From contig JBAYFP010000004.1 in assembly GCA_041667145.1 (NCBI GenBank), forward strand, positions 9,100 to 73,099: a stretch of 64,000 nucleotides of DNA, read 5' to 3'. The DNA comes from Minisyncoccota bacterium. Its GTDB lineage: Bacteria > Patescibacteriota > Minisyncoccia > Phycocordibacterales > UBA9973. This document shows positions 1 to 64,000 of this stretch, one piece after another. The position numbers and the translations under genes are program-made. Under the pieces are notes generated by a model that saw only the letters and a program-made list of their open reading frames with translations, was not told where the DNA came from and ran no database searches. Numbering within the stretch: position 1 is the first letter of the stretch; each line of letters starts with the position of its first letter.

Positions 1-2086
1 GAAAAAATTGAGAGAGCAGATAGTTTTGTCGAAGAATAAAGCGCACAATATCGATATTTTGGTTGATAGTTTTGCAGTACATGAATTTACTAACAATAAA
101 GAGGGGGCCAGAATGAGATTGCCTGAAGCGTTAGAAAGGGCACTTCTAGAATCTGATGGATTGGTGACGATTTCTTTTGATGTTCCAGCTCAGCATGGTG
201 TTTTTTCTCGGGTCCTCGAGGCAAAGCCCCAGACCAGCTCGAAAAAGCATCATGCTGAGCCTGCACTTTTGGAAGAATTTATAATGTCTTCAAAGTTTGC
301 TTGCAAAAATGATGGTTTTTCTTTTCCAGAAATCGAACCACGTCTTTTTTCTTTCAATTCTCCTTATGGAGCTTGCGAAGTTTGTCATGGATTAGGTTCG
401 AAATATTTCATGGGTGATGAACCATGTGACGCTTGTCATGGTGCACGTTTACGACCTGAAGCGTTGAATGTTTTTATATTTTCCAATTCGCCCCTGCCAA
501 GGGGAGAAAAGAAGAGGGGTCTAAATATTTTAGATATTAGCTCACTTTCTATTGCTGAAGCATCAGAATTTTTTAAAACATTAAAACTTTCTGAACAAGA
601 AAAAGAAATATCTCTTCCTGTTGTTCGTGAGATAGAGGCGCGACTTCAATTTATGTTGGATGTCGGGTTAGACTATTTACAACTTTCTCGAAAGGCAAAT
701 ACGCTCTCGGGAGGGGAGGCGCAACGTATTCGTCTAGCCTCTCAACTTGGTTCTAGGCTTGTCGGTGCTCTATATGTGTTGGATGAGCCTACTATTGGTC
801 TTCATCAGCGTGACAATGATCGCTTGATTAAAACCTTAGAAAACCTACGTGATTTGGGTAATACTATCTTAATAGTTGAACATGACGAGGATACTATTTA
901 TGCGTCTGATTATATAGTGGATATAGGTCCAAAGGCTGGAGTACATGGTGGTAATGTTATTGTCTCAGGATGGCTCGAAGAATTATTAACTGCAAAAAAG
1001 AATACAAATAATTCTAGGACACTTGCTTATCTTCGTGAAGAATTAAAAATAGAAATTCCAGAAAAACGTCGTACATCAAAAGGAGTACTACGAATAATTG
1101 GTGGAAAAGTTTTTAATATAAAAAATTTAAATGTTGACATACCTCTTGGGGTGATGACATCCATCACGGGTGTTTCTGGTTCTGGGAAAAGTTCTTTGAT
1201 GTATGAAATTTTATATAAAAATTTGCAAACACGATATGAACGTAAATATCGTACAGCTAAAGTTTTCAATTGTGCTTCATTTTCTGGTACTGAATATTTG
1301 TCACGAGCTATCCTCATTGATCAATCTCCCATAGGAAGAACGCCACGCTCTAACATAGCCACGTATACTGGGACGTTTACTCATATTCGTGATTTATTTG
1401 CAACGACTGAAGAAGCTCGACTTCGTGGATGGAAAGCAAACCGTTTTTCTTTCAATGTGAAAGGCGGACGTTGTGAAGCTTGTGAAGGTAATGGCCAAAT
1501 AGCTGTAGAGATGCATTTTTTACCAACAGTTTATGTCACTTGTGATGTTTGTAATGGTAAACGTTTTGATAAAGAAACACTTACAGTAAAATATAAGAAG
1601 AAAAATATTTATGAAGTGCTTCGTATGACCGTAGAGGAAGGTTTAGTTTTTTTTAAAGATATTCCAGCTATTTCTGACAGGTTGCACACGCTTATGGGGG
1701 TAGGGCTAGGATACTTAGAACTTGGTCAATCTGCGACAACTCTTTCAGGAGGTGAGGCACAACGTGTAAAGATTTCTAGTGAACTCTACCGTCCACATTT
1801 AGAAAAAACTATCTATCTTCTCGACGAGCCTACTGTAGGCTTACATTATGATGATGTAGTAAAGCTTCTCGAAGTATTAAATAAGCTTGTTTCAAAAGGA
1901 AATACTGTAGTTTTGATTGAACATAACCTTGATATTATCAAAAATTGCGATTATGTTATAGATGTCGGTCCTGAGGGAGGGGTAAATGGGGGAAATTTAG
2001 TAGCTAAAGGTACTCCTGAGGAAATAGCTAATAATCCTAAGAGTTATACTGGGAAATATCTTAAAAGAGCCTTACGAACCAAGTAG
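1..2086 (+). CDS. uvrA: Excinuclease ABC subunit A, C-terminal ~690 aa; the 5' end lies upstream of the window
   Basis: Two ABC signature motifs (LSGGEAQRIRLA, LSGGEAQRVKIS). Zinc-finger CxxC pairs (CEVCHGLG, CDACHG, CEACEGNG, CDVCNG). Walker A GVSGSGKSSL. The reading frame is open to base 1. Confidence 0.92.
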   Translation, partial: KKLREQIVLSKNKAHNIDILVDSFAVHEFTNNKEGARMRLPEALERALLESDGLVTISFDVPAQHGVFSRVLEAKPQTSSKKHHAEPALLEEFIMSSKFACKNDGFSFPEIEPRLFSFNSPYGACEVCHGLGSKYFMGDEPCDACHGARLRPEALNVFIFSNSPLPRGEKKRGLNILDISSLSIAEASEFFKTLKLSEQEKEISLPVVREIEARLQFMLDVGLDYLQLSRKANTLSGGEAQRIRLASQLGSRLVGALYVLDEPTIGLHQRDNDRLIKTLENLRDLGNTILIVEHDEDTIYASDYIVDIGPKAGVHGGNVIVSGWLEELLTAKKNTNNSRTLAYLREELKIEIPEKRRTSKGVLRIIGGKVFNIKNLNVDIPLGVMTSITGVSGSGKSSLMYEILYKNLQTRYERKYRTAKVFNCASFSGTEYLSRAILIDQSPIGRTPRSNIATYTGTFTHIRDLFATTEEARLRGWKANRFSFNVKGGRCEACEGNGQIAVEMHFLPTVYVTCDVCNGKRFDKETLTVKYKKKNIYEVLRMTVEEGLVFFKDIPAISDRLHTLMGVGLGYLELGQSATTLSGGEAQRVKISSELYRPHLEKTIYLLDEPTVGLHYDDVVKLLEVLNKLVSKGNTVVLIEHNLDIIKNCDYVIDVGPEGGVNGGNLVAKGTPEEIANNPKSYTGKYLKRALRTK

Positions 2087-2112
2087 GTGATTCTGTTGAA
2101 TCAAATAATTTT

Positions 2113-3507
2113 ATGGATGTTAAATACTTTAAAAAACTTAAAATTCCAGACAAATCTGGTGTTTATATTTTTAAAAAAAAGAATGAGATTTTGTATGTTG
2201 GTAAAGCGACGTCATTGAAAGATAGAGTAAAAAGTTATTTTGGGAAAGACTTAATAGAGTCCAGGGGGCCAATTTTAGTGGATTTGATTTTTAAAGCAGA
2301 TAAAATAGACTGGCAGGAAACTGATAGTGTTTTAGAAGCTCTTATTTTAGAGGCAGTTTTAATAAAAAAGTATCAGCCGAAATACAATACAAAAGAAAAA
2401 TCAGATAAAAGTTTCAATTATGTGTGTATTACTAAACCTGCCCGCAATGCTTTGCATAGCGATGCAGGCGGGGAAAAATTACCTAGAGTAATTATAAAAA
2501 GAGGGAAGGAAATACTTCAGGGACAGAATAATTTTCGAAACTGCGCCCTCGGAGACAAAAGGACAGGGGACCCACATGTTTCTAAAAATCATTCTGTTCC
2601 TTTCGCTAATACATTTGGCCCGTATCCAAATGGTGGCCAGTTGCGGGAAGCACTGAAAATAGTTCGTAGGATTTTTCCATTTTTGGACGAAAAAAGTAAA
2701 AATTATTTGGAATTTTATAGACAAATAAATTTAGTGCCAGATTTAAATGATCAAAAAATGTATTTACAAAATATAAAAAATATAAAATTATTTTTTTCTG
2801 GTAAAAAACAACAGATTTTTAGAAATTTAAGAAAAGAAATGAAAGAATATGCAAAAAAAAGAGAATTTGAAAAAGCTGGCGAAATAAAAAGACAACTTTT
2901 TGCTCTCAAACATATAAATGATGTGGCGTTGATAAAAAATAGTGGAAATTCGATTTTGAAGCAAAATGTTCTCGAGCGAACCCTTGGTAGGAGCGACGGC
3001 GACGGACAGAGGAAATTTTCAACAGAAAATTTTCGTGGTGAATCCGAGAATAGTTTGCGAAGGGATCGAATTGAAGCTTATGATATTGCGCACATGTCTG
3101 GCGAAAACATGGTTGGGGTTATGGTAGTTTTAGAAAACGGAGAAATAGAGAAAAATGAGTATAGGAAGTTTAAAATAAAAACACAAACAGATGCAAATGA
3201 CACAGGAGCTTTAAAAGAGGTGTTAGAAAGACGTTTTGCTCATCCTGAATGGCGATACCCGAAGCTTATAGTAGTAGATGGAGGGATAGCTCAGATTAAT
3301 ACAGCAAAGGCGATTTTGATGAAAATTGGCTTAAAAATAGGGGTTGTTTCTGTATTAAAAGATGAGCATCACAGACCAAAAAAAATCATGGGGAATAAAG
3401 AATTTGTCCAAAAATATGAGAGAGAAATCTTACTTGCGAACAGTGAAGCTCATAGGTTTGCTATCATTTATCATAAAAAAATGCGTTCGAAGAACTTTTT
3501 GAAATAA
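2113..3507 (+). CDS. uvrC: Excinuclease ABC subunit C (GIY-YIG nuclease, UVR domain, RNase-H-like endonuclease domain). At 464 aa it is short; the C-terminal HhH region appears absent.
   Basis: N-terminal GIY-YIG motif (SGVYIFKK...ILYVGKATSLKDRVKSYF). UVR motif (FEKAGEIKRQLFAL). Conserved EAYDIAHMSGE nuclease core. Sits immediately downstream of uvrA. Confidence 0.82.
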   Translation: MDVKYFKKLKIPDKSGVYIFKKKNEILYVGKATSLKDRVKSYFGKDLIESRGPILVDLIFKADKIDWQETDSVLEALILEAVLIKKYQPKYNTKEKSDKSFNYVCITKPARNALHSDAGGEKLPRVIIKRGKEILQGQNNFRNCALGDKRTGDPHVSKNHSVPFANTFGPYPNGGQLREALKIVRRIFPFLDEKSKNYLEFYRQINLVPDLNDQKMYLQNIKNIKLFFSGKKQQIFRNLRKEMKEYAKKREFEKAGEIKRQLFALKHINDVALIKNSGNSILKQNVLERTLGRSDGDGQRKFSTENFRGESENSLRRDRIEAYDIAHMSGENMVGVMVVLENGEIEKNEYRKFKIKTQTDANDTGALKEVLERRFAHPEWRYPKLIVVDGGIAQINTAKAILMKIGLKIGVVSVLKDEHHRPKKIMGNKEFVQKYEREILLANSEAHRFAIIYHKKMRSKNFLK

Positions 3508-3584
3508 TTTAAATAGGAGTATTATATAAGTATGAATTCTGAAACAAAGATACATTCGGCGAGCTCAGTACAAGTCTGTCAAAA

Positions 3585-3622
3585 CCCCAGTACTAGAGCA
3601 AAGCTCAGTATGGGGCAGGCTG
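3585..3622. repeat. Palindromic hairpin repeat, short-loop copy of an 'ATCCCAGTAsTA...TAsTACGGGACAGG' family
   Basis: CCCCAGTACTAGAGC-AAA-GCTCAGTATGGGGCAGG. Near-identical inverted copy at 5347..5386; related copies at 13542, 51329 and 63240. Confidence 0.55.
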
Positions 3623-3631
3623 TAAAAAGAT

Positions 3632-5347
3632 ATGAGTAAAAATACTGAAAGTAAAATATGTCAGAATTGCAAGGTTGAATTTTTGATTGAGCCAGAAGAT
3701 TTTAAATTTTATGAAAAAATGAAGGTTCCTGCGCCGACTTGGTGCCCGGAATGCAGAACGATAAGAAGAATGATGTATAGGAATGAGCGTTCTTTGTACA
3801 AACAAGATTGTGATCTTTGTAAAAAACCTACGATCTCCATGTATAATCCGGATTATAAATATATTGTTTATTGTACAGGTTGTTATACTTCGGATAATTG
3901 GGATCCTATGAATTTTGGAAAGGATTACGATTTTTCTCGTTCTTTTTTTGAACAACTTGGTGAGCTATTTAGAAGTGTCCCTCGAAGAGCATTGTACCAA
4001 GATTTTGCCGTGAATAGTGAATACACAAATCAAGCAGTTTATATGAAAAATTGTTATCTTTGTTTTGGAGGACATCATTATGAGGATAGTAGTTATTGTG
4101 CGAATGATTTCTTTTTGAAAAATTGTTTGGATGTTGATTTTTCACACAAAAGTGAATTTTGTTTTGAATCATTGCATTTAAAGGATTGTTTCAGAGTGAG
4201 ATATGGATATTATTCCGAAAACTGTATGGATTCTTGGTTTATTTATGGTTGCCGTAACTGTTCTAATTGTGTTGGGTGTACGAATTTATTGAACGAAACA
4301 CACTGTATTTTAAATGAGCAGTACACAAAAGAAGAATATGAAAAAAAATTAAAAGAAATGGATCTTTCTAAATCAGAAAATTTAGAAAAAATGGATAAGA
4401 TATTTTGGGAGAATTCGTTAAACTTCCCAAGAAAGTATGCCAATATAAAAAATATTGTAAATTCCACAGGAGATGACTTAGAGCAAGTTAGAAATTGTAA
4501 ACATTCTTTTTCTCTTACAGAAGATGAAAATATAAAATATTCCTTTTTTGTTCCAACTGGGGCAAAAGATTGTTTTGACTTAGACCATGTAGGGCTTGGT
4601 ACGAGTGAGAGTTATGAACTTCATAGTGCATTTGGAGGTAATAGAGTTTCATTTTCTAATCGGGTTTATTATTCACATGACGTAGAATTTTCAGATGATG
4701 TCTATGATAGTGAAAATATTTTTGCTTGTGCAAGCTTGCGGAAAAAATCCCATTGTATTTTTAATAAACAATATTCTAAAGAAGAGTATGAAATATTGAT
4801 AAAAAAAATAAAGGAACACATGGATACAATGCCATATGTTGATAAAAATGGAAGAATGTTTAAGTATGGCGAATTCTTTCCTATAGAGATCATACCTTTT
4901 AGTTATACAGATTCAGTAGTGCATGAATATTTTCCTTTGACAAAAGAAAAAATATTAGAAAAAGGGTATAAGTATACAGAACCTGAAACAAAAAACTATA
5001 AACCAACTATTTTACCCCATCAATTACCTTCAATAGAAAATGCAGATGAAAAAATTTTGCAAGAAATTATTCAATGTGACCATATGAGAAATTGTAATGA
5101 TAGGTGTACTCTGGCTTTTAGAATAATTCAAAATGAGTTAAACATTTGTAAAATGTTAGGAATTCCATTGCCAAAATTGTGTCCGAATTGTCGTCATATG
5201 TCTAGAATGAATCTTTTGAATCCACCGAGATTATATTCTAGGAAATGTATGAAACCTGATTGTACCAATGAATTTGAAACTCCTTATTCTCCTGACAGAC
5301 AAGAAATAGTATACTGTGAAAAATGCTACCAGCAAGAAGTATATTAG
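3632..5347 (+). CDS. Cysteine-rich multi-zinc-ribbon protein, unknown function (paralog A)
   Basis: 571-aa ORF. N-terminal CxxC...CxxC (CQNCK...WCPECR). Internal repeated CxxC modules followed by (Q/E)Y(T/S)KEEY. C-terminal CxxC...CxxC (CPNCR...CEKCYQQE). About 40-45% identical over its full length to ORF 45183..46886. Confidence 0.8.
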   Translation: MSKNTESKICQNCKVEFLIEPEDFKFYEKMKVPAPTWCPECRTIRRMMYRNERSLYKQDCDLCKKPTISMYNPDYKYIVYCTGCYTSDNWDPMNFGKDYDFSRSFFEQLGELFRSVPRRALYQDFAVNSEYTNQAVYMKNCYLCFGGHHYEDSSYCANDFFLKNCLDVDFSHKSEFCFESLHLKDCFRVRYGYYSENCMDSWFIYGCRNCSNCVGCTNLLNETHCILNEQYTKEEYEKKLKEMDLSKSENLEKMDKIFWENSLNFPRKYANIKNIVNSTGDDLEQVRNCKHSFSLTEDENIKYSFFVPTGAKDCFDLDHVGLGTSESYELHSAFGGNRVSFSNRVYYSHDVEFSDDVYDSENIFACASLRKKSHCIFNKQYSKEEYEILIKKIKEHMDTMPYVDKNGRMFKYGEFFPIEIIPFSYTDSVVHEYFPLTKEKILEKGYKYTEPETKNYKPTILPHQLPSIENADEKILQEIIQCDHMRNCNDRCTLAFRIIQNELNICKMLGIPLPKLCPNCRHMSRMNLLNPPRLYSRKCMKPDCTNEFETPYSPDRQEIVYCEKCYQQEVY

Positions 5348-5386
5348 GGGTGCCTGTCCCGTAGTGAGCTTTGCTCTACTACTGGG
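5347..5386. repeat. Palindromic hairpin repeat, inverted copy of the 3585 element
   Basis: Its reverse complement, CCCAGTAGTAGAGCAAAGCTCACTACGGGACAGGCACC, matches 3585..3622 at about 32 of 38 positions. Confidence 0.55.
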
Positions 5387-5412
5387 ATTATCAACGGGAG
5401 GTGTATTAAAAA

Positions 5413-5889
5413 ATGAAAAAACAACAAAATATTTTAATAATTCATGATGTGAGAAGTGTGACAAATGTCGGGGCGATGTTTCGTACTGCTGATGCGGCTG
5501 GCATAAATAAAATTTATTTGACTGGATATACACCTACTCCACTTGATCGCTTTGGGAAAATTCGCAAGGATATGGCAAAGTCTGCCCTTGGAGCAGAAAA
5601 TTTTGTGTCTTGGGAATATAAAAAAAATGCATTGTTATTTGTTGATAAACTAAAGAAAGAGGGGTATTTGATTATTGGTATTGAGCAAAGTAAAAAATCA
5701 ATTGATTATAAAAAAGTGAAAACAAATAATAAAAATGTTTTTATTATGGGTGCTGAAGTGACAGGAATACCCAAAAATATACTCAAGAAATGTGACATAA
5801 TTGCCGAGATTCCAATGTTTGGGAAAAAAGAATCCCTTAATGTTTCAGTTGCCTGTGGAATTGCTCTTTTTGGAATTTTAAGAATATAA
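5413..5889 (+). CDS. SpoU/TrmH-family RNA 2'-O-methyltransferase (SPOUT)
   Basis: 158 aa. TrmH-like motifs (NVGAMFRTADAAG, IMGAEVTGIP, ESLNVSVACGIALF). SD GGGAGGTG lies upstream. Confidence 0.8.
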   Translation: MKKQQNILIIHDVRSVTNVGAMFRTADAAGINKIYLTGYTPTPLDRFGKIRKDMAKSALGAENFVSWEYKKNALLFVDKLKKEGYLIIGIEQSKKSIDYKKVKTNNKNVFIMGAEVTGIPKNILKKCDIIAEIPMFGKKESLNVSVACGIALFGILRI

Positions 5890-5920
5890 AAAATATGAGA
5901 AATAAAATTTTTGCCGGTAC

Positions 5921-5946
5921 GGATTTTTTGAAGCTTAAAAAATCCT
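5921..5946. terminator. Bidirectional stem-loop terminator between convergent genes
   Basis: GGATTTTTTGAAGCTTAAAAAATCC, a perfect 9-bp stem flanked by T and A runs. Confidence 0.5.
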
Positions 5947-6159
5947 GAAATTCTCGCGCCAGTCGCGCTCGAAACCCCTTAAAAACTTTATTTTCTCACA
6001 TTTTTTAGTGAAGCAGAAAAATATAAAATTTAGAAAGCCTTGCGCAGGAGCTTAGAAAATAAAGGAGGTATTCCGACTCTTATTTTCTTGAGCGACGAGC
6101 AGTTCGCTGGCGAAGCTTTGCCAGATAGATTGCTTTATAAATTTTGATATCTTTCTGCT

Positions 6160-7026
6160 TTACTTCTGATGCACGGAACAAAAGTGTGCACTTCGGCCAT
6201 TTATCATTTTTCTTAAAATTATACCTTTGCAACCACTTTTTCTACATCTTTTTCCAGTACGTCTGTAGGCTTGATGGTAAAGTTGGAATTTACCTTTTTT
6301 ACCAAATAGATTTATATAATCCGACATTGAATCACCACCTAATTTAATACTTTTATTTAAAATTTCTTGTATTGCCTTGAATATTTTTTTAAACTCTTCT
6401 TTTTTAATTTTTGCTACTTTTTTTCCTGGGTGTATTCCTACTTTCCAGAGTATTTCATCAGAATAAATATTGCCTATGCCGGCTATTATACTTTGATCCA
6501 TTAAAACTGTCTTTATCTTCCCATTCGGTTTTTTGATTAATCTGGCTTCAAGATCTTTGGCAGTAAAATTCTTATCTAAAGGTTCTGGACCAAGATGAGC
6601 AAGATAACCGATTTTTGTACCTGCCCGGTAGGAAGTGCCCTTTCCTTTGGGGTGGAGTAGCGTTATCTTTCCAAATTTTCGTATATCAGAAAAAGCAAGA
6701 AAATTTCTGTTTGATAAACTGAAAAGAACATGAACGTATTTATCTTTATTGTTGTAGAGCAAATGCCCTGTCATTTTCATATGAATAAGGATAGTTTTGT
6801 CTCCAGACAAGTTTATTAAAATATTTTTTGCTTTTCTTTCTACAGATAGAATTTTTTTGTTTATTACCTCCTTTTTAAATACAGGAAAATACTTCGGATT
6901 TGCAACCGTATCTTGCTGACGTTTGTCTTTAGTTGCTAGATCTGTCCAAACATCTTTTATTGCAAGGTTTATGATTGTTTTTTTTAAGCCCCTAACTGTT
7001 GTTTCTACTTCTGGAAGTTCAGGCAT
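6160..7026 (-). CDS. mutM: Formamidopyrimidine-DNA glycosylase
   Basis: N-terminal MPELPEVE catalytic motif. C-terminal zinc finger (CRKSGCKG...CSVHQ). 288 aa. Confidence 0.9.
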   Translation of the reverse strand: MPELPEVETTVRGLKKTIINLAIKDVWTDLATKDKRQQDTVANPKYFPVFKKEVINKKILSVERKAKNILINLSGDKTILIHMKMTGHLLYNNKDKYVHVLFSLSNRNFLAFSDIRKFGKITLLHPKGKGTSYRAGTKIGYLAHLGPEPLDKNFTAKDLEARLIKKPNGKIKTVLMDQSIIAGIGNIYSDEILWKVGIHPGKKVAKIKKEEFKKIFKAIQEILNKSIKLGGDSMSDYINLFGKKGKFQLYHQAYRRTGKRCRKSGCKGIILRKMINGRSAHFCSVHQK

Positions 7027-7028
7027 AA

Positions 7029-7616
7029 CTATTTATTACTGAGAATTTTCAAAGCCTCACGTATTTTTGTATTCGTATTTGCATCTGGAGAGCATTTTTT
7101 CAAAGCATCTCGTGCTTCGTTTTGAGAATAGCCTAGTGATTTTAATGCTTCGAGTACGTCGAGTTCTCCTTGTAGGGAAGTACCAGTTTTTTCTTCTCCC
7201 ATTTTGTCTCTCAATTCTATGATTATTTTTTCTGCAGTTTTTTTACCAATGCCGGATATTTTTGTGAGATATGCAATGTCTCCTGTACCTATAGCTTTTT
7301 TTAATATTTCTATGGAAGCGATTCCTAAAATACCCAAAGCGCCTTTTGGTCCGATTCCAGAGACATTTATTAGCATTTCGAAAAATTCCAATTCCTGACG
7401 ATCTAAAAAACCATAAAGGTCTAATATATCTTCACGTACATGCGTGTGTATCCAAAATGATGCGTCGGCATCATTTTGTCCCGAGTCTTTGCGAGGGGCA
7501 GAAAGTCTTGATAATGTGTCTAAAGATACATTTATCTTATAGCCAACACCACTAGTTTCAACTATGACAAATTTGTCAGTTTTTAGAATTATTTTACCTT
7601 TTATACTTCCGATCAT
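7029..7616 (-). CDS. ruvA: Holliday junction DNA helicase subunit RuvA
   Basis: MIGSIKGKI...VIVETSGVGYKINVS N-terminal OB domain. HhH GIGPKGALGIL and ISGIGKKTAEKI. 195 aa. Confidence 0.9.
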   Translation of the reverse strand: MIGSIKGKIILKTDKFVIVETSGVGYKINVSLDTLSRLSAPRKDSGQNDADASFWIHTHVREDILDLYGFLDRQELEFFEMLINVSGIGPKGALGILGIASIEILKKAIGTGDIAYLTKISGIGKKTAEKIIIELRDKMGEEKTGTSLQGELDVLEALKSLGYSQNEARDALKKCSPDANTNTKIREALKILSNK

Positions 7617-7644
7617 ATTTCTATTATATCATGGAGATAGGTGT

Positions 7645-7672
7645 TTGCATTTTATAGGGTTTTCTGTTAAAT
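7645..7672 (+). promoter_or_regulatory. Candidate sigma70-type promoter for rpsT (TTGCAT-N16-TTAAAT); the -10 ends 7 nt before the ATG, so the mRNA may be leaderless
   Basis: The hexamers and their spacing were read directly from the sequence. No SD is present. Confidence 0.3.
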
Positions 7673-7679
7673 TACATTT

Positions 7680-7934
7680 ATGCCTATAATAAAATCAGCT
7701 AAAAAAGCAATTCGTGGATCTCTTCGCAAGAAGGCTTTTAATGATCGTCAAAAACGAGCAATGAAAGATGTAATAAAGAAAATCGAGAAAACTGTGAAGA
7801 CAGATAAGGCAGGAGCAGAAAAATTGTTAAGTTCGGCTTTTGCGATTATTGATAAAGGAGCTAAAAAAGGTGTTATTAAGAAAAATAATGCTGCTCGCAA
7901 GAAGTCTCGTTTATCAAGACTAATCACCAAGTAG
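7680..7934 (+). CDS. rpsT: 30S ribosomal protein S20
   Basis: MPIIKSAKKAIRGSLRKKAFNDRQKRAMKD... is the typical S20 N-terminus. 84 aa. Confidence 0.9.
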   Translation: MPIIKSAKKAIRGSLRKKAFNDRQKRAMKDVIKKIEKTVKTDKAGAEKLLSSAFAIIDKGAKKGVIKKNNAARKKSRLSRLITK

Positions 7935-7961
7935 GTGATTTTACTAAATCAAATAAAAAAT

Positions 7962-7990
7962 CAAAAAAGCCCCATAAGGGGCTTTTTTGA
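7962..7990. terminator. Bidirectional rho-independent terminator serving rpsT (+) and cspA (-)
   Basis: AAAAAAGCCCCATAAGGGGCTTTTTTGA, a GC stem flanked by A and T runs. Confidence 0.75.
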
Positions 7991-8007
7991 TTAGATAAAG
8001 TTAAATG

Positions 8008-8205
8008 TTACGCACGTTGTACGTTTGTAGCATTTAATCCCTTTGGGGATTCCTCTGTTTCAAAAGAAACAGCATCGCCTTCATGCAATTCGTCAAAGCT
8101 TACGCCGACGAGAGAATTACTATGAAAGAATAAATCTTTCTGTAGTCCTTCTGCAGTGATGAAACCGAAACCTTTATCAGTGAGTCTTTTTATTGTACCA
8201 GTCAT
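8008..8205 (-). CDS. cspA: Cold-shock protein (CspA family)
   Basis: MTGTIKRLTDKGFGFI (RNP1) and DLFFH (RNP2). 65 aa. Confidence 0.9.
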   Translation of the reverse strand: MTGTIKRLTDKGFGFITAEGLQKDLFFHSNSLVGVSFDELHEGDAVSFETEESPKGLNATNVQRA

Positions 8206-8316
8206 TGATATTTTTATTAGATTGTTAAATTACAAAATAAGTTTGTTTAAGAAATCGACTCCTTTTACTTATTTAAGCTATTAACTCAAATAGGCAAATG
8301 ACTTATTTGCTCTCTA

Positions 8317-8345
8317 AGTATAGTATATTGTAAGCAATTTGTCAA
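8317..8345 (-). promoter_or_regulatory. Near-consensus sigma70 promoter of cspA (TTGACA-N17-TATACT, read on the minus strand) with a ~100-nt 5' UTR
   Basis: The reverse complement of 8340..8345 is TTGACA. The reverse complement of 8317..8322 is TATACT. The spacer is 17 nt. A long leader is typical of csp genes. Confidence 0.5.
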
Positions 8346-8351
8346 TGTTTT

Positions 8352-9014
8352 TTAATTGAGCGTTCCTCCTAAGAATATAGTCAGTTCTTCACCTTTTATC
8401 TCTCGAAGAGTGTTTGATTTTAGATTACCTAATTTGATATTCATTATCCTTTCTCGTTTTAGATCAGCGACTTCTTGGAAAAGGGCAGAGCACATCCTTC
8501 TGATTTGGTGTTTTTTGCCTTCGGTCAATATTACCTTAAATGTGTGGTCGTTTACTATCGTTACTTTACATTTTTTGGTGAGGTATCCCTCTATGTTTAC
8601 ACCTGTTTCCATTTTTTGTTTGAAATTGGAACGTAATTTGTTTAGAGTCTTTACAACATATTCTTTCTCGTGAAAGTATTTTGGATCTAATAATTGGTCT
8701 GTGATCCGTCCATCATTAGTCAATATCATAAGTCCATGCGAAGCTTTATCAAGTCTCCCTAGAGGGAATAGATCTATCCTAGGGGAACTGGTTTCAATTC
8801 CTATTGGTTTATTGTACGCAAAATAAATATATTTTTTCTTTTCCGCTCCTTTTACTTCTACCACATCATCTTTTTCTACTTTACCTCCAAGCACTGCGAG
8901 CTTGCCATTAATAAATACTTTCTTTTTTTCTACTAGTTCATCAGCACCTCTTCTTGTTGAGATTTTTTTTGAAGCCAGATATTTATTTATACGCATTGGA
9001 TACAAGTTATCCAT
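8352..9014 (-). CDS. Pseudouridine synthase, RsuA/RluB family (S4 domain plus catalytic domain)
   Basis: MRINKYLASKKISTRRGADELV is an S4 domain. YFAYNKPIGIETS...GRLDKASHGLMILTNDG is the catalytic Asp motif. Confidence 0.8.
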   Translation of the reverse strand: MDNLYPMRINKYLASKKISTRRGADELVEKKKVFINGKLAVLGGKVEKDDVVEVKGAEKKKYIYFAYNKPIGIETSSPRIDLFPLGRLDKASHGLMILTNDGRITDQLLDPKYFHEKEYVVKTLNKLRSNFKQKMETGVNIEGYLTKKCKVTIVNDHTFKVILTEGKKHQIRRMCSALFQEVADLKRERIMNIKLGNLKSNTLREIKGEELTIFLGGTLN

Positions 9015-12008
9015 TTAGCCGTGTTTTTTACTTGTTTCTTCAGGTGCAACAACCATTCGTTGAGATCCGTAATATGCTTTTCTTATTGCTAAAGCTAACA
9101 AGACGAGGAATAGAATAATTAAAAGCCAGCCCAATAAAGTATTGGGTAAAAAACCACTACCTGCTAGAAGTGCTAGTGCTCCTAGTGGGGTAGTATTGTT
9201 TTCTTCTGTTGTTGTAGGTTCACTCCAAACTTGTGCAGAGACATTGGCATTTACTGATTGTGGCTGACCTGAAGGATCAATATAACTCAATATTGCAGGG
9301 AAATTCAAATTTGTTCCGGCGGGGATGTTGTCGCGCACTCGTACTCGGACTGTCACTGTGCCTTGCCCATTTGCTTTCAATGTTCCTAAGTTAAAGATTA
9401 AATTATTACCAGAAATATTTGGGTTACTTGGTGTTGAGGATATGTAGTTTACTTCGTATGGGAGAATCATTTGTAGAGTAAGGTTGGTGATTGCTCCTGT
9501 ACCAATATTTTGATAATTTACAGTGTAATTAATTTCATCTCCCGGACGTGGTCTAGTATTATCTATAGTAGGAACTATTGGTTGATTGCGGTCAACGGAA
9601 GAAGTGATAAGTACTAGAGATGTCGGAGCAGGTTTTGGATTGTTATTAGTAATTACTTGTGCGCGTACATTAACCATTACAGAATCGGTGGATGTTCCGA
9701 AACTATTACTACAAGTGATGGTGTATGTTTTGCTCCCACTCAACGATCCAGTGTAAAAACTAGCTGGGCCAATACTTTTTTCACCTGCCCATCCGATAGA
9801 TCCACCACTTGCATAACAAGATGTTGCACTAATTGTGCCCCATCGTATTGAAGTTGATCCATTGTAAGCTAGATTTGTTTGGTCTGCATCAATGACTACT
9901 GTCGGTTGGTTGTTGATCACTATTGGTATTGGTTGTTGTTGAGTCACGACGTTCACTGTCACTGACTTTATGTCAGAATTACCATTGTAATTTGAACAAG
10001 AAATAGTGTAAGTCGTAGTATATGTTAAAGGGCCAGTGTTAAAAGTATTAGAATAAATGTTTCGTGACCCTGCCCAACCATTACTGCCACCGCTTGCATA
10101 ACAAGATGTCGCATTGATCGGGTACCAACGAATTATAGTACTTCCATTATAAACGACATTTTGTTGATCGGCTGTGAGACTGACGCTTACTGTCGGTCGA
10201 TAATTATTGTAATAATAGTCGCAAGGCAATGTCCCTCTGTAGTTTGTTGCATCGGGGTCCTGACAAGTTGAAACTCGGTGGTAATAACTACATGGTAACG
10301 TTTCTCTGTAGTTTGTTGCATTTGGGTCTTGGCAAGTTAAGATTCGTCTGTAGTAGTCGCAAGGCAATGTTCCTCTATAATTTGTTGCATTTGGGTCTTG
10401 GCAAGTTAAGACTGGTTGGTTTCCGACATAAACTGTTACTAGATCAGAATCTGACCCGACATTATTTGTACAAGTAATACTGTAAGTCGTAGTTGCATAC
10501 AATGCTCCAGTGTAGAAATTACTTGATAAACTATTGTTTGTATTGAAGTTTGTTCCATAACAAGATGTTGCTCTTTCTGATTTCCAAGTGAGGTAAGTGG
10601 AACCACCATAAGAAAGGTTTGTATCAGTCGCTTTTAGTGTCACAGTTGGGGCTTGTGGTATTACAATAGATGAACATGTACTCCCATTCCATGAAGTTCC
10701 TGAAGCACAACTTGAAGTTGCTGTCGCTTGGTCGAGAAGAATAGAACTATTATAAAGATAAAAAGTTTGAGAACTATAAGGAATCGAAACCGATAAATTA
10801 TATCCTGAATTTGCATTGGAAATATTTACGTTTCCTGATTTAGTGACAGCAGAAATACCTTGTGGATTTATTGTGTCCCATGTGAGATTTACATTACAAC
10901 TATTATTTCCTGAAGGGATGATACATGAAGAAGGGTTGAGAGTAAGACTACCAGACATTTGTAATTGCTGTTGACGGACTGTTATGTCCACGAATTCTGT
11001 GGCGTTTCCCCCTGGCCCAGTACATGTGATTGAGTAAGTTTTATTTGAATATAAAGCTCCAGTTGATTCAGTTGTTGTGTTAGAAGAAGCTGTTTTTGGT
11101 CCATACCAAGAACCAGTTGCATTACATGATGTTGCATTAGTTGAAGACCAAGATAATGTAGAAACACCACCGTATGATACTGTCATTGGAGACGCAGTTA
11201 GTGTGACAGTAGGGCGAGGTGTGACTTGTCCATTTACAGTTACACTTGTAAAAGCTTTTGCTTCTCCTGCACTATTAGTACAAGTAATATTAAAAGTTTT
11301 TGTTGAATATAAAGCTCCTGTAGCTTGGCTACCAGAATTTGCTCTGCTTCCAGACCAACCATCTCCACTTGCGATACAAGTCGGATTATTGGTTGAAGAC
11401 CAAAAAATAGTAGAAGAACCTCCGTAAGGGACTTGTGTAGGATTTGCATAAATAGTGACAGTAGGAGGATATGTGATTACAACACATGCTGGATTTGTAT
11501 ATGTTTGAGAAGAAGGACCTGAACAAGTTGCTCCTCCATTAGCAGGACTTGGGTTTGTACATGTACGAGTTTGAACTCCTGAGATTCCACAAGAAGTGTC
11601 TTTTGCACTCCAATCACTCCAGCCACCGTTTATGGGAGTTGGGGTTACGGGGCATGCGGGGGTGGTAAAAGTTTCAGTTGTAGCAGGTATATAAGTACCA
11701 TCACTTTGCACAGCTAATCTATAATAGTAGTTGGTATTTTGGCTTAATCCTGATAAATTAGCACTTACTTCTTTATCATAATTAAATTGCTGATATCCAA
11801 TTCTTGTTCCGTTACCATTTTGGACTGTTGTTCTATCATTTCCCCATTCAAACCAAGCATTCACAGTAGTGTTGTTTGGCCATACATTCCCATATATAGT
11901 TGCACTATTACAGGTGACGTCTGGAATTCTGGCGAAAGCGGTGTTGACACCACAAAAGAGCCCTATAAGAGTTAAAGCGATTAATATGTTTGATTTGATT
12001 TTAGTCAT
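9015..12008 (-). CDS. Large secreted or cell-surface protein with repeated Ig-like/fibronectin-like domains and an LPxTG-like C-terminal anchor
   Basis: 997 aa. N-terminal signal peptide (MTKIKSNILIALTLIGLFCGVNTAFA). Several ~90-aa repeats (…YGG.STL.WSSTNATSC…TGALYS.KTY.ITCT). Three ~24-aa tandem repeats (TCQDPNATNYRGTLPCDYY). C-terminal LPNTL, then a hydrophobic helix and a KAYYG basic tail. Confidence 0.8.
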   Translation of the reverse strand: MTKIKSNILIALTLIGLFCGVNTAFARIPDVTCNSATIYGNVWPNNTTVNAWFEWGNDRTTVQNGNGTRIGYQQFNYDKEVSANLSGLSQNTNYYYRLAVQSDGTYIPATTETFTTPACPVTPTPINGGWSDWSAKDTSCGISGVQTRTCTNPSPANGGATCSGPSSQTYTNPACVVITYPPTVTIYANPTQVPYGGSSTIFWSSTNNPTCIASGDGWSGSRANSGSQATGALYSTKTFNITCTNSAGEAKAFTSVTVNGQVTPRPTVTLTASPMTVSYGGVSTLSWSSTNATSCNATGSWYGPKTASSNTTTESTGALYSNKTYSITCTGPGGNATEFVDITVRQQQLQMSGSLTLNPSSCIIPSGNNSCNVNLTWDTINPQGISAVTKSGNVNISNANSGYNLSVSIPYSSQTFYLYNSSILLDQATATSSCASGTSWNGSTCSSIVIPQAPTVTLKATDTNLSYGGSTYLTWKSERATSCYGTNFNTNNSLSSNFYTGALYATTTYSITCTNNVGSDSDLVTVYVGNQPVLTCQDPNATNYRGTLPCDYYRRILTCQDPNATNYRETLPCSYYHRVSTCQDPDATNYRGTLPCDYYYNNYRPTVSVSLTADQQNVVYNGSTIIRWYPINATSCYASGGSNGWAGSRNIYSNTFNTGPLTYTTTYTISCSNYNGNSDIKSVTVNVVTQQQPIPIVINNQPTVVIDADQTNLAYNGSTSIRWGTISATSCYASGGSIGWAGEKSIGPASFYTGSLSGSKTYTITCSNSFGTSTDSVMVNVRAQVITNNNPKPAPTSLVLITSSVDRNQPIVPTIDNTRPRPGDEINYTVNYQNIGTGAITNLTLQMILPYEVNYISSTPSNPNISGNNLIFNLGTLKANGQGTVTVRVRVRDNIPAGTNLNFPAILSYIDPSGQPQSVNANVSAQVWSEPTTTEENNTTPLGALALLAGSGFLPNTLLGWLLIILFLVLLALAIRKAYYGSQRMVVAPEETSKKHG
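10205..10425. repeat. Three ~72-bp tandem DNA repeats inside the surface-protein gene; they encode the TCQDPNATNYRGTLPCDYY repeats
   Basis: The repeated unit …ctctgtagtttgttgcatygggtcytgrcaagtt… appears three times. Confidence 0.7.
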
Positions 12009-12106
12009 TTTATTAATATGTTATTTTTAAAGAGTTTATTAGACTCTCCAAAATGGTCGATATTGATTCTACAATCAAGTAATTATATCAATAACTTTGG
12101 AGAATC

Positions 12107-12140
12107 GTGGAAGCTTTATTCTAAAAAGATAAAGCTTCCA
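12107..12140. terminator. Strong stem-loop terminator downstream of minus-strand gene 12157..12918
   Basis: TGGAAGCTTTAT-TCTAAAAAGA-ATAAAGCTTCCA, a 12-bp perfect stem. Confidence 0.6.
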
Positions 12141-12156
12141 CAAAACATTTTTGATC

Positions 12157-12918
12157 TTAAAACAATGCAACATTTAGCAAGTAGGTGATCAGTCCACTTG
12201 CTGCACCGCATCCTATTGCGGCCACTACATTAAATTTTTTCTCTTCGGTCACATTGACCTTATTCGGACCGAAGACAATAGTACCGTCTCCGCTTTGGAG
12301 ACTTACTCCAGGGACAACGACAACATTTGTTGTTGTTGTCTGGAATAGATAACCACCGGCCACTGTACCAAGGCCAGCCCCAAGAATTGTGGTGAACGTT
12401 TTTGTGGTCGTCCACGACTTTTCTTCTGAGAATGTTGGTGGTGCGGGGGGTGAAGATTTCACCCCCTCGAAGAGCATCAACTTGAGCTCTGCGAGATTAT
12501 AGGATGTGGGACGCCGGAGGAGTTCATCCATTCCCTCCTGAAGACTTTTTAACCTTGACAGCATATCTTCACATGCTGACTTATAGTTATTTTCGTCTTC
12601 GAAAGAGATTTCTTTCCCTTCAGGCCTCCAGTTAGCGGTAACGACATCGTTTCCGCAAACCGCTACCCACTTTGCAATATGAGTTTCTCGGTCACATATG
12701 ACCAAGACCCCCGCCACTAAGTGGTTAGTGTACTCCCTCCCTCCCTCCCCTTTTATCGTGATCGTGGGGGAATCATGAGACAAAACGATTCCTATCTCGT
12801 TTTCCCAATCAGGGACCTTGGAAGGATCCTGAGGATTTCTGTTCAGCAGAAACTGAGCCGAACATGTTGTCGTCCCAAGAAGGACAACAACCATTAGAAA
12901 CAATAATGAATTTTTCAT
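12157..12918 (-). CDS. Hypothetical secreted or membrane-anchored protein (N-terminal signal peptide, C-terminal TM helix). The coding DNA is unusually GC-rich.
   Basis: Start moved to MKNSLLFLMVVVLLGTTTCSAQ, which is preceded by AAGGAGGG 7 nt upstream. C-terminal hydrophobic AAIGCGAASGLITYLLNVALF. GC-rich tracts such as ccccctccctccctcccc. Confidence 0.55.
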   Translation of the reverse strand: MKNSLLFLMVVVLLGTTTCSAQFLLNRNPQDPSKVPDWENEIGIVLSHDSPTITIKGEGGREYTNHLVAGVLVICDRETHIAKWVAVCGNDVVTANWRPEGKEISFEDENNYKSACEDMLSRLKSLQEGMDELLRRPTSYNLAELKLMLFEGVKSSPPAPPTFSEEKSWTTTKTFTTILGAGLGTVAGGYLFQTTTTNVVVVPGVSLQSGDGTIVFGPNKVNVTEEKKFNVVAAIGCGAASGLITYLLNVALF

Positions 12919-13082
12919 ATTCAGAGGCCCTCCTTTTGAGCCTTCTAAAACATTGTTGTAAATAACATGATTTAAAATCTTATTGTAGTATATCAGACTT
13001 GACAAGAAAAGTCAAGACATGTACTACATATCCATTACAGTTGACGTGTTAGCCGTAATATGTTTACATGACAAAAAAATAC

Positions 13083-13541
13083 CTAAAAATTAGATGTTTT
13101 TACTTGAGGTCTTATCTGAATTGTTTTTGCAGTAATACTGCCGTCTGTGTTTGCAGTACCTGTAACTATGATTTGTGTGCCAGTTGCCAAATCATTTAGA
13201 GAACCAGTAATTGTTTTTGTAACTTCAGTACTAGTACCTAAAAGAATAATTTTTGAACCAACTTGAGTGTTTGTGGAATTTGGATCTATATTATTTATTT
13301 TGACTGTGACACTATTTGCATCTTTAGAAAGTATTTCTCCTGAAACAAAACCACTACCATTCATTCTGCCATTTCTGTTTCCCATACCAGGTTGTCCGGT
13401 TCTGTTTTGTCCGTTTTGGTTGAATCCATTTGATCCAAACAGTGGAATCTGACTTTTTCCATAAGTCATACCCCCATAAAATACTCCCATTAAAATTATA
13501 ATTCCTACTATTGCATAAATAATTGTGTTTTTATTTTTCAT
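13083..13541 (-). CDS. Small N-terminally anchored protein, paralog of 17248..17751
   Basis: 152 aa. N-terminal TM helix. C-terminal domain alignable with 17248..17751 (G.I..I....I...T..V.LL..T....S.L.D.IIV.G..N..G.I.AK.I...P). Confidence 0.6.
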   Translation of the reverse strand: MKNKNTIIYAIVGIIILMGVFYGGMTYGKSQIPLFGSNGFNQNGQNRTGQPGMGNRNGRMNGSGFVSGEILSKDANSVTVKINNIDPNSTNTQVGSKIILLGTSTEVTKTITGSLNDLATGTQIIVTGTANTDGSITAKTIQIRPQVKTSNF

Positions 13542-13654
13542 CCCAGTACTAAAATTTTATTTACTATTAATAATATTGACCTTTTTTATCTCCCATCCTT
13601 TATTTTTAATATTTATGTAATTTAATTAAAAATTTAGTACGGGACAAGTATTTT
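13542..13654. repeat. Long-loop member of the CCCAGTACT/AGTACGGGACAGG hairpin family, abutting the start codon of 13083..13541
   Basis: CATCCCAGTACTAAAATTTTA...AAAATTTAGTACGGGACAAGTATTT. Both arms are nearly identical to the copy at 63240..63316. Confidence 0.55.
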
Positions 13655-13658
13655 TTTT

Positions 13659-13680
13659 CTAGAACCTAGAACCTAGAAAC
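13659..13680. repeat. Short tandem repeat (CTAGAAC)x3
   Basis: ctagaacctagaacctagaaac. Confidence 0.4.
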
Positions 13681-13684
13681 TAAT

Positions 13685-14908
13685 TTACTCATATCTCAAA
13701 GCATCTATCGGATTAAGTTTTGATGCTCTTGTTGCCGGATAATATCCGAAAACGATACCAATGATTGCTGAGACACCAAAGGCAAGCAATATGGAACTGA
13801 TAGAAACTTTTGTAGTGATCAGACCAGTTTTGGTTATGACGAAGGATATGAGCCAACCAAGAATTACCCCGATGACTCCACCGATGAATGTGAGCATTAC
13901 CGCTTCTAATAAAAATTGACTGCTGATGTCTTTTCTTTTCGCACCGATTGCTTTTCTTAAACCTATTTCGCGTGTTCGCTCTGTCACTGTAGTAAGCATC
14001 ATATTCATAATTCCTATCCCGCCGACGAGAAGAGAGATACCAGCTATCGCAGCGAGAAGTGTCGTGAAGGTACTTGTTATAGATGAAGCAGTGGCTAAAA
14101 TATCTGCTTGATTAAGTGTAGAAAAATCAGCAAGTGCTGGGTCTCCTATATGATGTCTTGCGAGAAGGAGAGTAGTAACATCATTTTGTACTTGAGAAGT
14201 TGTATCTGAACTTTCAGCAGATACACTAATGGAGGTGACGTATTGATCTCCAGAAAGGTACTTTTGAGCCGTGGTTATAGGAATAAATATCATGTCGTCT
14301 GAATTACCAAAACCAGTTCCACCTTTTGTTTGAGTTACTCCTATGACTTTGAATTGCATATTTCTTATACGAATTATTTGCCCAAGTGCTTCTCCTCCGG
14401 TTCCCCATAAATCATCTCGTACAGCTGGGCCTACCACAGCGACTTTAGCTCCACTTTCAATATTTGAATCAGTTACGAATGATCCTTCGTCGATTTGTAT
14501 ATTGTGTATGTCGGGATAATTTGAAGTGACACCATCGACAGTAGTGTTGGTATTTGTTCCTTTTGCTGTCACTTGATAGCGCCCAGAAACTTCTGCTCCA
14601 GCAGCTTTTACAGAGGACACTTCTTTGGAGATAGCATTAGAATCTTCTATCGTTAAAGATTTTGCTGTTCCACGTCCTGTATTTACTTGTGTTCCTGCTC
14701 CACGTGGAGCCCCAGGACGGATGGTTATGAGGTTTGATCCGATAGATTGAATAGAATCAGTGATAGAACTTTGTGCTCCCGTGCCTATCGCTGTCATGGC
14801 TATCACAGAACTGATACCTATCACAATGCCGAGCATCGTAAGACCCGATCGAATTTTATTCGAAGAGAGAGCACTATATGTTTCTTCTAGTATATCTTTT
14901 ATTTTCAT
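13685..14908 (-). CDS. ABC transporter permease, FtsX/MacB family
   Basis: 407 aa. N-terminal TM helix, large periplasmic domain, then three C-terminal TM helices. The C-terminus LNPIDALRYE is typical of MacB/FtsX permeases. Confidence 0.85.
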   Translation of the reverse strand: MKIKDILEETYSALSSNKIRSGLTMLGIVIGISSVIAMTAIGTGAQSSITDSIQSIGSNLITIRPGAPRGAGTQVNTGRGTAKSLTIEDSNAISKEVSSVKAAGAEVSGRYQVTAKGTNTNTTVDGVTSNYPDIHNIQIDEGSFVTDSNIESGAKVAVVGPAVRDDLWGTGGEALGQIIRIRNMQFKVIGVTQTKGGTGFGNSDDMIFIPITTAQKYLSGDQYVTSISVSAESSDTTSQVQNDVTTLLLARHHIGDPALADFSTLNQADILATASSITSTFTTLLAAIAGISLLVGGIGIMNMMLTTVTERTREIGLRKAIGAKRKDISSQFLLEAVMLTFIGGVIGVILGWLISFVITKTGLITTKVSISSILLAFGVSAIIGIVFGYYPATRASKLNPIDALRYE

Positions 14909-14910
14909 GA

Positions 14911-15594
14911 TTAATTTTTTTTAATATCACTTACGATCATTCCGTCTTTAATATGAATTATTCTATCTGCATGATCTGCGACATCTTGTTCGTGAGTGAT
15001 CAGAATAATAGTACGTCCAAAATTGCGGTTAAGTTTTTGGAATGTGTCTAGAACTATCTCTCCAGTTTTTGAGTCGAGATTTCCTGTAGGTTCATCGGCA
15101 AGAATGAGCGTGGGATTATTTACGAGGGCGCGAGCTATAGCTACACGCTGGATTTGTCCACCCGAGAGTTGATTAGAGAGATGTCCAAAATGTGTTTCCT
15201 CTAACCCTGCATCAAGAAGTGCAGTTTTTGCCCGTTTATCTCGTTCTTCACCGTGGATTCCTTCATAAACAAGTGGTAAAGAAACATTACGTAATACTGT
15301 GGCACGAGGGAGAAGATTAAATGCTTGAAAGACAAAACCTATTTTATCTCTTCTTATATCTGCTAGCTCATCATCGGAGAGAGTAGAGACATCTTTACCA
15401 TCCAAGAGATATGTTCCAGAGGTTGGGCTGTCGAGTGCACCCAAAATATGCATGAGAGTTGATTTACCTGAACCAGATGGCCCCATAATTGCGACATATT
15501 CTCCATCATTAATGGTAAAACTTGCACCTTTGAGGGCGGTGAAATCTTCTACGCTACTTTTATAAATTTTTGTGATGTCTTTTACTTCTATCAT
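14911..15594 (-). CDS. ABC transporter ATP-binding protein (MacB/LolD-like)
   Basis: Walker [10 protein letters not shown]. Signature [15 protein letters not shown]. Walker [12 protein letters not shown]. Confidence 0.9.
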
Positions 15595-15600
15595 GAATTT

Positions 15601-17241
15601 TTATCTTTCAAAACCTCCTGCACCTCCTATGGCACGAGTGCCGCCACCTCCTAGTAGGGAAGAAGTTGATGCAGTGCTCGTCGTGGTACTGGTGATAGTA
15701 CGAGAAACTATTTGATCGCCCTCCTTTAAACCAGAGACAATTTCTGTGTTTGTATCATCTGAAATTCCTGTTTCTACTATTACTTGAGAAGGCGCCACCT
15801 TTGAAGGTGTTCCAAGTGAACCTGTGGTTGGTGAGGCGAGTGGTGGTGTAAACATTTGAACATATTTTGTAACACCTTGATTTTTTATGGCGCTTGAAGG
15901 TACTATCAGTACGTCTGTTTTTGAATTGGTGATGATGGAAGCTGAGACACTCATCCCTGGTTTCACTTGGCTATTTTCAGTATCAAAAGCAATTTTTACA
16001 TTATATGATACGACACCTTGGGAAACTGTACCTATGGTGTCGATTTGTGCTACGTAGCCAGTCAATGACAGATTGTCTATTGCATCGAATGTAATTGTCG
16101 CTTTTTGTCCGAGTTTTATTTTTGCGACATCTACTTCATTCATGGATAAGGTAGCTATTTGTTGATTCGTTATTATAGAACCAAGTGTACCTGAAGATGT
16201 ATCTCCGACTTTAGCTATCACACTTGCTATAGTTCCATTGAATGGAGCGAAAACATAATAATCTTTTAATTTATCTTTAGCGTCTTGTAGAGCATTTTCT
16301 TTTTGCTTCACAGATAATTCTGAAGATTGTAAATCTAGATCAGTGTTAGTGAATGAATCTTTAGAGTTTTTTATGGTTGTTTCTGATGTTAGTAGATCAT
16401 TATAATATCCAGTGGTTGTATTTTTGTATGTTAATAAAGTACTTTGATAAGAAGAGAGTGAAGAATTATTTTCAGTATCTTCTGTCATAAAAACTATGTA
16501 GGTTCGTAAATTTTTTATTGCATCATTTGTAAGACTAGTCATTGCATAAGTTTGATTGATTATTTTTTCTATATCTTCTTTAGGAGAGTCATGTGTGAGC
16601 GTAATATAATACCTTCTATTTTCATCGAATGAATTTTTTGCATCATAGTATGTATCCTCGGCTTTGTTTCTGTAATCTAATGCGGTTTTTCCATTCATTC
16701 GAGCGACATTATCTGAGAGTTCTTGATTATTAAGAATACTTTCAATACCAGTCATTACGTCTGATAAATCTAAGAATGTGTTTGAAACTGTATTAAAGCC
16801 ATCCTCATAAGCTTTTGATAGATCAGTATTTAGACTATCATTTGAATTTTGGAGTTTAAATTTATCCAAAGAAATTTGTGCAGACTGTAAGTTTATTTCT
16901 GCATCACGAACAGCTTTTTGTGCATCTCCATTATCGATAGAGAAAAGTGTTTTTCCTTTATAAACAATATCTCCGGGTTTAACTCCAACGTAAGTGATGG
17001 TGCCTGATACATTTGCTTTTAAATCAATTTGATTAGAACTTTCCACTTGTCCGCTTGCAGAGACAGATGAGACGATGGTGCCTTTTTGTACTGTTGTTGT
17101 CACATATTGTGTTTCGCCAGTTGTGTTTGTAGCTTTTCCGTAGCCCCAATACCCTATATATAAGACCATTATCAAGACGATGATGCTTATTATTTTATGG
17201 GAAAAAATATAAAATTTTATTTTTTTAATGTATTCTTGCAT
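15601..17241 (-). CDS. HlyD/MacA-family periplasmic adaptor (membrane fusion protein)
   Basis: 546 aa. N-terminal TM helix, long coiled-coil segment, beta-barrel and lipoyl-like segments (VQKGTIVSSVSASGQVES…). It leads the ABC ATPase-permease operon. Confidence 0.7.
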   Translation of the reverse strand: MQEYIKKIKFYIFSHKIISIIVLIMVLYIGYWGYGKATNTTGETQYVTTTVQKGTIVSSVSASGQVESSNQIDLKANVSGTITYVGVKPGDIVYKGKTLFSIDNGDAQKAVRDAEINLQSAQISLDKFKLQNSNDSLNTDLSKAYEDGFNTVSNTFLDLSDVMTGIESILNNQELSDNVARMNGKTALDYRNKAEDTYYDAKNSFDENRRYYITLTHDSPKEDIEKIINQTYAMTSLTNDAIKNLRTYIVFMTEDTENNSSLSSYQSTLLTYKNTTTGYYNDLLTSETTIKNSKDSFTNTDLDLQSSELSVKQKENALQDAKDKLKDYYVFAPFNGTIASVIAKVGDTSSGTLGSIITNQQIATLSMNEVDVAKIKLGQKATITFDAIDNLSLTGYVAQIDTIGTVSQGVVSYNVKIAFDTENSQVKPGMSVSASIITNSKTDVLIVPSSAIKNQGVTKYVQMFTPPLASPTTGSLGTPSKVAPSQVIVETGISDDTNTEIVSGLKEGDQIVSRTITSTTTSTASTSSLLGGGGTRAIGGAGGFER

Positions 17242-17247
17242 AATTGT

Positions 17248-17751
17248 TTATTGATTCAATAGATTAGGTCCTCCTCTCATCATTAGTTGAGGTGAGGGCA
17301 TTACTCTAATAAACTTTGCTTCTATTTGACCTTGATTATTTGGAGAACCTATGACTATTATGTAATCGTCTAAGGATAAGTCTGTGGATTTTATATTTGC
17401 CATCATTTCCTGTATTTGAGTGTTGTCGCTTAGGAGAATCACCTTTTCTGTGTTGTTCTTGTCTCGCACTATTATTGTTGGTAATGTTATTTTTATAATT
17501 TTACCTATAGCGCCATTAGCATTTGGAAAATTATCTTTTCCAAAACCAGACATAGGACCACTTGGTCTCATTCCAAAGTTTTTCTCATAATTTTCTCCCC
17601 AAGCACGACCGAAAGATGCTTTATGAAAACCGACAGAAACCCCAGCAGAAAATATTAGTATTACTATTATGATTGCTCCTATTAAATATATAAAACCTGT
17701 AGAAACTTTCGACTCAAAAACCTTTTTTATGTCTTCGTATATTTTTTTCAT
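17248..17751 (-). CDS. Small N-terminally anchored protein, paralog of 13083..13541
   Basis: 167 aa. N-terminal TM helix. The C-terminal domain is homologous to the 13083..13541 product. Confidence 0.6.
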   Translation of the reverse strand: MKKIYEDIKKVFESKVSTGFIYLIGAIIIVILIFSAGVSVGFHKASFGRAWGENYEKNFGMRPSGPMSGFGKDNFPNANGAIGKIIKITLPTIIVRDKNNTEKVILLSDNTQIQEMMANIKSTDLSLDDYIIVIGSPNNQGQIEAKFIRVMPSPQLMMRGGPNLLNQ

Positions 17752-17756
17752 ATGGT

Positions 17757-18173
17757 TTATGCTATGCCATAGGTATTACCCATGTTGCTATTATTAATAA
17801 TTTGCTTTGCTATGTACTTGATTGACATGAGGATGATGAAGATAAGGGAGAGAGAAAGCACAATGCTCATTGTGGGCAATGATTCAATGATAGAGAGTGA
17901 AAGTTCTTGCCAATAAGAAGTGATAGAGCTTCCATTAGAGAATATTAAAGATAAGTATTCATAAAAACCTGATTGCGTAAGGTCATTAGATAATATCTGC
18001 CAAGCGGGGAAGAGCCCTATTAGTGAGGCGACCCCGATAGAAGAAAATGCCCATAATTTTATATAAGCTATACGTTTATTACGTAAAAGTATATTGTTCC
18101 AAACATTAAGAGATAAACCAGATTTCTCTTTATATCTGGCATTTTTAAAAGCTTTTGATAGTTCTTTTTCCAT
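17757..18173 (-). CDS. Hypothetical integral membrane protein
   Basis: 138 aa with two or three hydrophobic helices. Tightly packed in the operon. Confidence 0.45.
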   Translation of the reverse strand: MEKELSKAFKNARYKEKSGLSLNVWNNILLRNKRIAYIKLWAFSSIGVASLIGLFPAWQILSNDLTQSGFYEYLSLIFSNGSSITSYWQELSLSIIESLPTMSIVLSLSLIFIILMSIKYIAKQIINNSNMGNTYGIA

Positions 18174-18221
18174 ATACTATATATACGGACGGAGAACCTA
18201 TTTTGGTGCATTTTTATGAAT

Positions 18222-18938
18222 TCACCTTATGACTTCCCATTCTTTACTATATGAACCCCCTCTAAAGACTGCAGAAAGATAATTAAAAAACCATTCCATT
18301 AATAATTTAGGCCAACCTATTTTGTGTGCTCTTCGCCCTGTGTGATATATGGTTAGATCTTTAGCGAAATATGTTTTTCCTATTTTTGCTATCCTATTGA
18401 AAAATTCGTAATCTTCTCCTGCTACTAAGTTCTCATTATATCCTTTTGCTTTTTGGAAAATACCTCTTTTTATCATTTGAAATTCTCCTATAGCGGCCCC
18501 TTTTTTAAAATAATTATTCAAAATAAAGTTACAGAAGTTTAATATTGAGAAAATAATTTTGTCAGCAAAAGTTTCTTGATCCCTAAATACTCTTATAGGT
18601 ACAGTGAGACCGACGAGATCTTTATTCGACTCAAATATTTGTAAAGTTTTTGGGAAAAAAGAATTTATATCTGGTATGTAAACATCTGCATCAATAAAAA
18701 CCAAATATTCACCCTGAGCAATTGAGGCCCCCTTGTTTTTACCCTCACTGATTTTTTGGCGTTCTGTTTCTTTATGCTCCAAAACTTTTGCATATTTTTT
18801 TGCGATTAATACTGTATTATCTGTGCTTTGTCCGTCTGAAACTATTATTTCTTTTTCACCATGATATGAAGAAAGGCATTGAAGAATTTTTTTGATGACT
18901 TTTTCTTCATTTTTAGTTGGAACAATAAATGAGATCAT
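18222..18938 (-). CDS. Family 2 glycosyltransferase
   Basis: MISFIVPTKNEE...IIVSDGQSTDNT...FIDADV (DxD). Confidence 0.8.
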   Translation of the reverse strand: MISFIVPTKNEEKVIKKILQCLSSYHGEKEIIVSDGQSTDNTVLIAKKYAKVLEHKETERQKISEGKNKGASIAQGEYLVFIDADVYIPDINSFFPKTLQIFESNKDLVGLTVPIRVFRDQETFADKIIFSILNFCNFILNNYFKKGAAIGEFQMIKRGIFQKAKGYNENLVAGEDYEFFNRIAKIGKTYFAKDLTIYHTGRRAHKIGWPKLLMEWFFNYLSAVFRGGSYSKEWEVIR

Positions 18939-19543
18939 TGTAATTCTTTTTCAATAAGAATATTTCGTGCATACTTTATAAAGTAATATATTAAGAGTCC
19001 TATCACAGTAAATGTACCTATTACGAAATATATTTTCAGTGTATTATCTATAGAGTTGTATAGTTGCCCAAAGAAATAGCCGATAGAGAGCAACACACTT
19101 ACGAGAATAACTTCTCCTAAGAAATTCAACATAAGATATTTTTTCAATGAAGTATGAGTAGCCCCTGCTGCCATAAGGGTAGCAAGTGACATACCTAGTC
19201 CAATAGTTATTTTTGATATAAACAATATTTTTTCATGATGTTGGTTGAAAACCTTTTTAGCCCTTTCAAATATTTCAGGAGTTATTTTAAAGAATTTTCC
19301 ATAATTTCTTAAAAATGGTTCAGCAAAAAAATAACCGATATAGTACCAAATGATATCTCCTAAAAGATCACCTGTGATGATTACAATAAAAGCAGGCACA
19401 AGGTCAAAAAATTTGTTGTGGATTAGAATACCGGCAGCCACCATGAGTATTGGCCCCTCAATAACAGTGCCCATAAAAAGCAACAAGTATTTATAGCTAG
19501 TTAAAAAAAATAAGAAATTTGGAATTAATAAATCGAGCGTCAT
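18935..19543 (-). CDS. DedA/VTT-family membrane protein
   Basis: 202 aa, multi-TM. IITGDLLGDIIWYYIGYFF is DedA-like. Overlaps the GT2 gene by 4 nt. Confidence 0.7.
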   Translation of the reverse strand: MTLDLLIPNFLFFLTSYKYLLLFMGTVIEGPILMVAAGILIHNKFFDLVPAFIVIITGDLLGDIIWYYIGYFFAEPFLRNYGKFFKITPEIFERAKKVFNQHHEKILFISKITIGLGMSLATLMAAGATHTSLKKYLMLNFLGEVILVSVLLSIGYFFGQLYNSIDNTLKIYFVIGTFTVIGLLIYYFIKYARNILIEKELQ

Positions 19544-19582
19544 GTTGTGTCCTTATTAAAAGTTATTTTAGTGGTTCGCTCA

Positions 19583-20140
19583 TTATAACATCTTTCGTAG
19601 TTTGATGAGTGCACGACGATGTTGACTTTTCACTGTGTTTAGAGGCTTATTTATAATTTCTCCTATTTCATTAAAAGTCATGTCTTCTTGATAATGAAGT
19701 GTGAGTATTGTTTTATAAGCTATTGGTAGATTATCTAAAATTTTATTTAATAGGTTAGAATCTTGTAACTTTTGTAACATTTCGTCGGGAAGTAATTCTT
19801 CATCAGGAATGTTTTCAGAAAAAGAAATCATATCATCATCTGCTTCGAGATCAGAGAATAGTAGATTTTTTTTCTTTCTAGAAAAATCTATTGCAGTATT
19901 TTTTGCTATTGTAAAGATCCAAGTTTTAAAACTGGATTTAGAAGAATCAAATTTATTTAAATTCCTCCAAATTTTTATGAAAGTTTCTTGGACTATATCA
20001 GGTGCGTTGTTTTGGTCAGTCAAATGTGCAACAAAGTTATAAATAGGGGAAGTATATCGATCTATCAGGTCTCTGAACGCATATTCTTTGCCGTTTTGAT
20101 ATGAAGCTATTATTTCTTCATCACTTTTATCGTATGACAT
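19583..20140 (-). CDS. RNA polymerase sigma factor, ECF (sigma-70 regions 2 and 4)
   Basis: Region 2 (DIVQETFIKIWRNLNKFD...FKTWIFTIAKNTAIDFSRKK). Region 4 (TILTLHYQEDMTFNEIGEIINKPLNTVKSQHRRALIKLR). Confidence 0.85.
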   Translation of the reverse strand: MSYDKSDEEIIASYQNGKEYAFRDLIDRYTSPIYNFVAHLTDQNNAPDIVQETFIKIWRNLNKFDSSKSSFKTWIFTIAKNTAIDFSRKKKNLLFSDLEADDDMISFSENIPDEELLPDEMLQKLQDSNLLNKILDNLPIAYKTILTLHYQEDMTFNEIGEIINKPLNTVKSQHRRALIKLRKML

Positions 20141-20230
20141 GTCATTAAATATAACACGAATATTTGTAACATTTTACTTTGGTGGTGCATTATACTTTAT
20201 ATAGTCGTGATTAATTGTTATATTAAATAA

Positions 20231-20719
20231 ATGTTTTTAAATAAAGACGATATTGCTGTGTTATGGGACACCATCACACCTAAATTATATGGGTATCTTG
20301 TCCATGTGCTTCATGATAAAAATCTGGCTGAAGATGTTTTGCAGACCACTTGGCTTAAAGCCATAGAAGCACTACCTAATTTTAAAGAGCGGGCTGGTGC
20401 TAGTTTTTCTTCTTGGTTATTTGCGATTGCACGAAACGAGTGTAAACAACACTGGCGAAAAGTGGGCAGGGAGGTATCATTTGATCCGACTATTCATGAT
20501 AAAGAAATATTTAATTCTAAAACAGAGGATTTAATTTTTGTGGATCAGATTATGAAGCATTTATCTTCAAAAGATCGAGAGCTAGTACGGTTACGTTATA
20601 TAGCTGATTTGCCTTTAAATGAAATTGCCAAGATTTTAAAAGTTAGCCCTATAACGATAAGGGTTAGAATGCATCGTACATTGGCATTTATAAAAATTAT
20701 TCTTAAAAATCAACAATAA
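20231..20719 (+). CDS. RNA polymerase sigma factor, ECF
   Basis: Region 2 (DVLQTTWLKAIEALPNF...FSSWLFAIARNE). Region 4 (LVRLRYIADLPLNEIAKILKVSPITIRVRMHRTLAFIK). Confidence 0.85.
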   Translation: MFLNKDDIAVLWDTITPKLYGYLVHVLHDKNLAEDVLQTTWLKAIEALPNFKERAGASFSSWLFAIARNECKQHWRKVGREVSFDPTIHDKEIFNSKTEDLIFVDQIMKHLSSKDRELVRLRYIADLPLNEIAKILKVSPITIRVRMHRTLAFIKIILKNQQ

Positions 20720-20721
20720 TT

Positions 20722-21747
20722 ATGATTAAATATAAAAAAATTGACGATCTATTTGAATCTTGGGGGAGAGACAAGGTAGAAGTACCTCTCAATAATGATA
20801 TCTTAAAAAAAGAAATTTTAGCAAAGATTCCTGACGATTTATCTCTTAATAAGAAAATTTCTTTTAAGCGCAATTCCTACATTTGGTTTCCTTTTGCTTT
20901 TTCTGCTATGGCTGTATTTGTTATATTGTTTAATACCTTTGATTATAAAAATAATACAAATGTACAGGATATTATTCAAACTGGGTATGGAACGGGAATT
21001 TCGCAAAATTCTGATATGTATAAATCGATAGGTGCACCTTCTGTGGATCTCTATCATAGAGAGGAGTTACCTATTACTGATAATAGAGAATTTTTAAAGG
21101 TTAATTATAATGCCACACTCCGTACTAGAAACGTAATTGATTTAAGAAATAGATTAGAGATTATTATTCGTGGTTTTGGTGGGCGTGTGGATTCTTCAAA
21201 TAGTGGAGAAAAGAATGGATATATCAATTTTGTCATACCTAAAGATAGGCTAGATGCTTTTAAGATAGAAATAGAAGATTTAGTTGGTAAAAAATTTTAC
21301 AATGAACAATTGAGTTCTCAAAATCTTTTGGGAGACAAACAAAGGATTGAAGAAAACCAAAAACAAGCTGAAAAAAATTTGGGTAATTTACAGGCTGAAC
21401 GTGCACAAATTATAAGAGAACATAATCAAAACATCTCTTCTTATCAAAATGAAGTGGATATTATAAATGAAAATAAAAGTTATCAAACAAAAATCAACAA
21501 TATTGATTTAAGTATCAAAAGTATGCAGGCTAGTCTTAAGAAGATTCAATCGCAAGATAAAAATTTTTTAGATAACGTTGCCACAGTAAATGGGTCAATT
21601 TCATTAAATTGGATTAGTCTATGGGAAATGGCAGATATTTATTTACCAGGGCCAATACTTGCGTGGGTTTTCTTTTTAGCAACAATTGTAAGTTTTATTT
21701 GGTATAGATTTACAAGAGTATCGTACGATATATTAGATTTCTCTTAA
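20722..21747 (+). CDS. Putative anti-sigma factor or membrane sensor partner of the ECF sigma (DUF4349-like architecture)
   Basis: Its start follows the sigma-gene stop by 2 nt. Cytoplasmic N-terminus, a TM helix at ~60 aa, coiled-coil region, and a C-terminal TM helix. Confidence 0.45.
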   Translation: MIKYKKIDDLFESWGRDKVEVPLNNDILKKEILAKIPDDLSLNKKISFKRNSYIWFPFAFSAMAVFVILFNTFDYKNNTNVQDIIQTGYGTGISQNSDMYKSIGAPSVDLYHREELPITDNREFLKVNYNATLRTRNVIDLRNRLEIIIRGFGGRVDSSNSGEKNGYINFVIPKDRLDAFKIEIEDLVGKKFYNEQLSSQNLLGDKQRIEENQKQAEKNLGNLQAERAQIIREHNQNISSYQNEVDIINENKSYQTKINNIDLSIKSMQASLKKIQSQDKNFLDNVATVNGSISLNWISLWEMADIYLPGPILAWVFFLATIVSFIWYRFTRVSYDILDFS

Positions 21748-21754
21748 ATTTGTG

Positions 21755-21773
21755 CCCTCGGCAGGGCAATCTT
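21755..21773. repeat. Duplicated fragment of the tRNA-Arg 3' end, a possible att-site remnant
   Basis: GTGCCCTCGGCAGG (14 nt) is identical to the 3' acceptor/T-arm of the tRNA at 21872..21946, which lies 100 bp away. Confidence 0.45.
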
Positions 21774-21871
21774 TCCTTACAGGAACAGTATACCTTTTGC
21801 ATTTTTTTTTAAAAAATAGGCAAAAGCTTTTCGCTTCCTGCATAAAGCCAAGCAGTTGGCTTTACTCGTGC

Positions 21872-21946
21872 TGGTGCCCTCGGCAGGAATCGAACCTGCA
21901 TCATAACTTCCGCAAAGTTACGTCCTATCCATTGAACGACGAAGGC
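21872..21946 (-). tRNA. tRNA-Arg (anticodon GCG, read manually; ACG would be the expected bacterial anticodon)
   Basis: Minus-strand sequence GCCTTCGTCGTTCAATGGATAGGACGTAACTTTGCGGAAGTTATGATGCAGGTTCGATTCCTGCCGAGGGCACCA. Acceptor, D, anticodon (TAACT/AGTTA with loop TTGCGGA) and T arms all fold. CCA is encoded. Confidence 0.75.
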
Positions 21947-22007
21947 ATTATCGTTTTGCAATTTTAGATTAACAGTTTTTAGGTAAAAAATCCACTATTA
22001 ATTTTGT

Positions 22008-22475
22008 CTAGAAACCCAAAGAGTCCATTATTTTTTCTGAGACATGTTCTTTCATTTCCTCTTCAGGTACGTTATTTAGAAGGAAAGCATTTCTTATTTC
22101 TTCTGCATTATATTGTTTTATAGGTATCGAAAGTATTGGTATCAATAATCTTTCTGAATTTATAAAGAGTGTAGGTTTTAGACTGTCTTTTTGTACCCAA
22201 AATGATTTTATATTTTCATAAGGATAAAGACGACTTCTGATTTTTAACCCCTTTTCATTTAATTCATAAAAAACCAGGTCTGGTTTTTTAATAGCGAAAG
22301 ATGCTAGTAGAATCCCGCTGATAATTAGAAGTAATCCAAAAAAATAATTACTATAGATGAATGAAGCGATAGAACCAGCGACGACGACGACACCAAGTGC
22401 CCAGAACCAGTCATTGCCTCGTTCTTTTTCTTCGTATTCTAATTCAGACCATTCTAGTTTTTTATTCTGATCCAT
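22008..22475 (-). CDS. Hypothetical membrane protein (two TM helices, bacterial PH-like topology)
   Basis: 155 aa. WFWALGVVVVAGSIASFIYSNYFFGLLLIISGILLASFAI hairpin TM. Confidence 0.45.
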   Translation of the reverse strand: MDQNKKLEWSELEYEEKERGNDWFWALGVVVVAGSIASFIYSNYFFGLLLIISGILLASFAIKKPDLVFYELNEKGLKIRSRLYPYENIKSFWVQKDSLKPTLFINSERLLIPILSIPIKQYNAEEIRNAFLLNNVPEEEMKEHVSEKIMDSLGF

Positions 22476-22576
22476 TAGTACAATTATACTAACCTTTGAT
22501 ATTTAAAGCAAAATAATATTTGTTGCGGATGGTTTGGTACGCTGTTGGAACTGCTTTATTGATAAATAAGGATATT

Positions 22577-23017
22577 TTAGAAAATTACTCCTGATATAAA
22601 AAAATACGCTGCTATTATTCCCACGATAAAAGCAATTATCGCAATATATCCTATTATTTCTGTGATCAACATTGGTGTTGGAGTTTTGCCATTGTACACA
22701 CCCCATTTTATATCGTTAGCTATTTTGTATTTAGCTGCACCCAGTCTTAAAACATCTTTCATAATTAAGAAATTTCTTATTGAGGATAGTAACATCGAAA
22801 TGACTAAAGATATGAATGTTATCTGGACATATAACTTAGAGCATTTAGTAATATTATTTTGTATTACATCACTGGATAAAAAAGTTATAAACAAAGTTAT
22901 TGCAGCACCAGATAAAAGTGCCCAATGAAAAAAGAATTTTATTGATAATTCTCTAGAAAATTCTACATCTTTTTCTGCCTGCTTTTCGATTTTTTCAACA
23001 GCTTCGTTTGGATCCAT
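22577..23017 (-). CDS. Hypothetical membrane protein
   Basis: 146 aa with three or four hydrophobic helices. Overlaps the upstream gene by 55 nt. Confidence 0.4.
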   Translation of the reverse strand: MDPNEAVEKIEKQAEKDVEFSRELSIKFFFHWALLSGAAITLFITFLSSDVIQNNITKCSKLYVQITFISLVISMLLSSIRNFLIMKDVLRLGAAKYKIANDIKWGVYNGKTPTPMLITEIIGYIAIIAFIVGIIAAYFFISGVIF

Positions 23018-23547
23018 AATTTTATTATATCAAATTTTCTTTTGGTATGTTCGTCTGGTTTGGGTGAAAAAGGATAAAGTTTCACAAACTCAACCATGAG
23101 TTGAACAAATGATTGATGATCCTTATTTAAACTCCATTTAAGGGCTCCCGACACAATCTCATCATTCATTAATGAAGTTGCAATTTTAATATTAGCTCCT
23201 AAGGGAGCTGAAATTGTACCTGCTGGCAGATTTGCTACGTCCACCGGTAGCAAATTTTCTAAATCTATTCCGTGCTCAAAATCATCTCGAATTTTTATTT
23301 TTTTGACTAAATCAATATTTTTACCTTTAAGGTTTGCTACACGAGAATCGTAAGTGGCTGTACTTTCTATCTGTCGAAATAATCTGCGTAAAAGTATTAC
23401 ATAAAAATCTACATCGTGAACAGGTGAAATTTTCTTCTCCCAAAGTTCTTTGTGGGGAGTATTTAAAATACGTTTACGTTGAAATTCTAAGCTATTTAGT
23501 TTTGACTCTACCTCATGTTGAAATAACATCTTATCTCTGTCGTACAT
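22963..23547 (-). CDS. Hypothetical protein
   Basis: 194 aa. No recognised motif. Lys-rich C-terminal tail. Confidence 0.45.
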   Translation of the reverse strand: MYDRDKMLFQHEVESKLNSLEFQRKRILNTPHKELWEKKISPVHDVDFYVILLRRLFRQIESTATYDSRVANLKGKNIDLVKKIKIRDDFEHGIDLENLLPVDVANLPAGTISAPLGANIKIATSLMNDEIVSGALKWSLNKDHQSFVQLMVEFVKLYPFSPKPDEHTKRKFDIIKLWIQTKLLKKSKSRQKKM

Positions 23548-23644
23548 ATTTTTTGCGGGGTATCTCGTGTCAGGACCTTTTCATAACAAGCCCTGCAAGG
23601 TTATTTTTAATAATTTTATTTTACTTTAAGCCGTGACATAAATA

Positions 23645-24076
23645 CTAATGGTTAAAATAGTAAATTACAAAAACTCCCAAGAAAATCATTATTCCTCCGA
23701 GGATAGTAGGGAGAGTGACCTTGTTATTAAATAAAAGGTAACTGAAGATGGCTATAAATATTGGATAAGAAATTTCAATAAGTCCAGCAAGAGTGGCGTT
23801 TTTTGAAACGATAGAAAGACCAATGCATGATTCTGCAATCATAAGAGCAACGATTCCTCCTATGACATACCATAAAAGATTTTTTGATGAATATATGGAG
23901 ACAAGGTCGGATTTTAAAGAATTATTAAAATATGAGATTACTATTGAAATGATGGAAACAACTAAAAATGCTATTCCCAAAGAAGTGAATACTGATATTT
24001 TTTTATAAATTTGTTCACTTAGAACGTAACTTACTCCCCAGAATAATGATGCACTTAACGCAAATATTATCCACAT
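23645..24076 (-). CDS. Small four-TM EamA-like (DMT superfamily) membrane protein
   Basis: 143 aa with four hydrophobic helices. Confidence 0.5.
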   Translation of the reverse strand: MWIIFALSASLFWGVSYVLSEQIYKKISVFTSLGIAFLVVSIISIVISYFNNSLKSDLVSIYSSKNLLWYVIGGIVALMIAESCIGLSIVSKNATLAGLIEISYPIFIAIFSYLLFNNKVTLPTILGGIMIFLGVFVIYYFNH

Positions 24077-24229
24077 GGTTTAATTATAGCTTAATTAGGT
24101 TAAATATGTTAAAAATATGACAGGTAACTGAAACTATGTTAAAAAACTTAAATAAAGAATTCAGAAAAATCTTCACGAAGTCAATGGAAAAAGGTCTTAT
24201 TAAAATAAAAACATTAAACAAATAAATTT

Positions 24230-24559
24230 ATGATAACTATAGAGGATTTTGAAAAAGTAGATATCAGAATAGGTAAAATTATCAGTGTTGAAGATTTTCC
24301 TGAGGCCAAGAAGCCGACATATAAGCTCCGGGTTGATTTTGGAGAGTTTGGAATTAAAAGTTCAAGCGCCAGAATTGTAGACTTGTATAAAAAAGATGAA
24401 CTTATGGAAAAGTTGGTTGTTTGCGTTACAAATTTACCTCCAAGAAAAGTAGGCTCGTTTATGTCTGAGGTTTTAACTACTGGATTCTACCGTGAAGACG
24501 GTTCGGTGGTTTTAGCTATTCCCGAAAAAGAAATACAACTTGGGGCTAAATTAGGGTAA
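24230..24559 (+). CDS. tRNA-binding domain protein (CsaA/Trbp111-like)
   Basis: MITIEDFEKVDIRIGKIISVE...CVTNLPPRKVGSFMSEV is an EMAP/Myf-like OB-fold. 109 aa. Confidence 0.75.
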   Translation: MITIEDFEKVDIRIGKIISVEDFPEAKKPTYKLRVDFGEFGIKSSSARIVDLYKKDELMEKLVVCVTNLPPRKVGSFMSEVLTTGFYREDGSVVLAIPEKEIQLGAKLG

Positions 24560-24562
24560 AAA

Positions 24563-24940
24563 TTAACTTGCAATACGAGTACCTTGGTGAAAAACCATTT
24601 GCCACTTTCTATCAGTTAATTTCCAAATAGAACTACGCAATGACTCATATTTAGTAGCATTTTTGGGATCAAGTTTTGAAGCTTGATATGTCACCAAGAC
24701 AATATCCGAAGACAATTCCTTTACTTTAAAATCTTTTACACTAATCTCCAAATCTACTTTTTCTTCAGCTAAAGATTTTAGTGTATCGTTTTTGTTGTAT
24801 ATATAGCCAGAACTGCCGAACTCAATAAAATCATCAGCAAGTAATTCTGAAACAGCTTTAGGTGAGTTTCTAACCTTTTTACGGTGAAGTTTTGTTTCTA
24901 GATCAAGAAAGAGTTCTAAGCTTACTTTTTGTGGTTCCAT
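24563..24940 (-). CDS. NTF2-like/SnoaL-like (DUF4440-type) protein
   Basis: 125 aa. LADDFIEFGSSGYIYNKNDTLKSL pattern. Confidence 0.5.
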   Translation of the reverse strand: MEPQKVSLELFLDLETKLHRKKVRNSPKAVSELLADDFIEFGSSGYIYNKNDTLKSLAEEKVDLEISVKDFKVKELSSDIVLVTYQASKLDPKNATKYESLRSSIWKLTDRKWQMVFHQGTRIAS

Positions 24941-24994
24941 ACTTAAAGTATATCAGATTTTGATTTTAGAAAAACTTTTATTTATCGCTAGCAT

Positions 24995-25010
24995 GTCGTG
25001 CTAGCACGAC
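24995..25010. promoter_or_regulatory. Perfect 16-bp palindrome GTCGTGCTAGCACGAC in a divergent promoter region; candidate operator
   Basis: Flanked by an overlapping GCTAGCA/TGCTAGC inverted repeat and a CGGGTA-N3-TACCCG hairpin. Lies upstream of a TATAAT box at 25138 that precedes gene 25151. Confidence 0.3.
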
Positions 25011-25150
25011 TATGCGGTGCACTCGGGTATGGTACCCGTGGGTTCAACCCTTGTAAGGACATTTTAGCATCTTTTTGAGAGTAAGACCAAGGCTTGTGGG
25101 TCGCTACTTGCAAATGCCAACAAATGCCAATTTTTTGATATAATGCAAAT

Positions 25151-25846
25151 ATGAAGATGACAGTCGGCGAATTAATAGCAAAAGAAATGAAAGAAGGAAA
25201 AAGCTCTGTAACCCTCCCAAATGGGGTTCTTCCTCCTGGGGCTAAAGAAGCATTTGAATCGCTTGCTAATATGAAGAAAAACATAGAAGAACCACTTAAA
25301 AAACAGCTTGGTGCGATAAGGTCTATAACTGATATATATGGACCACAATTAGAACGAATGGCTGAAGCACATAAAATGGTTCTTGAAAATTACATTATTC
25401 CAGAAGAAAGAATTCAAAATGTTAGAATTATTAACTCTGAAAATATTGGGGCTGGATCAAATAGAAAAGAAAGCAATGTTATAGTTGCATCATACCTATT
25501 GCCTAAAAATGCTAATTGGGAAAGTCTAAGCGTTCAGTTTCTAGATGGGCATGTTGTTAATGTTTCTTATTCAGGAATGAAATCACAAAAGTTTGATTTT
25601 AAAGATATGGGCTTTATGAACATGAAAACAAATAAGCCAGATTTAAAATGGGAATTACTCCAAGCAATTGCAGAAAATAATGGAGCATTAACTAAGTCTA
25701 AATGGAACAGAAAATTTGGGCGAAACGTTAAATATGAACTGAATGAGAGATTAAAGAAATTTTTTGGTATGGATTCAAATCCTATTTCTCACTACACTAA
25801 AAAAGGAGGATATCGAGCCACTTTTTCTCTCACAGAAGTTAAATAG
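25151..25846 (+). CDS. Hypothetical protein, first gene of the AT-rich island
   Basis: 231 aa. TGATATAAT extended -10 lies 10 nt upstream. No recognised motif. Confidence 0.5.
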   Translation: MKMTVGELIAKEMKEGKSSVTLPNGVLPPGAKEAFESLANMKKNIEEPLKKQLGAIRSITDIYGPQLERMAEAHKMVLENYIIPEERIQNVRIINSENIGAGSNRKESNVIVASYLLPKNANWESLSVQFLDGHVVNVSYSGMKSQKFDFKDMGFMNMKTNKPDLKWELLQAIAENNGALTKSKWNRKFGRNVKYELNERLKKFFGMDSNPISHYTKKGGYRATFSLTEVK

Positions 25847-25870
25847 TCATTGGGTGTTAAATGACGATAA

Positions 25871-25906
25871 AGGGACTTTTTCTTGTTTAAGTAAAAGTCC
25901 CTTTAT
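25871..25906. terminator. Stem-loop terminator (12-bp stem)
   Basis: AAAGGGACTTTT-TCTTGTTTAAGT-AAAAGTCCCTTT. Confidence 0.6.
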
Positions 25907-25958
25907 ATTTGGGTTATTTTTAATATCTATTGAATAGAAATAAAAAGAAATTGTCATT

Positions 25959-27293
25959 TTGTCATTCAATGACGAATATGTTTTAGAAGAGCAGCTAAGA
26001 ACCTCTTCCGAAGAACATATTATGAAAAAGCAAAAGTTAGTATGGTCAATTACTTCTCGCAAAGTAAGTGATCTAACAAAAAACGGATACAATCCGAGAA
26101 AACTAGGTGAGGGCGAAAAAAGAGACTTAGAAAAGTCTATCAAGGAATTTGGAACAGTAGTTCCTGTTATCCTTAATATTGGTTCCAGAGCCAATATACT
26201 TATCGGGGGTGAACAGCGCGTAAAAGTCTATGCCGATCTCGGGATAGAAAATGTTGAGTGTATGATACCTTCTCGAGAGTTAACACTTGAAGAAGAAAAA
26301 GAACTCAATCTGAGGCTAAACAAAAACACTGGATCATGGGATGAAGAACTTCTAAAAGAGTTCGACATGGATATGCTTCTTAATGTTGGTTTTGGAGACG
26401 AAGAATTACAAAATCTTTTTGATGACGTAGATCTTGTCGAAGATGATTTTGATATTGAAAAAGCTATTAAGGAAACTACTACACCAAAAGTTAAATTAGG
26501 AGAAATTTGGGAGATGGGAAAGCATCGCCTATTAGTCAGTGACTCCACCAATGAAGATCAAGTTAAAGAACTGATGAAAAATGATATGGCAGATATTATT
26601 TTTTGCGATCCTCCGTTCAATATTTCTTGGAACTATGGAGGAAAATATGGTGGAGAATACAAAGATAATAAAAGTGAGGAAGAATACTCTGAATTCATTA
26701 GTAAAAGCATTGAAACAGCTAAAAAGTTTGCCAAACCAAACTCTCATTTTTTCTATTGGTCAGATCCAAATAGTATAGGGCTAACACAATCTCTTTATGA
26801 TAAATATCAAATAAAGAAAAGACGGGTGTGTCTTTGGATAAAATCAAATCAAAATTGCACACCACAGATTGCTTGGAATAGACTCTATGAGCCATGTATA
26901 TATGGCACACTTGGTAATAAACCATATCTAAATAATAATTTTAGAAATGCTAATGAAATTCTTAATCAAGAAGTAACTACTGGTAATCAAGTCTTAGATG
27001 AACTACAAGATATGATAGACCTTTGGTTGGTTAAAAGAGACAATACTAGAAATTATTTACACCCTACTCAAAAACCTGTCACTTTAAACGAAAAACCATT
27101 CAAAAGATGTTCTGCCCCAGGACATATAATTTTCTCGGGATTCGCTGGAAGCGGATCCGATTTGATTGCATGTGAAGAATTAAATCGTGTATGGCGTGGA
27201 GTCGAAAAAGATTTGATCTTCGCAACTATCATCATAGATCGATGGGAAAAATTTACCAACCTTAAGGCAAAGAAAATCTATGAAAATAAATAA
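25959..27293 (+). CDS. ParB-like nuclease domain fused to a beta-class DNA N6-adenine/N4-cytosine methyltransferase
   Basis: ParB-like domain (KLVWSI...NGYNPRKL...ILIGGEQRVKV). MTase motif IV (IIFCDPPFN), then motif I (IFSGFAGSGSD) and HPTQKPV. The ORF starts at a TTG; an alternative ATG start is at 26022. Confidence 0.85.
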   Translation: MSFNDEYVLEEQLRTSSEEHIMKKQKLVWSITSRKVSDLTKNGYNPRKLGEGEKRDLEKSIKEFGTVVPVILNIGSRANILIGGEQRVKVYADLGIENVECMIPSRELTLEEEKELNLRLNKNTGSWDEELLKEFDMDMLLNVGFGDEELQNLFDDVDLVEDDFDIEKAIKETTTPKVKLGEIWEMGKHRLLVSDSTNEDQVKELMKNDMADIIFCDPPFNISWNYGGKYGGEYKDNKSEEEYSEFISKSIETAKKFAKPNSHFFYWSDPNSIGLTQSLYDKYQIKKRRVCLWIKSNQNCTPQIAWNRLYEPCIYGTLGNKPYLNNNFRNANEILNQEVTTGNQVLDELQDMIDLWLVKRDNTRNYLHPTQKPVTLNEKPFKRCSAPGHIIFSGFAGSGSDLIACEELNRVWRGVEKDLIFATIIIDRWEKFTNLKAKKIYENK

Positions 27294-28029
27294 AGGAGAA
27301 ATCTATAAGGTTGGAAATCATGTGATCGGTTGTGGTGATTCTACAGATCAAGTGTTTGTGTCTAAAGTAATTGGAAAAAATAAAATACGGGCTATTATTG
27401 CCGATCCCCCATACGGCGTTGCGTATGTAGAGAATAAAAAAGGTTTTACTAAGCTTGGAGTTAAAGATGAAAAAATAATTGCAGGCGATCATCTTCAAAG
27501 TGAAAATGAGTATGAAGATTTCACTAGAAAATATTTAGGTGCAGTTATTCCATATTTAGAAGAACATAATGCTTGTTATGTATTCAATGCTGATCCAATG
27601 TTTCCATCTCTGCGTATTGGTATGAAAAATGCAGGTTTTTATTACAGCCAAATGCTCATTTGGATTAAAAATCAACCTGTGATGAGCAGAAAAGATTATC
27701 TATCACAATATGAACTCATTGCATATGGATGGTTTGGTAAACATAAGACAGAAAGATCCAAAGCCAAAAATGTCATATATTATCCAAGACCAAACAAATC
27801 TAAACTTCACCCAACGCAAAAACCGATTGGGTTGCTTCGTAAAATTATTCCTGACAACACATCCATAGGAGATATTATTTACGATCCATTTTTAGGAAGT
27901 GGTTCTACTGCTATTAGTGCTGAACATTTAGGTCGAAAATGTATTGGTATAGAGATAGATGAGGAGTATGTATCTATTGTACTTCAAAGACTAGAAAAAT
28001 TGACTGGAGAAAAACCAGTTAAGATATAA
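27280..28029 (+). CDS. Beta-class DNA amino-methyltransferase (N6A/N4C)
   Basis: Motif IV (IIADPPYGV), HPTQKPIGL, motif I (IYDPFLGSGSTAISA). Overlaps the previous MTase by 14 nt. Confidence 0.85.
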   Translation: MKINKGEIYKVGNHVIGCGDSTDQVFVSKVIGKNKIRAIIADPPYGVAYVENKKGFTKLGVKDEKIIAGDHLQSENEYEDFTRKYLGAVIPYLEEHNACYVFNADPMFPSLRIGMKNAGFYYSQMLIWIKNQPVMSRKDYLSQYELIAYGWFGKHKTERSKAKNVIYYPRPNKSKLHPTQKPIGLLRKIIPDNTSIGDIIYDPFLGSGSTAISAEHLGRKCIGIEIDEEYVSIVLQRLEKLTGEKPVKI

Positions 28030-28033
28030 ATGT

Positions 28034-28408
28034 ATGAGCGAAGAAGACTTTATCAAGGATCCATACAAAAAACAAACATATGAGACGTATGCTCTTTGGA
28101 AGTCTCTCCCTTCATTTTTAAAAGGACAACCAAGAGTAGCTCTTGAAAAATTTGGAATCAGTGAAGAAATAATATTTGAACTTCTATCAATCAAGACTCA
28201 AGCTGAATTTTCAAAGGAATACAATATTGATGTTGGAACACTCACTGATTGGAATAAAAGATTAGAAAAGGATGGTTTAGTCAAAAATATCAATAGTTGG
28301 GCTAGAAAGTTAACTCCAAATGTTATCTTTGCTCTATACAAAAATATTACTAAACATGGCAGAGCTCATGAAGTAAGAGCTTGGTATGAATTAATTGAAA
28401 ATAATTAA
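28034..28408 (+). CDS. Hypothetical small protein with a putative HTH, like a terminase small subunit or transposase HTH
   Basis: 124 aa. IKTQAEFSKEYNIDVGTLTDWNKRLEK resembles an HTH. Confidence 0.45.
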   Translation: MSEEDFIKDPYKKQTYETYALWKSLPSFLKGQPRVALEKFGISEEIIFELLSIKTQAEFSKEYNIDVGTLTDWNKRLEKDGLVKNINSWARKLTPNVIFALYKNITKHGRAHEVRAWYELIENN

Positions 28409-28604
28409 TATGGAAAACATTAATTTAACTGAAATAAATACAATTCTCTCTGATACTCTTCGTAAGGTAGTAGGTAAAGAGATATCACTAAAGCAAGCAA
28501 GTATGATAGCGAAACTTGCCTATACACTTTCAAAGAATATTGTGAATGTGGAATTAAAAGACAGGGTTGAATTCCTTGAACAAGCACTTAAAGCAAGACG
28601 ATAA
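28395..28604 (+). CDS. Hypothetical small protein
   Basis: 69 aa. Translationally coupled, overlapping the previous gene by 14 nt. Confidence 0.35.
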   Translation: MKIINMENINLTEINTILSDTLRKVVGKEISLKQASMIAKLAYTLSKNIVNVELKDRVEFLEQALKARR

Positions 28605-28607
28605 TAT

Positions 28608-30125
28608 ATGAAAAATCTAGCAAACATTTTAAGAAAATCTAACCTTTCTCCCAAAGAAAGAATTATTACTATCGTTCAAAACGAAGTATATAAAGAAAAG
28701 AACGGTAAAGGAACTCTCACTGATTCAGAAATTTATGCTTTATCACAAGGATGGAAACCAAGAGATTCTCGTGAGGTTAAAGAATACAATAGTTATTTAG
28801 ATGCTTCTAAACTGGAAAGATCTATGAGATTAGATGCACGAATGTTTGCGTACCGATCAGAAAATTTCTTATTACGAAATAATATCTTGATTAATTACAC
28901 AACATACTTAGATAATACTTTAGAAGATTTTAAGAAAAATGACACTGTAAATAAATACATATCACAAGAAGAAATAATAAATTTCATTTTAAAAAATACT
29001 TACCTAAGTTATGAAAAATTAATTCATATAATTACTTTTAATAATCTTCCCAAAAATATTAAAGATGACCTACTTCTTCTAGATGAATATGCATCTTACG
29101 ATGGAAAGTATTTAGAGGATGAGGTTTTTCTTTATGAGATATTTAAGAAATCAAAAAAATTAAGTATACAGGATAAAAATATTCTTATTGATCATATATT
29201 TTCTCGTATGTATAATGACGGTTTTAGAAAAATCAAAAATGGCTCTGAAAAAGATGGTTTTATGATGTTACATTCTTTTGCTGAACTTACAATACAAAAT
29301 ATTTTTAAAAAATGGGCAGAATATGCTCATATTAATCTTGATGAGCAAAATATCAGTATCGAAAACTATTTACTTAATAAGTTTGAAGAATATGCAAAAA
29401 ATAGAGATCAAACAATGGAGATGGTTATAAGGGATATATTATCCAAGTGGATAGATGATGGATTGTTTGTGTCTGAATATATGCCAATATTTTTTAGCAA
29501 CAGAAAAGATACATGGAATGGAGATACAAAACTTACCCACAAAGAGATTTTTACAAAATGGTATACAGAATTACAAAAGACAAAAATTTATATTAATAAA
29601 CTTATTTCAAATAATGATATAGAGGTTAAATTTATAGATAGAGAAATTTTTGGTGACACAAAAAAGATTAAAATAGTAACAGGAGAAAGTTTATATAAAT
29701 GTAAAATAGATATTGATTTTGTGAAAGAATATAAAGATCAGATAACAATGCTATCACCAGTAGTGGGTTTATTTTTATTTATCAAAAAGCATAATAACCC
29801 ATTAAGTAGCTATAAAACACTGAAATCTTTTTGCGAGATGGCACAAACTTTTTCTGACATATTTGATATTGATATGACAGATAAGTATACAGAGTCTTTG
29901 CGTTCTTTTGAACAAGAATTATCTATGGTCAATCAAACTTTTAGTAAGTTGCTTGATAAAGTAATTGGACTTTTGTATACAAATGACAACATTAAATATG
30001 TCTTAGAAATAGAAGAAGATAATTTGTCTTTTGATTTAAATAAAGAATCTCTTGAACCGACAGATGAAATGATTAATGATTACAAGGGTGAGCTTAAAAA
30101 GATGGGTTTCGGAACCGATATATAA
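28608..30125 (+). CDS. Hypothetical 505-aa protein, no recognised domain; candidate restriction or defence component
   Basis: Long AT-rich ORF directly downstream of two MTases. No P-loop. Only a weak D..D-x5-EYK element. Confidence 0.55.
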   Translation: MKNLANILRKSNLSPKERIITIVQNEVYKEKNGKGTLTDSEIYALSQGWKPRDSREVKEYNSYLDASKLERSMRLDARMFAYRSENFLLRNNILINYTTYLDNTLEDFKKNDTVNKYISQEEIINFILKNTYLSYEKLIHIITFNNLPKNIKDDLLLLDEYASYDGKYLEDEVFLYEIFKKSKKLSIQDKNILIDHIFSRMYNDGFRKIKNGSEKDGFMMLHSFAELTIQNIFKKWAEYAHINLDEQNISIENYLLNKFEEYAKNRDQTMEMVIRDILSKWIDDGLFVSEYMPIFFSNRKDTWNGDTKLTHKEIFTKWYTELQKTKIYINKLISNNDIEVKFIDREIFGDTKKIKIVTGESLYKCKIDIDFVKEYKDQITMLSPVVGLFLFIKKHNNPLSSYKTLKSFCEMAQTFSDIFDIDMTDKYTESLRSFEQELSMVNQTFSKLLDKVIGLLYTNDNIKYVLEIEEDNLSFDLNKESLEPTDEMINDYKGELKKMGFGTDI

Positions 30126-30141
30126 GACAAATGGCAATAAA

Positions 30142-30170
30142 AAAGGGTGATCATACAATAATCACCCTTT
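30142..30170. terminator. Bidirectional stem-loop terminator between convergent genes
   Basis: AAAGGGTGAT-CATACAATA-ATCACCCTTT, flanked by A and T runs. Confidence 0.6.
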
Positions 30171-30195
30171 TTTATTGCTAGGCATTTACTCGAAC

Positions 30196-31182
30196 TTATT
30201 CTTTACTCCCATCTGCGTAAATGATGGTTGTAACTTCCCATTTATACTTTAAATTAACAAATTCAGTATCTTTTAATTTAACGTCTTCATCCATAAATTG
30301 ATTATAGTCTATTCCTGATTCCCAAACTTTACTTTGGTGCGCAGGAATTGATTTATCATAACCTACACTTATAGCTTTTATTTTATTATCAAAAATATCA
30401 TAAAAAGTTAAGACACCCTCTACTCCTTTAATATCTTTATCTGTTTCATTGGTTAGCTTTAGATTCATTTGAATTTGATCTTGATAAGTACCGTCAGTAT
30501 AATTTGCTTCATAGAAGCTCTTTTTTGTTACTTCAAGACTAACTTTATTTACTTGAGTGATTGGAGCTTGAGTATCTGCTTTAACTACTCCACCTTGTTG
30601 CAAGCTTTTACTTAACTCTTCTTTTGCCTTAGCAACATCAGAAACATGTTTTGCTGTAGAAATTGAACCCATAATAATTGCTAATACAATTAATGCCACA
30701 ATAGAAAGAACTACGCCATGTTTACTTGCTGAAGTTTCTATTTGTTTTATACCTGATGCTTCTGCTTTTTTCTCATATTTCTTTGTAACTAAATGCATAA
30801 TTATTCCTCCCGCAATTCCTACCATGAAAGCGATGATAGTTATAAATGTTCCACCAATTGCAGTTCCTATTGCACCACCAGCCTGTTCAAATTCATTAGC
30901 TGATGAAGAGATAACTTTTGAACCAACAACAAAAGTTAAAACTAATGCGGACACTGGAAGCAAGAAGAAAGATATTTCTGTTAAACGAAAAAATCTTTCT
31001 AAAATATGATTCTTCTCTGTGAATTGATATACATTCCAGATCATTAGAATCCAAATAATTAAGAACCCTATACCCATGTAAGAGTTACCAGTCATCCACG
31101 CATAATTTTGCCAAAAAATTAAAGCTGGTAACAATGCTAACAAAATCTTAAGAGACAAATGCTTTTTGATATTGTTTTCCAT
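30196..31182 (-). CDS. Hypothetical multi-pass membrane protein with a C-terminal extracytoplasmic domain
   Basis: 328 aa. Five predicted TM helices. Ser/Thr/Lys-rich beta-rich C-terminal domain. Confidence 0.55.
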   Translation of the reverse strand: MENNIKKHLSLKILLALLPALIFWQNYAWMTGNSYMGIGFLIIWILMIWNVYQFTEKNHILERFFRLTEISFFLLPVSALVLTFVVGSKVISSSANEFEQAGGAIGTAIGGTFITIIAFMVGIAGGIIMHLVTKKYEKKAEASGIKQIETSASKHGVVLSIVALIVLAIIMGSISTAKHVSDVAKAKEELSKSLQQGGVVKADTQAPITQVNKVSLEVTKKSFYEANYTDGTYQDQIQMNLKLTNETDKDIKGVEGVLTFYDIFDNKIKAISVGYDKSIPAHQSKVWESGIDYNQFMDEDVKLKDTEFVNLKYKWEVTTIIYADGSKE

Positions 31183-31232
31183 ATTTTCTATTTTGCGTTT
31201 TATTTATAAAACCCAGTGATAAGACGCAAAAA

Positions 31233-31340
31233 GCCCACCACATAGGTAGTGACCGAAGTCACTCATATCCGTTTCCAGATACGGCAGATCGTGCGACCCC
31301 ATATGATGGGTTCTTTATGCACGATCTGACTAACTTTCAC
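31233..31340. other. GC-rich, highly structured intergenic patch inside the AT-rich island; candidate ncRNA or recombination/att site
   Basis: Nested inverted repeats: GTGACCGAAGTCAC; CCGTTTCCAGATACGG; GATCGTGCGA-CCCATATGATGGG-TTCTTTAT-GCACGATC. Confidence 0.25.
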
Positions 31341-31467
31341 CATGCCTTTATTCCTAAAGGTTTAGGCTACTTAAACTATTAACTTGTAAAGAAATTATAC
31401 CTTATTTTTTAAGGTCGCACCATATTAGCTCACATTTAAATATTTGTGTAGTCGAGTTATCAACAGC

Positions 31468-34230
31468 TTATTTAATGTGGAATATTTTGATTTTTAGATT
31501 ATCAATAATTAGACTATCAGCGGATAATCCCTTAAAGAATTTAAATACTACGTTTGTTTTAAGTTCTTCAACTTTTGCTTCCTTGTCTTTGATACTATCA
31601 GGATCATTTTCTGTCCATTTCTCAACTATTTTTATTCTTTCCTGTTCAAGAGAAGAAAGATTCGTTATCGAAAGCATAAGACAATCTTCCGCCTTTTCTG
31701 CAAACTTTGTATTATCTTTATCTAAGGTTTTATCTTCTTCAATTTCAAATTCGTTTATTGAGAAAGAATCGTTTTCAAATATAAACATTGTGTCTGGGTA
31801 AGATTTATGTTCTTGGAATTTATATACAATGTAAAAAGGAATTCCATTTATTGATCCTTGGTAATAAGGACCATTATCTTCTCTTGAATTCGTTTCCTGC
31901 CAATGTGGTTTAAAATTTTCAGGATTTGTGTCTTGAATATTGAAATATCCATTAATCCACAGAACGATTGCACTGAGATTATTTTCAGCTGAAACAATTT
32001 GCCCGATTTTTTCCTTTTTTATAGGTATAATTTTACCAAACTTTTTATAAATTGATTCTAGGACTTTATTGTCTTCTGATCGAGCTAAATCTTCACCAAA
32101 TTGATTACCATTAGTATAATGAACATTCGTTTCAGCAATAAATTGTTCTTTATGTAATAAAATATTATATCCGAAACCATCTATCTTTTTTTCAGTATCC
32201 TTAGTGAATTTTTGGACTCTGTATAGCACACGAGCTTTTTCATATGAATCAAAGTTTTCTTTTACAAATTCATTAAATTTGGTATCGTCCAATGATTGTT
32301 CAATTATTTTTTTTCTTACGTCAGTTTCATATTTTTCGGCAATTTGAGAAAAAATGTTGTAAAATTTAATCTTTACAGAGATAAATTGTTCATCTGTTAT
32401 GTGTGTGATAGAAACAAAAGAATGTTGTGTCTTGTTAAGCAGTGGATCAAATTGCTGATTTCCTTCTTTAATATGTGATAACCCATCGTTATAGTTTCCA
32501 TCTTTGATATTAATAGCAAGATTTGGATCATCTACAATAATTTTAAGAATTCTATCAACTAATAAATTTTTAATGTCATCATGAATTGTCACGGTGTAGA
32601 CTTCTCCCTCAGGCATACCCCAACTATCCCAACCGAATGATCCTCTTTTTTCAGAAATTTCAATTGCTTTCAAATAAATAGAAAGATAATAGTTTAAATT
32701 ATCTTCAACATTTCTATAATAATACACTGGGTCTTTTTGTAACGAAGATAAAAGTTTAGAAAAAGCTTCTTTGTAAAAATCTCCTCCACTATTATGTTTA
32801 TATGCCCAAGCAGTAAAACCAAAAATTACAGCTTTCTTTATTAAAATTAATTCATCTAGCTGTGGAAACTCGTCGTGTTCGTAACTTTCACGAGAAAATG
32901 AATTATCTAAAAAAGCTAAGGCTTTTGAAAAAGCTTCTAGATTTTTTTTATCAAAAGCAATCTTTATTTGTCCATTCAAGCTAGAGAGAAAATTTATTGC
33001 GTAATCAATATAATTTTTATCTTTTTTGATCTTTGATTTAATAGAATATTTTGCAACTTCGTTAAGCCATCTAAAGTAGGCATCATGAAACTTAGTTTGC
33101 TCATCAGGACTAAGATCAAAAGATTCATAAAAAGCATGACCAAAATTTCTTAAGAAGATATTAAAAGTCTGAACTGATTTTTTATCTAGGGACTGGTATA
33201 TATAACCCAAAGAGAAACCAACCACTTTCTTTATACAGTCGATATCTCCTTGTTTAAATGAATACTTTTGAAGAGGAAAAATAATATCATCATTTATAAA
33301 CTGAATTATGTCCACATAAGAATCAGCTTTACAAGTAAAATGATCAACAAAACTAGAGAACTCTTTCAGTTTCAACTCAAGCCCCTTAGAATCCTCCATT
33401 TTTATTAAGGAAAACATTTCAGAATAATAAGACCTCATTTCTGCTTCAAGGTATGAAGACGGGTTTTCATATTCATCGCTAATGGAAACAAAGGATCGTA
33501 ATTTTTCCTCGTCTATTTTTTGTCCTTCTTCTTTTTTAATTCCTAATATAACATCATCAAAATCAACAGGTGCTCCATTTGAAATACTGTAAGGTATATA
33601 GTAAGAATACTTTTTAGAAATTTTCTGACTAGTTTCTTTTGTTAAATAAATTTCTTCCGTAAATAAAACATTTATATCAATGTTTGTTATATAACCAGAA
33701 CTCTGTGCCCGAATAAAATAATAAGAATCATTATTTTCATCAAGTAAAAATCTTTCCACATCCTTACCGTCCCTTTTTTCTTCTAGTAATTTCTGAAGTG
33801 CATCATTTTTAATTTTCAAATCCTCAAACTCTTTGAGTTTTTCTTTTATCACTTCTTCTTTGAATTTCTTTACAGCTCTTTCTCCTGAAAGTTCATTTTC
33901 ATTAAATTTAAACACTTCTTTAAAAGCATCAAAAATACTCAACAATAAACTAGCTGATAATATAAAATTTACAAATTCATAAAATGGACTTGGAAAAGCT
34001 AAAAAGCTTAATGCAAAAAATCCTAAACACTGAGTTATAACCTTTTTTATATTTGTATTTTTAGTGAGGGTAATTTTCTCACTTTTATCCTGAAGCCCGT
34101 ATATGTAAACCCCTAGAGAAATAACAATAGTAAAGATTACACCGTAAATTGCTATGAAGGTCTCATTTGCACAAATAAAACCAACTAAGCATGTTTGACT
34201 AATATTGGGAATTACTAAAAGATTTGACAT
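31468..34230 (-). CDS. Hypothetical 920-aa protein with an N-terminal TM region (~3 helices) and a large cytoplasmic domain of unknown function
   Basis: Long uninterrupted ORF. Coiled-coil segment (KLKEFEDLKIKNDALQKLLEEKRD). No NTP-binding or nuclease motif recognised. Confidence 0.6.
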   Translation of the reverse strand: MSNLLVIPNISQTCLVGFICANETFIAIYGVIFTIVISLGVYIYGLQDKSEKITLTKNTNIKKVITQCLGFFALSFLAFPSPFYEFVNFILSASLLLSIFDAFKEVFKFNENELSGERAVKKFKEEVIKEKLKEFEDLKIKNDALQKLLEEKRDGKDVERFLLDENNDSYYFIRAQSSGYITNIDINVLFTEEIYLTKETSQKISKKYSYYIPYSISNGAPVDFDDVILGIKKEEGQKIDEEKLRSFVSISDEYENPSSYLEAEMRSYYSEMFSLIKMEDSKGLELKLKEFSSFVDHFTCKADSYVDIIQFINDDIIFPLQKYSFKQGDIDCIKKVVGFSLGYIYQSLDKKSVQTFNIFLRNFGHAFYESFDLSPDEQTKFHDAYFRWLNEVAKYSIKSKIKKDKNYIDYAINFLSSLNGQIKIAFDKKNLEAFSKALAFLDNSFSRESYEHDEFPQLDELILIKKAVIFGFTAWAYKHNSGGDFYKEAFSKLLSSLQKDPVYYYRNVEDNLNYYLSIYLKAIEISEKRGSFGWDSWGMPEGEVYTVTIHDDIKNLLVDRILKIIVDDPNLAINIKDGNYNDGLSHIKEGNQQFDPLLNKTQHSFVSITHITDEQFISVKIKFYNIFSQIAEKYETDVRKKIIEQSLDDTKFNEFVKENFDSYEKARVLYRVQKFTKDTEKKIDGFGYNILLHKEQFIAETNVHYTNGNQFGEDLARSEDNKVLESIYKKFGKIIPIKKEKIGQIVSAENNLSAIVLWINGYFNIQDTNPENFKPHWQETNSREDNGPYYQGSINGIPFYIVYKFQEHKSYPDTMFIFENDSFSINEFEIEEDKTLDKDNTKFAEKAEDCLMLSITNLSSLEQERIKIVEKWTENDPDSIKDKEAKVEELKTNVVFKFFKGLSADSLIIDNLKIKIFHIK

Positions 34231-34295
34231 TACACAGTAATTATACCATAAAACACGCTAAAATAAAGGCATTTGGGATATTTTAGTTACCAACA

Positions 34296-34345
34296 CTATG
34301 GCAGTGGGACGCTCTGGACTCGTAGGACGGGTTGCGTCATTAATA
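34296..34345. other. GC-rich segment upstream of the recombinase gene; candidate attachment or recombination site
   Basis: GGCAGTGGGACGCTCTGGACTCGTAGGACGGGTTGCGTC in AT-rich surroundings. Terminal inverted repeat GACGC…GCGTC. Confidence 0.25.
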
Positions 34346-34352
34346 TAGGTAT

Positions 34353-35681
34353 ATGAAAATAGATAACCCAAATCAAGAGAAAGGTGTAGAGAAAATCAAG
34401 GTAGAACCAAAGAAGATAAGGTACTGTCTTTATGCAAGAAAATCAACAGAATCAGAAGAAAGACAGGTTCTTTCAATAGACAGCCAAATCAGCGAGATGC
34501 TCCAATTAGCCGATCGTGAGGGGCTTGAGGTGGTCACTATGAAGCGTGAATCGCATAGTGCTAAAGAGACTGGGCAACGACCTGTATTCAATGAAATAAT
34601 TGAGGAAATCAAACAAGAGAAATTCAATGCAATACTCACATGGGCACCCGATCGTATTTCAAGAAATGCAGGTGACCTTGGAAAAATAGTAGATTTAATG
34701 GATTCAGGAAAATTACATATGATACGAACCTTCGGTCAAACATTTGGGAATAATCCAAATGAAAAATTCTTACTGATGATTCTTGGCTCACAAGCAAAAC
34801 TAGAAAATGATAATCGAGGTATTAACGTGAAGCGAGGACTACGAACAAGAGTGGAGATGGGGTTATGGCCTGGGATGGCACCGCTTGGCTACTTAAACCA
34901 AAAGTTAATGGATCGGAAGTGTCAGATAGTGATTGATCCTGATAGAGCACCTATAATAAAGAAAATGTTTGAGAAAGTAGTATATGAACACTGGAGCGGT
35001 AGAAAAGTATACAATTGGTTACGATTTGATTTAAATTTCTATACTCGAGGAAATAAACCCCTGACACTCTCAGGGGTTTATCGTATATTCAATATGCCAA
35101 TCTATTATGGACCATTTGAATATCCTAGAAATTCTGATAATTGGTATCAAGGAAGTCATACGCCAATAATCACTCAGGAGTTATTTGAAAAAGCTCAAGC
35201 ACAATTAAAGAGAGATAGAATCGTGAGAGAAAATAGAGAGTTTGCTTTTACTAAATTATTTACATGTGGAATGTGTAGTTCAGGAATATCTGCTCAAGAG
35301 AAATACAAGGAACTTAAAGATGGAACTACTGCTAAGTATGTTTACTACTCCTGTTCGAAGGCTAGAGATAGAAATTGTAAAAACAAATATATTAGAGAAG
35401 AAGAATTGATTGATGAATTATTTAAAGTTATTGATAAGGTAAGTATTAATGAATTAGGCATGCGAATTAAACTCGAAGAAGAAATTAAACGATTCAATCG
35501 ACTTCAAAGGTTGGCGACAAAAGGTACGCCAAAGTATTCGATCAATGAAGACGATGTAAACACAAGAGAATATGCCAAGTATGTACTTCGAGAAGGCACA
35601 CCCTTAGAAAAGAGAGAATTGCTTGGACATTTAAGGAGTAGGTTGGTGTTGAATGATAAAAAAATCACATTAGTAACTTAA
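34353..35681 (+). CDS. Large serine recombinase (resolvase-family catalytic domain, recombinase domain and zinc ribbon)
   Basis: YARKSTESEERQVLSIDSQ (catalytic Ser region), AILTWAPDRISRN, and C-terminal FTCGMCSSG…YYSCSK…CKNKY zinc ribbon. 442 aa. Confidence 0.85.
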   Translation: MKIDNPNQEKGVEKIKVEPKKIRYCLYARKSTESEERQVLSIDSQISEMLQLADREGLEVVTMKRESHSAKETGQRPVFNEIIEEIKQEKFNAILTWAPDRISRNAGDLGKIVDLMDSGKLHMIRTFGQTFGNNPNEKFLLMILGSQAKLENDNRGINVKRGLRTRVEMGLWPGMAPLGYLNQKLMDRKCQIVIDPDRAPIIKKMFEKVVYEHWSGRKVYNWLRFDLNFYTRGNKPLTLSGVYRIFNMPIYYGPFEYPRNSDNWYQGSHTPIITQELFEKAQAQLKRDRIVRENREFAFTKLFTCGMCSSGISAQEKYKELKDGTTAKYVYYSCSKARDRNCKNKYIREEELIDELFKVIDKVSINELGMRIKLEEEIKRFNRLQRLATKGTPKYSINEDDVNTREYAKYVLREGTPLEKRELLGHLRSRLVLNDKKITLVT

Positions 35682-35727
35682 TACTATAATATTTCAAAAA
35701 ATCATTGAAAATGGTAATATTTAATAT

Positions 35728-36408
35728 ATGAAAAAAGTGATTATATTAGGAGCTAGTGACGGTCTTGGCAAGGCAATTGCCAATTTATTTAATAGTGAAA
35801 AAATAGAAGTAATTAATATAAGTAGAACACCTTGTGATATATCAGGTGTTACAAATATTGCTTGTGATTTATCAATAGAAAAAGACATCGATAATGCTGT
35901 TAATACTATAAAAGAAAAGCATAGTGATTTTGATACAATAATAAATTGTGCTGCTATTGTAGCGATGGAAAAGATAAACGAGATTACATATCCTAAACTT
36001 GAAAAAGCATTTAAAATAAACACTATAGCACCATTATATTTTCTATCTTCTCTGTTTGATACTATTGTAAAAAATGAAGCAGATATATTAAACATTGGTA
36101 CAACAGCAGACCTAAAGGCTGGTTTTGTTGATCAATTAGCATACACTTCAACTAAATATGGATTAAGGGGTGGTTCATATAACCTTGGATTAGAATTAGC
36201 AAAAACAAAAAGCAGAATGATATATGTTCACTGTGGTGGTATGAATACACAGATGCATGAAAAAGATTATGGAAAGAAAATAGAAGACCCAACTGAATGG
36301 ATGGATACAAAAGATGTAGCTGGTATAGTTTTGTATTTATTAAAATTACCTAAACAAGTAGAGATAACAGAAATTACTATTAGTCGTAAGAAAAGAAGAT
36401 TAATTTAA
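35728..36408 (+). CDS. Short-chain dehydrogenase/reductase (SDR) family oxidoreductase
   Basis: ILGASDGLGKAIA Rossmann motif and YTSTKYG (YxxxK). 226 aa. Confidence 0.75.
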   Translation: MKKVIILGASDGLGKAIANLFNSEKIEVINISRTPCDISGVTNIACDLSIEKDIDNAVNTIKEKHSDFDTIINCAAIVAMEKINEITYPKLEKAFKINTIAPLYFLSSLFDTIVKNEADILNIGTTADLKAGFVDQLAYTSTKYGLRGGSYNLGLELAKTKSRMIYVHCGGMNTQMHEKDYGKKIEDPTEWMDTKDVAGIVLYLLKLPKQVEITEITISRKKRRLI

Positions 36409-36422
36409 AAAAATAAAATTTT

Positions 36423-37631
36423 ATGATTGAAAATAGTATTGTTTATCGAGACTTCAAAGGAAAATATGAATACCTCCCTATTTCAAAAGCGGAAGGTTCT
36501 TTAATTTGGGATAGAGATGGAAAAAGATATATAGATTTTTCATCAGCTTGGAACGTGACAAATCTAGGATGGAATAACCCAGAAATCAACGAAGCGATAA
36601 TTGAACAAACGAAGAAAAATGTTCAGGGTCTTCTTTGGGGTTCAGATCCGATTCAAGAAGAATATGCCAAGGCTTTGACAGAAGCACTACCCGAAGGACT
36701 CGATGCTTGTATTAAAGAAACAAGTGGCACAGAGTCAATCGAGGTTGCAATTAAAGTTGCTCGTGTTTACACAGAAAGAAAAAGAATCATTGGTTTTAAT
36801 TCCCATTATCACGGACAGTTATTTGCCTCACTTGCTATTGGGTATCCAAAAGATTCACATCAAAAACTTCAACCGTTAGTTCCAGAAATTGAACCTATCC
36901 CATTTCCACACAATAAAATAAGTGAAGAAGATTTCAATAAATTCCTGTCAGATTTTGAAGAATTACTCTCAAAAAAAGATATCGCTGCTGTTGTTACAGA
37001 ACCAGGAATCATAACTGGTTGGGGTTCAACACTTATTGCGTATCCTAGGTTTCTAACAAAACTTCGAGAGATTACTTCAAAGTACGGAACATTACTTATT
37101 GTTGATGAAGTTGGAACAGGTTTTTCACGAACAGGAAAACTTTTTGGCATACAACATGAAAATGTAACACCAGATATGATTGTATTTGCAAAAGGAATAT
37201 CAAATGGGGCTTCTGCTATTGGTGCAGTTGTGGGTAAATCTGAAATGTTCGAAAGGGCATTTTCAGAAGCAATGCTAATCTCTACCTTTGGTTGGACTCC
37301 AATAGCATGTGCCATTTCTTTAAAAGCTCTTCAAATTCATTTAAGAGATAAAACTTGGGAAATGGCAGAGAAGAAAGGAAATTATATACAAGAAAAATTA
37401 AAAGCTCATGTTGGAAATACTGTCGTTGAAGTACGAGGAATGGGATTAGAGATAGGATTACAATTCAAAGATGCAGAAACTTGTAAAAGAATTCAAAAGG
37501 CATGCTTTGCCGACGGACTTCATGTCGTTGTAGGGAGTGGAGATAATATGCAAATTATGCCACCACTTACAATTTCACAAGAATTACTAGATGAAGGTTT
37601 GAATATTTTAATTAAAAATTTGAAAAGTTAA
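36423..37631 (+). CDS. Class-III (PLP-dependent) aminotransferase
   Basis: IVDEVGTGFSRTGKLFG and PDMIVFAKGISNG (Schiff-base Lys region). 402 aa. Confidence 0.85.
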   Translation: MIENSIVYRDFKGKYEYLPISKAEGSLIWDRDGKRYIDFSSAWNVTNLGWNNPEINEAIIEQTKKNVQGLLWGSDPIQEEYAKALTEALPEGLDACIKETSGTESIEVAIKVARVYTERKRIIGFNSHYHGQLFASLAIGYPKDSHQKLQPLVPEIEPIPFPHNKISEEDFNKFLSDFEELLSKKDIAAVVTEPGIITGWGSTLIAYPRFLTKLREITSKYGTLLIVDEVGTGFSRTGKLFGIQHENVTPDMIVFAKGISNGASAIGAVVGKSEMFERAFSEAMLISTFGWTPIACAISLKALQIHLRDKTWEMAEKKGNYIQEKLKAHVGNTVVEVRGMGLEIGLQFKDAETCKRIQKACFADGLHVVVGSGDNMQIMPPLTISQELLDEGLNILIKNLKS

Positions 37632-37642
37632 ATAATAAATTT

Positions 37643-37981
37643 ATGAAAATCATAAAAAAATTAAACGAAACTTTTGTACGTGAAGATGCTCACGGTGGTA
37701 GTGGTGGACGTAAATTATTATTATCAGAAAATGAGATAAATAATGTGCAAGGTATGACATATGGGTTTTTGCCAGCAAATTCTAAATTTGCATGGCATAT
37801 GCATGAAAAAATGAACGAGGTAATGATTGTTTTAAAAGGTCAAGGAAATGTCCGAGACGAAGATGGTATGTATACTTATTCAACAGGAGACGTATTTATA
37901 TTTCCAAAAGATATTTTTCATGAAATTGAAAACGTATCTAGCGAAGAAAACGAATATATTTTTGTACGAGTTTATGAATAA
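37643..37981 (+). CDS. Cupin-domain protein
   Basis: 112 aa. HMHEKMNEVMIVLKG...GDVFIFPKDIFHEIEN two-motif cupin pattern. Confidence 0.55.
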   Translation: MKIIKKLNETFVREDAHGGSGGRKLLLSENEINNVQGMTYGFLPANSKFAWHMHEKMNEVMIVLKGQGNVRDEDGMYTYSTGDVFIFPKDIFHEIENVSSEENEYIFVRVYE

Positions 37982-38032
37982 AAAAAGAATTAGTATACAA
38001 CAAGGACCGTTCTTGTTGTATACAATATAACT

Positions 38033-38716
38033 ATGGGAGAAATAACAAAATTTTATAAAGAAGAAGAAATTGCGAAAAAAGTAATAGATTTTTGTTTGGG
38101 GAAATATCAACTAATATTTATTTCTGGTAACGGAGGATCTGGGAAAACAACTCTTAGTAAACAATTAGTAAAAGAGATTAATTCACGTGGACTAGAGGCT
38201 AATTGTATTGATATGGATGATTTTATGATTGACAGTAAAATACGTAAAAGCACTCAAAAGGAATGGATTGATGTAAAAAACAACAAAAGAGTTAGTTATC
38301 ATACATGGGCATTTAAAGAATCATACCATTTAGACTCTTTGGAAACTTTAATTCATTTATTGATGAACGGAAAGGATTGTTCTTATAGACATAAAAGCGG
38401 AGAAGAGACAGAACTAAAATCAGAATTTCCTTTAACAATAATTGAAGGAGTAGGTACAGCTTTTCTTAAAAAAGAGGAAATGATGTATGGAATTTTTGCA
38501 ATGTGTGATTTTAAAGTTGAAGTTGATAGACGAATAAAGAGAGCCCGTGATGGTGAAGATAATTTGTCACGTGAAGAAGTTGAAGAAAAAGCCACTGAAA
38601 GAAATGAACAATTTGAAGTAACAATCCTACCTGAGAAAAATAAATTTGATTTGGAATTGTGGAGTTTAGAAGACTACTCTTTTAGAGTGGAGCGAGACAA
38701 TTTAAATATACTATAA
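38033..38716 (+). CDS. P-loop nucleoside/nucleotide kinase (uridine-kinase/PRK-like)
   Basis: Walker A ISGNGGSGKTTL. Later IIEGVG. 227 aa. Confidence 0.55.
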   Translation: MGEITKFYKEEEIAKKVIDFCLGKYQLIFISGNGGSGKTTLSKQLVKEINSRGLEANCIDMDDFMIDSKIRKSTQKEWIDVKNNKRVSYHTWAFKESYHLDSLETLIHLLMNGKDCSYRHKSGEETELKSEFPLTIIEGVGTAFLKKEEMMYGIFAMCDFKVEVDRRIKRARDGEDNLSREEVEEKATERNEQFEVTILPEKNKFDLELWSLEDYSFRVERDNLNIL

Positions 38717-38730
38717 ATCATAGTAAAAAT

Positions 38731-39177
38731 ATGGAAAACTTAATTCAAAACATAGTTAAAAATGCCGAATCTTTAAAGAATAAATACACTGATCAAAAAA
38801 ATATTCCAGTTAACTATGCCTGTATTTTTTGCCAATCTAAAGAAGAACAAACTAATTTTTTAGAAGAGGCACATAAACTAGGTATGGTAATACAAGAAAC
38901 TCCAAGCGGTCCACTCTTTAAAATATCTTTAGAAACTGTTGCTGGTAAATTACAATTATTAAAAATTAGAAAACCAGATTCAACTCGACAAGAACGTGGA
39001 GATGCTGATTTTACGGTCGTTGATTATCCCTCCTTTAAAGAAAAGTATTTAAATAAAGCTGGATTTTCACTTATACAAAAAGAAAATTTTGAAATGATTG
39101 AACTGTACGAAAAAGACAATAACGTAAGAGTATATTTTTCATTTCCTCCTTTAGATAAACAGTTAAATTTGATATAA
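38731..39177 (+). CDS. Hypothetical protein
   Basis: 148 aa. No motif recognised. Confidence 0.45.
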   Translation: MENLIQNIVKNAESLKNKYTDQKNIPVNYACIFCQSKEEQTNFLEEAHKLGMVIQETPSGPLFKISLETVAGKLQLLKIRKPDSTRQERGDADFTVVDYPSFKEKYLNKAGFSLIQKENFEMIELYEKDNNVRVYFSFPPLDKQLNLI

Positions 39178-39184
39178 TTAAAAT

Positions 39185-40087
39185 ATGAATAAAATAGTGG
39201 TCACCCAAGATTTGGGCTTGAATGACGAAGAAAGAGAAAAACTAAATAAACTTGGTGAAGTTAAATATTACGAAGATTTACCAAAAACACCAGAAGAATG
39301 GTTAGAAAGATGTAAAAATGCTGATGTTATTTGTTCTGGTAAATTTGGGTTAAAACTTAAATATCAAGAATTAGAAAATGCTTTTTTGTCCTTGCCTTTT
39401 GTTGCAACAGACTTTTTAAATAGAGATATATTAAAGGATAGAAATATAAAAGTTTCGAATTGTCCTGGGTGCAACAAAGAAGCTGTAAGTGAGTGGATAA
39501 TTGCAATGGTTCTTGATTTGTTAAGAGATTTACCAAACTGGATAAATAGAAAAGAATCTGACAGTATCCCAAAAGAAACAAAGGGATTAGTTGGTAAAAA
39601 TATTACAATTTTAGGTAAGGGTAATGTTGGGTCTAGGGTTGGTAAAATATGTGAAGCATTGGAAATGAATGTTAAATATTTTACAAAGAATGATAATCTA
39701 ATTGAATCTATAAAAGATGCTGATGTGATAGTTGATACCTTAGGTTCAAATGAGACAACCAAAGGTTTACTAAATAAAGAATTCTTTAATTCTTTTAAAA
39801 AGGGTTCGTATTTTATAACTGTAACTAGCCCTAAAATATATGATATAGAAGCGATGATTGAAGCTTTAGATAAAAATATTTTAGCAGGTGTTGCTAGTGA
39901 TTGTGCTTCAATACAAGTCGGTGATGTTAATGATCCTTTCTATATTAAACTAGCTAATCATCCAAAGGTTTTAGCTACTCCACATATAGCTTATAATACT
40001 GATGCAACTGATAGAAAAGCTAGCAAAATGATGATTGATAATATTGAAGCTTATTTGAAGGGGGTGCCTATAAATCTAGTTGAATAG
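39185..40087 (+). CDS. D-isomer-specific 2-hydroxyacid dehydrogenase family protein (NAD-binding)
   Basis: GKNITILGKGNVGSRVGKI Rossmann motif. Catalytic His region (ATPHIAYNT). 300 aa. Confidence 0.8.
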   Translation: MNKIVVTQDLGLNDEEREKLNKLGEVKYYEDLPKTPEEWLERCKNADVICSGKFGLKLKYQELENAFLSLPFVATDFLNRDILKDRNIKVSNCPGCNKEAVSEWIIAMVLDLLRDLPNWINRKESDSIPKETKGLVGKNITILGKGNVGSRVGKICEALEMNVKYFTKNDNLIESIKDADVIVDTLGSNETTKGLLNKEFFNSFKKGSYFITVTSPKIYDIEAMIEALDKNILAGVASDCASIQVGDVNDPFYIKLANHPKVLATPHIAYNTDATDRKASKMMIDNIEAYLKGVPINLVE

Positions 40088-40102
40088 TTTTATGATATCA
40101 AA

Positions 40103-40133
40103 AAAGAGCAACAAGGGTTGCTCTTTTTTATAT
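40103..40133. terminator. Rho-independent terminator
   Basis: AAAAAAGAGCAAC-AAGG-GTTGCTCTTTTTTAT. Confidence 0.65.
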
Positions 40134-40203
40134 AACTTGTAGCTTTGTGGGTCACGCTTAGTACATAACTAAATGGGTCATCAAAACTAACAGGTTGTCA
40201 ATG

Positions 40204-40288
40204 CGGAGGCGGTGAGATTCGAACTCACGGTGCCTTTCGACACTCCGGTTTTCAGGACCGGTGCACTAAACCGCTATGCGACGCCTCC
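40204..40288 (-). tRNA. tRNA-Ser (anticodon UGA, long variable arm); CCA not encoded
   Basis: Minus-strand GGAGGCGTCGCATAGCGGTTTAGTGCACCGGTCCTGAAAACCGGAGTGTCGAAAGGCACCGTGAGTTCGAATCTCACCGCCTCCG. Acceptor GGAGGCG/CGCCTCC. Anticodon stem CCGGT/ACCGG with loop CCTGAAA. Extra arm GTGTC-GAAA-GGCAC. Discriminator G. Position 33 reads C, which is unusual. Confidence 0.7.
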
Positions 40289-40335
40289 CATCTACGCTTC
40301 ATAACATTACTTTATTTAAAGTGTTTTTTCAAGTT

Positions 40336-40575
40336 TTATTTTTTAGGTAAAATTCCTTGCAGGGATTTTTGGATATCACTTATTTTCTTTTTAGCGATAA
40401 AAAAGATGTAGAAAATTTCAAGAATCCCAAAGGTATTCACTATCATAAGAATGACAAACCACCACTTTTCATTTCTTTTTGATGCAGTCCAAAGTGAATA
40501 AGCTTTCCAAGGAAGAACCCAGAAAATAGTTATTAGTAATATTATTAAATTCTCGTTTGTTAATTGGTACATCAT
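40336..40575 (-). CDS. Small two-TM membrane protein
   Basis: 79 aa with two hydrophobic helices. Confidence 0.4.
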   Translation of the reverse strand: MMYQLTNENLIILLITIFWVLPWKAYSLWTASKRNEKWWFVILMIVNTFGILEIFYIFFIAKKKISDIQKSLQGILPKK

Positions 40576-40621
40576 ATAAAAATAATATCAGAAAAATCTA
40601 TTTTATGCTAGTATTCCTCGT

Positions 40622-41077
40622 ATGAGTATTAGAAGATTTCTAGGAATTGATTATGGAACAAAAAGAATAGGTGTGGCTATTTCAGACGAAGAAAGAGTTT
40701 TGGCTTTTCCAAGGGAAATCGTATTGAATGATCTAAACACCTTAGATAAATTAGGGGAAATTATAAAAGAAGAGAATATTGGAGAAATCGTGGTAGGGGA
40801 GTCAGTAGACTTTTCGGGGAAATTGAATGTTTTGTCTGCAAGGATTGATGTTTTTATTTTAGAACTCAAAGATAAGTTTAATCTACCTATTCATAAGCAG
40901 AAAGAATTCTTAACTTCAGTGGAAGCTCGTAAGGCAGGGGATAGTAAAAAAAGTTTGAATCAATCACAAGCTCATAGTAAAATAAAACAGATTAAAAGTG
41001 GGAGGATAGATGCATCAGCCGCCGCTTTGATATTGCAGAGATATTTAGATCGAAGATCCCGACAAATAGAGGGATAA
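40622..41077 (+). CDS. ruvX: Holliday-junction resolvase-like RNase H-fold nuclease YqgF/RuvX
   Basis: FLGIDYGTKRIGVAISD N-terminal catalytic motif. 151 aa. Confidence 0.85.
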   Translation: MSIRRFLGIDYGTKRIGVAISDEERVLAFPREIVLNDLNTLDKLGEIIKEENIGEIVVGESVDFSGKLNVLSARIDVFILELKDKFNLPIHKQKEFLTSVEARKAGDSKKSLNQSQAHSKIKQIKSGRIDASAAALILQRYLDRRSRQIEG

Positions 41078-41100
41078 AATAAATAATGTAAAAAAATAAG

Positions 41101-41430
41101 ATGATAAATATAGAAGATTTTAAAAAAGTTGATATTGTAGTTGGAGAAATATTGTCAGCAGAAAAAGTTCCTGATACAGATAAATTATTAAAATTATCTG
41201 TTGATTTAGCTGAAGAGAAACCAAGACAAATAGTTTCTGGTATTTCTTTGTATTTTCCAGATTGTAGTGTTTTGGTTGGTAAAAAATGTATGTTTATCGC
41301 TAATCTCGAAACGAGAGTGATTCGTGGCATAGAAAGCCAAGGGATGATATTGGCTGTTTCTACTTCAGATGATAAATTTTCTTTACTCGAGCCAAATGGT
41401 GAAATTCCTGTTGGCACGCGAGCAAGATAA
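41101..41430 (+). CDS. tRNA-binding domain protein (CsaA-like), second, divergent paralog
   Basis: MINIEDFKKVDIVVGEILSAEKVPDTDKLLKLSVDL. About 30% identical to 24230..24559. 109 aa. Confidence 0.75.
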   Translation: MINIEDFKKVDIVVGEILSAEKVPDTDKLLKLSVDLAEEKPRQIVSGISLYFPDCSVLVGKKCMFIANLETRVIRGIESQGMILAVSTSDDKFSLLEPNGEIPVGTRAR

Positions 41431-41441
41431 AGAGTATAATA

Positions 41442-42530
41442 TTGTATATGTTTAGAGATTTATTTAATAGATTTTTTCCTACACCCAAATTTCTCGTGTT
41501 GCCTTCTTTCGGTTTAGATATCTCAGATGAATCTATAAAATATATAGAATTAATAAAAACAAAAAATGGAATTAAGGTGAATCGTTATGGAGAGAAAAAA
41601 ATTCCAATGGGTGTTATCGAATCAGGTAAGATCAAAGATACCAAACGTATGGGCGGTATTTTGACATCTTTGAGAAATGAAGAAGGGTTGAAATCTGTTC
41701 GTGTCTCTTTACCAGAAGAACAAGTCTATCTTTTTAATTTAAAATTAGAAAAATTAGGTTTGGAAAGTATTAGGGAGGGGATAGAGCTTTCTCTTGAAGA
41801 ATATATTCCAGTTCCTGCTGAAGATGCCATATTTGATTACGAAATTTTGAGTGAGAATGAACAGACTTTTAAATTACAGGTTGCTGCTATCCCTAAAAAT
41901 GTTATTGAAGAGTATTTATCGGTTTTTAAAAATTCTCTCATATCTGCAAAATCTTTTGAGCTTGAAGCACAAGCTGTAGCTAGGTGTGTCATTAAAAAAG
42001 GAGATTTGGAAACATATATGTTGGTAGATTTTGGGAAAAAACGCACGGGGATATTCATAGTTTCTGGGGGGATCGTAGTATTTACTTCTACTTTAGATAT
42101 GGGGGGGTTTATGCTTACTAGCATGATAGAGAAAAATTTCAAAATAAGTTTTGAGGAAGCAGAGAAAAGAAAAAAAGAATTTGGTTTGAAACGTGACCCC
42201 GCTAATGCAGAAGTGTTTTCTGTGCTTTTAAATGGTGTCTCTATTTTACGTGATGAAATAGCAAAACATTTTTTATATTGGCATACACACAAAGATGAAG
42301 AGGGGAAAGATAGGCCGATAATAAAAAAAGTGATTCTTTCTGGTGGAGATTCTAATCTTATAGGACTTTCTGAATATTTTTCTGTAAGTATGAAAACTCC
42401 AGTGGAGATAGCTAATGTTTGGGTCAATATATTACAAGCAGGAGAATACATCCCAGACATAGATTTAGATGAATCGTTAACATTTGCAACAGCCCTAGGA
42501 CTTGCCTTGGGGGATTTTGAACATGATTAA
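41442..42530 (+). CDS. pilM: Type IV pilus assembly protein PilM (actin-like ATPase fold)
   Basis: FGLDISDESIKYIEL, LVDFGKKRTGIFIVSGG, VILSGGDSNLIGL. 362 aa. Followed by PilN/PilO-like genes. Confidence 0.8.
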   Translation: MYMFRDLFNRFFPTPKFLVLPSFGLDISDESIKYIELIKTKNGIKVNRYGEKKIPMGVIESGKIKDTKRMGGILTSLRNEEGLKSVRVSLPEEQVYLFNLKLEKLGLESIREGIELSLEEYIPVPAEDAIFDYEILSENEQTFKLQVAAIPKNVIEEYLSVFKNSLISAKSFELEAQAVARCVIKKGDLETYMLVDFGKKRTGIFIVSGGIVVFTSTLDMGGFMLTSMIEKNFKISFEEAEKRKKEFGLKRDPANAEVFSVLLNGVSILRDEIAKHFLYWHTHKDEEGKDRPIIKKVILSGGDSNLIGLSEYFSVSMKTPVEIANVWVNILQAGEYIPDIDLDESLTFATALGLALGDFEHD

Positions 42531-43065
42531 TTTAATTCCAAATGAAGAAAAGAAGGAAATGTCTAGAGATTTTTATCTCAGGCTTATAACCGTATCATTT
42601 AGTATGATCGGGATATCTTTTTTTATTGCTTCTATTTTAATTTTACCATCTTATTTTCTTTCTTCAGTGGAGGAGAACGCTATCAATGCAAAATTAGAAT
42701 TACAGAAAAATGAACCGATTCCTGTTCCTGACCAAGGCACTCTAATTACGATTAATGATTTAAAGGGTAAATTAGGTTTAATTGAAAATATACAAAAAAG
42801 TAAGATTATTTTTTCTCAAAGGATAATTAATGAAATAATATTAAAGAAAATTCCTAGTATTAAGATTACAAACATTTCCTATCAAAACAATTTACCAACA
42901 AACGAGAAAATAAATATCAGCGGCAGAGCTCCAAATCGTGAAGTTTTACTATCATTTCGTCGCGCACTCGAGAATAATATAGCTTTTTCAAAAGTCGATT
43001 TACCAATTTCCAATTTTGTTAAGGGCTCTGATATTAGGTTTAGTTTAAGTTTGATTCCATCATAA
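42502..43065 (+). CDS. pilN: PilN-like pilus assembly protein
   Basis: 187 aa. N-terminal TM helix followed by a periplasmic domain. Overlaps pilM by 29 nt. Confidence 0.55.
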   Translation: MPWGILNMINLIPNEEKKEMSRDFYLRLITVSFSMIGISFFIASILILPSYFLSSVEENAINAKLELQKNEPIPVPDQGTLITINDLKGKLGLIENIQKSKIIFSQRIINEIILKKIPSIKITNISYQNNLPTNEKINISGRAPNREVLLSFRRALENNIAFSKVDLPISNFVKGSDIRFSLSLIPS

Positions 43066-43069
43066 TTAT

Positions 43070-43594
43070 ATGCAATTCCTTAATCAAAAAAAATCTTTTA
43101 TCTTTTCTGTAATATTTTTTGTCTGTTCTGTTTTGGGATTTTTTTTCTTGTATGGAATTATAAATGATAAGAAAGAATCGACATTATTAGCACAAGAAAC
43201 GTGGCAGATAGAATCTTCAAAGAGGAATGATGTGAGGTCTCTTATTAATTCAGTAAAAACAACCGCCGGAGAGAGGGCGCTACTCGATACATATTTTATT
43301 AGGAGTTCTAACGTTGTGCCATTTTTAGATACTATCGAAAGATTGGCAAAGGAGGTGAATGTCGGTGCTGAGGTAACATCTGTAGATATTGCTAAAGATA
43401 ATTCTTCACTTTTAGTTGGTATGAAAGCTACGGGGGGTTTCCAAATGATTTATAAATTTATAAATCTTTTAGAAAATTCTCAATATATTCTTGAATTTAT
43501 TTCAGTTGATATTCAAAATTCAAGTACTACTGTTGGTAAAACCTCACAATGGACAGCTGATTTTAAGATAAAACTTTTGAGTTTTAATAATTAA
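43070..43594 (+). CDS. pilO: PilO-like pilus assembly protein
   Basis: 174 aa. N-terminal TM helix plus periplasmic domain. Operon position supports the call. Confidence 0.5.
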   Translation: MQFLNQKKSFIFSVIFFVCSVLGFFFLYGIINDKKESTLLAQETWQIESSKRNDVRSLINSVKTTAGERALLDTYFIRSSNVVPFLDTIERLAKEVNVGAEVTSVDIAKDNSSLLVGMKATGGFQMIYKFINLLENSQYILEFISVDIQNSSTTVGKTSQWTADFKIKLLSFNN

Positions 43595-43601
43595 TAAATT
43601 T

Positions 43602-43913
43602 ATGAATTTTAATTTAAAGTTTTTAAAAAAGAAAAAAAAGTTTAGAAAGGGGGGTTCGGGGATAAAACCAGACCTTTATTGGAGATATATTCTTTGCATG
43701 ACATTTGCGTTAGTTTTGATTTTTTGTATTTTTGGTTTTTATTTTTTTATGGAGATAAATAAAGAGTCAGTCTCTTTATTCCCTGGTGTCAGTGGAAAGG
43801 AAACAATAAAAAAAGAAAGGATTGATAAAGTATTAGAATATTTTAAAGAACGTGAAAAAAAGTCTGTTGAAATAATAAATTCTCCAGCACTCATTATTGA
43901 CCCATCGTTGTAA
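43602..43913 (+). CDS. Small membrane protein, possibly pilus-associated
   Basis: 103 aa with one TM helix. Confidence 0.4.
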   Translation: MNFNLKFLKKKKKFRKGGSGIKPDLYWRYILCMTFALVLIFCIFGFYFFMEINKESVSLFPGVSGKETIKKERIDKVLEYFKEREKKSVEIINSPALIIDPSL

Positions 43914-43940
43914 AAATGCTAATTTAAATAGGTATTTAAT

Positions 43941-44013
43941 GCGCGGTTAGCTCAGTTGGTAGAGCGCTTCATTTACACTGAAGATGTCGGGGGTTCGAGC
44001 CCTCCACCGCGCA
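43941..44013 (+). tRNA. tRNA-Val (anticodon UAC)
   Basis: GCGCGGTTAGCTCAGTTGGTAGAGCGCTTCATTTACACTGAAGATGTCGGGGGTTCGAGCCCTCCACCGCGCA. Anticodon stem CTTCA/TGAAG with loop TTTACAC. Confidence 0.85.
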
Positions 44014-44039
44014 CACCCACGCTTATGGCGGGGCAAGTA

Positions 44040-44111
44040 GCCCTCGTAGTTCAATGGATAGAACAAGGCTCTTCTAAGGCCTTGATGTAGGTTCGATTCC
44101 TACCGAGGGCA
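44040..44111 (+). tRNA. tRNA-Arg (anticodon UCU)
   Basis: GCCCTCGTAGTTCAATGGATAGAACAAGGCTCTTCTAAGGCCTTGATGTAGGTTCGATTCCTACCGAGGGCA. Anticodon loop CTTCTAA. Confidence 0.85.
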
Positions 44112-44117
44112 CACACA

Positions 44118-44897
44118 ATGAAAATTGAGGTTTTATATGAAGATAAAGATATTTTAGCTATAGATAAGCCGTCTGGTATTTTGGTACACCCCGTACCAGA
44201 ACAAGTTCGGTACGGGGCAGGTCCAGATAAAGAAACTGTTATAGACATATTTAAGAAAAAATATCCCAAACTAGAAATCGTGCATAGATTGGATAAAGAA
44301 ACTTCCGGTGTTTTACTTTTGGCAAAAAATAAAAAAGCACATGAGTTTTTAAAAGATCAATTCAAGAACAGAGAAATAAAAAAAACTTATAATGCTGTCG
44401 TTTCAGGGAATGTAAAAAATGATCATGCCACAATAAATAAACCGATAGGCAGAAGTCCAAAAGATTTTCGTAGACGTCTCGCTGGGCGTGGAGTGAGGGG
44501 GGAACTTCGTGAAGCTATCACTGAGTACAGAGTTTTGAAAAGGTTTGAAACGCAAGCGGAGCATCATAAGATTTTTTATGTGCGAGGGTCCCAACCCGTA
44601 CTCGGGGAAGGGCGCAGTGCTAAAAAATCTTATGATGCTCCGCTGAAGTTTACCTACCTAGAAATTCATCCTAAAACTGGTAGGACACATCAGATCCGTG
44701 TTCATATGAAATTTATAAATCACCCAGTAGCTTGTGATTCTTTGTATAATCCAGATGGTCCATGTTTAGAAGGGTTCAAAAGACTAGCTCTTCACGCGAA
44801 ATCCATAGAGTTCAAAGATCTCAAAGGTAAAATAATAAAAGTGGAATCACTGTTACCGAAAGAATTCAAGAAAATTTTGTTACTAAAAGATAAATAA
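44118..44897 (+). CDS. RluA-family pseudouridine synthase; contains a ~29-aa insertion encoded by a palindromic element
   Basis: LAIDKPSGILVHP, HRLDKETSGVLLLAKN (catalytic Asp), TGRTHQIRVH. Insertion …ETQAEHHKIFYVRGSQPVLGEGRSAKKSYDAP…. Confidence 0.85.
   Translation: MKIEVLYEDKDILAIDKPSGILVHPVPEQVRYGAGPDKETVIDIFKKKYPKLEIVHRLDKETSGVLLLAKNKKAHEFLKDQFKNREIKKTYNAVVSGNVKNDHATINKPIGRSPKDFRRRLAGRGVRGELREAITEYRVLKRFETQAEHHKIFYVRGSQPVLGEGRSAKKSYDAPLKFTYLEIHPKTGRTHQIRVHMKFINHPVACDSLYNPDGPCLEGFKRLALHAKSIEFKDLKGKIIKVESLLPKEFKKILLLKDK
44556..44643. repeat. 88-bp GC-rich palindromic element inserted in-frame in rluA (comparable to Rickettsia RPE-type in-frame palindromic elements)
   Basis: Perfect 15-bp terminal inverted repeats GCGGAGCATCATAAG / CTTATGATGCTCCGC. 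Inner AGATTTTTTA / TAAAAAATCT. Contains CCCAACCCGTACTCGGGGAAGGG. Confidence 0.55.
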
Positions 44898-45182
44898 AAA
44901 AAGGAATATTTCTATCCCTTTTTCATAACTTCATAATAAATTGGCTTAAACTTCCCAAAAGGGAAGCTTTCCTTCGCCCTTTCTTTCCATTTTTTTACCT
45001 GTGAACGGGCTTCTTTTTTATCTTTACATTTCTTGATGTAAAGTGTCCCATTCACGTTTAAAATAACTAGAATCATAACTACTCCTTTATATTTATAAAT
45101 TCAAAAGAAATAATAATGCGTGTCTTTTTTGAATTTACACCCCGTAATAGCAAAAGTCAAAATAATGTATAATATATGAGTA

Positions 45183-46886
45183 GTGGATACAGAAACTAAA
45201 AATTGCCAAAATTGCAAGAAAGACTTTACAATAGAGCCGGAAGATTTTAAATTTTATGAAAAAATAAACGTGCCAGCACCTACATGGTGTCCAGAATGTC
45301 GTGCTATGCGGCGTTTTTCTTTTATGAATGTTTGGAGTCTTTATAAAAGAATTTGTGCTAAATGTGGAGGTGATACTTTATCAGTTTATTCTTTAGATAA
45401 GCCTAATATTGTGTATTGTAACCCTTGTTGGTGGGGTGATTCTTGGGATGGCAGGGAATACGGAATGGATTATGATCCCACTAGATCTTTTTTTGATCAA
45501 CTATATGAGTTGTTTTTAAAAACACCATGGCAAGCTCTTGATAATGAATATGTTAGTAATAAAAATAGTAAATATGTGAATGGTGTTGCCTATCAAAAAG
45601 ATTGTTATATGAATTTTTGGGCAGATTTTTGTGAAAATGTTTTTTATTCATCTTATGAAAATCATTTGAAGGATTCTGTTGATTGTTTGAGAATGATCGA
45701 TTCAGAACTTTGCTATGAGTCCATAGGGTGCAACAAATGTTATCGCGCATTCTTTTCAGAAGAATGTGATTCTTGCACGGATGTTTGGTTTTCACGTGCT
45801 TGTTCTGGATTAGTGAATTGTTTCGGCTGTATAAATTTAAGAAATAAAAGTTATTGCATCTGGAATGAACAATATACCCGTGAAGATTATTTTAAAAAAT
45901 TAAAAGAGTTTTCTATTGATTCTAGAAAGATGTTAGATCAGTTAAGAAAAACTGCTTTTGAATTTTGGATGAAATATCCGAATAGATTTTACATTGGTAA
46001 TAGTCTAAATGTAAATGTTTCTGGGAACTACATATATGAATCAAAAAATACCCACGATTCATATCTTGTTTTATCTGTAGAGGATTCTCGTTTTGTTCAA
46101 TTTGTCAGTGTGGCTTCCACTAAAGGTTGTTATGATTATACTGGTTGGGGAAACGGAGTAGAAAAAATTTATGAGTCTTCGGTTGTAGGAGAAGGAGCTA
46201 ATAACATTAGGTTTTCTCATCAATGCTGGCCCGATGTCTTAGATATAGAATATTCTATTTATGCTAACGCTTGCAAGAATGTGTTTGGTTGTGTCAATCT
46301 CAAAAAGAAAAAATATTGTATCTTAAATAAAGAATATACAAAAGAGGAATACGAAAAACTTAAGAACAAAATCATAGAAGATATGAAAAAGAATCCATAT
46401 ATAGATGAAAAAGGGAGGGTTTGGGCTTATGGAGAATTTTTGCCATTGAAATTTGCACCTTTCGCTTACAATGAGACGATTGCAGGTAATTTTTTTCCAA
46501 TGACAGAGGAGGAGGCTTTGAATAAAGGTTTTAAATGGCAGGAGAGTAAAGAAAATGAGTATAAAATTACAAAAAAAACAGAAAGTTTACCCGATACTAT
46601 ATTAGAAACAGAAGATTCAATTTTGAATGATGTTTTTGCTTGCTCGTCGTGTGATAGGGCTTATCGTTTTACTTTGGGTGAATTAAATTTAATGAAAAAA
46701 CTCTCTTTACCTCTTCCTCGAGAATGTTTTAATTGTAGACAAAGTTTTCGTTTGACTCGTGTGAACTTACCTAAATTATATGAAAGAGATTGTCAAAAAT
46801 GCGGGAATAAGATAAAAACTTCTTATGCTCCTGACAGACCTGAGATTGTTTATTGTGTTAAATGTTACCAGCAAGAATTCGCTTAA
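45183..46886 (+). CDS. Cysteine-rich multi-zinc-ribbon protein, unknown function (paralog B); apparent GTG start
   Basis: 567 aa. Aligns end to end with 3632..5347 (CQNCKKDFTIEPEDFKFYEKINVPAPTWCPECR… / …SYAPDRPEIVYCVKCYQQE). TGTATAAT extended -10 lies 12 nt upstream. Confidence 0.8.
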   Translation: MDTETKNCQNCKKDFTIEPEDFKFYEKINVPAPTWCPECRAMRRFSFMNVWSLYKRICAKCGGDTLSVYSLDKPNIVYCNPCWWGDSWDGREYGMDYDPTRSFFDQLYELFLKTPWQALDNEYVSNKNSKYVNGVAYQKDCYMNFWADFCENVFYSSYENHLKDSVDCLRMIDSELCYESIGCNKCYRAFFSEECDSCTDVWFSRACSGLVNCFGCINLRNKSYCIWNEQYTREDYFKKLKEFSIDSRKMLDQLRKTAFEFWMKYPNRFYIGNSLNVNVSGNYIYESKNTHDSYLVLSVEDSRFVQFVSVASTKGCYDYTGWGNGVEKIYESSVVGEGANNIRFSHQCWPDVLDIEYSIYANACKNVFGCVNLKKKKYCILNKEYTKEEYEKLKNKIIEDMKKNPYIDEKGRVWAYGEFLPLKFAPFAYNETIAGNFFPMTEEEALNKGFKWQESKENEYKITKKTESLPDTILETEDSILNDVFACSSCDRAYRFTLGELNLMKKLSLPLPRECFNCRQSFRLTRVNLPKLYERDCQKCGNKIKTSYAPDRPEIVYCVKCYQQEFA

Positions 46887-46925
46887 TTTGCCTTTGAAGC
46901 TCGTTTATGTTAGATTAAAATAACT

Positions 46926-47333
46926 ATGGCAGGAAATAAAGTAGATAAAACAAAACTCAGTCCAGTAAATATTGAGGAAAGAAAAAAGCTAGATTTTAGT
47001 GCTGGAGACACTGTCCGTGTCTGGTCTAAGGTTCTAGATGAAAAAGGTAAAATACGTTTACAGGCTTTTGAAGGTATCGTACTTGCCCGTAAGCATGGGA
47101 CAGAGATAGGTGCTACCTTTACTGTTCGCAGAGTCGCTTCTGGTGTTGGCGTAGAAAGAATTTTCCCATTATATTCTCCAGCGATTGATAAAATAGAAGT
47201 CACCAAACAATCTCGTGCTCGCAAATCAAAACTTTACTATGTTCGTGCAAAAGCTGTCAAAGATGTTCGCCGAAAATTACGCTCAGTAGTTTCTCAAGAG
47301 GATGAAGTAGTTACAGAAGAAGCAGCTAAATAA
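46926..47333 (+). CDS. rplS: 50S ribosomal protein L19 with a C-terminal extension
   Basis: FSAGDTVRVWSKVLDEKGKIRLQAFEGIVLARKHGTEIGATFTVRRVASGVGVERIFPLYSP. Confidence 0.9.
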   Translation: MAGNKVDKTKLSPVNIEERKKLDFSAGDTVRVWSKVLDEKGKIRLQAFEGIVLARKHGTEIGATFTVRRVASGVGVERIFPLYSPAIDKIEVTKQSRARKSKLYYVRAKAVKDVRRKLRSVVSQEDEVVTEEAAK

Positions 47334-47349
47334 AAACCTAAAAATAAAA

Positions 47350-47372
47350 ACCTCAGGAAGCTGAGGTTTTTA
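47350..47372 (+). terminator. Rho-independent terminator after rplS
   Basis: CCTCAG-GAAG-CTGAGG followed by a T run. Confidence 0.65.
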
Positions 47373-47402
47373 TTTTATTTAATTATGCTAAAATCAAAAA
47401 AT

Positions 47403-47484
47403 GCCCAGGTGGAGAAACTGGTAGACTTACTACCTTGAGGTGGTAGCGCCGAAAGGCATGGGGGTTCGAGTCCCCCCCTGGGCA
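47403..47484 (+). tRNA. tRNA-Leu (anticodon GAG), long variable arm
   Basis: GCCCAGGTGGAGAAACTGGTAGACTTACTACCTTGAGGTGGTAGCGCCGAAAGGCATGGGGGTTCGAGTCCCCCCCTGGGCA. Anticodon loop TTGAGGT. Confidence 0.85.
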
Positions 47485-47597
47485 CATCGTTTAATTTGTT
47501 TTTATTTATACCCTTATTTTGTTTGACTTAAATATTGTGACGTGGTATATATGATCCATAATCCACATAGTTAGTTCATCAATAATTAAGGACATTT

Positions 47598-48011
47598 ATG
47601 TCAAAAGATACAGGTACTCTGATTCTTGAAGGGTCAGAGAAGTTGACACCTGCACAGAGAGCTGAGATTCTCTCTGTTGTTAGCGAAGAATTAAGAGCGT
47701 TTCTTGAGGATTGCGATAGTCGTAGGGAAACCGCCTCTGAATATATTGGTAGCGGTAAATTTTCTGAATCTCGTGAGAAAGGGTCTCAGAGTGATGAGGG
47801 TTTAATTCTTCTTCATAGATCCTCTGAGAGAGTTTCTGTATTATCAAGAATAAAAAAACGGTTGGAGCAGGAAGATCCGACCTATGGGTTGTGTTCGTAT
47901 ACAGATAAATCTAAAAATGTATGTGGCAAACCCATAGACCCAAATGTTCTTAAAATAATTCCTGAAGCTTCAAGATGCCCAGAGTGTATCTTGAAGTCGG
48001 AGGAAAAATAG
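47598..48011 (+). CDS. DksA/TraR-family C4 zinc-finger protein (putative)
   Basis: C-terminal YGLCSYTDKSKNVCGKPIDPNVLKIIPEASRCPEC matches the TraR/DksA CG.PI…L..P….C..C pattern. N-terminal part (LTPAQRAEILSVVSEELRAFLED) is coiled-coil-like. 137 aa. Confidence 0.45.
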   Translation: MSKDTGTLILEGSEKLTPAQRAEILSVVSEELRAFLEDCDSRRETASEYIGSGKFSESREKGSQSDEGLILLHRSSERVSVLSRIKKRLEQEDPTYGLCSYTDKSKNVCGKPIDPNVLKIIPEASRCPECILKSEEK

Positions 48012-48035
48012 AAAAAAATCGTTGTAAAAAAGTTT

Positions 48036-48070
48036 TGTAACCCCGTTCTAGGATCTAGGACGGGGTTATC
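48036..48070 (+). terminator. Stem-loop terminator
   Basis: AACCCCGTTCTAG-GAT-CTAGGACGGGGTT followed by a T-rich tract. Confidence 0.5.
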
Positions 48071-48091
48071 TTATTTTTAGTGTGATATAAT

Positions 48092-48922
48092 TTGAATATG
48101 AAAATCGCAATTTTGGGAGGAGGAATATATGGTTCTGCTATGGCATCTTATTTATCTGGTATAGGGCATAATGTTTCTGTCGATACTATAGATGGGGGTG
48201 ATATGATATTTGTCTGTGCTTCTTCCAATATGGTTTTGCCTTCACTTTTAAAATTTGAAAAAGAGATTACTGATCAAAAAATAATAATTTGTTCAAAAGG
48301 TTTTGCAGGTGACGGAAGGCTTATCTCGGAAGCTTTAAAAGAAAAATTTATAAATGAAGTATTCTTTTTATATGGCCCTACTTTAGCAGAAGAATTGGGT
48401 AAAGGATCTCCTTCGTGTATGGTCTTGGCAGGAGGTGAGGGTAAAGAAGAAATAAAGAAACAAATTGAATCAGAGAATTTACGGATAGATCTCTCAGACG
48501 ATGTGGTAGGAGTAGAGATAAGTGCGGCATTGAAAAATGTCATGACCATACTTATAGGTATAGTAGAAGGTGCAGGATATGGGCAAAATACTAAAGCGTA
48601 TGTTTTTACAAAGACAATTCAGGAGACGAAAGATATAGGTCTTGCTTTAGGAGGCAAGATTGAGACATTTTTGGGTTTGTCGTGCATCGGTGATTTTTCT
48701 CTTCCATCTCGTAATAGATTTTTAGGTATTGAACTAGGTAAAGGATATAAATTAGAGGAAATCGTGAGAGAGACGAATTATACTCCAGCAGGAGTCTATG
48801 CTCTTAAGGATGCTAAAAAAATGGTTGAAAAGTTGGGTATAGATGCACCACTTATAAGAGTGCTTTATAAAATAGTTTTTGAAAATTATTCTATTAAAGA
48901 GGCAATAAAAGAGATCGATTAA
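48092..48922 (+). CDS. gpsA: NAD(P)H-dependent glycerol-3-phosphate dehydrogenase
   Basis: MKIAILGGGIYGSAMA Rossmann motif. SAALKNVMTILIGIVEG, FLGLSCIGDF, SRNRFLGIELGKG. Confidence 0.75.
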   Translation: MNMKIAILGGGIYGSAMASYLSGIGHNVSVDTIDGGDMIFVCASSNMVLPSLLKFEKEITDQKIIICSKGFAGDGRLISEALKEKFINEVFFLYGPTLAEELGKGSPSCMVLAGGEGKEEIKKQIESENLRIDLSDDVVGVEISAALKNVMTILIGIVEGAGYGQNTKAYVFTKTIQETKDIGLALGGKIETFLGLSCIGDFSLPSRNRFLGIELGKGYKLEEIVRETNYTPAGVYALKDAKKMVEKLGIDAPLIRVLYKIVFENYSIKEAIKEID

Positions 48923-48923
48923 A

Positions 48924-51317
48924 ATGTTGACAGGTTTAACAAAAGAAGAGGCTCAAAATAGGTTAAAGAGAGATGGTAATAACACTATAGTATCTAAAAA
49001 GCCTGAGTCTGCTTTTTTTATTTTTTTAAATGAATTCAAAAGCCCGCTTGTCCTCCTTTTGATGGGTGCTTCCTTTATTTCTCTCATGACTGGCTCTTAT
49101 ACCAGTGCTATTTTGATCATTATAATTATTTTAATTAGTTCTGCTATTAATTTTTTTGTTTCATACAAATCACAAAAGGCTACGAAAGCACTTTTAAGAA
49201 AAGTTGCCTTACAGACTGTCGTAGTTCGCGATGGAAAAGAGGAAAAAATATTGGCTTCAGATATCGTGGTGGGAGATATTGTTGTGATAGAAGCAGGTAA
49301 TGTCATTCCGGCTGATGGAATAGTACGTGAAGGACGGGATCTCTTCGTGAATGAATCTTCTCTGACTGGGGAGTCTTTACCTGTTGAGAAAAATGTTGAC
49401 GATGCAGTGTATTTGGGTAGTAGCGCTGTGACAGGTCATGTATATGTGGAGATAACAGCTATCGGTAAAAATACAAAATTCTTTAAAATTGTTTCTTTAT
49501 TGGAAGAGAGGGAGAGGACAGGTGAATTTGAGAGAGGTATTAAGGATTTTAGTTTTCTTATTGCGAAAGTGGTGATACTCATGGTTATTTTTATTTTTTT
49601 TACAAATGCTTTTTTGAAACATGACATTCTGCAATCACTTATCTTCGCTTTAGCCATTGCTGTCGGAGTCACTCCCGAATTATTACCGATGATTATCGCC
49701 TTAAATGTTTCTAAAGCTTCTATAAAGATGGAGAAACATGGTGTTATCGTTAAAAAATTATCAGCTGTCGAGAATTTTGGCAGCATGGATATACTTTGCA
49801 CAGATAAGACAGGGACATTGACGGAGGATAAAATTACTTTGGTAAAATATTTAGATCTAGAGGGAAAAGATTCTGAAGAAGTTTTGAAATATGCTTTTGT
49901 AAACAGTATTTTTCATACCGGAACAAAAAATCCTCTTGATGCTGCTATCGCCAAGTATCGAGATTTTGACATTTCTTCATATGAGAAAATTGATGAAAAA
50001 CCTTTTGATTTCGAACGTAAGCGTGACAGTATAATCGTCAGGTATAATAATGAGATTATTCTTATTGCCAAAGGTGCCCCAGAGCAGATTTTCCCAGTAA
50101 CCGATTTGTCTTCTATTCAAATTAAACAAGCAGAAAAATTGTTTGATTCTCTATCAGAAGATGGATATAGAGTCATAGCTATTGCTACTAAGAATTTAAA
50201 TTCTTCACAAAAATATACTATTACTGATGAATCGAGTCTCACTTTTCATGGTTTTATTGCTTTCATTGATCCACCTAAAAAAGGTGTAAAAGAAGTATTA
50301 GATGAGCTTGAATCCCTTGGAGTAAATATAAAAGTGATCACAGGGGATCATGTTCTTGTCGCAGAAAAAATTGTTAAAGAGATTGGTTTACCAATCCTCG
50401 GAGTACTAAATGGAGAAGAAATTGAAAAATTATCTGATGAAGAACTTGCTAGTGCATCAGAGGGGACTAACATATTTGCGAGAGTAAATCCTGTGCAGAA
50501 AAATCGTATAATAAAAGCACTTCAATCTCGTAAACATGTCGTCGGGTATATGGGTGACGGAATAAATGATGCACCGTCACTGCGTACAGCAGATGTGGGT
50601 ATATCTGTAGATAACGCCGTTGATGTAGCAAAAGAATCTGCTGATATAATTTTATTGTCGAAAAGTTTTCGTGAATTGATAGATGGAGTTATCGAAGGGC
50701 GTCGTACTTTTGCTAATACAAATAAATATATTTCGATGGCTATCAGTTCGAATTTTGGCAATATGTTTTCAATGACTGGGGCATCTATTCTTTTACCATT
50801 TTTGCCAATGTTGCCGGTTCAAGTATTGTTGAATAATCTGCTTTATGAAAGTTCACAATTCTCTCTTACTTTTGATAGAGTAGAGAAGTCTATCTTATCT
50901 CGTCCTAACCCGTGGAATATAAAATATATAAAAAAATTCATGTATTTTTTTGGAGGTATCAGTTCTATTTTTGATTTTTTGACATTTTTTGTATTGTACA
51001 AAGTTTTGATGTTATCAGGCTCTTCTTTCCAGACAGGTTGGTTTATCGAATCTTTTGCCACGCAGACACTCGTTATATTTTTGATTCGTTCTCGTAAATT
51101 TATATTTAAATCCATTTCCCCTCATCCTGCTGTCATCTGGGCTACTATTTCAGCAGTCGTTATAGCATGGGTTGTAGCATTGACTTCACTTGGTCAATTA
51201 TTTGGCTTTACCCCACTTTCAACTTTAGCTGTTTTATCAATAGTTGGAATAGTAATTACGTATTTGATTATAGTTGAAATAGGTAAGAAGATTTTCTATA
51301 AAGTTTTTAAATTTTAG
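48924..51317 (+). CDS. P-type cation-transporting ATPase (Mg2+/Ca2+ type)
   Basis: Phosphorylation site CTDKTGTLT. Hinge GDGINDAPSL. TGES and ten TM helices. 797 aa. Confidence 0.9.
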   Translation: MLTGLTKEEAQNRLKRDGNNTIVSKKPESAFFIFLNEFKSPLVLLLMGASFISLMTGSYTSAILIIIIILISSAINFFVSYKSQKATKALLRKVALQTVVVRDGKEEKILASDIVVGDIVVIEAGNVIPADGIVREGRDLFVNESSLTGESLPVEKNVDDAVYLGSSAVTGHVYVEITAIGKNTKFFKIVSLLEERERTGEFERGIKDFSFLIAKVVILMVIFIFFTNAFLKHDILQSLIFALAIAVGVTPELLPMIIALNVSKASIKMEKHGVIVKKLSAVENFGSMDILCTDKTGTLTEDKITLVKYLDLEGKDSEEVLKYAFVNSIFHTGTKNPLDAAIAKYRDFDISSYEKIDEKPFDFERKRDSIIVRYNNEIILIAKGAPEQIFPVTDLSSIQIKQAEKLFDSLSEDGYRVIAIATKNLNSSQKYTITDESSLTFHGFIAFIDPPKKGVKEVLDELESLGVNIKVITGDHVLVAEKIVKEIGLPILGVLNGEEIEKLSDEELASASEGTNIFARVNPVQKNRIIKALQSRKHVVGYMGDGINDAPSLRTADVGISVDNAVDVAKESADIILLSKSFRELIDGVIEGRRTFANTNKYISMAISSNFGNMFSMTGASILLPFLPMLPVQVLLNNLLYESSQFSLTFDRVEKSILSRPNPWNIKYIKKFMYFFGGISSIFDFLTFFVLYKVLMLSGSSFQTGWFIESFATQTLVIFLIRSRKFIFKSISPHPAVIWATISAVVIAWVVALTSLGQLFGFTPLSTLAVLSIVGIVITYLIIVEIGKKIFYKVFKF

Positions 51318-51328
51318 TAATTTTAGGT

Positions 51329-51375
51329 ATACCCTGTAGTAGATTTTTGTCAAAAAATTCACTACGGGGTATACT
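51329..51375. repeat. Hairpin repeat related to the ACTACGGG family; terminator-like
   Basis: TATACCCTGTAGTAGA-TTTTTGTCAAAAAATTC-ACTACGGGGTATA. Confidence 0.5.
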
Positions 51376-51381
51376 GTCTAT

Positions 51382-51942
51382 ATGTTATATACAAGAAAAG
51401 GGGATGGTGGAACAACTAAAACCTTCGGATGTGATCAACGTATCTCTAAAAGCTCGATCATAGCTGAAGCCCTTGGCTCTCTTGATGAGATAAATTCTTT
51501 TCTTGGTCTTTGTAAAGTTAAAGTCGCTGAAAAAGGCCAGACCTTAAATCTGGGGAAAGGTCTGGCCTTGGTGGATTTAATTCATGGTATTCAAAAAAAT
51601 CTATTTATTGTCCAAGCGGAGCTCGCAGGGGCGTCTATGTCTATAGATGAAGAAAAAATAGAAGAAGTAGAGACTTTTATAGATACTATTGAAAAAGAAC
51701 TTCCACCAATAAAAACTTTTTTCATTTCTGGTGGTACAGAACTTGCCGCTACTTTTGATATAGCACGTACCATCTCTCGTAGGGCAGAAAGGAGAGTCGT
51801 GGGTGTGACGGAAGAAGGGAAAACCCCAGTAAATAAAAATACTCTTGCGTATCTAAATCGTCTCTCGAGTCTTCTTTATGCCTTTGCTAGATTGGCAAAT
51901 TATAAGGCTGGAATAAAAGAAGAGGGCCCAGACTATAAATAA
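51382..51942 (+). CDS. PduO-type ATP:cob(I)alamin adenosyltransferase family protein
   Basis: MLYTRKGDGGTTKTFGCDQRISKSS…IEALGSLDEINSFLGL is the classic PduO/MMAB N-terminus. 186 aa. Confidence 0.8.
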   Translation: MLYTRKGDGGTTKTFGCDQRISKSSIIAEALGSLDEINSFLGLCKVKVAEKGQTLNLGKGLALVDLIHGIQKNLFIVQAELAGASMSIDEEKIEEVETFIDTIEKELPPIKTFFISGGTELAATFDIARTISRRAERRVVGVTEEGKTPVNKNTLAYLNRLSSLLYAFARLANYKAGIKEEGPDYK

Positions 51943-51985
51943 AAGTGGCATTTATCCATATTTTTTGATATAAATAGCACTGTAT

Positions 51986-52060
51986 GGTGCCTATGGTGTA
52001 ACGGTTAGCACTAGGGTTTGTGGAACCCTCAGTTCGAGTTCAAATCTCGATAGGCACCCA
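51986..52060 (+). tRNA. tRNA-His (anticodon GUG) with G-1 and encoded CCA
   Basis: G-GTGCCTATGGTGTAACGGTTAGCACTAGGGTTTGTGGAACCCTCAGTTCGAGTTCAAATCTCGATAGGCAC-C-CCA. An extra 5' G pairs with C73. Anticodon loop TTGTGGA. Confidence 0.85.
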
Positions 52061-52064
52061 TTTT

Positions 52065-52637
52065 ATGGAAATTGAATACGAAGCGACATTTTTAAATATA
52101 GATAAAAATGAAATTAGAAAACGCTTAAAGAATACGGGTGCGATATTATTACGACCTGAATATTTGCAAAAAAGAATCCCTTTTAATTTACCAAAGGAAA
52201 CACACTCGAAGGATAAATTTGTGAGAGTCCGTGATGAAGGTGATAAAATCACTATGAGTTTTAAAATGTTTGATGGTGATAAGATCGAGAATCAGAAAGA
52301 AATATGTCTTACCGTAAATGATTTTAATGACGCTGTAGACCTTTTGACACAGATTGGATGCGAACCAAAATCATATCAAGAAAGTAAAAGAGAACTTTGG
52401 AAATTAGATAACGTAGAAATTATGATAGATGAATGGCCTTTCTTAGAGCCGTTTATAGAAATAGAAGGGAAGAGTGAAAAAGATGTAAAAAAAGTTTCAG
52501 AAAAATTAGGATTTGATTATTCTAAAGCATTATTTTGTCCAACTGGGAAAATTTACCAAATGAAATACAATATTCCAGAAAACAAAATAAATACAATACC
52601 AAAAATAGTTTTTGACATGAAAAATCCATTTTTATAG
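52065..52637 (+). CDS. CYTH-domain protein (class IV adenylyl cyclase / triphosphatase-like)
   Basis: MEIEYEATFLNIDKNEIRKRL…RVRDEG…EIMIDEWPFLEPFIEIEG. Start moved downstream to an ATG just 3' of tRNA-His; the tracked ORF start overlapped the tRNA. Confidence 0.7.
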   Translation: MEIEYEATFLNIDKNEIRKRLKNTGAILLRPEYLQKRIPFNLPKETHSKDKFVRVRDEGDKITMSFKMFDGDKIENQKEICLTVNDFNDAVDLLTQIGCEPKSYQESKRELWKLDNVEIMIDEWPFLEPFIEIEGKSEKDVKKVSEKLGFDYSKALFCPTGKIYQMKYNIPENKINTIPKIVFDMKNPFL

Positions 52638-52680
52638 TATTTTACTATTCAATTTACAACTGAACTGATATAATAAAAGC

Positions 52681-54024
52681 ATGATTAATCAACAATTAAT
52701 TAGTTTTATTAGGCAACAATTACAATTAGGTACAACTAAAGAAAAAATATCAAGTGAGCTTCTGGCTAATGGCTGGAGCTCACAAGATGTAGAAGAAGGA
52801 TTTAAGGCTGTCGATATTCCTGTCCCGACTCCAAATACAAACCCGACACCAGTTTCTAATAGTTCTTCTTTTAATAATAATTTATTTTCCGCTAGTTCTA
52901 CAAAATTAGTGAATCATTCTGGTAATAAAATATTTTTAGTGGCACTAATAATATTTTTATTATTAACTGGTGGGGCATCTGCCTATTATTTTAAGGATAC
53001 TTTGTTGAATTTACCTGTTATTAAGGATCTAGTTGGAAATAATGATGTAATCAAGGATGTTATGACGCCAGAAGTTACTCAAGTACCAACAGAGCCGATA
53101 AATTGCCCCAATGATGACTTGAGTTGTTTTATAGATGCAGCTAAAAATTGTTCTAGGGCTACAGTTGTGTGGAATGCATCGATGACTATGGCCGGTAAAC
53201 AAAATGCTAGATTGAAACTTGATTTAAATGGGTTTGATTCCTCTGGGAAATGTGCCTTTTCTAATCTCATTGAGGATGTAAGTATAAACTTTACTCCAGA
53301 AATGAAATTAGAGGCAAAAAATTCAGGTATGACAGACGCAGCAATAGAACAAACAATAAAAACTACTAATGAATTGATTAAACCTATCATTGGAACTGTT
53401 ATTAAATGTTCCTTTTCAACAAGTGAACTTATTCAAAAACTTACAAATTGGTCAGTGGGTACTCTCAATTCAGATGATCTTACTTCAAATGATTGTACGA
53501 CAAATAATAGTATGGTTAAACTTTATACAAAGCCTTCAACGACACTTCCTGTAAAAATCACAGCGCCACTAGATATTTCAACTTGGAAAACGTATAAAAA
53601 TACTGAGTATGGATTCCAATTTAAATATCAACCTTCAGATCCTGCGCCTACAGTCAGGATTATCGATCCACTAGAAAAGGGTCAAGATAAGGTTGTTTCT
53701 ATTAGTATAGGAAGTTATACATTATCAATTACAGGAATTTATGATTCAGTATTGAAACGTAATATGACGATGGATGAATTACTAAAGAGTTTTTATATGA
53801 GTTCTTCTACCAAAGAAGATGTCATTATTAATGATATTAAGGCTGTGAGAACCTCAAAAGATTATAATTCTACTTCGTTTCACTCAGTCGAAGTCTATAT
53901 TCCTCGTTCTTCTACGCAATTTATTATTATTTCCTATGGTTGGATTTTAAATAATGATAATTCTGTAAATAAAAATAAAGATATATATGAATCCATGGTA
54001 GCTAGTTTCAAATTTATTAAATGA
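52681..54024 (+). CDS. Hypothetical membrane-anchored protein with a large extracytoplasmic domain
   Basis: 447 aa. Cytoplasmic N-terminal domain, TM helix (IFLVALIIFLLLTGGASAYYF), then a Cys-containing extracellular domain. Confidence 0.5.
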   Translation: MINQQLISFIRQQLQLGTTKEKISSELLANGWSSQDVEEGFKAVDIPVPTPNTNPTPVSNSSSFNNNLFSASSTKLVNHSGNKIFLVALIIFLLLTGGASAYYFKDTLLNLPVIKDLVGNNDVIKDVMTPEVTQVPTEPINCPNDDLSCFIDAAKNCSRATVVWNASMTMAGKQNARLKLDLNGFDSSGKCAFSNLIEDVSINFTPEMKLEAKNSGMTDAAIEQTIKTTNELIKPIIGTVIKCSFSTSELIQKLTNWSVGTLNSDDLTSNDCTTNNSMVKLYTKPSTTLPVKITAPLDISTWKTYKNTEYGFQFKYQPSDPAPTVRIIDPLEKGQDKVVSISIGSYTLSITGIYDSVLKRNMTMDELLKSFYMSSSTKEDVIINDIKAVRTSKDYNSTSFHSVEVYIPRSSTQFIIISYGWILNNDNSVNKNKDIYESMVASFKFIK

Positions 54025-54131
54025 TATTTGCAGTGGCTTTAATAATATAACAATTCAAGAGGAATAATCATTGTTTGGCATAGTATCTAAATACCTTGAT
54101 AAAAAGGGGTTTATTATATAGACTTCTTATT

Positions 54132-54599
54132 ATGCTTTCGAAAAATATTAAAGAAACTGAAAAAATAGCTAAAATATTTCTGAATAAAATATTAAAGTCT
54201 AAAAAAAGTAACGATAGAGCTTTAGTTGTTGGGCTTTCTGGTGATTTAGGTGCGGGGAAGACTGCTTTTACAAAATCTGTAGCTAAGCATCTTGGTATAA
54301 AAGAGAAGATCTTTAGTCCTACTTACGTAATTTTCAAAAAATATCTTCTCCCCCTGCGAAGGGGGAGTGCCCAAAGGGCGAAGGGGTCTAATTTTAAATT
54401 CTTTTTTCATATGGATGCTTATCGTTTGGAAAATGAAAAAGAATTATTAAATTTAGGGTGGGAAGAAATAATCAATAACAAAGAGCATTTGATTTTTATT
54501 GAATGGCCTGAAAATATAGCAGAAGCTATGCCTCTTCACTCTAAGTATGTTTATATTTCTGATAAAAAAAGTGGACACAAAGATTTTAAATTTAAGTAA
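54132..54599 (+). CDS. tsaE: tRNA threonylcarbamoyladenosine biosynthesis protein TsaE (YjeE), with a short GC-rich insertion
   Basis: Walker A GDLGAGKTAFTK. SPTYVIFKKY…HMDAYRL. Start set at the internal ATG (MLSKNIKE…). Confidence 0.7.
   Translation: MLSKNIKETEKIAKIFLNKILKSKKSNDRALVVGLSGDLGAGKTAFTKSVAKHLGIKEKIFSPTYVIFKKYLLPLRRGSAQRAKGSNFKFFFHMDAYRLENEKELLNLGWEEIINNKEHLIFIEWPENIAEAMPLHSKYVYISDKKSGHKDFKFK
54345..54392. repeat. GC-rich palindromic insertion, in-frame within tsaE
   Basis: CTCCCCCTGCGAAGGGGGAG hairpin plus GCCCAAAGGGCGAAGGGG, inside an otherwise AT-rich gene. Encodes LLPLRRGSAQRAKGSN between the conserved SPT(F/Y) and H.D.YRL motifs. Confidence 0.45.
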
Positions 54600-54607
54600 T
54601 TTTTAAA

Positions 54608-55195
54608 ATGGAAGAAAATTTATGGAAAGATAAAAATTTAATAAAAGTACTTCGGGAAGATGGGGTAGTTATTATGCCTACGGACACTATTTATGGAATG
54701 GTTGGGAAGGCTCAAAGTAGAAATGCGGTGGAACGTATTTATAAAATACGTCAAAGAAGTCCGGATAAACCGTGCATTATTCTCATTGGGGATATTGAAG
54801 AGCTTCAAAAATTTTCAGTAGTTTTGTCAGAAAAGCAAAAAGAAGAAATAAAGAAATATTGGTTTACCCTGAGCGAAGTCGAAGGACCTAGAGCGACTAG
54901 TATTGTCTTAGATTGTATTGATGATGATTTTGAATATCTGCATAGGGGAACTAAAACTTTAGCATTTCGAATGCCTTTTCAAAAGTTATTACGTGAGTTG
55001 CTTTTGAAAGTTGGTCCACTTATTGCTCCTTCTGCAAATCCGGAAGCAAGGCTTCCAGCTTTGAATATTGATGAGGCGAAAGAATATTTTGGGAATTTAG
55101 TGGATTTATATATAGATGGAGGGACTGTTTTAAACAAACATTCAAAACTCATTAAATTGAATGAAGATGGTTCTATCTCTGTGCTTAGAGAATAG
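54608..55195 (+). CDS. tsaC: L-threonylcarbamoyladenylate synthase (YrdC/TsaC family)
   Basis: VIMPTDTIYGMVGKAQ…ERIYKIRQRSPDKPCIILIGD…APSANPEA. 195 aa. Confidence 0.8.
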   Translation: MEENLWKDKNLIKVLREDGVVIMPTDTIYGMVGKAQSRNAVERIYKIRQRSPDKPCIILIGDIEELQKFSVVLSEKQKEEIKKYWFTLSEVEGPRATSIVLDCIDDDFEYLHRGTKTLAFRMPFQKLLRELLLKVGPLIAPSANPEARLPALNIDEAKEYFGNLVDLYIDGGTVLNKHSKLIKLNEDGSISVLRE

Positions 55196-55220
55196 AATTG
55201 TGTCATAATATGGAGATATT

Positions 55221-56591
55221 ATGAAGAAAAGCATTTTAGAAAAGATTTTTAGTGCGCCGGCTGAAGTACTGGAAAAAGGTATTGAACTTGAACGTGATAT
55301 TAAGAATGATATAGAAAATGAGCGTCCGGTAAAAGAAGCTAGAGAATATTGGAAAACATTGGGCCCTGGGCTCACGACTGGTGCAGCTGATGATGATCCT
55401 TCAGGTATCGCCACGTATTCTCAGATGGGTGCGTCACGTGGTTTTAATCTGATCTGGCTTTCACTTTTTTCTTTTCCTTTAATGGCGACTGTTCAGGAAA
55501 TGTGCGCACGTATTGGGCTCACGACTGGTGTTGGTCTTGCTACTAATATCAAGAGACATTTTTCTAAGAAAGTTTTATATTTCTGTACAATACTTTTACT
55601 CTTTGCAAATGTATTTAATATCGGGGCAGACTTGGGTGCGATGGCAAAAGGAACTCAGCTTATTTTCCCTAATGTTGGGTTCACTTTTTTAGTTTTTGGA
55701 TTTGCAATACTTTCTCTCTTGCTTCAGATTTTTATTTCATACAAAGAATATTCAAAATATTTAAAATATTTGGCTTTAGTTCTTTTTGCGTATGTATTTT
55801 CTGCTTTTTCGGTTTCAATAAATTGGGGAGATGTGTTTAATCACTTGGTCGTACCGACTGTTTCTTTCTCAAAGGATGAAATAATTTTAATCTGTGCAGC
55901 ATTCGGAACGACTATCTCGCCTTATTTATTCTTCTGGCAAACCTCACAAGAGGTGGAAGAGCAAATATTAAAAGGGGAGAAAACAGAAGAGATGCGACGT
56001 ACTTTGAATACGAAAGAAGATATTCATAAAATGAGGATAGATGTCTGGTCTGGAATGTTTTTTTCAAATTTAATAATGTTTTTTATTATTGCGACTTGTG
56101 CCGCGACTTTATTTGGAAGTGGTGTTGTAAATATAGGCACAGCAGCGGATGCAGCGCTCGCTCTCAAACCTTTCGCAGGTGATTTTTCATTTACTTTATT
56201 TGCTATTGGTATTTTAGGTGTGGGGCTCTTGGCTATTCCAATTCTCGCAGGTTCAGCATCTTATGCATTATCTGAAGCATTCAATTGGAAGACAGGACTT
56301 TACAGGAAATTGAAACAGGCGACTTCTTTTTATGGAGTGATTATAGTAGCAATGATTTTAGGGATTATTTTGAATTTTGTTGGTCTTGATCCCATAAAAA
56401 CCCTTATTTATGCTGCTGTTTTTAATGGTATAATTTCACCAGTCATTTTGTTTTTTATTGTTCGTATAAGCGCTGATGAAAAGATAATGGGAACTTTTAA
56501 AAACAGGAAATTTACAAATGTTGTGGGTTGGTTTACTGTAGCGTTATTGTTTGTGGTCAGTATTGGCACTATTATTTTCCTTTTTAATTGA
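55221..56591 (+). CDS. mntH: NRAMP-family divalent metal cation transporter
   Basis: LGPGLTTGAADDDPSGIATYSQMGA…MATVQEMCARIGLTTG is the NRAMP signature. Eleven or twelve TM helices. 456 aa. Confidence 0.8.
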   Translation: MKKSILEKIFSAPAEVLEKGIELERDIKNDIENERPVKEAREYWKTLGPGLTTGAADDDPSGIATYSQMGASRGFNLIWLSLFSFPLMATVQEMCARIGLTTGVGLATNIKRHFSKKVLYFCTILLLFANVFNIGADLGAMAKGTQLIFPNVGFTFLVFGFAILSLLLQIFISYKEYSKYLKYLALVLFAYVFSAFSVSINWGDVFNHLVVPTVSFSKDEIILICAAFGTTISPYLFFWQTSQEVEEQILKGEKTEEMRRTLNTKEDIHKMRIDVWSGMFFSNLIMFFIIATCAATLFGSGVVNIGTAADAALALKPFAGDFSFTLFAIGILGVGLLAIPILAGSASYALSEAFNWKTGLYRKLKQATSFYGVIIVAMILGIILNFVGLDPIKTLIYAAVFNGIISPVILFFIVRISADEKIMGTFKNRKFTNVVGWFTVALLFVVSIGTIIFLFN

Positions 56592-57637
56592 ACTTTATGA
56601 AGATTATTGAAAATTATGATTTAACAAAATTAAATACTTTTGGAATATCAGCTAAGGCGAATCTTTTTGTTGAACTGGAGGATGAATCTGACCTGGAAGA
56701 GCTTTTGAAGTCTCCAGAGTTTAAGAATAATGAAAAACTATTTTTAGGTGGAGGAAGTAATGTTTTATTTATTAAAGATTTTAAAGGAATTGTTGTTTTA
56801 AACAAGTTAAAAGGTATTGAAATATCAAAAGAAGATTCTGAAAATGTGTTAGTGAGAGCAATGGGAGGAGAAATGTGGCATGATTTGGTGATGTTTATTG
56901 TCGAAAAAGGATATTGGGGTATTGAAAATTTATCTTTGATACCTGGCACTGTCGGGGCTGCTCCAATACAGAATATAGGGGCATATGGTGTGGAGCTTAA
57001 AGATATTTTGGAAAATGTGGAGGTATATGAGATAGAGACTGGTGAAAAACGTGTTTTTAAAAAAGATGAATGTGAATTTGGTTATCGAGAGAGTATATTT
57101 AAAAATAAAGTAAGAGGAAAATATTTTATTTCGGCCGTAACTTTGAGATTAAATAAAGAAAAGATAGAAAATACAAGTTATAAAATGTTGCAAGAATATT
57201 TAGATAAAAATGAGATTAAAATTAATAATCCCAAAGATGTGAGCGACGCTGTGGTGGCTATCAGAAAAAGTAAATTACCTGATCCGAAAGTTTTTGGGAA
57301 TGCAGGAAGTTTTTTCAAGAATGTTTATATCGAGAAAGAAAAATTTGAAAACTTATTGAAACTTCATGATGATATGCCATTTTTCAAGGAAGGAGATGGG
57401 ATGATAAAGATTCCTGCTGGTTGGCTCATTGAAAAATGTGGCCCACGCCAGGGCGGGGCAAGTTGGAAGGGTTATAGGATTGGGAATGTCGGGGTACATG
57501 AAAAACAGGCCTTAGTTCTTGTGAATTATGGAGGAGCCACAGGAGAAGAAGTAATGAATTTGTCTAAGCAAATAATAGATTCTGTAAGTTCCAAATTCGG
57601 CTTAGTTTTAGAAAGAGAAGTGAATTTGATCTCGTAG
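56588..57637 (+). CDS. murB: UDP-N-acetylenolpyruvoylglucosamine reductase
   Basis: LNTFGISAKANLFVE…FLGGGSNVLF (FAD binding)…GNAGSFFKN…REVNLIS. 349 aa. Confidence 0.85.
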   Translation: MNFMKIIENYDLTKLNTFGISAKANLFVELEDESDLEELLKSPEFKNNEKLFLGGGSNVLFIKDFKGIVVLNKLKGIEISKEDSENVLVRAMGGEMWHDLVMFIVEKGYWGIENLSLIPGTVGAAPIQNIGAYGVELKDILENVEVYEIETGEKRVFKKDECEFGYRESIFKNKVRGKYFISAVTLRLNKEKIENTSYKMLQEYLDKNEIKINNPKDVSDAVVAIRKSKLPDPKVFGNAGSFFKNVYIEKEKFENLLKLHDDMPFFKEGDGMIKIPAGWLIEKCGPRQGGASWKGYRIGNVGVHEKQALVLVNYGGATGEEVMNLSKQIIDSVSSKFGLVLEREVNLIS

Positions 57638-57762
57638 TGAGTTTTGGTAATACACAAAGCGTATTTTAAAAATTTTATACAAAATACACTTATGAGATTG
57701 ATTTAGTAGTGGTATAGTATACAATTAATTTATTAAAAGCTTAATTTTTTTAATATAAATAT

Positions 57763-58218
57763 ATGAAAGAAACATTTTACAACGATGATGGTCACGGAGG
57801 TGATTTCAATAAAAAAGAAGTTGTTGACACTTTTAATTTTAATGAAGATATAGTTACAGAACCCAAAGAAGGTGATTTGGCATTATGTGCAAAGACAGGT
57901 GAAAGAAACTCAAAAAATGAGTACGAATGGGCACTTTTACCTATGCAATCTCAATTTGAGAAAGAGCACAGAGTTGTATTATTTTTTGGGAAAGAAGAAT
58001 CGGATGATTTTATAAAAAAAGCTGTTCGTTTTTTAGTAAAGAATTATCCTAAGATGGAACCTGGCGTTTTCAAAATTGATATGGATGCTTACAAGTATTT
58101 TAAAGAAGAATCAGAATTTTCGGATGTACTTTTTGTTAAAGTTACTCCAGAGAATTTTCATGAAAGAAATGTAATCACTGGTTTTGAGGATTTAAATTTT
58201 GGTAAAGAAAATATTTAA
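57763..58218 (+). CDS. Hypothetical protein
   Basis: 151 aa. Acidic. No motif recognised. Confidence 0.45.
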   Translation: MKETFYNDDGHGGDFNKKEVVDTFNFNEDIVTEPKEGDLALCAKTGERNSKNEYEWALLPMQSQFEKEHRVVLFFGKEESDDFIKKAVRFLVKNYPKMEPGVFKIDMDAYKYFKEESEFSDVLFVKVTPENFHERNVITGFEDLNFGKENI

Positions 58219-58296
58219 ATGAGAGCTAGGGTAGAACTTTGAAAAAGTTTCATTACGGGGTATAATTAAAATATTATAAAATAAATTTCTTAAATT

Positions 58297-58794
58297 ATGT
58301 CAAAAGAAAAAATAAAAATGGTTGTTTGGTTTTTGATAGTCATCATAGTAGTCGGTGGTTTAGTTCTCATTACTATTAACAATAAAGGAGCAGAATCTGT
58401 TACTGATACATCATCAGGCACAGGACAAGAAAATATGCAAAATACACAACAAGTGGAAGGAGTTAAAATTACAATTGTCAAAGAAGGGACGGGAGCTCAG
58501 GCTAAATCAGGTGATACTGTTGCTATGAATTACACAGGAAAGCTCGTAGATGGCACTGTTTTTGATTCAAATGTTGATCCTAAATTTAATCATGTACAAC
58601 CTTTTGTTTTTTCATTGGGAGCAGGACAAGTCATTAAAGGTTGGGATGTAGGAGTAGCGGGGATGAAAGTCGGAGAGAAGAGGATCTTAGAAATTAATCC
58701 AGATTATGGTTATGGTGCGACTGGCGCTGGAGGAGTCATACCACCAAATGCGACCTTGGTTTTTGACGTCGAATTATTAGGAATTAAAGAATAA
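58297..58794 (+). CDS. FKBP-type peptidyl-prolyl cis-trans isomerase, membrane-anchored
   Basis: N-terminal TM helix. GDTVAMNYTGKLVDGTVFDSN…FSLGAGQVIKGWDVGVAGMKVGEKRIL…PNATLVFDVELLGI. Confidence 0.85.
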   Translation: MSKEKIKMVVWFLIVIIVVGGLVLITINNKGAESVTDTSSGTGQENMQNTQQVEGVKITIVKEGTGAQAKSGDTVAMNYTGKLVDGTVFDSNVDPKFNHVQPFVFSLGAGQVIKGWDVGVAGMKVGEKRILEINPDYGYGATGAGGVIPPNATLVFDVELLGIKE

Positions 58795-58799
58795 TTTAT

Positions 58800-59582
58800 A
58801 TGCAATTATCTCAAGAACAAAAAATAAAATTATATCGTGTTATTAAGATTGCTCTTATCGCTTTTATTGTCGCATTTGCTGTAAATATTATATTTGAGCT
58901 TACTTCCGATCATAATAGATACGGTAATAATCCAGAGAATACTATAAGTTTTTCTGGACACGGAGAGGTCACGGCTGTGCCTGACATTGCTAGCGTCTAT
59001 TTTACTATTAATAAAGATGCTAAGACAGTCAAAGAAGCGCAAGCGCTTGTCGCAGGGATCGAAAAGAAATCTTTAGATTTCTTGAAAACTAATAATGTCT
59101 TAGATAAAGATATTCAAGCTTCAAATGCTTCTTTTAGTCCAAAGTATGAATACAGATACGATACGAAAATATCAATGCCTTATCCAGGAAATAGTGTGAT
59201 CGTGGGTTATACTGCTTCGGAAAGCATAACGGTAAAAGTTAGAAATACTGATGATGTAGGGAAGATCATACAAGGGCTTGGTACATTAGGTGTCACCGAT
59301 CTTAGTGGCCCAAATTTTTCTATAGATAACGAAGATGGATTAAAAGCAGAGGCTAGAAAGAAAGCGATCGATGATGCAAAAGCAAAAGCAGAAGTTTTAG
59401 CGAGAGATTTAGGTGTTCATTTAGGCAAGATTACTTCTTTCAATGAATCTGGTAATTATCCTACCCCTATGTATGCAAAAGGAATGATGGATAGTGTTTC
59501 TAGTGCTCCAGCCAGAGCTCAAGTACCAAAAGGGGAGAATACGATAAGCTCAGATGTCACTATTACTTATGAGATAAAGTAA
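58800..59582 (+). CDS. SIMPL-domain (DUF541) periplasmic protein
   Basis: N-terminal TM helix. TISFSGHGEVTAVPDIASVYF…GYTASESITVKVRN…KAEARKKAIDDAKAKAEVLA. Confidence 0.7.
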   Translation: MQLSQEQKIKLYRVIKIALIAFIVAFAVNIIFELTSDHNRYGNNPENTISFSGHGEVTAVPDIASVYFTINKDAKTVKEAQALVAGIEKKSLDFLKTNNVLDKDIQASNASFSPKYEYRYDTKISMPYPGNSVIVGYTASESITVKVRNTDDVGKIIQGLGTLGVTDLSGPNFSIDNEDGLKAEARKKAIDDAKAKAEVLARDLGVHLGKITSFNESGNYPTPMYAKGMMDSVSSAPARAQVPKGENTISSDVTITYEIK

Positions 59583-59586
59583 ATTT

Positions 59587-59838
59587 ATGGCAGAAGATTT
59601 AAATTTAGAAGGAAATAAAGAAATAGAAGAGGCTTTAAAAAAGCTTGAAATGGAAAATGCTGTCGAAGCTATAGAACGAGTCGCTCCAATTGTGAAAAAT
59701 GCTGACGCCCCTACTATGGTGCGATGGGTGATGAAGCTCTTTGGTGGATTAATAAAGACTCAAAAACAAGCGGAATACGTATTAGTAGTATTTGCGATAG
59801 TGATCTTTGGTATTTCTTTGTATTTATTTTTTAGTTAA
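59587..59838 (+). CDS. Small protein with a C-terminal TM helix
   Basis: 83 aa. Confidence 0.4.
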   Translation: MAEDLNLEGNKEIEEALKKLEMENAVEAIERVAPIVKNADAPTMVRWVMKLFGGLIKTQKQAEYVLVVFAIVIFGISLYLFFS

Positions 59839-59842
59839 TGTT

Positions 59843-60373
59843 ATGAAAAATAAAATTATAAATAGAGGATTTACTCTGATAGAGCTTCTTGTCGTTGTGG
59901 CTATTATTAGTCTGCTTTCAAGTATTGTGATGAGTTCATTAAATTCTGCGAGGAGTAAGGCTAGAGATGCGACAAGGAAGAATGATTTAAGACAGCTTTC
60001 TATTGCAAATGAGTTACGTTTTAGTTCTGGTAATGATTATGCAAGTGCGAGTGGTTGGATTGAACCTAACTCAAATGGTACCCCAGATTCTATCGTTGGT
60101 GAGTTGACTCCAGGGTATATAGCAGAAATTCCAGGTTATCCATTAGCGACAAGGCGCTTTATGTATTTTAGAAAGACTACATCAACGTCTTGGCCTGCTC
60201 TCAATGACTGTTTGACTTTTTATGGGTATACAGGAAATGCATCCAAGTATGGTTTTTACATAAATCTTGAAAACCCTCCTTCTAGCCAAGATCCTAATAA
60301 CGTTGCTAATGGAGATGCATTTGATCTGTGTGTAGGATCTAAATATGGAATGAATTATAAGATTGGGAATTAG
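59843..60373 (+). CDS. Type IV pilin/pseudopilin (prepilin with N-terminal methylation motif)
   Basis: MKNKIINRG|FTLIELLVVVAIISLLSSIV prepilin peptidase site. Start moved to the internal ATG. Confidence 0.8.
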   Translation: MKNKIINRGFTLIELLVVVAIISLLSSIVMSSLNSARSKARDATRKNDLRQLSIANELRFSSGNDYASASGWIEPNSNGTPDSIVGELTPGYIAEIPGYPLATRRFMYFRKTTSTSWPALNDCLTFYGYTGNASKYGFYINLENPPSSQDPNNVANGDAFDLCVGSKYGMNYKIGN

Positions 60374-60395
60374 TTGACTATTTTAGGTAAAAAGA

Positions 60396-60425
60396 GTACT
60401 ATTAAAAGAGCCCTTGAAAGGGGGC
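60396..60425 (+). terminator. Rho-independent terminator after the pilin gene
   Basis: AAAAGAGCCCTT-GAAA-GGGGGCTTTTTT. Confidence 0.6.
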
Positions 60426-60457
60426 TTTTTTAAAAGGTTTAGATTTTATATAAAAAT

Positions 60458-60643
60458 ATGTCGAAAATTACTGAATATTTAAAGGAAACAAAGGCAGAGT
60501 TAAAGCATGTGATCTGGCCAAATAGACAGCAAACTATTTATTATACTTTGATAGTAGTCGCATTGTCTGTCATCATTGCATACCTTTTAGGTATTTTTGA
60601 TTTTATATTCTTACAAGGATTACAGAAATTAATTTCTTTTTAA
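60458..60643 (+). CDS. secE: Preprotein translocase subunit SecE
   Basis: 61 aa. KETKAELKHVIWPNRQQTIYYTLIVVALSVIIAYLLG. Immediately upstream of nusG. Confidence 0.8.
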   Translation: MSKITEYLKETKAELKHVIWPNRQQTIYYTLIVVALSVIIAYLLGIFDFIFLQGLQKLISF

Positions 60644-60646
60644 ATT

Positions 60647-61192
60647 ATGTCAAAACAAGAAACGGAAGGATCAAGAAATTGGTATGCTATTCATACTTAT
60701 GCCGGATATGAAAATGTCGTTCTTCGTAACTTGAAGCAACGCATTGATTCATTGGGGATGAATGACAAGATTTTTAATGTTATTGTTCCGATAGAAAAAA
60801 AGATAAAAATAAAAGGTGGCAAGCGAGTAGAGGTGGAAGAGAAGATATATCCTGGTTATGTGCTTGTCGATATGATCGTCACAGATGATTCTTGGTATGT
60901 TGTTCGTAATACTCCACGTGTCACAGGGTTTGTCGGTGCTGGAGTAAATCCTGTTCCTCTCAAGAAAGAAGAAGTTGATTATTTATTCAAGAAAATGGAT
61001 ACGGGAACTGTCAGACACAACATTGATCTTGCTATTGATGAGATGGTTCGTATTGTAGACGGCCCATTTAAGGACCTTGAAGGTAAAGTAAACGCTGTCG
61101 ATCAAGAACGTGGAAAAGTAAAAGTTTTAGTTTCAATATTTGGTCGCGAGACACCAGTCGAACTCGATTTCTTGCAAGTTAAGAAGACTTAA
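60647..61192 (+). CDS. nusG: Transcription termination/antitermination factor NusG
   Basis: WYAIHTYAGYENVV (NGN domain). C-terminal KOW (GPFKDLEGKVNAVDQERGKVKVLVSIFGRETPVEL). Confidence 0.9.
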   Translation: MSKQETEGSRNWYAIHTYAGYENVVLRNLKQRIDSLGMNDKIFNVIVPIEKKIKIKGGKRVEVEEKIYPGYVLVDMIVTDDSWYVVRNTPRVTGFVGAGVNPVPLKKEEVDYLFKKMDTGTVRHNIDLAIDEMVRIVDGPFKDLEGKVNAVDQERGKVKVLVSIFGRETPVELDFLQVKKT

Positions 61193-61208
61193 GGTAATCT
61201 AAAATAAT

Positions 61209-61634
61209 ATGGCAAAAAAGATAACAAAAAAAATTAAATTACAAATCCAAGCTGCGAAAGCAACCCCAGCGCCTCCATTAGGGCCCGCATTGGGACAAGC
61301 TGGTATAAATATTGGAGATTTCGTTACCAAGTTTAATGCTGCGACTGCTAAAATGGCTGGGGATAAAGTATCTGTAAATATCACAGTTTATGAAGACAGA
61401 AGCTATGATTTCGTTGTGAAAACTCCTCCAGCTACAGGGCTTATCTTAAAAGCAGCTGGCGTGGAAAAAGGTTCAGGGAAAAATGCCACTAGTAAAGTCG
61501 GCAAGATTACCAAAGCTCAAGCTTGGGAAATAGCGGAAAAGAAAATGAAAGATTTGAATGCGAAAGACAAAGAAGGGGCAATCAATATCATCGCTGGCTC
61601 CGCTCGAAGTATGGGGATAGAGGTCAAAGATTAA
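61209..61634 (+). CDS. rplK: 50S ribosomal protein L11
   Basis: [35 protein letters not shown] is the L11 hallmark. 141 aa. Confidence 0.9.
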
Positions 61635-61648
61635 ATAAACATTTTATT

Positions 61649-61683
61649 AAAAAAGCCAATGGAGAAATCTGTTGGCTTTTTTA
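61649..61683 (+). terminator. Strong rho-independent terminator directly after rplK
   Basis: AAAAAAGCCAA-TGGAGAAATCTG-TTGGCTTTTTT. Confidence 0.7.
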
Positions 61684-61706
61684 ATTTTTGGGAGTATGAT
61701 TATGGG

Positions 61707-62207
61707 ATGAAAAAAGTTACTAAAGTTGAAAAACACAAAAGACCTTCTTGGGATGAATACTTTTTAAATATGGTAGAAATGATCGGTACTCGTGGGACTT
61801 GTGATAGAGGATACGCTGGGGCTGTAATCGTGAAAGATAAGAGAATTTTAGCTACAGGGTACGTCGGTGCTCCGGCGGGGCTACCTAGTTGTGATGATAT
61901 TGGCCATGAGATGCATACTGTGATAAATGAAGATGGCACGGAGTCTAGGCACTGTATTAGAACTTCACATGCAGAGCAAAATGCTATAAATAATGCGGCA
62001 AGAGTAGGTGTCGCTATAGAAGGAAGTACTATGTACTGTAAGATGATTCCTTGTTATAAATGCGCACAGAGTATTATCAATTCAGGGATAGTTAGAGTGG
62101 TGGCTTTAAAAGACTATCATGGTGCGAAAAGAACAAAAGAGATTTTTAAACAGGCAAAAATCAAATTTACTATACTCGGAGCAATGGAGATTTATAAGGA
62201 TATGTAA
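61707..62207 (+). CDS. Deoxycytidylate (dCMP) deaminase, CMP/dCMP deaminase zinc-binding family
   Basis: SWDEYFLNMVEMIGTRGTC…HAEQNAI…PCYKCA zinc ligands. Start moved to MKKVTKV, because the tracked start lay inside the rplK terminator. Confidence 0.8.
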   Translation: MKKVTKVEKHKRPSWDEYFLNMVEMIGTRGTCDRGYAGAVIVKDKRILATGYVGAPAGLPSCDDIGHEMHTVINEDGTESRHCIRTSHAEQNAINNAARVGVAIEGSTMYCKMIPCYKCAQSIINSGIVRVVALKDYHGAKRTKEIFKQAKIKFTILGAMEIYKDM

Positions 62208-62212
62208 ATAAT

Positions 62213-62764
62213 ATGACTAAAATAATTTTAGCAGTAGTTGGTTTGTTTGGTTCAGGAAAAACAGAAGCAATTGAATATTTAATAAAAAAAACGGGTTGGC
62301 CGAAGGTTTATTTTGGTGATGTAACTTTTGATGAGATGAAAAGAATTGGGTTGGAGATAAATGAGGCCAATGAACGTAAGACGAGAGAAAGATTGCGTGC
62401 AGAGTTTGGGCAACTTCTTTATGCACATAGAATGATAGAAAAAATTAAAGGCTTACAGAATTCGGAGAATGTTTTAGTAGAAAGTTTATATAGTTGGGAA
62501 GAATATTTAGAATTTAAAAAAGAATTCGGAGACTCTTTCAAGGTTCTTGCGATATATGCCTCTCCAGAGGAACGTATTAGTAGAATAAAAAATAGATCGA
62601 TTCGTCCGCTTAATAGGGAAGATGCAATTTCTCGTGATTATTCACAAATAGAAAACTTACATCAAGCAGGTCCGATAGCACGCGCAGATTTCACTATTTT
62701 AAATGAAAGTTCGAAAGAGAATTTATATAAACAAATTGATGAGATAATTAAGAAGATTTCTTAA
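62213..62764 (+). CDS. P-loop nucleotide kinase (dephospho-CoA-kinase / dNMP-kinase-like fold)
   Basis: Walker A AVVGLFGSGKTEA. 183 aa. Sits between dCMP deaminase and folA, suggesting a nucleotide-metabolism role. Confidence 0.5.
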   Translation: MTKIILAVVGLFGSGKTEAIEYLIKKTGWPKVYFGDVTFDEMKRIGLEINEANERKTRERLRAEFGQLLYAHRMIEKIKGLQNSENVLVESLYSWEEYLEFKKEFGDSFKVLAIYASPEERISRIKNRSIRPLNREDAISRDYSQIENLHQAGPIARADFTILNESSKENLYKQIDEIIKKIS

Positions 62765-63239
62765 TATATTCAACAAATTCTAGGTCATATTTATTTAATT
62801 CATCTTTTGGGTATTTTTTGCTATTTGTTTTCTGCCAAATATTTGTATCAATTGTCGGGAAAAATATATCAGCGTCGGGGAATTCTGCATCGACATGAGT
62901 AATATATAGCTTATCAGCTTTGTTTATAAACAATTTATATATTTGTCCTCCGCCAATAACAAAATTTTCTGTATTTTTATCTAAAATATTATCAAGCTCT
63001 TCTGCAGAATAAATTATTTCTATTCCCTCTGATTTGAAATTTTTATCTAGTGTAAGAATTATGTTTCTACGTTTTGGGAGTGGGCGGCCGATAGATTCGA
63101 AAGTTTTTTGACCCATTATGACAGTGTGTCCGGACGTTGTTTCTCTGAAATGTTTCATATCTCTCGGTAAATTCCAAAGAAGTTCATTCTTCTTTCCTAT
63201 TTCATTATTTTTACCGATTGCAGATATAAGTGAGATCAT
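62748..63239 (-). CDS. folA: Dihydrofolate reductase
   Basis: MISLISAIGKNNEIGKKNELLWNLPRDMKHFRETTSGHTVIMGQKTFESIG…NFVIGGGQIY. 163 aa. Confidence 0.85.
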   Translation of the reverse strand: MISLISAIGKNNEIGKKNELLWNLPRDMKHFRETTSGHTVIMGQKTFESIGRPLPKRRNIILTLDKNFKSEGIEIIYSAEELDNILDKNTENFVIGGGQIYKLFINKADKLYITHVDAEFPDADIFFPTIDTNIWQKTNSKKYPKDELNKYDLEFVEYIKKSS

Positions 63240-63316
63240 CCCAGTACTAAAATTTTAACTAATAATCTTTTATCTTTATATCCCGTAATCAAAAATTTAG
63301 TACGGGACAGGTATTT
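63240..63316. repeat. Long-loop hairpin repeat filling the entire thyA-folA intercistronic gap
   Basis: CCCAGTACTAAAATTTTA…AAAAATTTAGTACGGGACAGGTATTT. Arms nearly identical to the copy at 13542..13654. Abuts the folA ATG and the thyA stop. Confidence 0.55.
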
Positions 63317-64000
63317 AAATGGCTATTTCAAAAGGAATCCGATCGTAACTCTGGTAATTAATTAATTTTGTATCATCAGATTTCCAATCAAAGATGGATT
63401 TCCAATTATTTGTTTCTATTTTTGGCAAGGAATATTTTTCAGGATCACGAGAAAGTTGTTCTTTTGCACCGTCTACATGATTTTCAAAAATATGAACATC
63501 AGCTAAAAATCCTACAAGTTTGCCTTCTTTAAAACCGGTTTCTTTGGCAATCAAATGAAGCAATAATGCGTAGCTTGCTATGTTGAAAGGAAGTCCAAGC
63601 ATTGTGTCTACAGAACGTTGATTCCACATTAAGTTTAATTTATCTCCAATTGTTGTTACTTGAAAAGAATAATGGCAAGGAGGAAGTGCCATTTCGTTAA
63701 ATTGTAATGGATTCCAAGCACTTACTATCATTCTTCTGTCACGTGGATTTGTTTTTAGTGTTTCTATGACTTTTTTAAGTTGATCTATCCCTTTCCCTGT
63801 ATGATCTGAATCATAATTTTCATATGGTGCATTGAAGTGACGCCATTGAAAACCATATATTGGTCCTAAATCTCTTTCCTCGAGCATTTTCTTTTTAGAA
63901 GCTTCATCATGTCCATAGGGAGCTTTTTGAGGTTTTGCCCACTCATCCCAAATATGATTATTTTTGTCTTGTAGCCATTTCTTGTCTGTTATCCCGTTTA
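63315..64000 (-). CDS. thyA: Thymidylate synthase; the N-terminus lies beyond the window end
   Basis: …IWDEWA…LGPIYGFQWRHF…RRMIVSAWNP…LPPCHYSFQ…LGLPFNIASYALL. The reading frame is open to base 64000. Confidence 0.9.
   Translation of the reverse strand, partial: NGITDKKWLQDKNNHIWDEWAKPQKAPYGHDEASKKKMLEERDLGPIYGFQWRHFNAPYENYDSDHTGKGIDQLKKVIETLKTNPRDRRMIVSAWNPLQFNEMALPPCHYSFQVTTIGDKLNLMWNQRSVDTMLGLPFNIASYALLLHLIAKETGFKEGKLVGFLADVHIFENHVDGAKEQLSRDPEKYSLPKIETNNWKSIFDWKSDDTKLINYQSYDRIPFEIAI

Follow-up and report, generated by a model that had tools for sequence, protein, structure and literature searches.

A family of non-coding palindromic insertions next to start codons in Candidatus Nomurabacteria/Paceibacterota

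The window, that is, the whole 64-kb stretch of DNA analysed here, comes from a 90.9-kb Candidatus Nomurabacteria/Paceibacterota contig in which nearly every gene is either leaderless (TGnTATAAT-N6-ATG) or tightly coupled (TAA-N3-10-ATG). Exact matches to the motif CCCWGTASTA number five in the window, against 0.23 ± 0.47 times in dinucleotide shuffles, none of 100 of which reached five. A preliminary description of this DNA had placed hairpin repeats in five intercistronic gaps. All five are borne out, and every copy in the window folds into a hairpin (-17 to -28 kcal/mol; Table 1). The flanking genes are co-oriented at all five gaps, while the convergent arrangement that had also been proposed occurs at none. 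Copies 2, 3, and 5 lie in sense with respect to their flanking genes, and copies 1 and 4 have the inverse orientation. The full-length form is represented by copies 3 and 5, and copies 1, 2, and 4 are short hairpin relatives.

Table 1. Hairpin copies and related features in the window, with scores against the family model R1.
Feature	Position	Strand	Score (bits)	Sequence and context
Copy 1, short-loop	3583..3620	-	14.1	Inverted relative to the flanking + genes; 16 nt ahead of the ATG of gene 3632-5347
Copy 2, short-loop	5352..5389	+	19.6	GCCTGTCCCGTAGTGAGC-TTT-GCTCTACTACTGGGATT; sense; 9 nt past the stop of the Cys-rich gene, 26 nt ahead of the spoU ATG
Copy 3, full-length class II, ~108 nt	13542..13649	-	33	Adjoins ATG 13539-13541 of the gene for a 152-aa small membrane protein
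Sixth copy, short-loop, in frame, antisense	44186..44222	-	19.6	Within the RluA-like pseudouridine synthase gene 44118-44897
Copy 4, divergent hairpin relative	51326..51375	-	18.1 and 16	GGTATACCCTGTAGTAGA…TCACTACGGGGTATAC; between the stop of a P-type ATPase gene (51317) and the ATG of a pduO-type adenosyltransferase gene (51382)
Weak partial match, loop part only	58243..58290	+	17.9	ATTACGGGGTATAAT…ATTAT; upstream of gene 58297
folA ATG	63237..63239	-		Gene 62748-63239, DHFR_1; adjoins the 3' arm of copy 5 without a gap
Copy 5, full-length class Ia	63240..63312	-	99.2	ACCTGTCCCGTACTAAATTTTTGATTACGGGATATAAAG…TTAAAATTTTAGTACTGGG (5'->3'); occupies the thyA-folA gap

The stop codon of thyA (63315-63317) lies 6 nt ahead of the GTCCC of copy 5. 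At the other end, the folA ATG pairs with a conserved UGU at the 5' foot of the copy (alignment pairs 12-90, 13-89, and 14-88). An alternative genetic code with UGA read as glycine was considered and rejected, as thyA merely runs off the window end and translates cleanly. The gene downstream of copy 3 has orthologs in two relatives, L129 and L048, with class II and Ic copies ahead of the ATG. The exact abutment of the 3' arms of copies 3 and 5 on the next gene's ATG is a point absent from the preliminary description, as is the sixth copy inside a gene. The flanks common to copies 3 and 5 were correctly recognized (81% over 52 nt), but the 70-100 nt given between their arms needs correction, since the 10-nt core arms of copy 3 are 84 nt apart and those of copy 5 are 49 nt apart.

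Copies 1 and 2 are indeed mutually inverted, forming 38-nt reverse complements that are 87% complementary. The proposal that the Cys-rich gene between them (3632-5347) is a mobilized cassette is rejected, as the gene is a member of a family conserved in Patescibacteria, for which at least 5853 homologues were found, and its orthologues lie in different neighborhoods that are free of the flanking hairpins. The spoU ATG beyond copy 2 has a GGGAGG of its own. Copy 4 is a divergent relative, at 18 bits on the family model where copy 5 reaches 99, and its folding energy is -28.1 kcal/mol (z -6.9). In L189, the pduO-type adenosyltransferase gene carries a class Ia copy abutting its ATG. The sixth copy encodes HP[VPEQVRYGAG]PD and folds at -24.3 kcal/mol; the insertion is also found in L187 and is missing from the L018 and L153 orthologues. 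The match at 58243 (E 0.47) covers only R1 model positions 23-71 and is either a remnant or a chance match.

The evidence gathered outside the window supports well the view that these hairpins are a clade-wide family of non-coding palindromic insertions of Candidatus Nomurabacteria/Paceibacterota. The sequence examined contains at least 133 unique copies. About 130 copies beyond those of the window come from 80 related genomes and at least 119 metagenome contigs, the latter matched in a scan with the 5' arm alone, and about 25 copies lie among 80 folA-centered loci of related species. The full-length form reads 5'-ACYTGTCCCGTAsTAAATTTTTGAkTA…(loop)…AAAATTTTAsTAC(Y)GGG-3' and comprises several subfamilies in two discrete sizes, ~75 nt and ~110 nt (75-115 nt overall), all AT-rich and without coding capacity. 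In 96 aligned copies, its terminal inverted repeats GTCCCGTAsTAAA and TTTAsTAC(Y)GGGA(U) complement each other. The short form shares these feet but is a hairpin of 33-38 nt topped by GAGC-TTT-GCTC, an imperfect palindrome in which GTAG/GTAC is conserved but lies inside the stem. Short copies are found in both orientations in gaps between a stop and the next start, and now and then in frame within genes. Same-subfamily copies within one contig have loops that are 94-97% identical, above the 99th percentile of between-contig pairs.

Comparison of orthologous junctions points to insertion. The thyA-folA junction is simply TAA, 2-10 nt, and ATG in most of 80 species, and where it is filled the occupant varies: class Ia in the window and L005, Ib in L072, class II in L017, and an inverted short copy in L004. 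The window genome lacks the element at its rpsL and secE starts, where L004, L058, and L066 carry it, and the cysB-rplS junction is likewise filled in some species and empty in others. Since orthologous junctions are mostly empty and others hold different variants, the element is an insertion of MITE/REP-like character, and the earlier assignment to a dispersed REP/MITE-like palindromic family, abundant beyond the window and present or absent at orthologous junctions by species, holds. At some junctions, relatives do carry the element at the orthologous position, which the preliminary description had named as a ground against its own reading and in favor of an ordinary conserved terminator; the differing subfamilies and the mostly empty junctions argue instead for recurrent insertion. 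No target-site duplication was found between filled and empty thyA-folA, rpsL, and secE junctions, where ACYTGTCCC…GGG stands ahead of the ATG and neither flank is repeated. On the left, 11 of 19 copies are flanked by AT and 6 of 19 by TT, giving no consistent duplication.

No autonomous parent element with the same ends was seen in the ~2.1 Mb of sequence examined. Searches by tblastn with IS608 and RAYT queries led to real Y1 transposase homologues in the clade, and Y1 (HUH) homologues proved ubiquitous there (7809 matches, 70-78% identical). We examined RAYT-like genes in L005, L102, L058, L094, L019, L207, and L208 (six species, L102 being near-identical to L005), and none of the seven loci has flanking copies of the present family. 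Their flanks hold other hairpins, ACGGAGGC-N4-GCCTCCGT, GCGGAAGAC…GTCTTCCGC, or CTGTCAAA…TTTGACAG. A link to RAYT was dropped because these genes are bracketed by another hairpin family, and the 90.9-kb source contig itself contains no RAYT gene.

The position of the full-length element relative to genes is very constrained. Because copies were chosen by their 5' arm only, the count is unbiased as to the 3' end. Among the 123 5'-arm matches listed, 103 have a 3' arm followed by GGGATG and a long open reading frame, and a further 5 are G>A variants of the foot. The remainder include 4 chance matches, 3 copies that start translation inside the loop, and 1 that lies 8 nt from the ATG. The ATG is abutted in ~94% of the real copies among the matches listed. 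More than 100 different genes carry the full-length element directly ahead of their ATG in sense orientation. These genes are functionally unrelated and include many rpl/rps genes, secY, tig, efp, frr, clpP, ftsA, rodA, ddl, serS, pheT, folA, and pduO. A regulon of thyA, folA, mazG, and Nudix genes was dropped as an explanation, since the downstream genes in the unbiased metagenome set are unrelated. A small upstream reading frame from the ATG in GGGGTATAATG was rejected as well, being not conserved and missing in window copy 5.

The 5' side of the element falls into two contexts. A co-oriented stop codon lies 3-15 nt ahead of GTCCC in 77 of 132 copies. Among the copies without such a stop, 10 have a TGnTAnnnT box whose end lies precisely 10 nt upstream of GTCCC, and in 7 of Ic type this distance is precisely 14 nt. 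This phasing places the predicted +1 on the A of ACYT, with the same -10/+1 spacing as at leaderless ATGs in the window. From this we infer that the element belongs to the transcript. A sigma-70 scan of copies 3 and 5 found no promoter within the loop. Across the family, no more than 5 class I copies of 96 and 4 class II copies of 36 have an extended -10 inside the loop, and TATAAT is found there in 15 copies of either class; a loop promoter is not a general feature.

The arms of the element covary. Over 18 pairs in 96 copies, 96.9% of alignment cells are paired compared with 34-54% in slid controls, a percentage that is partly circular because the finder demanded complementary arms. One pair in this alignment appears as CG, AU, UA, and GC, and orthologous mazG-like starts show compensatory arm changes (GTACTAAA/TTTAGTAC, GTATCAAA/TTTGATAC, and GTAGTAAA/TTTACTAC). 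The UGU:AUG pairing is invariant across the aligned copies. A strand test comparing G.U with A.C at variable positions gave 13 versus 7, a weak excess. The preliminary description had suggested a structured RNA, and the covarying arms agree with this, as do the intercistronic and leader positions in which the element is probably transcribed. It had also named confinement to the window and lack of covariation as grounds against its reading; further copies are present in relatives, and covariation is seen. No element matched an Rfam 15 family at the gathering score, and E-value scans of copy 5, the Ic type, and 3540-5420 gave chance-level matches only.

We propose the following mechanism, drawn from the position and pairing of the copies. 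The element would be transcribed. In ~40% of copies, the -10 box would put the transcription start at the element's first A, making the whole element the 5' leader of an otherwise leaderless gene. In the other ~60%, the element would act as an intercistronic spacer a few nucleotides after the upstream stop. The RNA is predicted to fold into an interrupted helix of ~25 bp, closed at its foot by a CCC:GGG clamp followed by UGU:AUG through two wobble pairs and one A-U pair, so that this pairing would leave only a few nucleotides between the AUG and either the transcript 5' end or the upstream stop. RNase III, a double-strand-specific RNase, may then cut the helix at its foot. The downstream cistron would regain a 5'-terminal AUG and be translated as a leaderless mRNA, and the hairpin would remain on the upstream RNA as a 3' stabilizer. 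Cleavage at the foot is suggested by the 3' distance to the ATG being rigidly zero while the 5' distance varies, for which it is the only simple explanation we see. The model suits both promoter-proximal and intercistronic contexts. It is inapplicable to copies 1, 2, and 4, as short-loop copies do not lie at start codons. Genes for RNase III and RNase J exist in the clade, with rnc at 16473-17168 of the related MAG L208; no RNase III gene was found in the source-contig sequence examined. Taken as one explanation, a mobile family that is transcribed and cut by RNase III at its foot has, in our judgment, slightly better than even prospects of being right. More tentatively, the element may be a mobile hairpin leader of a leaderless genome that inserts precisely at the +1/ATG junction and is tolerated either through an RNase III-type cut at GGG^AUG or through initiation across the helix foot; as a whole we regard this version as possible but doubtful.

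Expression might also be achieved without any cleavage. Here the folded hairpin would hold the upstream stop or 5' end near the AUG, allowing 70S re-initiation or leaderless-type initiation across the foot, a prokaryotic shunt, and it may additionally shield the 5' end from RNase J, an enzyme that the clade encodes. The 3-13 nt between stop and hairpin match the normal stop-to-ATG spacing of this genome, and the weak pairs of the AUG (two wobble, one A-U) should fray. Stem-loops that stabilize RNA from the 5' end do so when few nucleotides at that end are unpaired, and the three (ACY) left by the element fit this rule. However, a helix placed immediately 5' of the P-site codon would be expected to collide with the mRNA channel of the ribosome, and ~40% of copies have no upstream ribosome for coupling. 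Bridging also predicts slack in the hairpin-to-ATG distance, which is instead rigidly zero. We consider bridging unlikely.

The strict abutment might alternatively reflect ATG-targeting insertion combined with purifying selection elsewhere, without any processing. In its fullest form, this reading takes the family as purely selfish DNA that inserts at ATG or CAT, for instance by single-strand HUH-type transposition, with only start-adjacent insertions surviving and any effect on the RNA being tolerated. The presence of different subfamilies at one junction in different species, the near-identical copies within single contigs, and the in-frame copy in the RluA-like gene all agree with it. So do the asymmetric ends and missing target-site duplication, which recall the IS200/IS605 and REP families, and the ubiquity of Y1 (HUH) transposases in the clade. 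Against it, the RAYT-like loci are bracketed by other hairpins in seven of seven cases, and the compensatory changes between orthologous copies hint that the host is under selection to keep the pairing. Elements also stand ahead of many essential, highly expressed genes and are kept across species at 60-75% protein identity. That the family is selfish DNA and nothing more seems to us improbable.

A regulatory RNA switch fares less well still. In such a switch, the 5' arm (A) would have two alternative partners, an inner segment B (CCCGUA:UACGGG, lengthened in Ic to CUUGUCCCGU:ACGGACAAG) and the AUG-bearing 3' arm (C), with a signal or protein choosing between the two. In the Ic type, A:B does covary (UACAG:CUGUA, CCUGU:ACAGG, CUACG:CGUAG, CUUG:CAAG), the two folds are nearly isoenergetic, and copies cluster ahead of rpmB, rpsN, rplS, and secE. 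Yet segment B is missing from subfamily Ib and most class II copies, the downstream genes have no common function, and there is neither a conserved loop resembling a ligand pocket nor an Rfam match, which makes a switch very unlikely.

Ordinary intrinsic terminators, as the preliminary description proposed, or operator sites for a DNA-binding regulator can be largely set aside: hairpins do follow stop codons, and T runs come after a small number of short-loop copies in relatives (L062, L171), but a terminator scan found nothing at copies 3 and 5, none of the window copies has a U-tract behind it (tails CAGGCTGT, TATCAACG, ATGAAAAA, ACTGTCTA, and ATGATCTC), many copies have a -10 box on one side and the ATG on the other, and arm spacings of 3 to ~90 nt with covarying arms are unfit for a protein operator. 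By contrast, a true terminator hairpin with a T run is present in the window at 48036-48075.

To our knowledge, bacteria of the candidate phyla radiation are uncultured and almost nothing is known of how they initiate transcription and translation. Our search of the literature on leaderless genes and repeats in this radiation found nothing relevant. Even if only selfish DNA, the family is one of the first repeat families characterized in the radiation and an unusually clean case of position-specific insertion, having colonized the single nucleotide position before the ATG of more than 100 genes, among them ribosomal protein genes, secY, ftsA, and folA. With ribosome-binding sites nearly lacking from the genome, one must ask how translation proceeds through such a hairpin. 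Its rigid geometry makes the element a natural probe of initiation, and its route to expression, whether cleavage, shunting, or melting, would inform on initiation without Shine-Dalgarno sequences in general. Whether by foot cleavage or by initiation across the foot, a mobile hairpin leader of this kind would tie a selfish repeat to leaderless translation in the radiation in a way not described before, and would be a natural means of turning internal cistrons leaderless. In practice, it can mark true start codons and transcription starts in annotation, is a candidate portable leader for synthetic constructs, and causes contig breaks in assemblies of these genomes.

Several known systems were compared with the family. 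Integron attC sites (RYYYAAC…GTTRRRY) were rejected, as the arms CCCGTAsT / AsTACGGG lack the GTTRRRY core and the copies are scattered among housekeeping genes. The copy at 44186-44222, in frame in a coding gene and missing from orthologues, recalls the Rickettsia palindromic elements, although these measure 100-150 bp, are unrelated in sequence, and in-frame copies are exceptional in the present family. MIRU (mycobacterial interspersed repetitive unit) and ERIC/IRU sequences are reported by Supply et al. (1997) and De Gregorio et al. (2005) to be intercistronic operon repeats that are oriented with transcription and lie in the stop-to-start gap, which the present element also fills along the direction of transcription. 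MIRUs, however, are tandem minisatellite-like units with small open reading frames overlapping the flanking stop and start codons, ERICs are 127 bp long at variable positions, and neither is a hairpin with a start codon in its foot.

A mechanistic parallel is provided by phage T7, whose RNase III sites are cut on the 3' side, leaving the hairpin as a 3' stabilizer and setting the 5' end of the next mRNA. These sites are likewise interrupted hairpins between cistrons of a polycistronic RNA, and by analogy the same mechanism may apply to the present element, for which cleavage is only proposed. Unlike the element, T7 sites are not mobile, and the cistrons downstream of them keep Shine-Dalgarno leaders.

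With the REP/BIME-RAYT system, the family shares its short-loop copies, which are 33-38-nt imperfect palindromes with bulges, found in either orientation in gaps after stops; related genomes also encode RAYT-like Y1 transposases with inverted hairpin flanks. In contrast to that system, the RAYT-like genes examined have another hairpin family, and GTAG/GTAC lies inside the stem rather than 5' of it. REPs also lack the 40-90-nt insert and fixed start-codon position of the full-length form.

Correia elements of Neisseria (CREE/NEMIS) are MITEs of two size classes that are co-transcribed 5' of genes, and their hairpins, bound or cleaved by RNase III, alter expression (PMC2649163). Like the present family, they are small and non-coding, have inverted-repeat ends and two sizes, number in the hundreds of copies, often lie 5' of genes, and show insertion polymorphism, between strains in their case; they form co-transcribed hairpins, as the present element is predicted to do (PMC2649163). 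Correia elements insert at TA with duplication, and their distance from genes varies; for the present element no duplication is seen, and it lies at the ATG in ~94% of cases. Correia elements also create promoters at their own ends, while the promoter of the present element lies upstream and the element begins at the predicted transcription start. The two families have no sequence similarity, and the host described here is a bacterium of the candidate phyla radiation with leaderless genes.

All five hairpins listed in the preliminary description (copies 1 to 5, near window positions 3585, 5347, 13542, 51329 and 63240) were confirmed. Their CCCWGTASTA core has 5 exact occurrences in the window, against 0.23 ± 0.47 in dinucleotide shuffles, with none of 100 shuffles reaching five, and every copy folds into a hairpin (-17 to -28 kcal/mol). 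The short copies 1 and 2 are mutual reverse complements of 38 nt (87% complementary), while the long copies 3 and 5 have flanks in common. Copies 2, 3 and 5, read on the same strand as their neighbouring genes, have the form GTCCC-GTAsT…AsTAC-U-GGGAU, with a bulged U and a closing G·U pair; copies 1 and 4 face the opposite way. A feature overlooked in that description is that the 3′ arm of copies 3 and 5 directly meets the ATG of the following gene, which for copy 3 encodes a 152-aa membrane protein and for copy 5 is folA. The family model R1 scored copy 5 at 99 bits, compared with 19.6, 18.1 and 14.1 bits for copies 2, 4 and 1, which are relatives and not full members. Directly upstream of copy 3, positions 13658-13681 hold a heptamer, CTAGAAC/CTAGAAA, repeated three times in tandem (GGTTCTA when read on the gene strand); this repeat likewise precedes the orthologous element in the related locus L129.

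The short-loop form, CCTG-yCCCGTAsTGAGC-TTT-GCTCTAsTACyGGGr, has 14 copies in the window and the related sequences examined, in both orientations, 9-25 nt past stop codons or 10-28 nt ahead of start codons. A sixth window copy, also overlooked, lies within the coding sequence of an RluA-like gene; the insertion is shared by L187 and missing from the L018 and L153 orthologues. The same gene contains a larger in-frame palindrome (44548-44578 / 44621-44651; 31-nt arms, 90% complementary, 42 nt apart), which we take to add about 30 residues between VLKRF and TYLEIHP relative to typical RluA-family proteins and which may be an in-frame insertion from a different palindromic family. Just upstream of copy 1, GAGCTCAGTACAAGTCTGTC at 3546-3570 is similar to the inner half of the short-loop form (GCTCAGTA…) and may be what is left of an older copy.

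Gene 3632-5347, bracketed by copies 1 and 2, had been proposed to be a mobilised cassette. It belongs instead to a conserved Patescibacteria family of ~570-aa CxxC zinc-ribbon proteins with 5853 or more homologues (78% identity for the nearest among the matches listed) and two paralogues in most genomes. Its orthologues adjoin scpAB, ddl, alr, mraY or ftsW and lack these hairpins, and the bracketing thus reflects two independent insertions into ordinary gaps. The window paralogues, 3632-5347 and 45183-46886, are 79-82% identical in DNA over the first ~110 and last ~60 nt, and their proteins only ~40% identical overall. Neighbours of these genes in relatives include cell-wall genes, rplS and, in L208, rnc.

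The full-length element is widespread. About 25 further long copies were found in 80 folA-centred loci of related species, all abutting the ATG of the downstream gene. As an unbiased test, we searched a collection of metagenomes using only the 5′ arm (TGTCCCGTANNAAATTTTTG), matching at least 119 contigs. Among the 123 matches listed, 103 had a complementary 3′ arm with GGGATG and a long ORF immediately after it, and 5 more were G>A foot variants. Three showed translation starting inside the loop, with the 3′ arm read through as KILVLGL; one element stood 8 nt from its ATG, and four matches were due to chance. In the orthologous L124, L171 and L172 genes, a class II element has been recruited as an N-terminal signal/transmembrane segment. 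Nothing links the genes downstream, among which are many ribosomal protein genes, secY, secE, nusG, tig, efp, frr, hpf, clpP, ftsA, rodA, ddl, serS, pheT, gatA, folA, pduO and ABC transporter genes. There are two length classes, of about 75 and 110 nt, and the loop distinguishes subfamilies Ia, Ib, Ic and II. No Rfam family matched the element, and we found no paper describing it.

Features in the window and in loci of related Nomurabacteria/Paceibacterota genomes
Feature	Sequence	Position	Remarks
Sixth copy, short-loop	window	44186-44222	antisense, in frame inside RluA-like gene; encodes HP[VPEQVRYGAG]PD
thyA-folA junction filled	window, L005		class Ia
thyA-folA junction filled	L072		class Ib
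thyA-folA junction filled	L017		class II
thyA-folA junction filled	L004		inverted short-loop copy
thyA-folA junction filled	L009, L021, L019, L058		unrelated palindromes
In-loop ATG start	L124	7000-7200 (-)	class II element; …KSKILVLGL… read through; orthologous genes
In-loop ATG start	L171	1500-1700	as for L124
In-loop ATG start	L172	3440-3640	as for L124
Y1 (IS200/RAYT-like) gene	L005	6500-7240	~210 aa, highly conserved
Y1 gene	L058	2200-3000	as for L005
Y1 gene	L094	2200-3040	as for L005
Y1 gene	L019	7040-7900	as for L005
Y1 gene	L207	9870-10760	as for L005
Y1 gene	L208	9870-10760	as for L005

Orthologous junctions are polymorphic. The thyA-folA junction consists of TAA, 2-10 nt and ATG in most of 80 species and is variously filled in others. 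The window genome carries no element at its rpsL and secE starts; the filled counterparts are in L004, L058 and L066. The junction of the second Cys-rich paralogue with rplS is empty in the window and holds a short copy in L005 and an Ic copy in L153 and L023. At pduO, the divergent copy 4 of the window stands against a class Ia copy in L189. Filled and empty sites delimit the element as 5′-ACYTGTCCC…CYGGG-3′, immediately 5′ of ATG, with no target-site duplication in the thyA-folA, rpsL and secE comparisons. These comparisons indicate that the element is an insertion. When copies of a subfamily share a contig, their loops are 94-97% identical, against a median of 56% (99th percentile 94%) for different-contig pairs.

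Across 96 aligned class I copies, 96.9% of cells in the 18-pair long-range arm helix are paired, a value inflated because the copy finder demanded complementary arms; sliding the partners by 1-3 columns gave 34-54%. The pairing is backed by the 5′-arm-only scan and by compensatory arm changes at orthologous mazG-like starts (GTACTAAA/TTTAGTAC, GTATCAAA/TTTGATAC, GTAGTAAA/TTTACTAC), and one variable pair occurs as CG 73, AU 11, UA 4 and GC 3 times. The excess of G·U over A·C at variable positions is weak (13 vs 7). The helix foot is invariant: a CCC:GGG clamp, then UGU opposite AUG (U·G, G·U, U-A), where a symmetric DNA repeat would carry CAT. Copies are abundant outside the window and their arms covary, the opposite of an outcome that the preliminary description had named as refuting its reading.

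The closest relatives of the host are Candidatus Nomurabacteria/Paceibacterota MAGs (DHFR identity 45-77%), and the window uses the standard genetic code. Its gene starts are unusual. Most operon-first genes carry TGnTATAAT, 6 nt, then ATG (e.g. 25134-25153, 39168-39187 and 48081-48100), the signature of leaderless transcription. Internal genes have 3-10 AT-rich nt between the previous stop codon and the start, and Shine-Dalgarno sequences are rare. Elsewhere in the window, a full-length LOOT RNA (Rfam RF03000; 73.6 bits, gathering score 46.4) lies at 31248-31368 (-), between genes 30196-31182 and 31468-34230. To our knowledge this motif was known only from metagenomes, and it can here be assigned to a Nomurabacteria contig. 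Gene 9015-12008 (-), with internal repeats of 69 nt and ~285 nt at 9700-11320, encodes a repetitive surface-type protein (997 aa, CLIPPER domain match).

The 5′ boundary of the element is also phased. For 77 of 132 unique copies, the stop codon of an upstream ORF in the same orientation lies 3-15 nt ahead of GTCCC, most commonly 7-8 nt. The remaining 55 show sharply phased extended -10 boxes (TGnTAnnnT): exactly 10 nt separate the end of the hexamer from GTCCC in ten copies, and 14 nt in seven, all of Ic type, and 21 of 26 TGnTAnnnT occurrences fall within 10-14 nt. With the usual 6-nt gap, this phasing would place +1 on the A of ACYT; the window's leaderless genes keep the same distance between the box and the A of their ATG. 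The element would thus serve either as the whole 5′ leader of a gene that used to be leaderless or as a spacer between cistrons. We infer that it is transcribed, with its 5′ end coinciding with the transcription start. An internal promoter as a general feature was rejected after scans of copies 3 and 5 and box counts in the loops.

Sequence comparison establishes the position and boundaries of the element, its phasing with -10 boxes or stops, arm complementarity and covariation, and insertion polymorphism. The RNA probably folds so that the AUG sits in the helix foot, beside the 5′ end or the upstream stop codon. In our preferred reading, RNase III would cut the helix foot and regenerate a 5′-terminal AUG; an rnc gene is present in L208. 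Such cleavage would explain the rigidly zero 3′ distance to the ATG despite the variable 5′ distance, and would fit promoter-proximal and intercistronic contexts alike. Less likely rivals are bridged re-initiation across the hairpin without cleavage and a purely selfish, ATG-targeted insertion. A pairing switch (A:B/A:C) would involve inner segment B, the alternative partner of the 5′ arm, which pairs over 6 bp in Ia and up to 11 bp in Ic, with Ic covariation reaching into the 5′ flank; segment B is absent from Ib and most class II copies. An operator or terminator fares worst. The window hairpins lack a T run, in contrast to the canonical intrinsic terminator at 48036-48075 (AACCCCGTTCTAGGATCTAGGACGGGGTT, then a T run), which has a leaderless-type promoter (TGTGATATAAT) immediately after it. 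Of the initial interpretation, the REP/MITE-like, transcribed and structured character stands, whereas the terminator and cassette readings do not. For the preferred RNase III cleavage, T7 processing sites offer a precedent, as do the repeat hairpins of Correia elements (PMC2649163).

With respect to mobility, a tblastn search with transposase sequences recovered real Y1 (IS200-like) homologues, which are ubiquitous in the clade and 70-78% identical. The L058 protein matched Pfam Y1_Tnp at 34.5 bits (cut-off 23) and the L094 protein fell below it (20.3 bits); both matched the NCBIfam REP-associated tyrosine transposase below its cut-off. No Y1/RAYT-like gene was found on the 90.9-kb source contig. 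On either side of each Y1 gene lie inverted copies of a hairpin specific to the species (e.g. TACGGAGGCAACGCCTCCGTA). The start-codon element was not found at these flanks, where the hairpins are of other families (ACGGAGGC-N4-GCCTCCGT, GCGGAAGAC…, CTGTCAAA…); related hairpins fill the thyA-folA gap in L019 and L058. Inverted hairpins flanking a transposase gene are the classic REP-RAYT arrangement, and the Y1 genes with their hairpins form a REP-RAYT-like system in Nomurabacteria that is distinct from the start-codon element family. What distinguishes the latter is that it is placed with single-nucleotide precision at start codons in the leaderless genome of a candidate-phyla-radiation bacterium.

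What the first reader, a model, noticed from the sequence alone, without database searches (positions are those of the whole stretch)
3632..5347. Two paralogous ~570-aa cysteine-rich multi-zinc-ribbon proteins of unknown function (3632..5347 and 45183..46886)
Both begin with a CxxC…WCPECR zinc ribbon (CQNCK.(E/D)F.IEPEDFKFYEK..VPAPTWCPECR) and end with a second ribbon (C.NCR……CxKCYQQE). Between the ribbons each carries repeated modules of the form C..C.GC.NL.N..YCI.N.QY(T/S)KEEY…K. I recognise no catalytic motif. Two divergent copies (about 40-45% identity) in 64 kb implies an expanded family. Copy A is bracketed by the hairpin repeats. Copy B appears to start at GTG.
Basis: partly seen in the sequence, partly recalled or inferred. 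Interest (0 to 1): 0.6.

Follow-up and report, generated by a model that had tools for sequence, protein, structure and literature searches.

The report
Expanded zinc-ribbon beta-repeat protein family
The two genes are real, diverged copies of a very large, uncharacterised protein family found only in the tiny-genome Paceibacteria (Parcubacteria), with zinc-binding ends and a novel repeat core, and in related genomes the family forms tandem arrays next to orphan secretion-type (VirD4-like) ATPases, which gives a first testable lead to its function.

Summary
ORF A (3632..5347, 571 aa) and ORF B (45183..46886, 567 aa, GTG start) are full-length paralogues (41% identity, E 3e-151).

They belong to a Paceibacteria-restricted family. 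It has at least 5,000 database clusters and at least 525 loci in GTDB species genomes. No source gives it more than "hypothetical" or "zinc-binding domain" as a name, and no Pfam or NCBIfam model covers its centre.

Each protein is internally duplicated:
- a basic double zinc-ribbon module sits at each end (PF13451-like plus CxxC-x17-CxxC/PF23477-like; N and C modules are homologous, E 8e-24);
- two homologous acidic beta-repeat domains of 12-residue units lie between them (E 2e-30).

AlphaFold gives a confident model (pLDDT 85.5), but Foldseek finds no PDB neighbour.

In other genomes the family lies in same-strand tandem arrays of up to 7 copies. In 25 of the 80 GTDB loci (19 directly adjacent) the arrays are flanked by orphan VirD4-like T4CP ATPases, some of which carry the same ribbon. 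B keeps a conserved RluD-B-rplS position.

My best reading (about 0.35) is a non-enzymatic, zinc-stabilised adaptor: constant ribbon ends and a paralogue-specific core, working with those ATPases. The function is not shown.

The parts
3632..5347 (+). Gene A, 571 aa (MFA6585954.1, WCS86_02215), A-type member of the family
   Evidence: ORF. Exact database match P0001. Profile score 872 bits.
3659..3757 (+). A, Zn site 1: treble-clef-like knuckle pair C10/C13...C38/C41 followed by the conserved basic helix R42, R45, R46
   Evidence: Regex and coordinates. PF13451 scores 16.2 bits, sub-threshold. The Cys are 95-96% conserved in 528 sequences. BFVD 'putative zinc-ribbon domain protein' hits have probability 0.99-1.0.
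3809..3883 (+). A, Zn site 2: CxxC-x17-CxxC ribbon C60/C63...C81/C84
   Evidence: The Cys are 70-88% conserved, so about 30% of the family has lost the site.
3986..4351 (+). A, beta-repeat domain M1 (aa 119-240). It is acidic (pI 5.25) and built of 12-residue units. It ends in C207-x2-C210-x2-C213-x2-C216 and the cap GC.NL.N..YCI.N.QYTKEEY.
   Evidence: hhalign of M1 against M2 gives probability 99.8%, E 2e-30. Period 12. Cys conservation and pI. Models.
4427..4831 (+). A, beta-repeat domain M2 (aa 266-400) with the second cap (C366, C375, N378, Y381, KEEY) and a following helix
   Evidence: The domain-only model has pLDDT around 90 over the M2 strands.
4832..5071 (+). A, conserved linker (aa 401-480) with the GEFFP..(S)PF.Y(N/T)..(V/A)..EYFPLTKE motif
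   Evidence: Alignments and conservation.
5072..5344 (+). A, C-terminal double zinc-ribbon module. Zn3 uses C482/(C488)/C492 and C517/C520. Zn4 uses C539/C544 and C562/C565. The module is basic (pI 8.4).
   Evidence: hhalign of the N module (12-88) against the C module (491-569) gives probability 99.6%, E 8e-24. The Cys are 92-100% conserved. PF23477/TIGR04272 match residues 543-569, sub-threshold. There is a weak LIM-like profile hit, E 0.0035.
45183..46886 (+). Gene B, 567 aa, GTG start (MFA6586004.1, WCS86_02485), B-type member. It has the same architecture: ribbons at 45204-45302, 45354-45428, 46641-46739 and 46791-46865, M1 at about 45537-45902 and M2 at about 45981-46394.
44118..44897 (+). 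RluD-like pseudouridine synthase gene. It is the conserved upstream neighbour of B-type genes.
   Evidence: Pfam PF00849. The same RluD-B-rplS order is seen in L084, L086 and L091.
46926..47333 (+). rplS (ribosomal protein L19), the conserved downstream neighbour of B. A perfect-stem terminator at 47341-47376 follows it.
   Evidence: Pfam PF01245. Synteny. Terminator is inverted repeat I7.
3586..3620 (+). Hairpin element 12 nt upstream of the start codon of A
   Evidence: RNA fold -23.7 kcal/mol, z -3.7.
5352..5386 (-). Inverted copy of the same hairpin element, 5 nt after the stop codon of A
   Evidence: It is 31/35 identical to the upstream copy, with a compensatory change (C:G to G:C).

Best explanation
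A and B are two ancient paralogues of a Paceibacteria-specific family of cytoplasmic, zinc-stabilised, probably non-enzymatic recognition or adaptor proteins.

Anatomy (shown). Each end carries a basic double zinc-ribbon module made of a treble-clef-like CxxC...CxxC followed by CxxC-x17-CxxC. That gives two Zn per module and four per protein. Between the ends lie two homologous acidic beta-repeat domains of 12-residue units. Each is capped by the GC.NL.NK.YCI.N.QY.KEEY strand-helix motif. A conserved linker follows.

Mechanism (inferred). The constant ribbon ends, with their invariant Arg-rich helices (R42/R45/R46 and R521/R525/R537), dock onto a common partner. That partner would be nucleic acid, or the orphan VirD4-like T4CP ATPases, or both. 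These ATPases flank the family's tandem arrays and sometimes carry the same PF23477 ribbon. The beta-repeat surface, where paralogue-specific residues concentrate, gives each paralogue its own ligand.

In this genome both copies are solitary. A sits in a DNA-repair and RNA-modification gene run. B sits in the conserved RluD-B-rplS slot.
For: Shown:
- Paralogy and conservation: 41% identity, E 3e-151. A and B each have their own orthologue set.
- Internal duplications of both module types: E 8e-24 and 2e-30.
- 16 ribbon cysteines are conserved. 12 of them, in three sites, are 92-100% conserved. The fourth site (Zn2) is 70-88% conserved.
- The ribbon modules match PF13451 and PF23477 in 8 and 12 of 32 members.
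- The CxxC-x17-CxxC domain type binds zinc experimentally in M. mazei small proteins (PMC12704099).
- The termini are basic (pI 8.1 and 8.4) and the core is acidic (pI 5.25 and 5.65).
- Positions conserved within the A-orthologues and within the B-orthologues, but different between them, make up 14% of M1 and 10% of M2. The figures for the N module, linker and C module are 3%, 3% and 1%.
- No catalytic or other family hit appeared anywhere.
- The AF2 model is confident: pLDDT 85.5, pTM 0.86.
- Family context: 176 copies in 80 GTDB loci are all co-oriented. 51 loci hold at least 2 copies, with up to 7 in 13.7 kb.
- A VirD4/TrwB/HerA-like ATPase lies in 25 of the 80 loci and is directly adjacent in 19. 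Nine of these ATPases carry a CxxC-x17-CxxC motif; the one tested against Pfam (L017) matches PF23477 at E 8.5e-11.
- Three independent look-ups show the same association.
- Array members fall in different deep subfamilies, with a partly conserved order.

A published survey found 5,713 VirD4 homologues in 2,918 CPR genomes. Only 148 lie near virB4, and the authors suggest exaptation (10.1101/2025.01.22.634366). By my rough estimate, about 2 per genome would give about 2-3 of 80 loci by chance.
Against: - No binding, metal content or localisation has been measured.
- The window itself has no T4CP-like ATPase, so the association is family-level only.
- It holds for about 30% of loci, and those loci are phylogenetically related.
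- A-type neighbours vary and are plain housekeeping genes.
- B's conserved neighbours are a pseudouridine synthase and L19, which points as much to RNA and the ribosome as to a translocase.
- The two AF2 models disagree on the strand topology of the core.
- Conserved central cysteines (C198, C207, C210, C213, C216, C366, C375) and acidic residues (E151, D167, E175, E299, D316, E329) could form an unrecognised metal or active site.
Confidence: 0.35

Rival explanations
1. Housekeeping RNA-binding factor. The ribbon modules bind rRNA or tRNA, and the proteins act in ribosome biogenesis or RNA modification. Different paralogues would serve different RNAs or enzymes.
For: - The RluD-B-rplS order is conserved in the window, L084, L086 and L091, with gaps of 4-10 nt in the other three genomes.
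- A terminator comes only after rplS.
- A lies 65 nt upstream of a SpoU methylase and near another pseudouridine synthase.
- P0046 sits between AlaRS and the IF1-S13-S11-S4 block.
- The ribbon modules are basic and Arg-rich.
- Orthologues are under purifying selection, with 55-78% identity.
Against: - CPR genomes are dense with translation genes, so such neighbours are expected often.
- A-type neighbours are not conserved.
- Up to 7 or more paralogues per roughly 1-Mb genome is unusual for a ribosome factor.
- There is no match to any known RNA-binding family.
Confidence: 0.2
2. Translocated cargo. The arrays encode effectors or surface proteins exported through a route that depends on the flanking VirD4-like ATPase and its DUF8128 membrane partner. 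The conserved termini would be the recognition signals and the variable core would bind host targets.
For: - The arrays are flanked by T4CP-like ATPases, and a DUF8128 membrane protein lies upstream of the ATPase.
- There is no Sec signal peptide (sequence).
- Beta-solenoid-like cores and multi-paralogue arrays are typical of adhesins and effectors (established knowledge).
- Paralogue-specific residues lie in the core.
- CPR T4SS genes lack relaxases and are thought to be repurposed.
Against: - The C-terminus ends 5-6 residues after the last zinc ligand, so it has no unstructured T4SS-type tail.
- Zn ribbons indicate a reducing compartment.
- The subfamilies are conserved rather than fast-evolving.
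- No VirB4 or channel genes appear in the neighbourhoods examined.
- The T4CP was reported as non-essential for epibiosis in Ca. Southlakia.
Confidence: 0.15
3. Unrecognised enzyme or redox protein. The CxxCxxCxxC block with C198 in M1, together with C366/C375 and the conserved Glu/Asp of both repeat domains, would form a catalytic metal or Fe-S centre.
For: - Central Cys are 85-97% conserved.
- E151/D167/E175 are mirrored by E299/D316/E329.
- Many beta-helix proteins are enzymes, as the Foldseek hit lists show.
Against: - The motif is not a ferredoxin or radical-SAM pattern.
- There is no hit to any enzyme family.
- The conserved N/D and C/S positions recur every 12 residues, like structural ladders.
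- Subfamily-specific changes hit some of these Cys, for example C156S, C165S and S195C between A and B.
Confidence: 0.1
4. Zinc or metal buffer or store, working with CutA1.
For: - Each protein has 33-34 Cys and at least 4 predicted Zn sites, and genomes carry many copies.
- A CutA1 gene is wedged between the ATPase and the array in 7 loci.
Against: - Strong conservation of many non-Cys residues and of distinct subfamilies is not expected for a simple metal sink.
- CutA1's own function is uncertain (established knowledge).
Confidence: 0.05

Closest known systems
PF13451 zf_Tbcl (IPR025306 'probable zinc-binding / treble clef domain')
   Same: It shares the pattern CxxC - F.(I/F)...(E/D)..FY.K - P..C..CR, with a helix after the second knuckle. 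Eight of 32 family members match at E <= 0.01. BFVD 'putative zinc-ribbon domain proteins' superpose on the model: 40 residues, rmsd 0.7 A, probability 1.0. UniRef names some members 'Zinc-binding domain-containing protein'.
   Different: A and B score below Pfam's cut-off (16.2 and 14.8 bits against 24). The Pfam family is itself uncharacterised, to my knowledge consists mostly of short proteins, and says nothing about the other 480 residues here.
PF23477 zf_Tbcl_2 / TIGR04272 CxxC-x17-CxxC domain (zinc-binding small proteins of Methanosarcina mazei)
   Same: It shares the CxxC-x17-CxxC spacing with '(V/I)YC..C' at the second knuckle. This occurs twice per protein. Twelve of 32 members match (best E 1.2e-5), and some homologues carry the precomputed PF23477 annotation. 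The domain type binds Zn by ICP-MS (PMC12704099).
   Different: A and B themselves are sub-threshold (16-19 bits against 27). Here the domain is always fused behind a treble-clef-like unit, and the pair forms the two ends of a 570-aa protein. The first copy (Zn2) is lost in about 30% of the family.
Beta-helix / beta-solenoid proteins (left-handed LbH acyltransferases and gamma-carbonic anhydrases, right-handed PbH1 lyases and tailspikes, pentapeptide-repeat proteins)
   Same: Nearly all Foldseek PDB hits to both models are beta-helix or beta-solenoid proteins. The core is a short-period repeat with ladders of N/D and C/S.
   Different: The hits have E 0.016-8, TM <= 0.26 and rmsd 9-19 A, so there is no real superposition. 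The period is 12 residues, not 5, 6/18 or about 22. There is no Hexapep, PbH1 or Pentapeptide Pfam hit. The two AF2 models differ in strand topology.
LIM domain (CRP1/CRP2/MLP double zinc finger)
   Same: The family profile aligns residues 515-568 (CPNCR...C...C...YC..CY) with LIM domains of CRP1, E 0.0035. Both are tandem treble-clef-type zinc modules used for protein docking.
   Different: The match is marginal. The ligand pattern here is all-Cys with different spacing. The module's first zinc site uses ligands 25-35 residues upstream. LIM is eukaryotic.
T4CP (VirD4/TraD/TrwB) with its adaptors and substrates, e.g. TraM-TraD
   Same: This is an analogy of working only. A hexameric coupling ATPase is encoded next to proteins it may recognise. 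The neighbouring ATPases match TrwB_AAD_bind, TraG-D_C, T4SS-DNA_transf and DUF87.
   Different: No relaxase, VirB4 or channel genes are nearby. The ~490-520-aa ATPases lack an obvious N-terminal membrane segment (my reading of the L010 and L075 sequences), with a separate or fused DUF8128 protein. Nothing links the family to TraM-like proteins by sequence.

Membership tests
PF13451 zf_Tbcl | Score at or above Pfam's gathering threshold (24 bits) for the domain model | tested here: not met
   A scores 16.2 bits and B 14.8 bits. Eight of 32 relatives match at E <= 0.01, best 2.1e-4.
PF13451 zf_Tbcl | Two CxxC knuckles about 25 residues apart, with the F..FY..K...P..C..CR core and a treble-clef-type fold | tested here: met
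   The motif is at 3659-3757, 45204-45302 and 46641-46739. The Cys are 92-100% conserved. BFVD zinc-ribbon-domain proteins superpose with probability 0.99-1.0.
PF23477 zf_Tbcl_2 / TIGR04272 CxxC-x17-CxxC | Score at or above the curated cut-off (27 bits for Pfam, 36 bits for TIGR04272) | tested here: not met
   A scores 16.1 and 16.2 bits. B scores 19.4 and 15.6 bits. Some homologues do carry precomputed PF23477.2, and 12 of 32 match at E <= 0.01.
PF23477 zf_Tbcl_2 / TIGR04272 CxxC-x17-CxxC | CxxC, 17 residues, CxxC | tested here: met
   The motif is at 3809-3883, 45354-45428 and 46791-46865. In A the C-terminal copy has Cx4C as its first knuckle.
PF23477 zf_Tbcl_2 / TIGR04272 CxxC-x17-CxxC | Binds one Zn per domain | not testable with these tools
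   Shown only for M. mazei small proteins (PMC12704099). ICP-MS on A and B is needed.
Left-handed beta-helix (hexapeptide) transferases / gamma-carbonic anhydrases | Hexapeptide repeat (period 6/18) with a Hexapep profile match | tested here: not met
   No Hexapep hit in A, B or 30 relatives. The repeat period is 12.
Left-handed beta-helix (hexapeptide) transferases / gamma-carbonic anhydrases | Structural superposition on an LbH | tested here: not met
   Best Foldseek hits have E 0.12-8, TM 0.05-0.26, rmsd 10-14 A.
Right-handed parallel beta-helix (PbH1) / pentapeptide-repeat proteins | Significant structural or profile match | tested here: not met
   Domain-only model: best E 0.016, probability 0.12, TM about 0.1. 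No Pfam hit.
LIM domain | C2HC/C4-type eight-ligand double finger recognised by a profile | tested here: inconclusive
   The family profile against PDB gives CRP1 at E 0.0035 over residues 515-568. There is no Pfam LIM hit. The ligand spacing differs.
4Fe-4S ferredoxin-type / radical-SAM cluster motifs | CxxCxxCxxxCP or CxxxCxxC motif with a profile match | tested here: not met
   The motif here is C207-x2-C210-x2-C213-x2-C216. B has L at position 210. No Fer4 or Radical_SAM hit.
Known anti-phage defence proteins (PADLOC) / phage protein families (PHROGs) | Profile match | tested here: not met
   PADLOC has no hit for A or B. In PHROGs, only B hits, weakly, an unknown-function family (E 1e-4). 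There is no tblastn hit in 50,697 phage or 72,556 plasmid records, and one partial hit in 2.9 M viral contigs.
Intein-containing host proteins (considered for over-long tblastn matches) | In-frame insertion within a family member | tested here: not met
   The long matches are adjacent tandem genes separated by stop codons.

The most novel reading that the evidence does not exclude
The family would form a previously unrecognised Paceibacteria-specific translocation or hand-over system. Its other parts would be the orphan VirD4-like ATPases, some bearing the same zinc ribbon, the DUF8128 membrane protein and CutA1. Each zinc-ribbon beta-repeat paralogue would be a dedicated cargo adaptor, or itself an injected effector, used in the episymbiotic lifestyle. 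This would explain why tiny genomes keep 5,713 'orphan' T4CP genes and up to 7 or more copies of a 570-aa protein.
Probability: 0.2. Interest if true: 0.8.

Novelty: categorically new. Interest (0 to 1): 0.55.

Why it matters
Paceibacteria have genomes of well under 1 Mb. Many of them nevertheless keep several to seven or more diverged copies of this 570-aa protein, which is up to about 2% of their coding capacity. No database says more about it than 'hypothetical'.

The central half has no sequence or structural relative, so it may be a new fold.

The recurrent linkage to VirD4-like ATPases, which a recent survey found to be abundant and unexplained in CPR bacteria, turns two unknowns into one testable pair: do these ATPases act on, or with, these zinc proteins?

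If the proteins are instead RNA or ribosome factors, as the RluD-B-rplS synteny suggests, they would be a lineage-specific addition to core information processing.

Either way the family is a good target for structure determination and for experiments in the few cultivated Paceibacteria co-cultures.

Tried and rejected
1. Inteins. Eight tblastn matches were 1.9-2.6 kb long. Translation shows stop codons and a second family gene, so these are tandem copies.
2. LbH acyltransferase or gamma-carbonic anhydrase. Foldseek shows only insignificant similarity, the period is 12 rather than 6/18, and there is no Hexapep hit.
3. PbH1, tailspike or pentapeptide fold. Insignificant.
4. Defence system or phage protein. 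No PADLOC hit, only a weak unknown-function PHROG hit for B, no phage or plasmid tblastn hit, and one fragment in IMG/VR.
5. A conserved operon for A. The neighbours of four A-type relatives examined (58-77% identity to A) all differ: M50 peptidase with Ddl, M50 with MetAP, S11 peptidase with MraY, and AlaRS with IF1 and ribosomal proteins.
6. A T4CP-like ATPase in this window. None found.
7. The hairpins as a known RNA. No Rfam family. Orthologous A loci have no room for them because the gaps are 2-50 nt.
9. Literature searches for PF13451, DUF8128, and CPR with zinc-ribbon paralogues found nothing on this family.
Full report
**1. The observation**

The window contains both ORFs exactly as described. 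A is 3632..5347 (+), 571 aa, ATG start. B is 45183..46886 (+), 567 aa, GTG start.

The ATG seven bases upstream of B's GTG is out of frame. The GTG start reproduces the family N-terminus and the deposited 567-aa protein.

BLASTP of A against B gives 41% identity over the whole length, E 3e-151. All quoted motifs are present. A six-frame profile search finds exactly these two members in the 64 kb.

A equals MFA6585954.1 and B equals MFA6586004.1. Both are 'hypothetical protein' of a Candidatus Paceibacterota MAG.

**2. The family**

A alone retrieves at least 5,854 clusters (90% identity) and B at least 5,337. A profile search of a 50%-identity library gives 5,093 clusters at E <= 1e-3 and 2,203 at E <= 1e-30. 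The 150 best hits listed are nearly all full length.

The named organisms are Nomura-, Lipton-, Staskawicz-, Jorgensen-, Giovannoni-, Wolfe-, Sungii-, Kaiser-, Niyogibacteria and 'Paceibacterota/Minisyncoccia'. A few hits carry other labels. I take the three proteobacterial/Bacteroidales labels to be mis-binned and the many 'uncultured Candidatus Saccharibacteria' titles to be generic pipeline labels.

Names in the sources are only 'hypothetical', 'uncharacterized' or 'Zinc-binding domain-containing protein'.

A and B have separate orthologue sets. The closest A relatives (P0002-P0039) are 68-78% identical to A, and the 120 best hits to B are 54-78% identical to B. Single genomes carry both types, for example Brennerbacteria V1885_00300 and V1885_01540.

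**3. Anatomy**

Profile-profile comparison shows two internal duplications:
- the N-terminal module (residues 12-88) is homologous to the C-terminal module (491-569), probability 99.6%, E 8e-24;
- the central domain M1 (137-239) is homologous to M2 (285-389), probability 99.8%, E 2e-30.

Each terminal module has two parts. The first is a CxxC...P..C..CR unit resembling PF13451. The second is a CxxC-x17-CxxC unit resembling PF23477/TIGR04272. A and B are sub-threshold for both, but 8 and 12 of 32 relatives match at E <= 0.01.

In 528 sequences the ligand cysteines are conserved as follows:

| Site | Ligands | Conservation |
|---|---|---|
| Zn1 | C10/13/38/41 | 95-96% |
| Zn2 | C60/63/81/84 | 70-88% |
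| Zn3 | C482/492/517/520 | 92-100% |
| Zn4 | C539/544/562/565 | 98-99% |

The modules are basic (pI 8.1 and 8.4) and carry invariant arginines after the second knuckle. M1 and M2 are acidic (pI 5.25 and 5.65).

The CxxC-x17-CxxC domain type binds zinc experimentally in M. mazei small proteins (PMC12704099). Zinc binding here is inferred.

M1 and M2 are built from 12-residue units. Lag 12 is the top autocorrelation in both domains. A polar-(N/D/E)-(C/S) position recurs in each unit.

Each domain ends in the family's most conserved motif, GC.NL.NK.YCI.N.QY.KEEY, followed by a helix.

M1 additionally has C198 and C207-x2-C210-x2-C213-x2-C216 (85-97% conserved). M2 keeps C366 and C375.

**4. Structure**

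AlphaFold2 with a 93-sequence alignment gives pLDDT 85.5 and pTM 0.86. The ribbon modules score above 90 and M1 scores about 70.

A domain-only run of residues 116-402 with 150 sequences gives pLDDT 79. It places long 10-residue strands with 2-residue turns in M2 (about 90). It also places isolated bridges every third residue over the CxxCxxCxxC block. The two models therefore disagree on topology.

Foldseek against the PDB gives no hit better than E 0.016. Nearly every weak hit is a beta-helix protein (gamma-carbonic anhydrase, LpxD, GlmU, AlgE4, tailspikes, Qnr), but TM-scores are at most 0.26 and rmsd values are 9-19 A.

Against BFVD only short 'putative zinc-ribbon domain' proteins match the termini. 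A PDB sequence-profile search gives only a marginal LIM-domain alignment of residues 515-568.

I conclude that the core is a beta-rich repeat domain, probably solenoid-like, with no demonstrable relative.

**5. Genomic behaviour of the family**

In the 80 GTDB loci (gene plus or minus 6 kb) the profile finds 176 family ORFs, all on the same strand. 51 loci have at least 2 copies, 24 have at least 3, 14 have at least 4, and the maximum is 7 in 13.7 kb (L007). Consecutive copies are a median of about 36 nt apart.

The over-long tblastn matches that looked like inteins are these tandem neighbours.

Array members fall into different deep subfamilies (26 groups at 45% identity). The order recurs in part, for example groups 2-8-21 in L012 and L031. 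The arrays are therefore old, not recent amplifications.

Between the A and B orthologue sets, positions conserved within each set but different between them are concentrated in M1 (14%) and M2 (10%). The N module, linker and C module have 3%, 3% and 1%. The ends are constant and the core is paralogue-specific.

**6. Neighbours**

Clustering all ORFs of the loci shows one outstanding non-family neighbour. It is a roughly 490-930-aa P-loop ATPase matching TrwB_AAD_bind, TraG-D_C, T4SS-DNA_transf and DUF87, that is, a VirD4-like coupling protein.

- It is present in 25 of the 80 GTDB loci, with one exception on the same strand as the family genes.
- It is directly adjacent to a family gene in 19 loci.
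- Nine of these ATPases carry a C-terminal CxxC-x17-CxxC ribbon; the one tested against Pfam (L017) matches PF23477 at E 8.5e-11.

Three further independent look-ups show arrays of 5-7 genes ending at such an ATPase. Recurrent companions are:
- a DUF8128 membrane protein upstream of the ATPase (7 loci; fused to it in L049);
- CutA1, between the ATPase and the array or directly upstream of a family gene (7 loci);
- DnaJ/DnaK (8-9 loci);
- a sigma70-r4/HARE-HTH protein.

A recent survey counted 5,713 VirD4 homologues in 2,918 CPR genomes. Only 148 lie near virB4, and the authors raised exaptation (10.1101/2025.01.22.634366). At about 2 per genome, chance would put one in only about 2-3 of 80 such loci. 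This is my rough estimate.

**7. The two window copies**

Neither copy is near such an ATPase.

A lies between uvrA(3')-uvrC and a SpoU methylase. Fpg, RuvA and a pseudouridine synthase follow on the other strand. The neighbours of the four A-type relatives examined (58-77% identity to A) all differ.

A is bracketed by inverted copies of a 35-nt hairpin element.

B lies between an RluD-like pseudouridine synthase and rplS, with a terminator only after rplS. The same RluD-B-rplS order is kept in three other genomes at 56-66% identity. Other B-like genes sit inside ATPase-flanked arrays.

**8. Interpretation**

*Shown.* These are real, conserved, internally duplicated, Cys-rich proteins with four canonical zinc-ribbon-type sites. 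The central repeat domain has no known relative. The multigene family is lineage-restricted, lies in old tandem arrays, and is recurrently linked to orphan T4CP-like ATPases.

*Inferred (confidence about 0.35).* They are cytoplasmic, non-enzymatic recognition or adaptor proteins. The constant basic ribbon ends would dock on a common partner, either nucleic acid or the T4CP-like ATPase. The paralogue-specific acidic core would select each paralogue's ligand.

*Rivals:*
- an RNA or ribosome-associated factor (0.2, from B's synteny and the RNA-modification neighbours);
- exported or injected cargo of the T4CP route (0.15; the structured C-terminus and slow evolution argue against it);
- an unrecognised metallo- or Fe-S enzyme (0.1);
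- a metal buffer working with CutA1 (0.05).

**9. Novelty**

Only the terminal ribbons touch known domain families, and those families are themselves uncharacterised. Half of the protein, its architecture and its genomic behaviour match nothing described that I could find.

I rate it as lying outside known kinds, while stressing that function is unproven. Interest is moderate to high for CPR biology and modest elsewhere.

Noticed in passing
window 3586-3620 (+), 5352-5386 (-), 63240-63312: A 35-nt hairpin element occurs as inverted copies immediately flanking gene A. The copies are 31/35 identical, with a compensatory C:G to G:C change in the stem. A third, split relative has the arms CCCAGTACTA...TAGTACGGGACAGG around an AT-rich insert of about 50 nt. 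There is no Rfam match. The element could be a MITE-like or REP-like element, or a transcript-end structure.
   Followed up: partly
window 31248-31368 (-): Full-length match to the Rfam LOOT RNA (RF03000), 73.6 bits against a gathering score of 46.4.
   Followed up: no
window 44912-45076 (-): A 54-aa ORF (MILVILNVNGTLYIKKCKDKK...) with a plausible AAAGGAG ribosome-binding site occupies the 285-nt gap between the RluD-like gene and B. In orthologous loci (L084, L086, L091) that gap is only 4-10 nt, so this looks like an insertion.
   Followed up: partly
window 9015-12008 (-): A 997-aa ORF has DUF11 and thrombospondin type-1 domain hits. It is a likely large surface protein, and the TSP1 hit is unusual for a bacterium.
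   Followed up: no
L085 12529-13188; L024, L030, L042, L046, L051, L085, L090: Inside or beside related arrays there is a HicB-like/ParE-like toxin-antitoxin pair. A CutA1 gene repeatedly lies between the T4CP-like ATPase and the first or last family gene, or directly upstream of a family gene.
   Followed up: partly
L005, L030, L039, L044, L073, L078, L085: A conserved block SecD/SecF - sigma70-r4/HARE-HTH protein - DUF8128 membrane protein - T4CP-like ATPase precedes family arrays in several Paceibacteria. In L049 the DUF8128 part is fused to the ATPase.
   Followed up: partly
window 45183-46886, residues 139-239 of B: The M1 domain of B gives a weak hit to phrog_15341 (unknown function), E 1e-4. 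A lone partial family match lies at the end of one IMG/VR contig (L083 5832-5966).
   Followed up: no
window 8-2086 (+): The ORF at the window start is the 3' part of uvrA (ABC_tran, UvrA_inter, and a sub-threshold DnaJ_CXXCXGXG-type zinc-finger hit, 29.2 bits against a 32.7 cut-off). It is followed by uvrC. With Fpg and RuvA this forms a small DNA-repair neighbourhood around gene A.
   Followed up: no

Follow-up and report, generated by a model that had tools for sequence, protein, structure and literature searches.

What kind of element lies between the core genes of a 64,000-nt stretch of DNA from a Minisyncoccota bacterium (GCA_041667145.1 JBAYFP010000004.1:9100-73099; hereafter the window)? 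A first-pass annotation had marked a block at positions 25151 to 35681, containing two DNA methyltransferases (MTases), several large uncharacterized proteins and a serine recombinase, and had read it as a candidate mobile defence or prophage-remnant system. Comparison with relatives upholds the mobile part of that reading, with a large serine recombinase, but not a defence effector set. It represents a family of mobile islands of ~11 kb in Paceibacterota (CPR) that seems not to have been described before. We consider it likely that window positions 25013 to ~35700 (36435 if the downstream SDR gene is included), on a metagenome contig of Candidatus Paceibacterota, are an integrated mobile genomic island.

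A collinear family of islands with a base-sharp left end

Members of the family occur in 26 or more genomes at species level and in 41 metagenome contigs. Its members share one layout: (i) a left terminal site, (ii) a backbone operon, (iii) cargo slots, and (iv) a large serine recombinase. Backbone order is strictly collinear in 26 species-level genomes, running from a ParB-MTase fusion through a second MTase, a 124-aa HTH protein and a protein of ~64-69 aa to a protein of ~500 aa, and the recombinase follows 0.2-8 kb downstream on the same strand. Every ORF of the first-pass annotation was present at its coordinates (Table 1). The "markedly lower GC" reported for the block was not recovered: GC is 0.315 in the island versus 0.327 and 0.324 in the 10-kb flanks and 0.341 in the remaining window, and dips within the island are confined to the 505-aa (0.264) and 920-aa (0.286) genes.

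Table 1. Features of the island in the window (positions counted from the first nucleotide of the window)
Feature	Position	Strand	Basis or remark
Left terminal block	25013..25150	+	Similarity to 9 other genomes begins exactly at 25013/25014; DNA outside is unrelated
231-aa backbone protein	25151..25846	+	No family match (Pfam, PADLOC, NCBIfam); 45-93% identical in relatives
ParB-N-domain/beta-class N6_N4 DNA MTase fusion, 444 aa	25959..27293	+	Pfam and PHROG matches
Second beta-class N6_N4 DNA MTase, 249 aa	27280..28029	+	PF01555, 114 bits
124-aa HTH-like protein	28034..28408	+	Weak HTH_28 and MarR matches
Small backbone protein, 64-69 aa	28395..28604	+	Present in every locus, 56-97% identity
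505-aa backbone protein	28608..30125	+	All-alpha; no informative fold relative
Bidirectional terminator hairpin, 20-bp stem	30134..30178	.	Between the convergent 505-aa and 328-aa genes
Cargo slot A: 328-aa membrane protein, C-terminal soluble domain	30196..31182	-	Hydropathy scan
LOOT block	31191..31470	-	93.6% conserved versus L013 despite different flanking genes
Core S1, GTTATCAAC, dyad GTT-N3-AAC	31456..31464	+	Left edge of slot B
Cargo slot B: 920-aa protein	31468..34230	-	N-terminal TM anchor, helical domain ~257-670, putative HK97/encapsulin-like domain ~680-920
Core S2, GTTACCAAC	34286..34294	+	Starts 59 nt before the ATG of the recombinase gene; right edge of slot B
Conserved recombinase leader, GGGACGC-N21-GCGTCAT (GC-rich patch 2)	34306..34340	+	Kept in 8/8 aligned elements
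Large serine recombinase, 442 aa	34353..35681	+	Resolvase, Recombinase and Zn_ribbon_recom domains
Post-recombinase cargo, SDR gene (35728-36408)	35701..36445	+	Bracketed by a 23-nt direct repeat

The limits first given for the block need adjustment. On the right, similarity to six relatives ends at the recombinase stop codon (~35681), and in the closest relative (L013; L numbers denote related loci) it continues through the SDR gene to 36435. A right-terminal conserved block and flanking direct repeats were looked for and not detected. On the left, the limit of 25151 had to be moved to 25013, 138 nt ahead of the first ORF, where the terminus is fixed to the base (GCGGTGYACTCGGGTATGGTACCC). 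The left block opens with a near-invariant 24-mer, GCGGTGCACTCGGGTATGGTACCC (25014-25037), an imperfect palindrome of the form GGTGYAC-N9-GTACC. It also holds conserved hairpins, a tandem CAAATGCCAA x2 repeat (25111-25130) and, before the first gene, a -10 TATAAT (25139-25144); no covarying RNA fold was detected in it. The motif occurs once in the window, with 0 copies expected by chance, and the terminal 22-mer was located in 41 further metagenome junctions with diverse outside sequence.

The island is less diverged than its host neighbourhood

Compared with L012 and L015, the backbone and recombinase of the window are 73-93% identical and the 505-aa protein 56-58%, whereas the adjacent RuvX, tRNA_bind and PilM are 29-50% identical. 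Because element identity so far exceeds that of the adjacent host genes, the island is, judged from sequence comparison, horizontally mobile. L013 retains ~90% DNA identity across three blocks, with unrelated flanks on both sides.

Could the block be an ordinary chromosomal region inherited vertically? Its GC equals that of the genome, and several copies lie near tRNA-Ser-RuvX-tRNA_bind-PilM and the gene of a 155-aa protein. A syntenic block with core-like GC, the finding named by the first-pass annotation as counting against its reading, is thus superficially present, yet divergence within the element is far below that of the host genes beside it. Its base-sharp left terminus adjoins unrelated flanks in >40 contexts, copies occur in either orientation relative to RuvX, and the L013 flanks differ on both sides. 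We rejected vertical inheritance, which we find barely credible, as contradicted by the divergence, flank and orientation data. That copies near tRNA-Ser-RuvX-PilM are less diverged than host genes points instead to repeated insertion at a hot spot. The shared neighbourhood of many copies could partly reflect inheritance.

The island encodes a large serine recombinase with a complete domain set

The serine recombinase call (resolvase domain plus zinc ribbon) holds for the 442-aa protein. PF00239 scores 72 bits, PF07508 48.7 and PF13408 34.2, the latter two above cut-off, and the catalytic Ser motif YARKSTESE, read from the translation, accompanies a complete LSR domain set. The protein matches the integrase family phrog_95 at 3e-64; its best NCBIfam matches, CcrB and XisF, are both under cut-off. 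Identity among relatives is 57-100% and is decoupled from that of the 505-aa protein (100% versus 78% in L018, 96% versus 42% in L033). From its linkage to the family, we infer that the recombinase acts in moving island DNA. Neither an excised circle nor an empty site or attB was recovered for the island, which encodes no conjugation genes and no capsid set for transfer.

Downstream, the copies of the direct repeat around the SDR gene lie at 35701-35723 and 36423-36445 and agree at 19/23 positions. The SDR gene is common only to the window and L013, as far as 36435; in L015 and L024 a Shedu SduA_C gene holds its position.

Backbone proteins surround two orphan methyltransferases

The 444-aa protein has the predicted ParB_N and N6_N4_Mtase domains. 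ParB_N scores 24.5 bits, just below the Pfam cut-off of 26.3; the protein matches ParB families of PHROG at 4e-26, and PF02195 is present in homologues. The N6_N4_Mtase domain (PF01555) reaches 70 bits in this protein. Every locus has the fusion in collinear order, at 63-87% identity. Since homologues align from residue 22, translation probably begins at the ATG at 26022. The second MTase gene overlaps it by 14 nt as annotated (27280-27293) and is 73-96% identical in all loci. Both translations read in the beta-class motif order: DPPF...FAGSGS in the 444-aa protein and DPPY...FLGSGS in the 249-aa protein, where DPPY lies close to the N-terminus and FLGSGS close to the C-terminus. None of the island proteins matched a nuclease by family or by fold, and a Type II restriction-modification system was rejected because the cognate endonuclease is absent from the island.

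The 124-aa protein, for which the weak HTH match agrees with the original call, is the most conserved of the backbone (70-99% identity across loci, 81-99% without L019 and L037). The 505-aa protein is the fastest evolving (35-90%), and its invariant residues are mainly aromatic; its gene is always linked to the MTases and belongs to the backbone. Neither a fold nor a motif indicating catalysis, whether of nuclease, ATPase or other type, was found in it, and it does not resemble terminase, portal or capsid proteins. The position of the 231-aa protein is replaceable: an unrelated 393-aa protein occupies it in a sister clade, and a 294-aa protein of L008 is 29% identical. The 231-, 69-, 505-, 328- and 920-aa proteins gave nothing significant in Pfam, PADLOC or NCBIfam; the lone PADLOC match of a non-MTase protein, 231-aa to Csx19 (E 0.0078, 14 bits), is non-significant.

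Cargo positions are exchanged independently of the methyltransferases

The positions of the 328-aa gene, the LOOT block, the 920-aa gene and the SDR gene are exchangeable. In a hydropathy scan the 328-aa protein, described as 5-TM in the first pass, shows 4-5 likely TM segments; its C-terminus matches phrog_16659 at 2e-7. In L018 a 95%-identical copy adjoins a different slot-B gene, for an unrelated 819-aa protein, and in L013 a DGR and an SNase protein replace the 328-aa gene. The same scan supports an N-terminal anchor in the 920-aa protein, which the first pass had called TM-anchored. The putative HK97-like domain at its C-terminus is recognized at the fold level; by sequence it matches neither capsid nor encapsulin families. 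The 920-aa gene is missing from most family members, and homologues occur without the 328-aa gene and also among core genes (mreB-920-holB in L010). In sister elements the slots hold DGRs, Type III R-M, Type I R-M with AAA_15, a DUF4011 helicase-REase, an ABC transporter and unknown proteins, mostly defence or variability genes; L038 is nearly cargo-free.

The domain calls of the first pass hold, but its grouping of the 505-, 328- and 920-aa proteins as one effector set with the MTases finds no support: the first belongs to the backbone, and the other two swap independently, as exchangeable cargo and not methylase partners. More broadly, the methylases could be the modification half of a new restriction or defence system, with effectors that are the 505-aa protein alone or all three. 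The MTases and the 124-, 69- and 505-aa proteins are strictly co-inherited, the family cargo is rich in defence genes, and the 505-aa protein has changed far more rapidly than the proteins encoded around it; fast evolution is frequent among arms-race proteins. We nevertheless judge such a system improbable. The 328- and 920-aa genes are co-inherited neither with the MTases nor with each other, PADLOC matched generic MTase models only, and the 505-aa protein lacks a catalytic signature. Moreover, the module never occurs apart from the terminal site and in most cases accompanies the recombinase, which fits the backbone of a mobile element.

Two GC-rich patches had been flagged as recombination sites or ncRNAs, and both exist and are conserved in relatives. 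The first (31233..31340) is an ncRNA, the orphan LOOT RNA, reportedly a candidate motif of Weinberg et al. 2017. It lies at 31248-31368 on the minus strand and matches Rfam RF03000 over model positions 1-121/121 with 73.6 bits (gathering score 46.4). In Rfam, RF03000 is listed only as a metagenome-derived RNA (PMC7779021). The LOOT block includes a -10 box (31394-31401), a terminator (31235-31252) and, at its outer edge, the GTTATCAAC core. A further 9 element copies, from 8 distinct loci, contain LOOT, which recurs in roughly half of the elements; across 10 copies, 23/30 predicted pairs covary, with double changes. The second patch (34296..34345), also taken to be functional, corresponds to the conserved leader of the recombinase gene; a candidate recombination core immediately precedes it at 34286-34294.

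GTTAYCAAC cores coincide with mosaic breakpoints

GTTAYCAAC occurs in two exact copies only in the 64 kb, flanking the 920-aa gene, and these cores coincide with mosaic breakpoints. A core in the same orientation marks the LOOT block edge in 7/9 distinct LOOT-bearing elements; in L026 it doubles as the recombinase-proximal core, and L036 has none at this edge. A core lies 65-125 bp upstream of the recombinase in 13/15 elements, and also in the L007 variant. S2 is a candidate recombination site; GTTAYCAAC may be a crossover point or an operator.

If operators, the cores would bind a dimeric regulator at the LOOT and recombinase promoters, and cargo would differ only through homologous recombination between conserved blocks. 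We hold this to be possible, if somewhat less than an even chance. The core has dyad symmetry (GTT-N3-AAC) and precedes two transcription units; in several elements the sequence to either side of the recombinase-proximal copy is conserved (...AAATAAAGGCGTTTTA-core-ACTATGG...), so that this copy does not look like a simple hybrid site; elements lacking LOOT have one core copy; and 920-aa homologues elsewhere lack cores. An operator does not readily account for breakpoints versus L013, L018, L033 and L025 that lie no more than ~5 nt from the cores, towards the cassette, for the direct arrangement of the two copies in 7/7 elements with slot B (the orientation expected from insertion of a circle), or for L026, where LOOT, core and recombinase are contiguous as for an unoccupied site.

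Going further, the family might be a platform on which a large serine recombinase captures cassettes, a functional counterpart of integrons in CPR. The GTTAYCAAC upstream of the recombinase would be the insertion site, with inserted genes bracketed by two cores; LOOT would be a dedicated RNA part regulating the recombinase or the cargo, or acting in recombination; and the 920-aa protein would be a domesticated, membrane-tethered capsid-fold protein. We offer this as a speculation and consider it improbable.

Phage-like features and known mobile elements

Alternatively, the block may be a decayed prophage or phage satellite, in which the recombinase is a phage integrase, the ParB-MTase an anti-restriction factor, the 124-aa protein small-terminase-like and the 920-aa protein a derived major capsid; the element would be packaged by a helper phage or by its own remnant machinery. 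The phage connection seen in the first pass is borne out by the putative HK97/encapsulin-like fold of the 920-aa C-terminal domain and by a variant element (L007/L008) with TerS/TerL where the window has the 124-, 69- and 505-aa genes. That variant combines a recombinase, TerL (Terminase_6C, 28 bits versus a cut-off of 22.6), a TerS-like HTH_Tnp_1_2 protein, an MTase and a 231-like protein beside a 9xx homologue. The MTases and the integrase have PHROG matches, and ParB-N6_N4 MTase fusions are enriched in phages and prophages (PMC12704722), in agreement with their first-pass description as phage-type. The island is like serine-integrase prophages and PICI/cf-PICI in its serine integrase, its phage-type MTase pair and its terminase-bearing sister variant. 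Still, we consider a phage origin of this kind unlikely. Terminase, portal, protease, tail and lysis genes are absent from the window, the 505-aa protein is neither terminase, portal nor capsid, and no IMG/VR contig carries the left terminus or a copy of the island family. The 920-aa gene, in a variable slot that most members leave without it, has homologues among core genes (as in L010), and an N-terminal membrane anchor is atypical of a capsid protein. A tailed prophage (Caudoviricetes) was rejected, the window having no TerL or portal and its only HK97-like domain lying in an optional cargo gene. Compared with encapsulins and HK97 major capsids, the 920-aa protein has its putative domain fused to ~650 N-terminal residues, including the membrane anchor and a large helical domain, and neither a cargo enzyme nor phage structural genes are adjacent in the window.

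Among known elements, SCC (staphylococcal cassette chromosomes, e.g. SCCmec) is likewise small and devoid of its own conjugation or capsid genes, and is moved by Ccr large serine recombinases as proposed for the recombinase here, with a preferred chromosomal neighbourhood, highly variable cargo, and mosaic and tandem arrangements; CcrB is also the best NCBIfam match. The island differs in having one recombinase rather than a CcrAB pair, a target other than rlmH, an unrelated backbone and a CPR host. SCC membership was rejected on the CcrB score (129 bits versus an equivalog cut-off of 900) and the absence of flanking direct repeats; no flank-to-leader repeat was found, and the terminal motif is single-copy. 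Integrons resemble the island in the candidate insertion site just upstream of the recombinase, divergently transcribed cargo, and an insert bracketed by direct cores. They differ in that the island has a serine rather than a tyrosine recombinase, no attC-like folded sites, and at most 1-2 inserts instead of an array. Integron membership was rejected, with neither a tyrosine integrase IntI nor attC-like repeats found.

A model for island maintenance and cargo exchange

Returning to the mobile-island reading, we propose that the serine recombinase would integrate and excise the island at a hot spot near tRNA-Ser-RuvX. Orphan methylases on mobile DNA usually serve to pre-methylate it against restriction; the two MTases here may likewise pre-methylate element and host DNA, so that the island survives restriction in a new host. 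The HTH protein may regulate the operon via the CAAATGCCAA repeats. Cargo could be swapped site-specifically, with crossover at the GTTAYCAAC cores, or through homologous recombination of the conserved blocks, and the membrane protein with the putative capsid fold is one such payload. LOOT is a small RNA with its own transcription, carried by the island, and it now has a defined genetic context within the cargo region of a serine-recombinase island from Paceibacterota.

Gene content of the island

The open reading frames that the first-pass annotation listed for this island (window 25013 to ~35700) are all present where it placed them. In Pfam, the 444-aa protein described as a ParB-methyltransferase (MTase) fusion matched ParB_N (24.5 bits, slightly below the cut-off) and N6_N4_Mtase, and PHROGs backed the fusion (phrog_498 at 4e-84; ParB families at 4e-26). 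The second MTase, of 249 aa, is likewise an N6_N4_Mtase protein (114 bits, Pfam), and its gene overlaps the first by 14 nt, as described. Pfam gave weak HTH matches for the 124-aa protein. The 442-aa protein is indeed a serine recombinase, with Resolvase, Recombinase, and Zn_ribbon_recom domains (Pfam) and an integrase match (phrog_95 at 3e-64, PHROGs). For the 231-, 69-, 505-, 328-, and 920-aa proteins, searches of Pfam, PADLOC, and NCBIfam returned nothing significant. Hydropathy supported 4-5 transmembrane (TM) segments for the 328-aa protein and, for the 920-aa protein, a TM anchor at the N-terminus. The markedly lower GC attributed to the island did not hold up: its GC content is 0.315, versus 0.327 and 0.324 in the flanking 10 kb and 0.341 in the rest of the window. 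Because alignments of the ParB-MTase with its homologues begin only at residue 22, translation probably starts at the ATG at 26022 and not at the TTG at 25959.

A family of islands with a shared backbone

We gathered loci from the genomic contexts of 505-aa homologues and from a scan of species-representative genomes, and found 26 of them in Paceibacterota, Nomurabacteria, and Parcubacteria MAGs. Genes for the ParB-MTase, the MTase, and the 124-aa, 64-69-aa, and ~500-aa proteins are collinear in every locus, and a large serine recombinase lies 0.2-8 kb downstream of this backbone on the same strand. Different lineages carry unrelated DNA between the ~500-aa gene and the recombinase (see table). 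DGRs (target of ~300 aa, Avd, RT) are frequent cargo in a fixed position; the window copy has none.

Features of the island and of related elements (L numbers are relative loci or contigs; unsigned coordinates are given without strand)
Locus	Feature	Coordinates
Window	tRNA-binding-domain (CsaA-like) gene, left of island	24230-24559
Window	Blocks matching L013	25013-30129; 31191-31470; 34285-36435
Window	ParB-MTase upstream part, unmatched	25959-26021
Window	Cargo: 328-aa gene, LOOT, 920-aa gene	
Window	GC-rich patch 1	31233..31340
Window	LOOT	31248-31368 (-)
Window	GTTAYCAAC cores	31456; 34286
Window	920-aa gene	31468-34230 (-)
Window	GGTATAAT box	34240-34247 (-)
Window	GC-rich patch 2	34296..34345
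Window	Interval right of island	36423-40087
Window	tRNA-Ser(UGA)	40203-40288 (-)
Window	tRNA-binding-domain (CsaA-like) gene, RuvX-PilM cluster	41101-41430
L010	Group I intron	821-1056 (-)
L012	Cargo: single 1350-aa protein	
L013	LOOT	16851-16971
L013	Cargo: DGR directly after ~500-aa gene	11649-14515
L015	Cargo: ABC transporter, queuosine-related genes	
L018	LOOT	12634-12754
L024, L029, L031	Cargo: DGR directly after ~500-aa gene; Type III R-M	
L025	LOOT	12019-12145
L025	Cargo: DUF4011 helicase-REase, DUF2779	
L026	LOOT	16558-16679
L026	Cargo: DGR directly after ~500-aa gene	
L032	LOOT	12486-12612
L033	LOOT	7425-7546
L034	LOOT	12034-12154
L036	LOOT, two copies	3028-3162; 13040-13165
L037	Cargo: Type I HsdR, AAA_15 ATPase	
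L038	Cargo: nearly none	
L081	New left terminus after recombinase	1749-2088

Mobility was apparent from comparison of the copies. L013, in a different genome and with both flanks different from the window's, shares ~90% DNA identity with the window in exactly three blocks. The match starts exactly at 25013/25014 in 8 further genomes and ends at the recombinase stop codon in six relatives. Recombinase identity is decoupled from that of the 505-aa protein (100% versus 78% in L018; 96% versus 42% in L033); therefore, modules have been exchanged between elements. Many copies are located close to tRNA-Ser(UGA)-RuvX-tRNA_bind-PilM, and both orientations occur. Superficially, this resembles a syntenic block with core-like GC, which the first-pass annotation had named as evidence against a mobile origin. 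However, the element is less diverged than the host genes: relative to L012/L015, its proteins are 73-93% identical (56-58% for the 505-aa protein), versus 29-50% for the adjacent RuvX, tRNA_bind, and PilM. This divergence contrast argues for an insertion hot spot and not vertical descent. Exact look-up of the flanking host proteins recovered only element-bearing contigs and no empty site. Targeting of the tRNA itself is unsupported, as no tRNA-Ser 3' fragment occurs at the element ends within 6 mismatches.

The best-supported reading, which we consider probable, is a genomic island that its serine recombinase mobilises and in which exchangeable cargo accompanies a conserved backbone. Islands moved by a serine recombinase are already known. 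This one works like SCC-type elements but is not a member of that family: its recombinase fell short of the equivalog score for Ccr, the target is not rlmH, and no flanking repeats were found. We found no account of this island family in the literature; as far as we searched, its backbone, terminus, LOOT association, and membrane-anchored cargo with a predicted capsid fold are undescribed. CPR/Patescibacteria account for much of bacterial diversity, yet to our knowledge their mobile elements have barely been described. The present family, easily recognised by an invariant 24-nt terminus and the five-gene backbone, moves R-M systems, DGRs, Shedu, and unknown genes among distantly related Paceibacterota. 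It is a channel for gene flow in these organisms and also somewhere that new defence genes may be sought.

Ends of the element

The left end is a near-invariant 24-mer, GCGGTGYACTCGGGTATGGTACCC, after which come conserved hairpins, a CAAATGCCAA tandem repeat, and a -10 box. A metagenome scan with 22 nt of the 24-mer returned 41 more junctions with diverse outside DNA. We favour a DNA site over an ncRNA for this terminal block, because Rfam finds nothing there and RNAalifold returns only an invariant palindrome and no covariation. The terminus is single-copy per element: no second full or partial copy was found at the right end in the window or in any full-length element. Downstream of the recombinase there is no conserved terminal block, the sequences diverging at the stop codon, and we found no flanking repeat at the right end. 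A duplicated arm of the recombinase leader bracketing the element, an idea taken from the L046 flank, was rejected since within-element alignments were at chance level.

In L039, L046, L077, and L081, a left-terminus junction follows another recombinase gene at a short distance, suggesting tandem arrays or circular junctions. In L039 a new terminus begins ~110 nt after the recombinase stop codon, where the contig breaks, and in L081 it begins 324 nt after; each of the two may represent a tandem array or an assembled circular junction, and attP might be recognisable there. Large serine recombinases of a second clade, distant from the window's (33-48% identity), occur in L043, L053/L061, L070, L081, and L040, often within a few hundred bases of the left-terminus motif; this motif may be the site of that clade and not of the window-type recombinase.

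Beyond the recombinase, an SDR gene is bracketed by a direct repeat (19/23) whose second copy falls at the L013 breakpoint; L015 and L024 carry Shedu in the same position. The interval from there to tRNA-Ser-RuvX holds aminotransferase, cupin, PRK-like kinase, 148-aa, and 2-hydroxyacid dehydrogenase genes in the window and unrelated genes in L012/L015 (Peptidase_S51; Shedu SduA_C). This interval resembles another variable zone and may consist of cargo accreted earlier. The tRNA-Ser(UGA) gene marks its far limit. The two CsaA-like genes of the window are paralogous.

LOOT RNA and internal cores

Two GC-rich patches had been proposed as ncRNAs or recombination sites. The first corresponds to a full-length LOOT RNA (RF03000; 73.6 bits versus a gathering score of 46.4) on the minus strand, with its own -10 box and terminator. 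Nine other element copies, representing eight distinct loci, also have LOOT in their cargo region, in each case on the same strand and antisense to the backbone. Compensatory changes across element copies affect 23 of its 30 pairs. Islands of this Paceibacterota family thus carry the RNA repeatedly. The Rfam entry describes a metagenome-based RNA and nothing more, so the island context appears new; our literature search yielded no information on its function, which a first host and genetic context now make testable. The second patch is a conserved recombinase leader, GGGACGC-N21-GCGTCAT.

Exact matches to a dyad core, GTTAYCAAC, occur only twice in the 64-kb window; they flank the 920-aa gene and coincide with mosaic breakpoints. 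One core lies 65-125 bp upstream of the recombinase in 13/15 elements, and also in the variant element L007. A second core in the same orientation is found at the outer border of the LOOT block in seven of nine distinct LOOT-bearing elements, and in L026 LOOT, core, and recombinase are contiguous. This geometry is that expected from a circle inserting at a site upstream of the recombinase, and on balance we lean towards recombination sites, a role of the cores as operators being somewhat less likely. An integron-like cassette platform run by the serine recombinase, with LOOT as its RNA component, seems to us improbable. The notion that 920-aa homologues elsewhere are autonomous cassettes with their own cores was dropped, as cores are absent at their ends. 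With its compact size and short candidate sites, the serine recombinase may be of interest for genome engineering.

The 505-aa and 920-aa proteins

At least 65 homologue clusters of the 505-aa protein were found, none with a Pfam domain. Its structure model is confident and all-alpha, with only generic helical matches. In the variant elements L007/L008, TerL occupies its position; a diverged large terminase was rejected, with no BLASTP similarity and no P-loop. The suggestion that the large proteins are effectors of an MTase-based defence system was unsupported for the 328- and 920-aa proteins, the latter not being an obligate partner of the former, and is of low probability for the 505-aa protein.

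The AF2 model of the 920-aa protein has an overall pLDDT of 79, with values of 83-93 over most of the C-terminal domain. Foldseek against BFVD ranked Caudovirales major capsid proteins first (probability 0.99-1.0, weak E-values), and residues ~680-920 are predicted to be HK97/encapsulin-like. The family (34 clusters, 43-100% identity) is membrane-anchored and restricted to Patescibacteria; homologues also stand among core genes (mreB-920-holB in L010), and in L007/L008 one adjoins the variant element with TerS/TerL. Such a protein, anchored in the membrane and in some cases chromosomal, would put the HK97 fold to an unusual non-viral use. Together with the ParB-MTase fusion and the TerS/TerL variant, this HK97-like cargo makes a phage-derived origin plausible and compatible with the island reading. 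However, the window copy lacks any obligatory virion genes, and no copy occurs in IMG/VR, where the left terminus is on no contig.

The 819-aa protein of L018 and the 839-aa protein of L032, in the position of the 920-aa gene, were rejected as remote homologues (hhalign probability <1%). The GGTATAAT box, identical to the -10 box of LOOT and only ~10 nt upstream of the 920-aa ATG at 34230, suggests that the mRNA would be leaderless or have a very short leader. The L010 contig, from a related member of the Patescibacteria, also carries a group I intron (RF00028, 70.9 bits).
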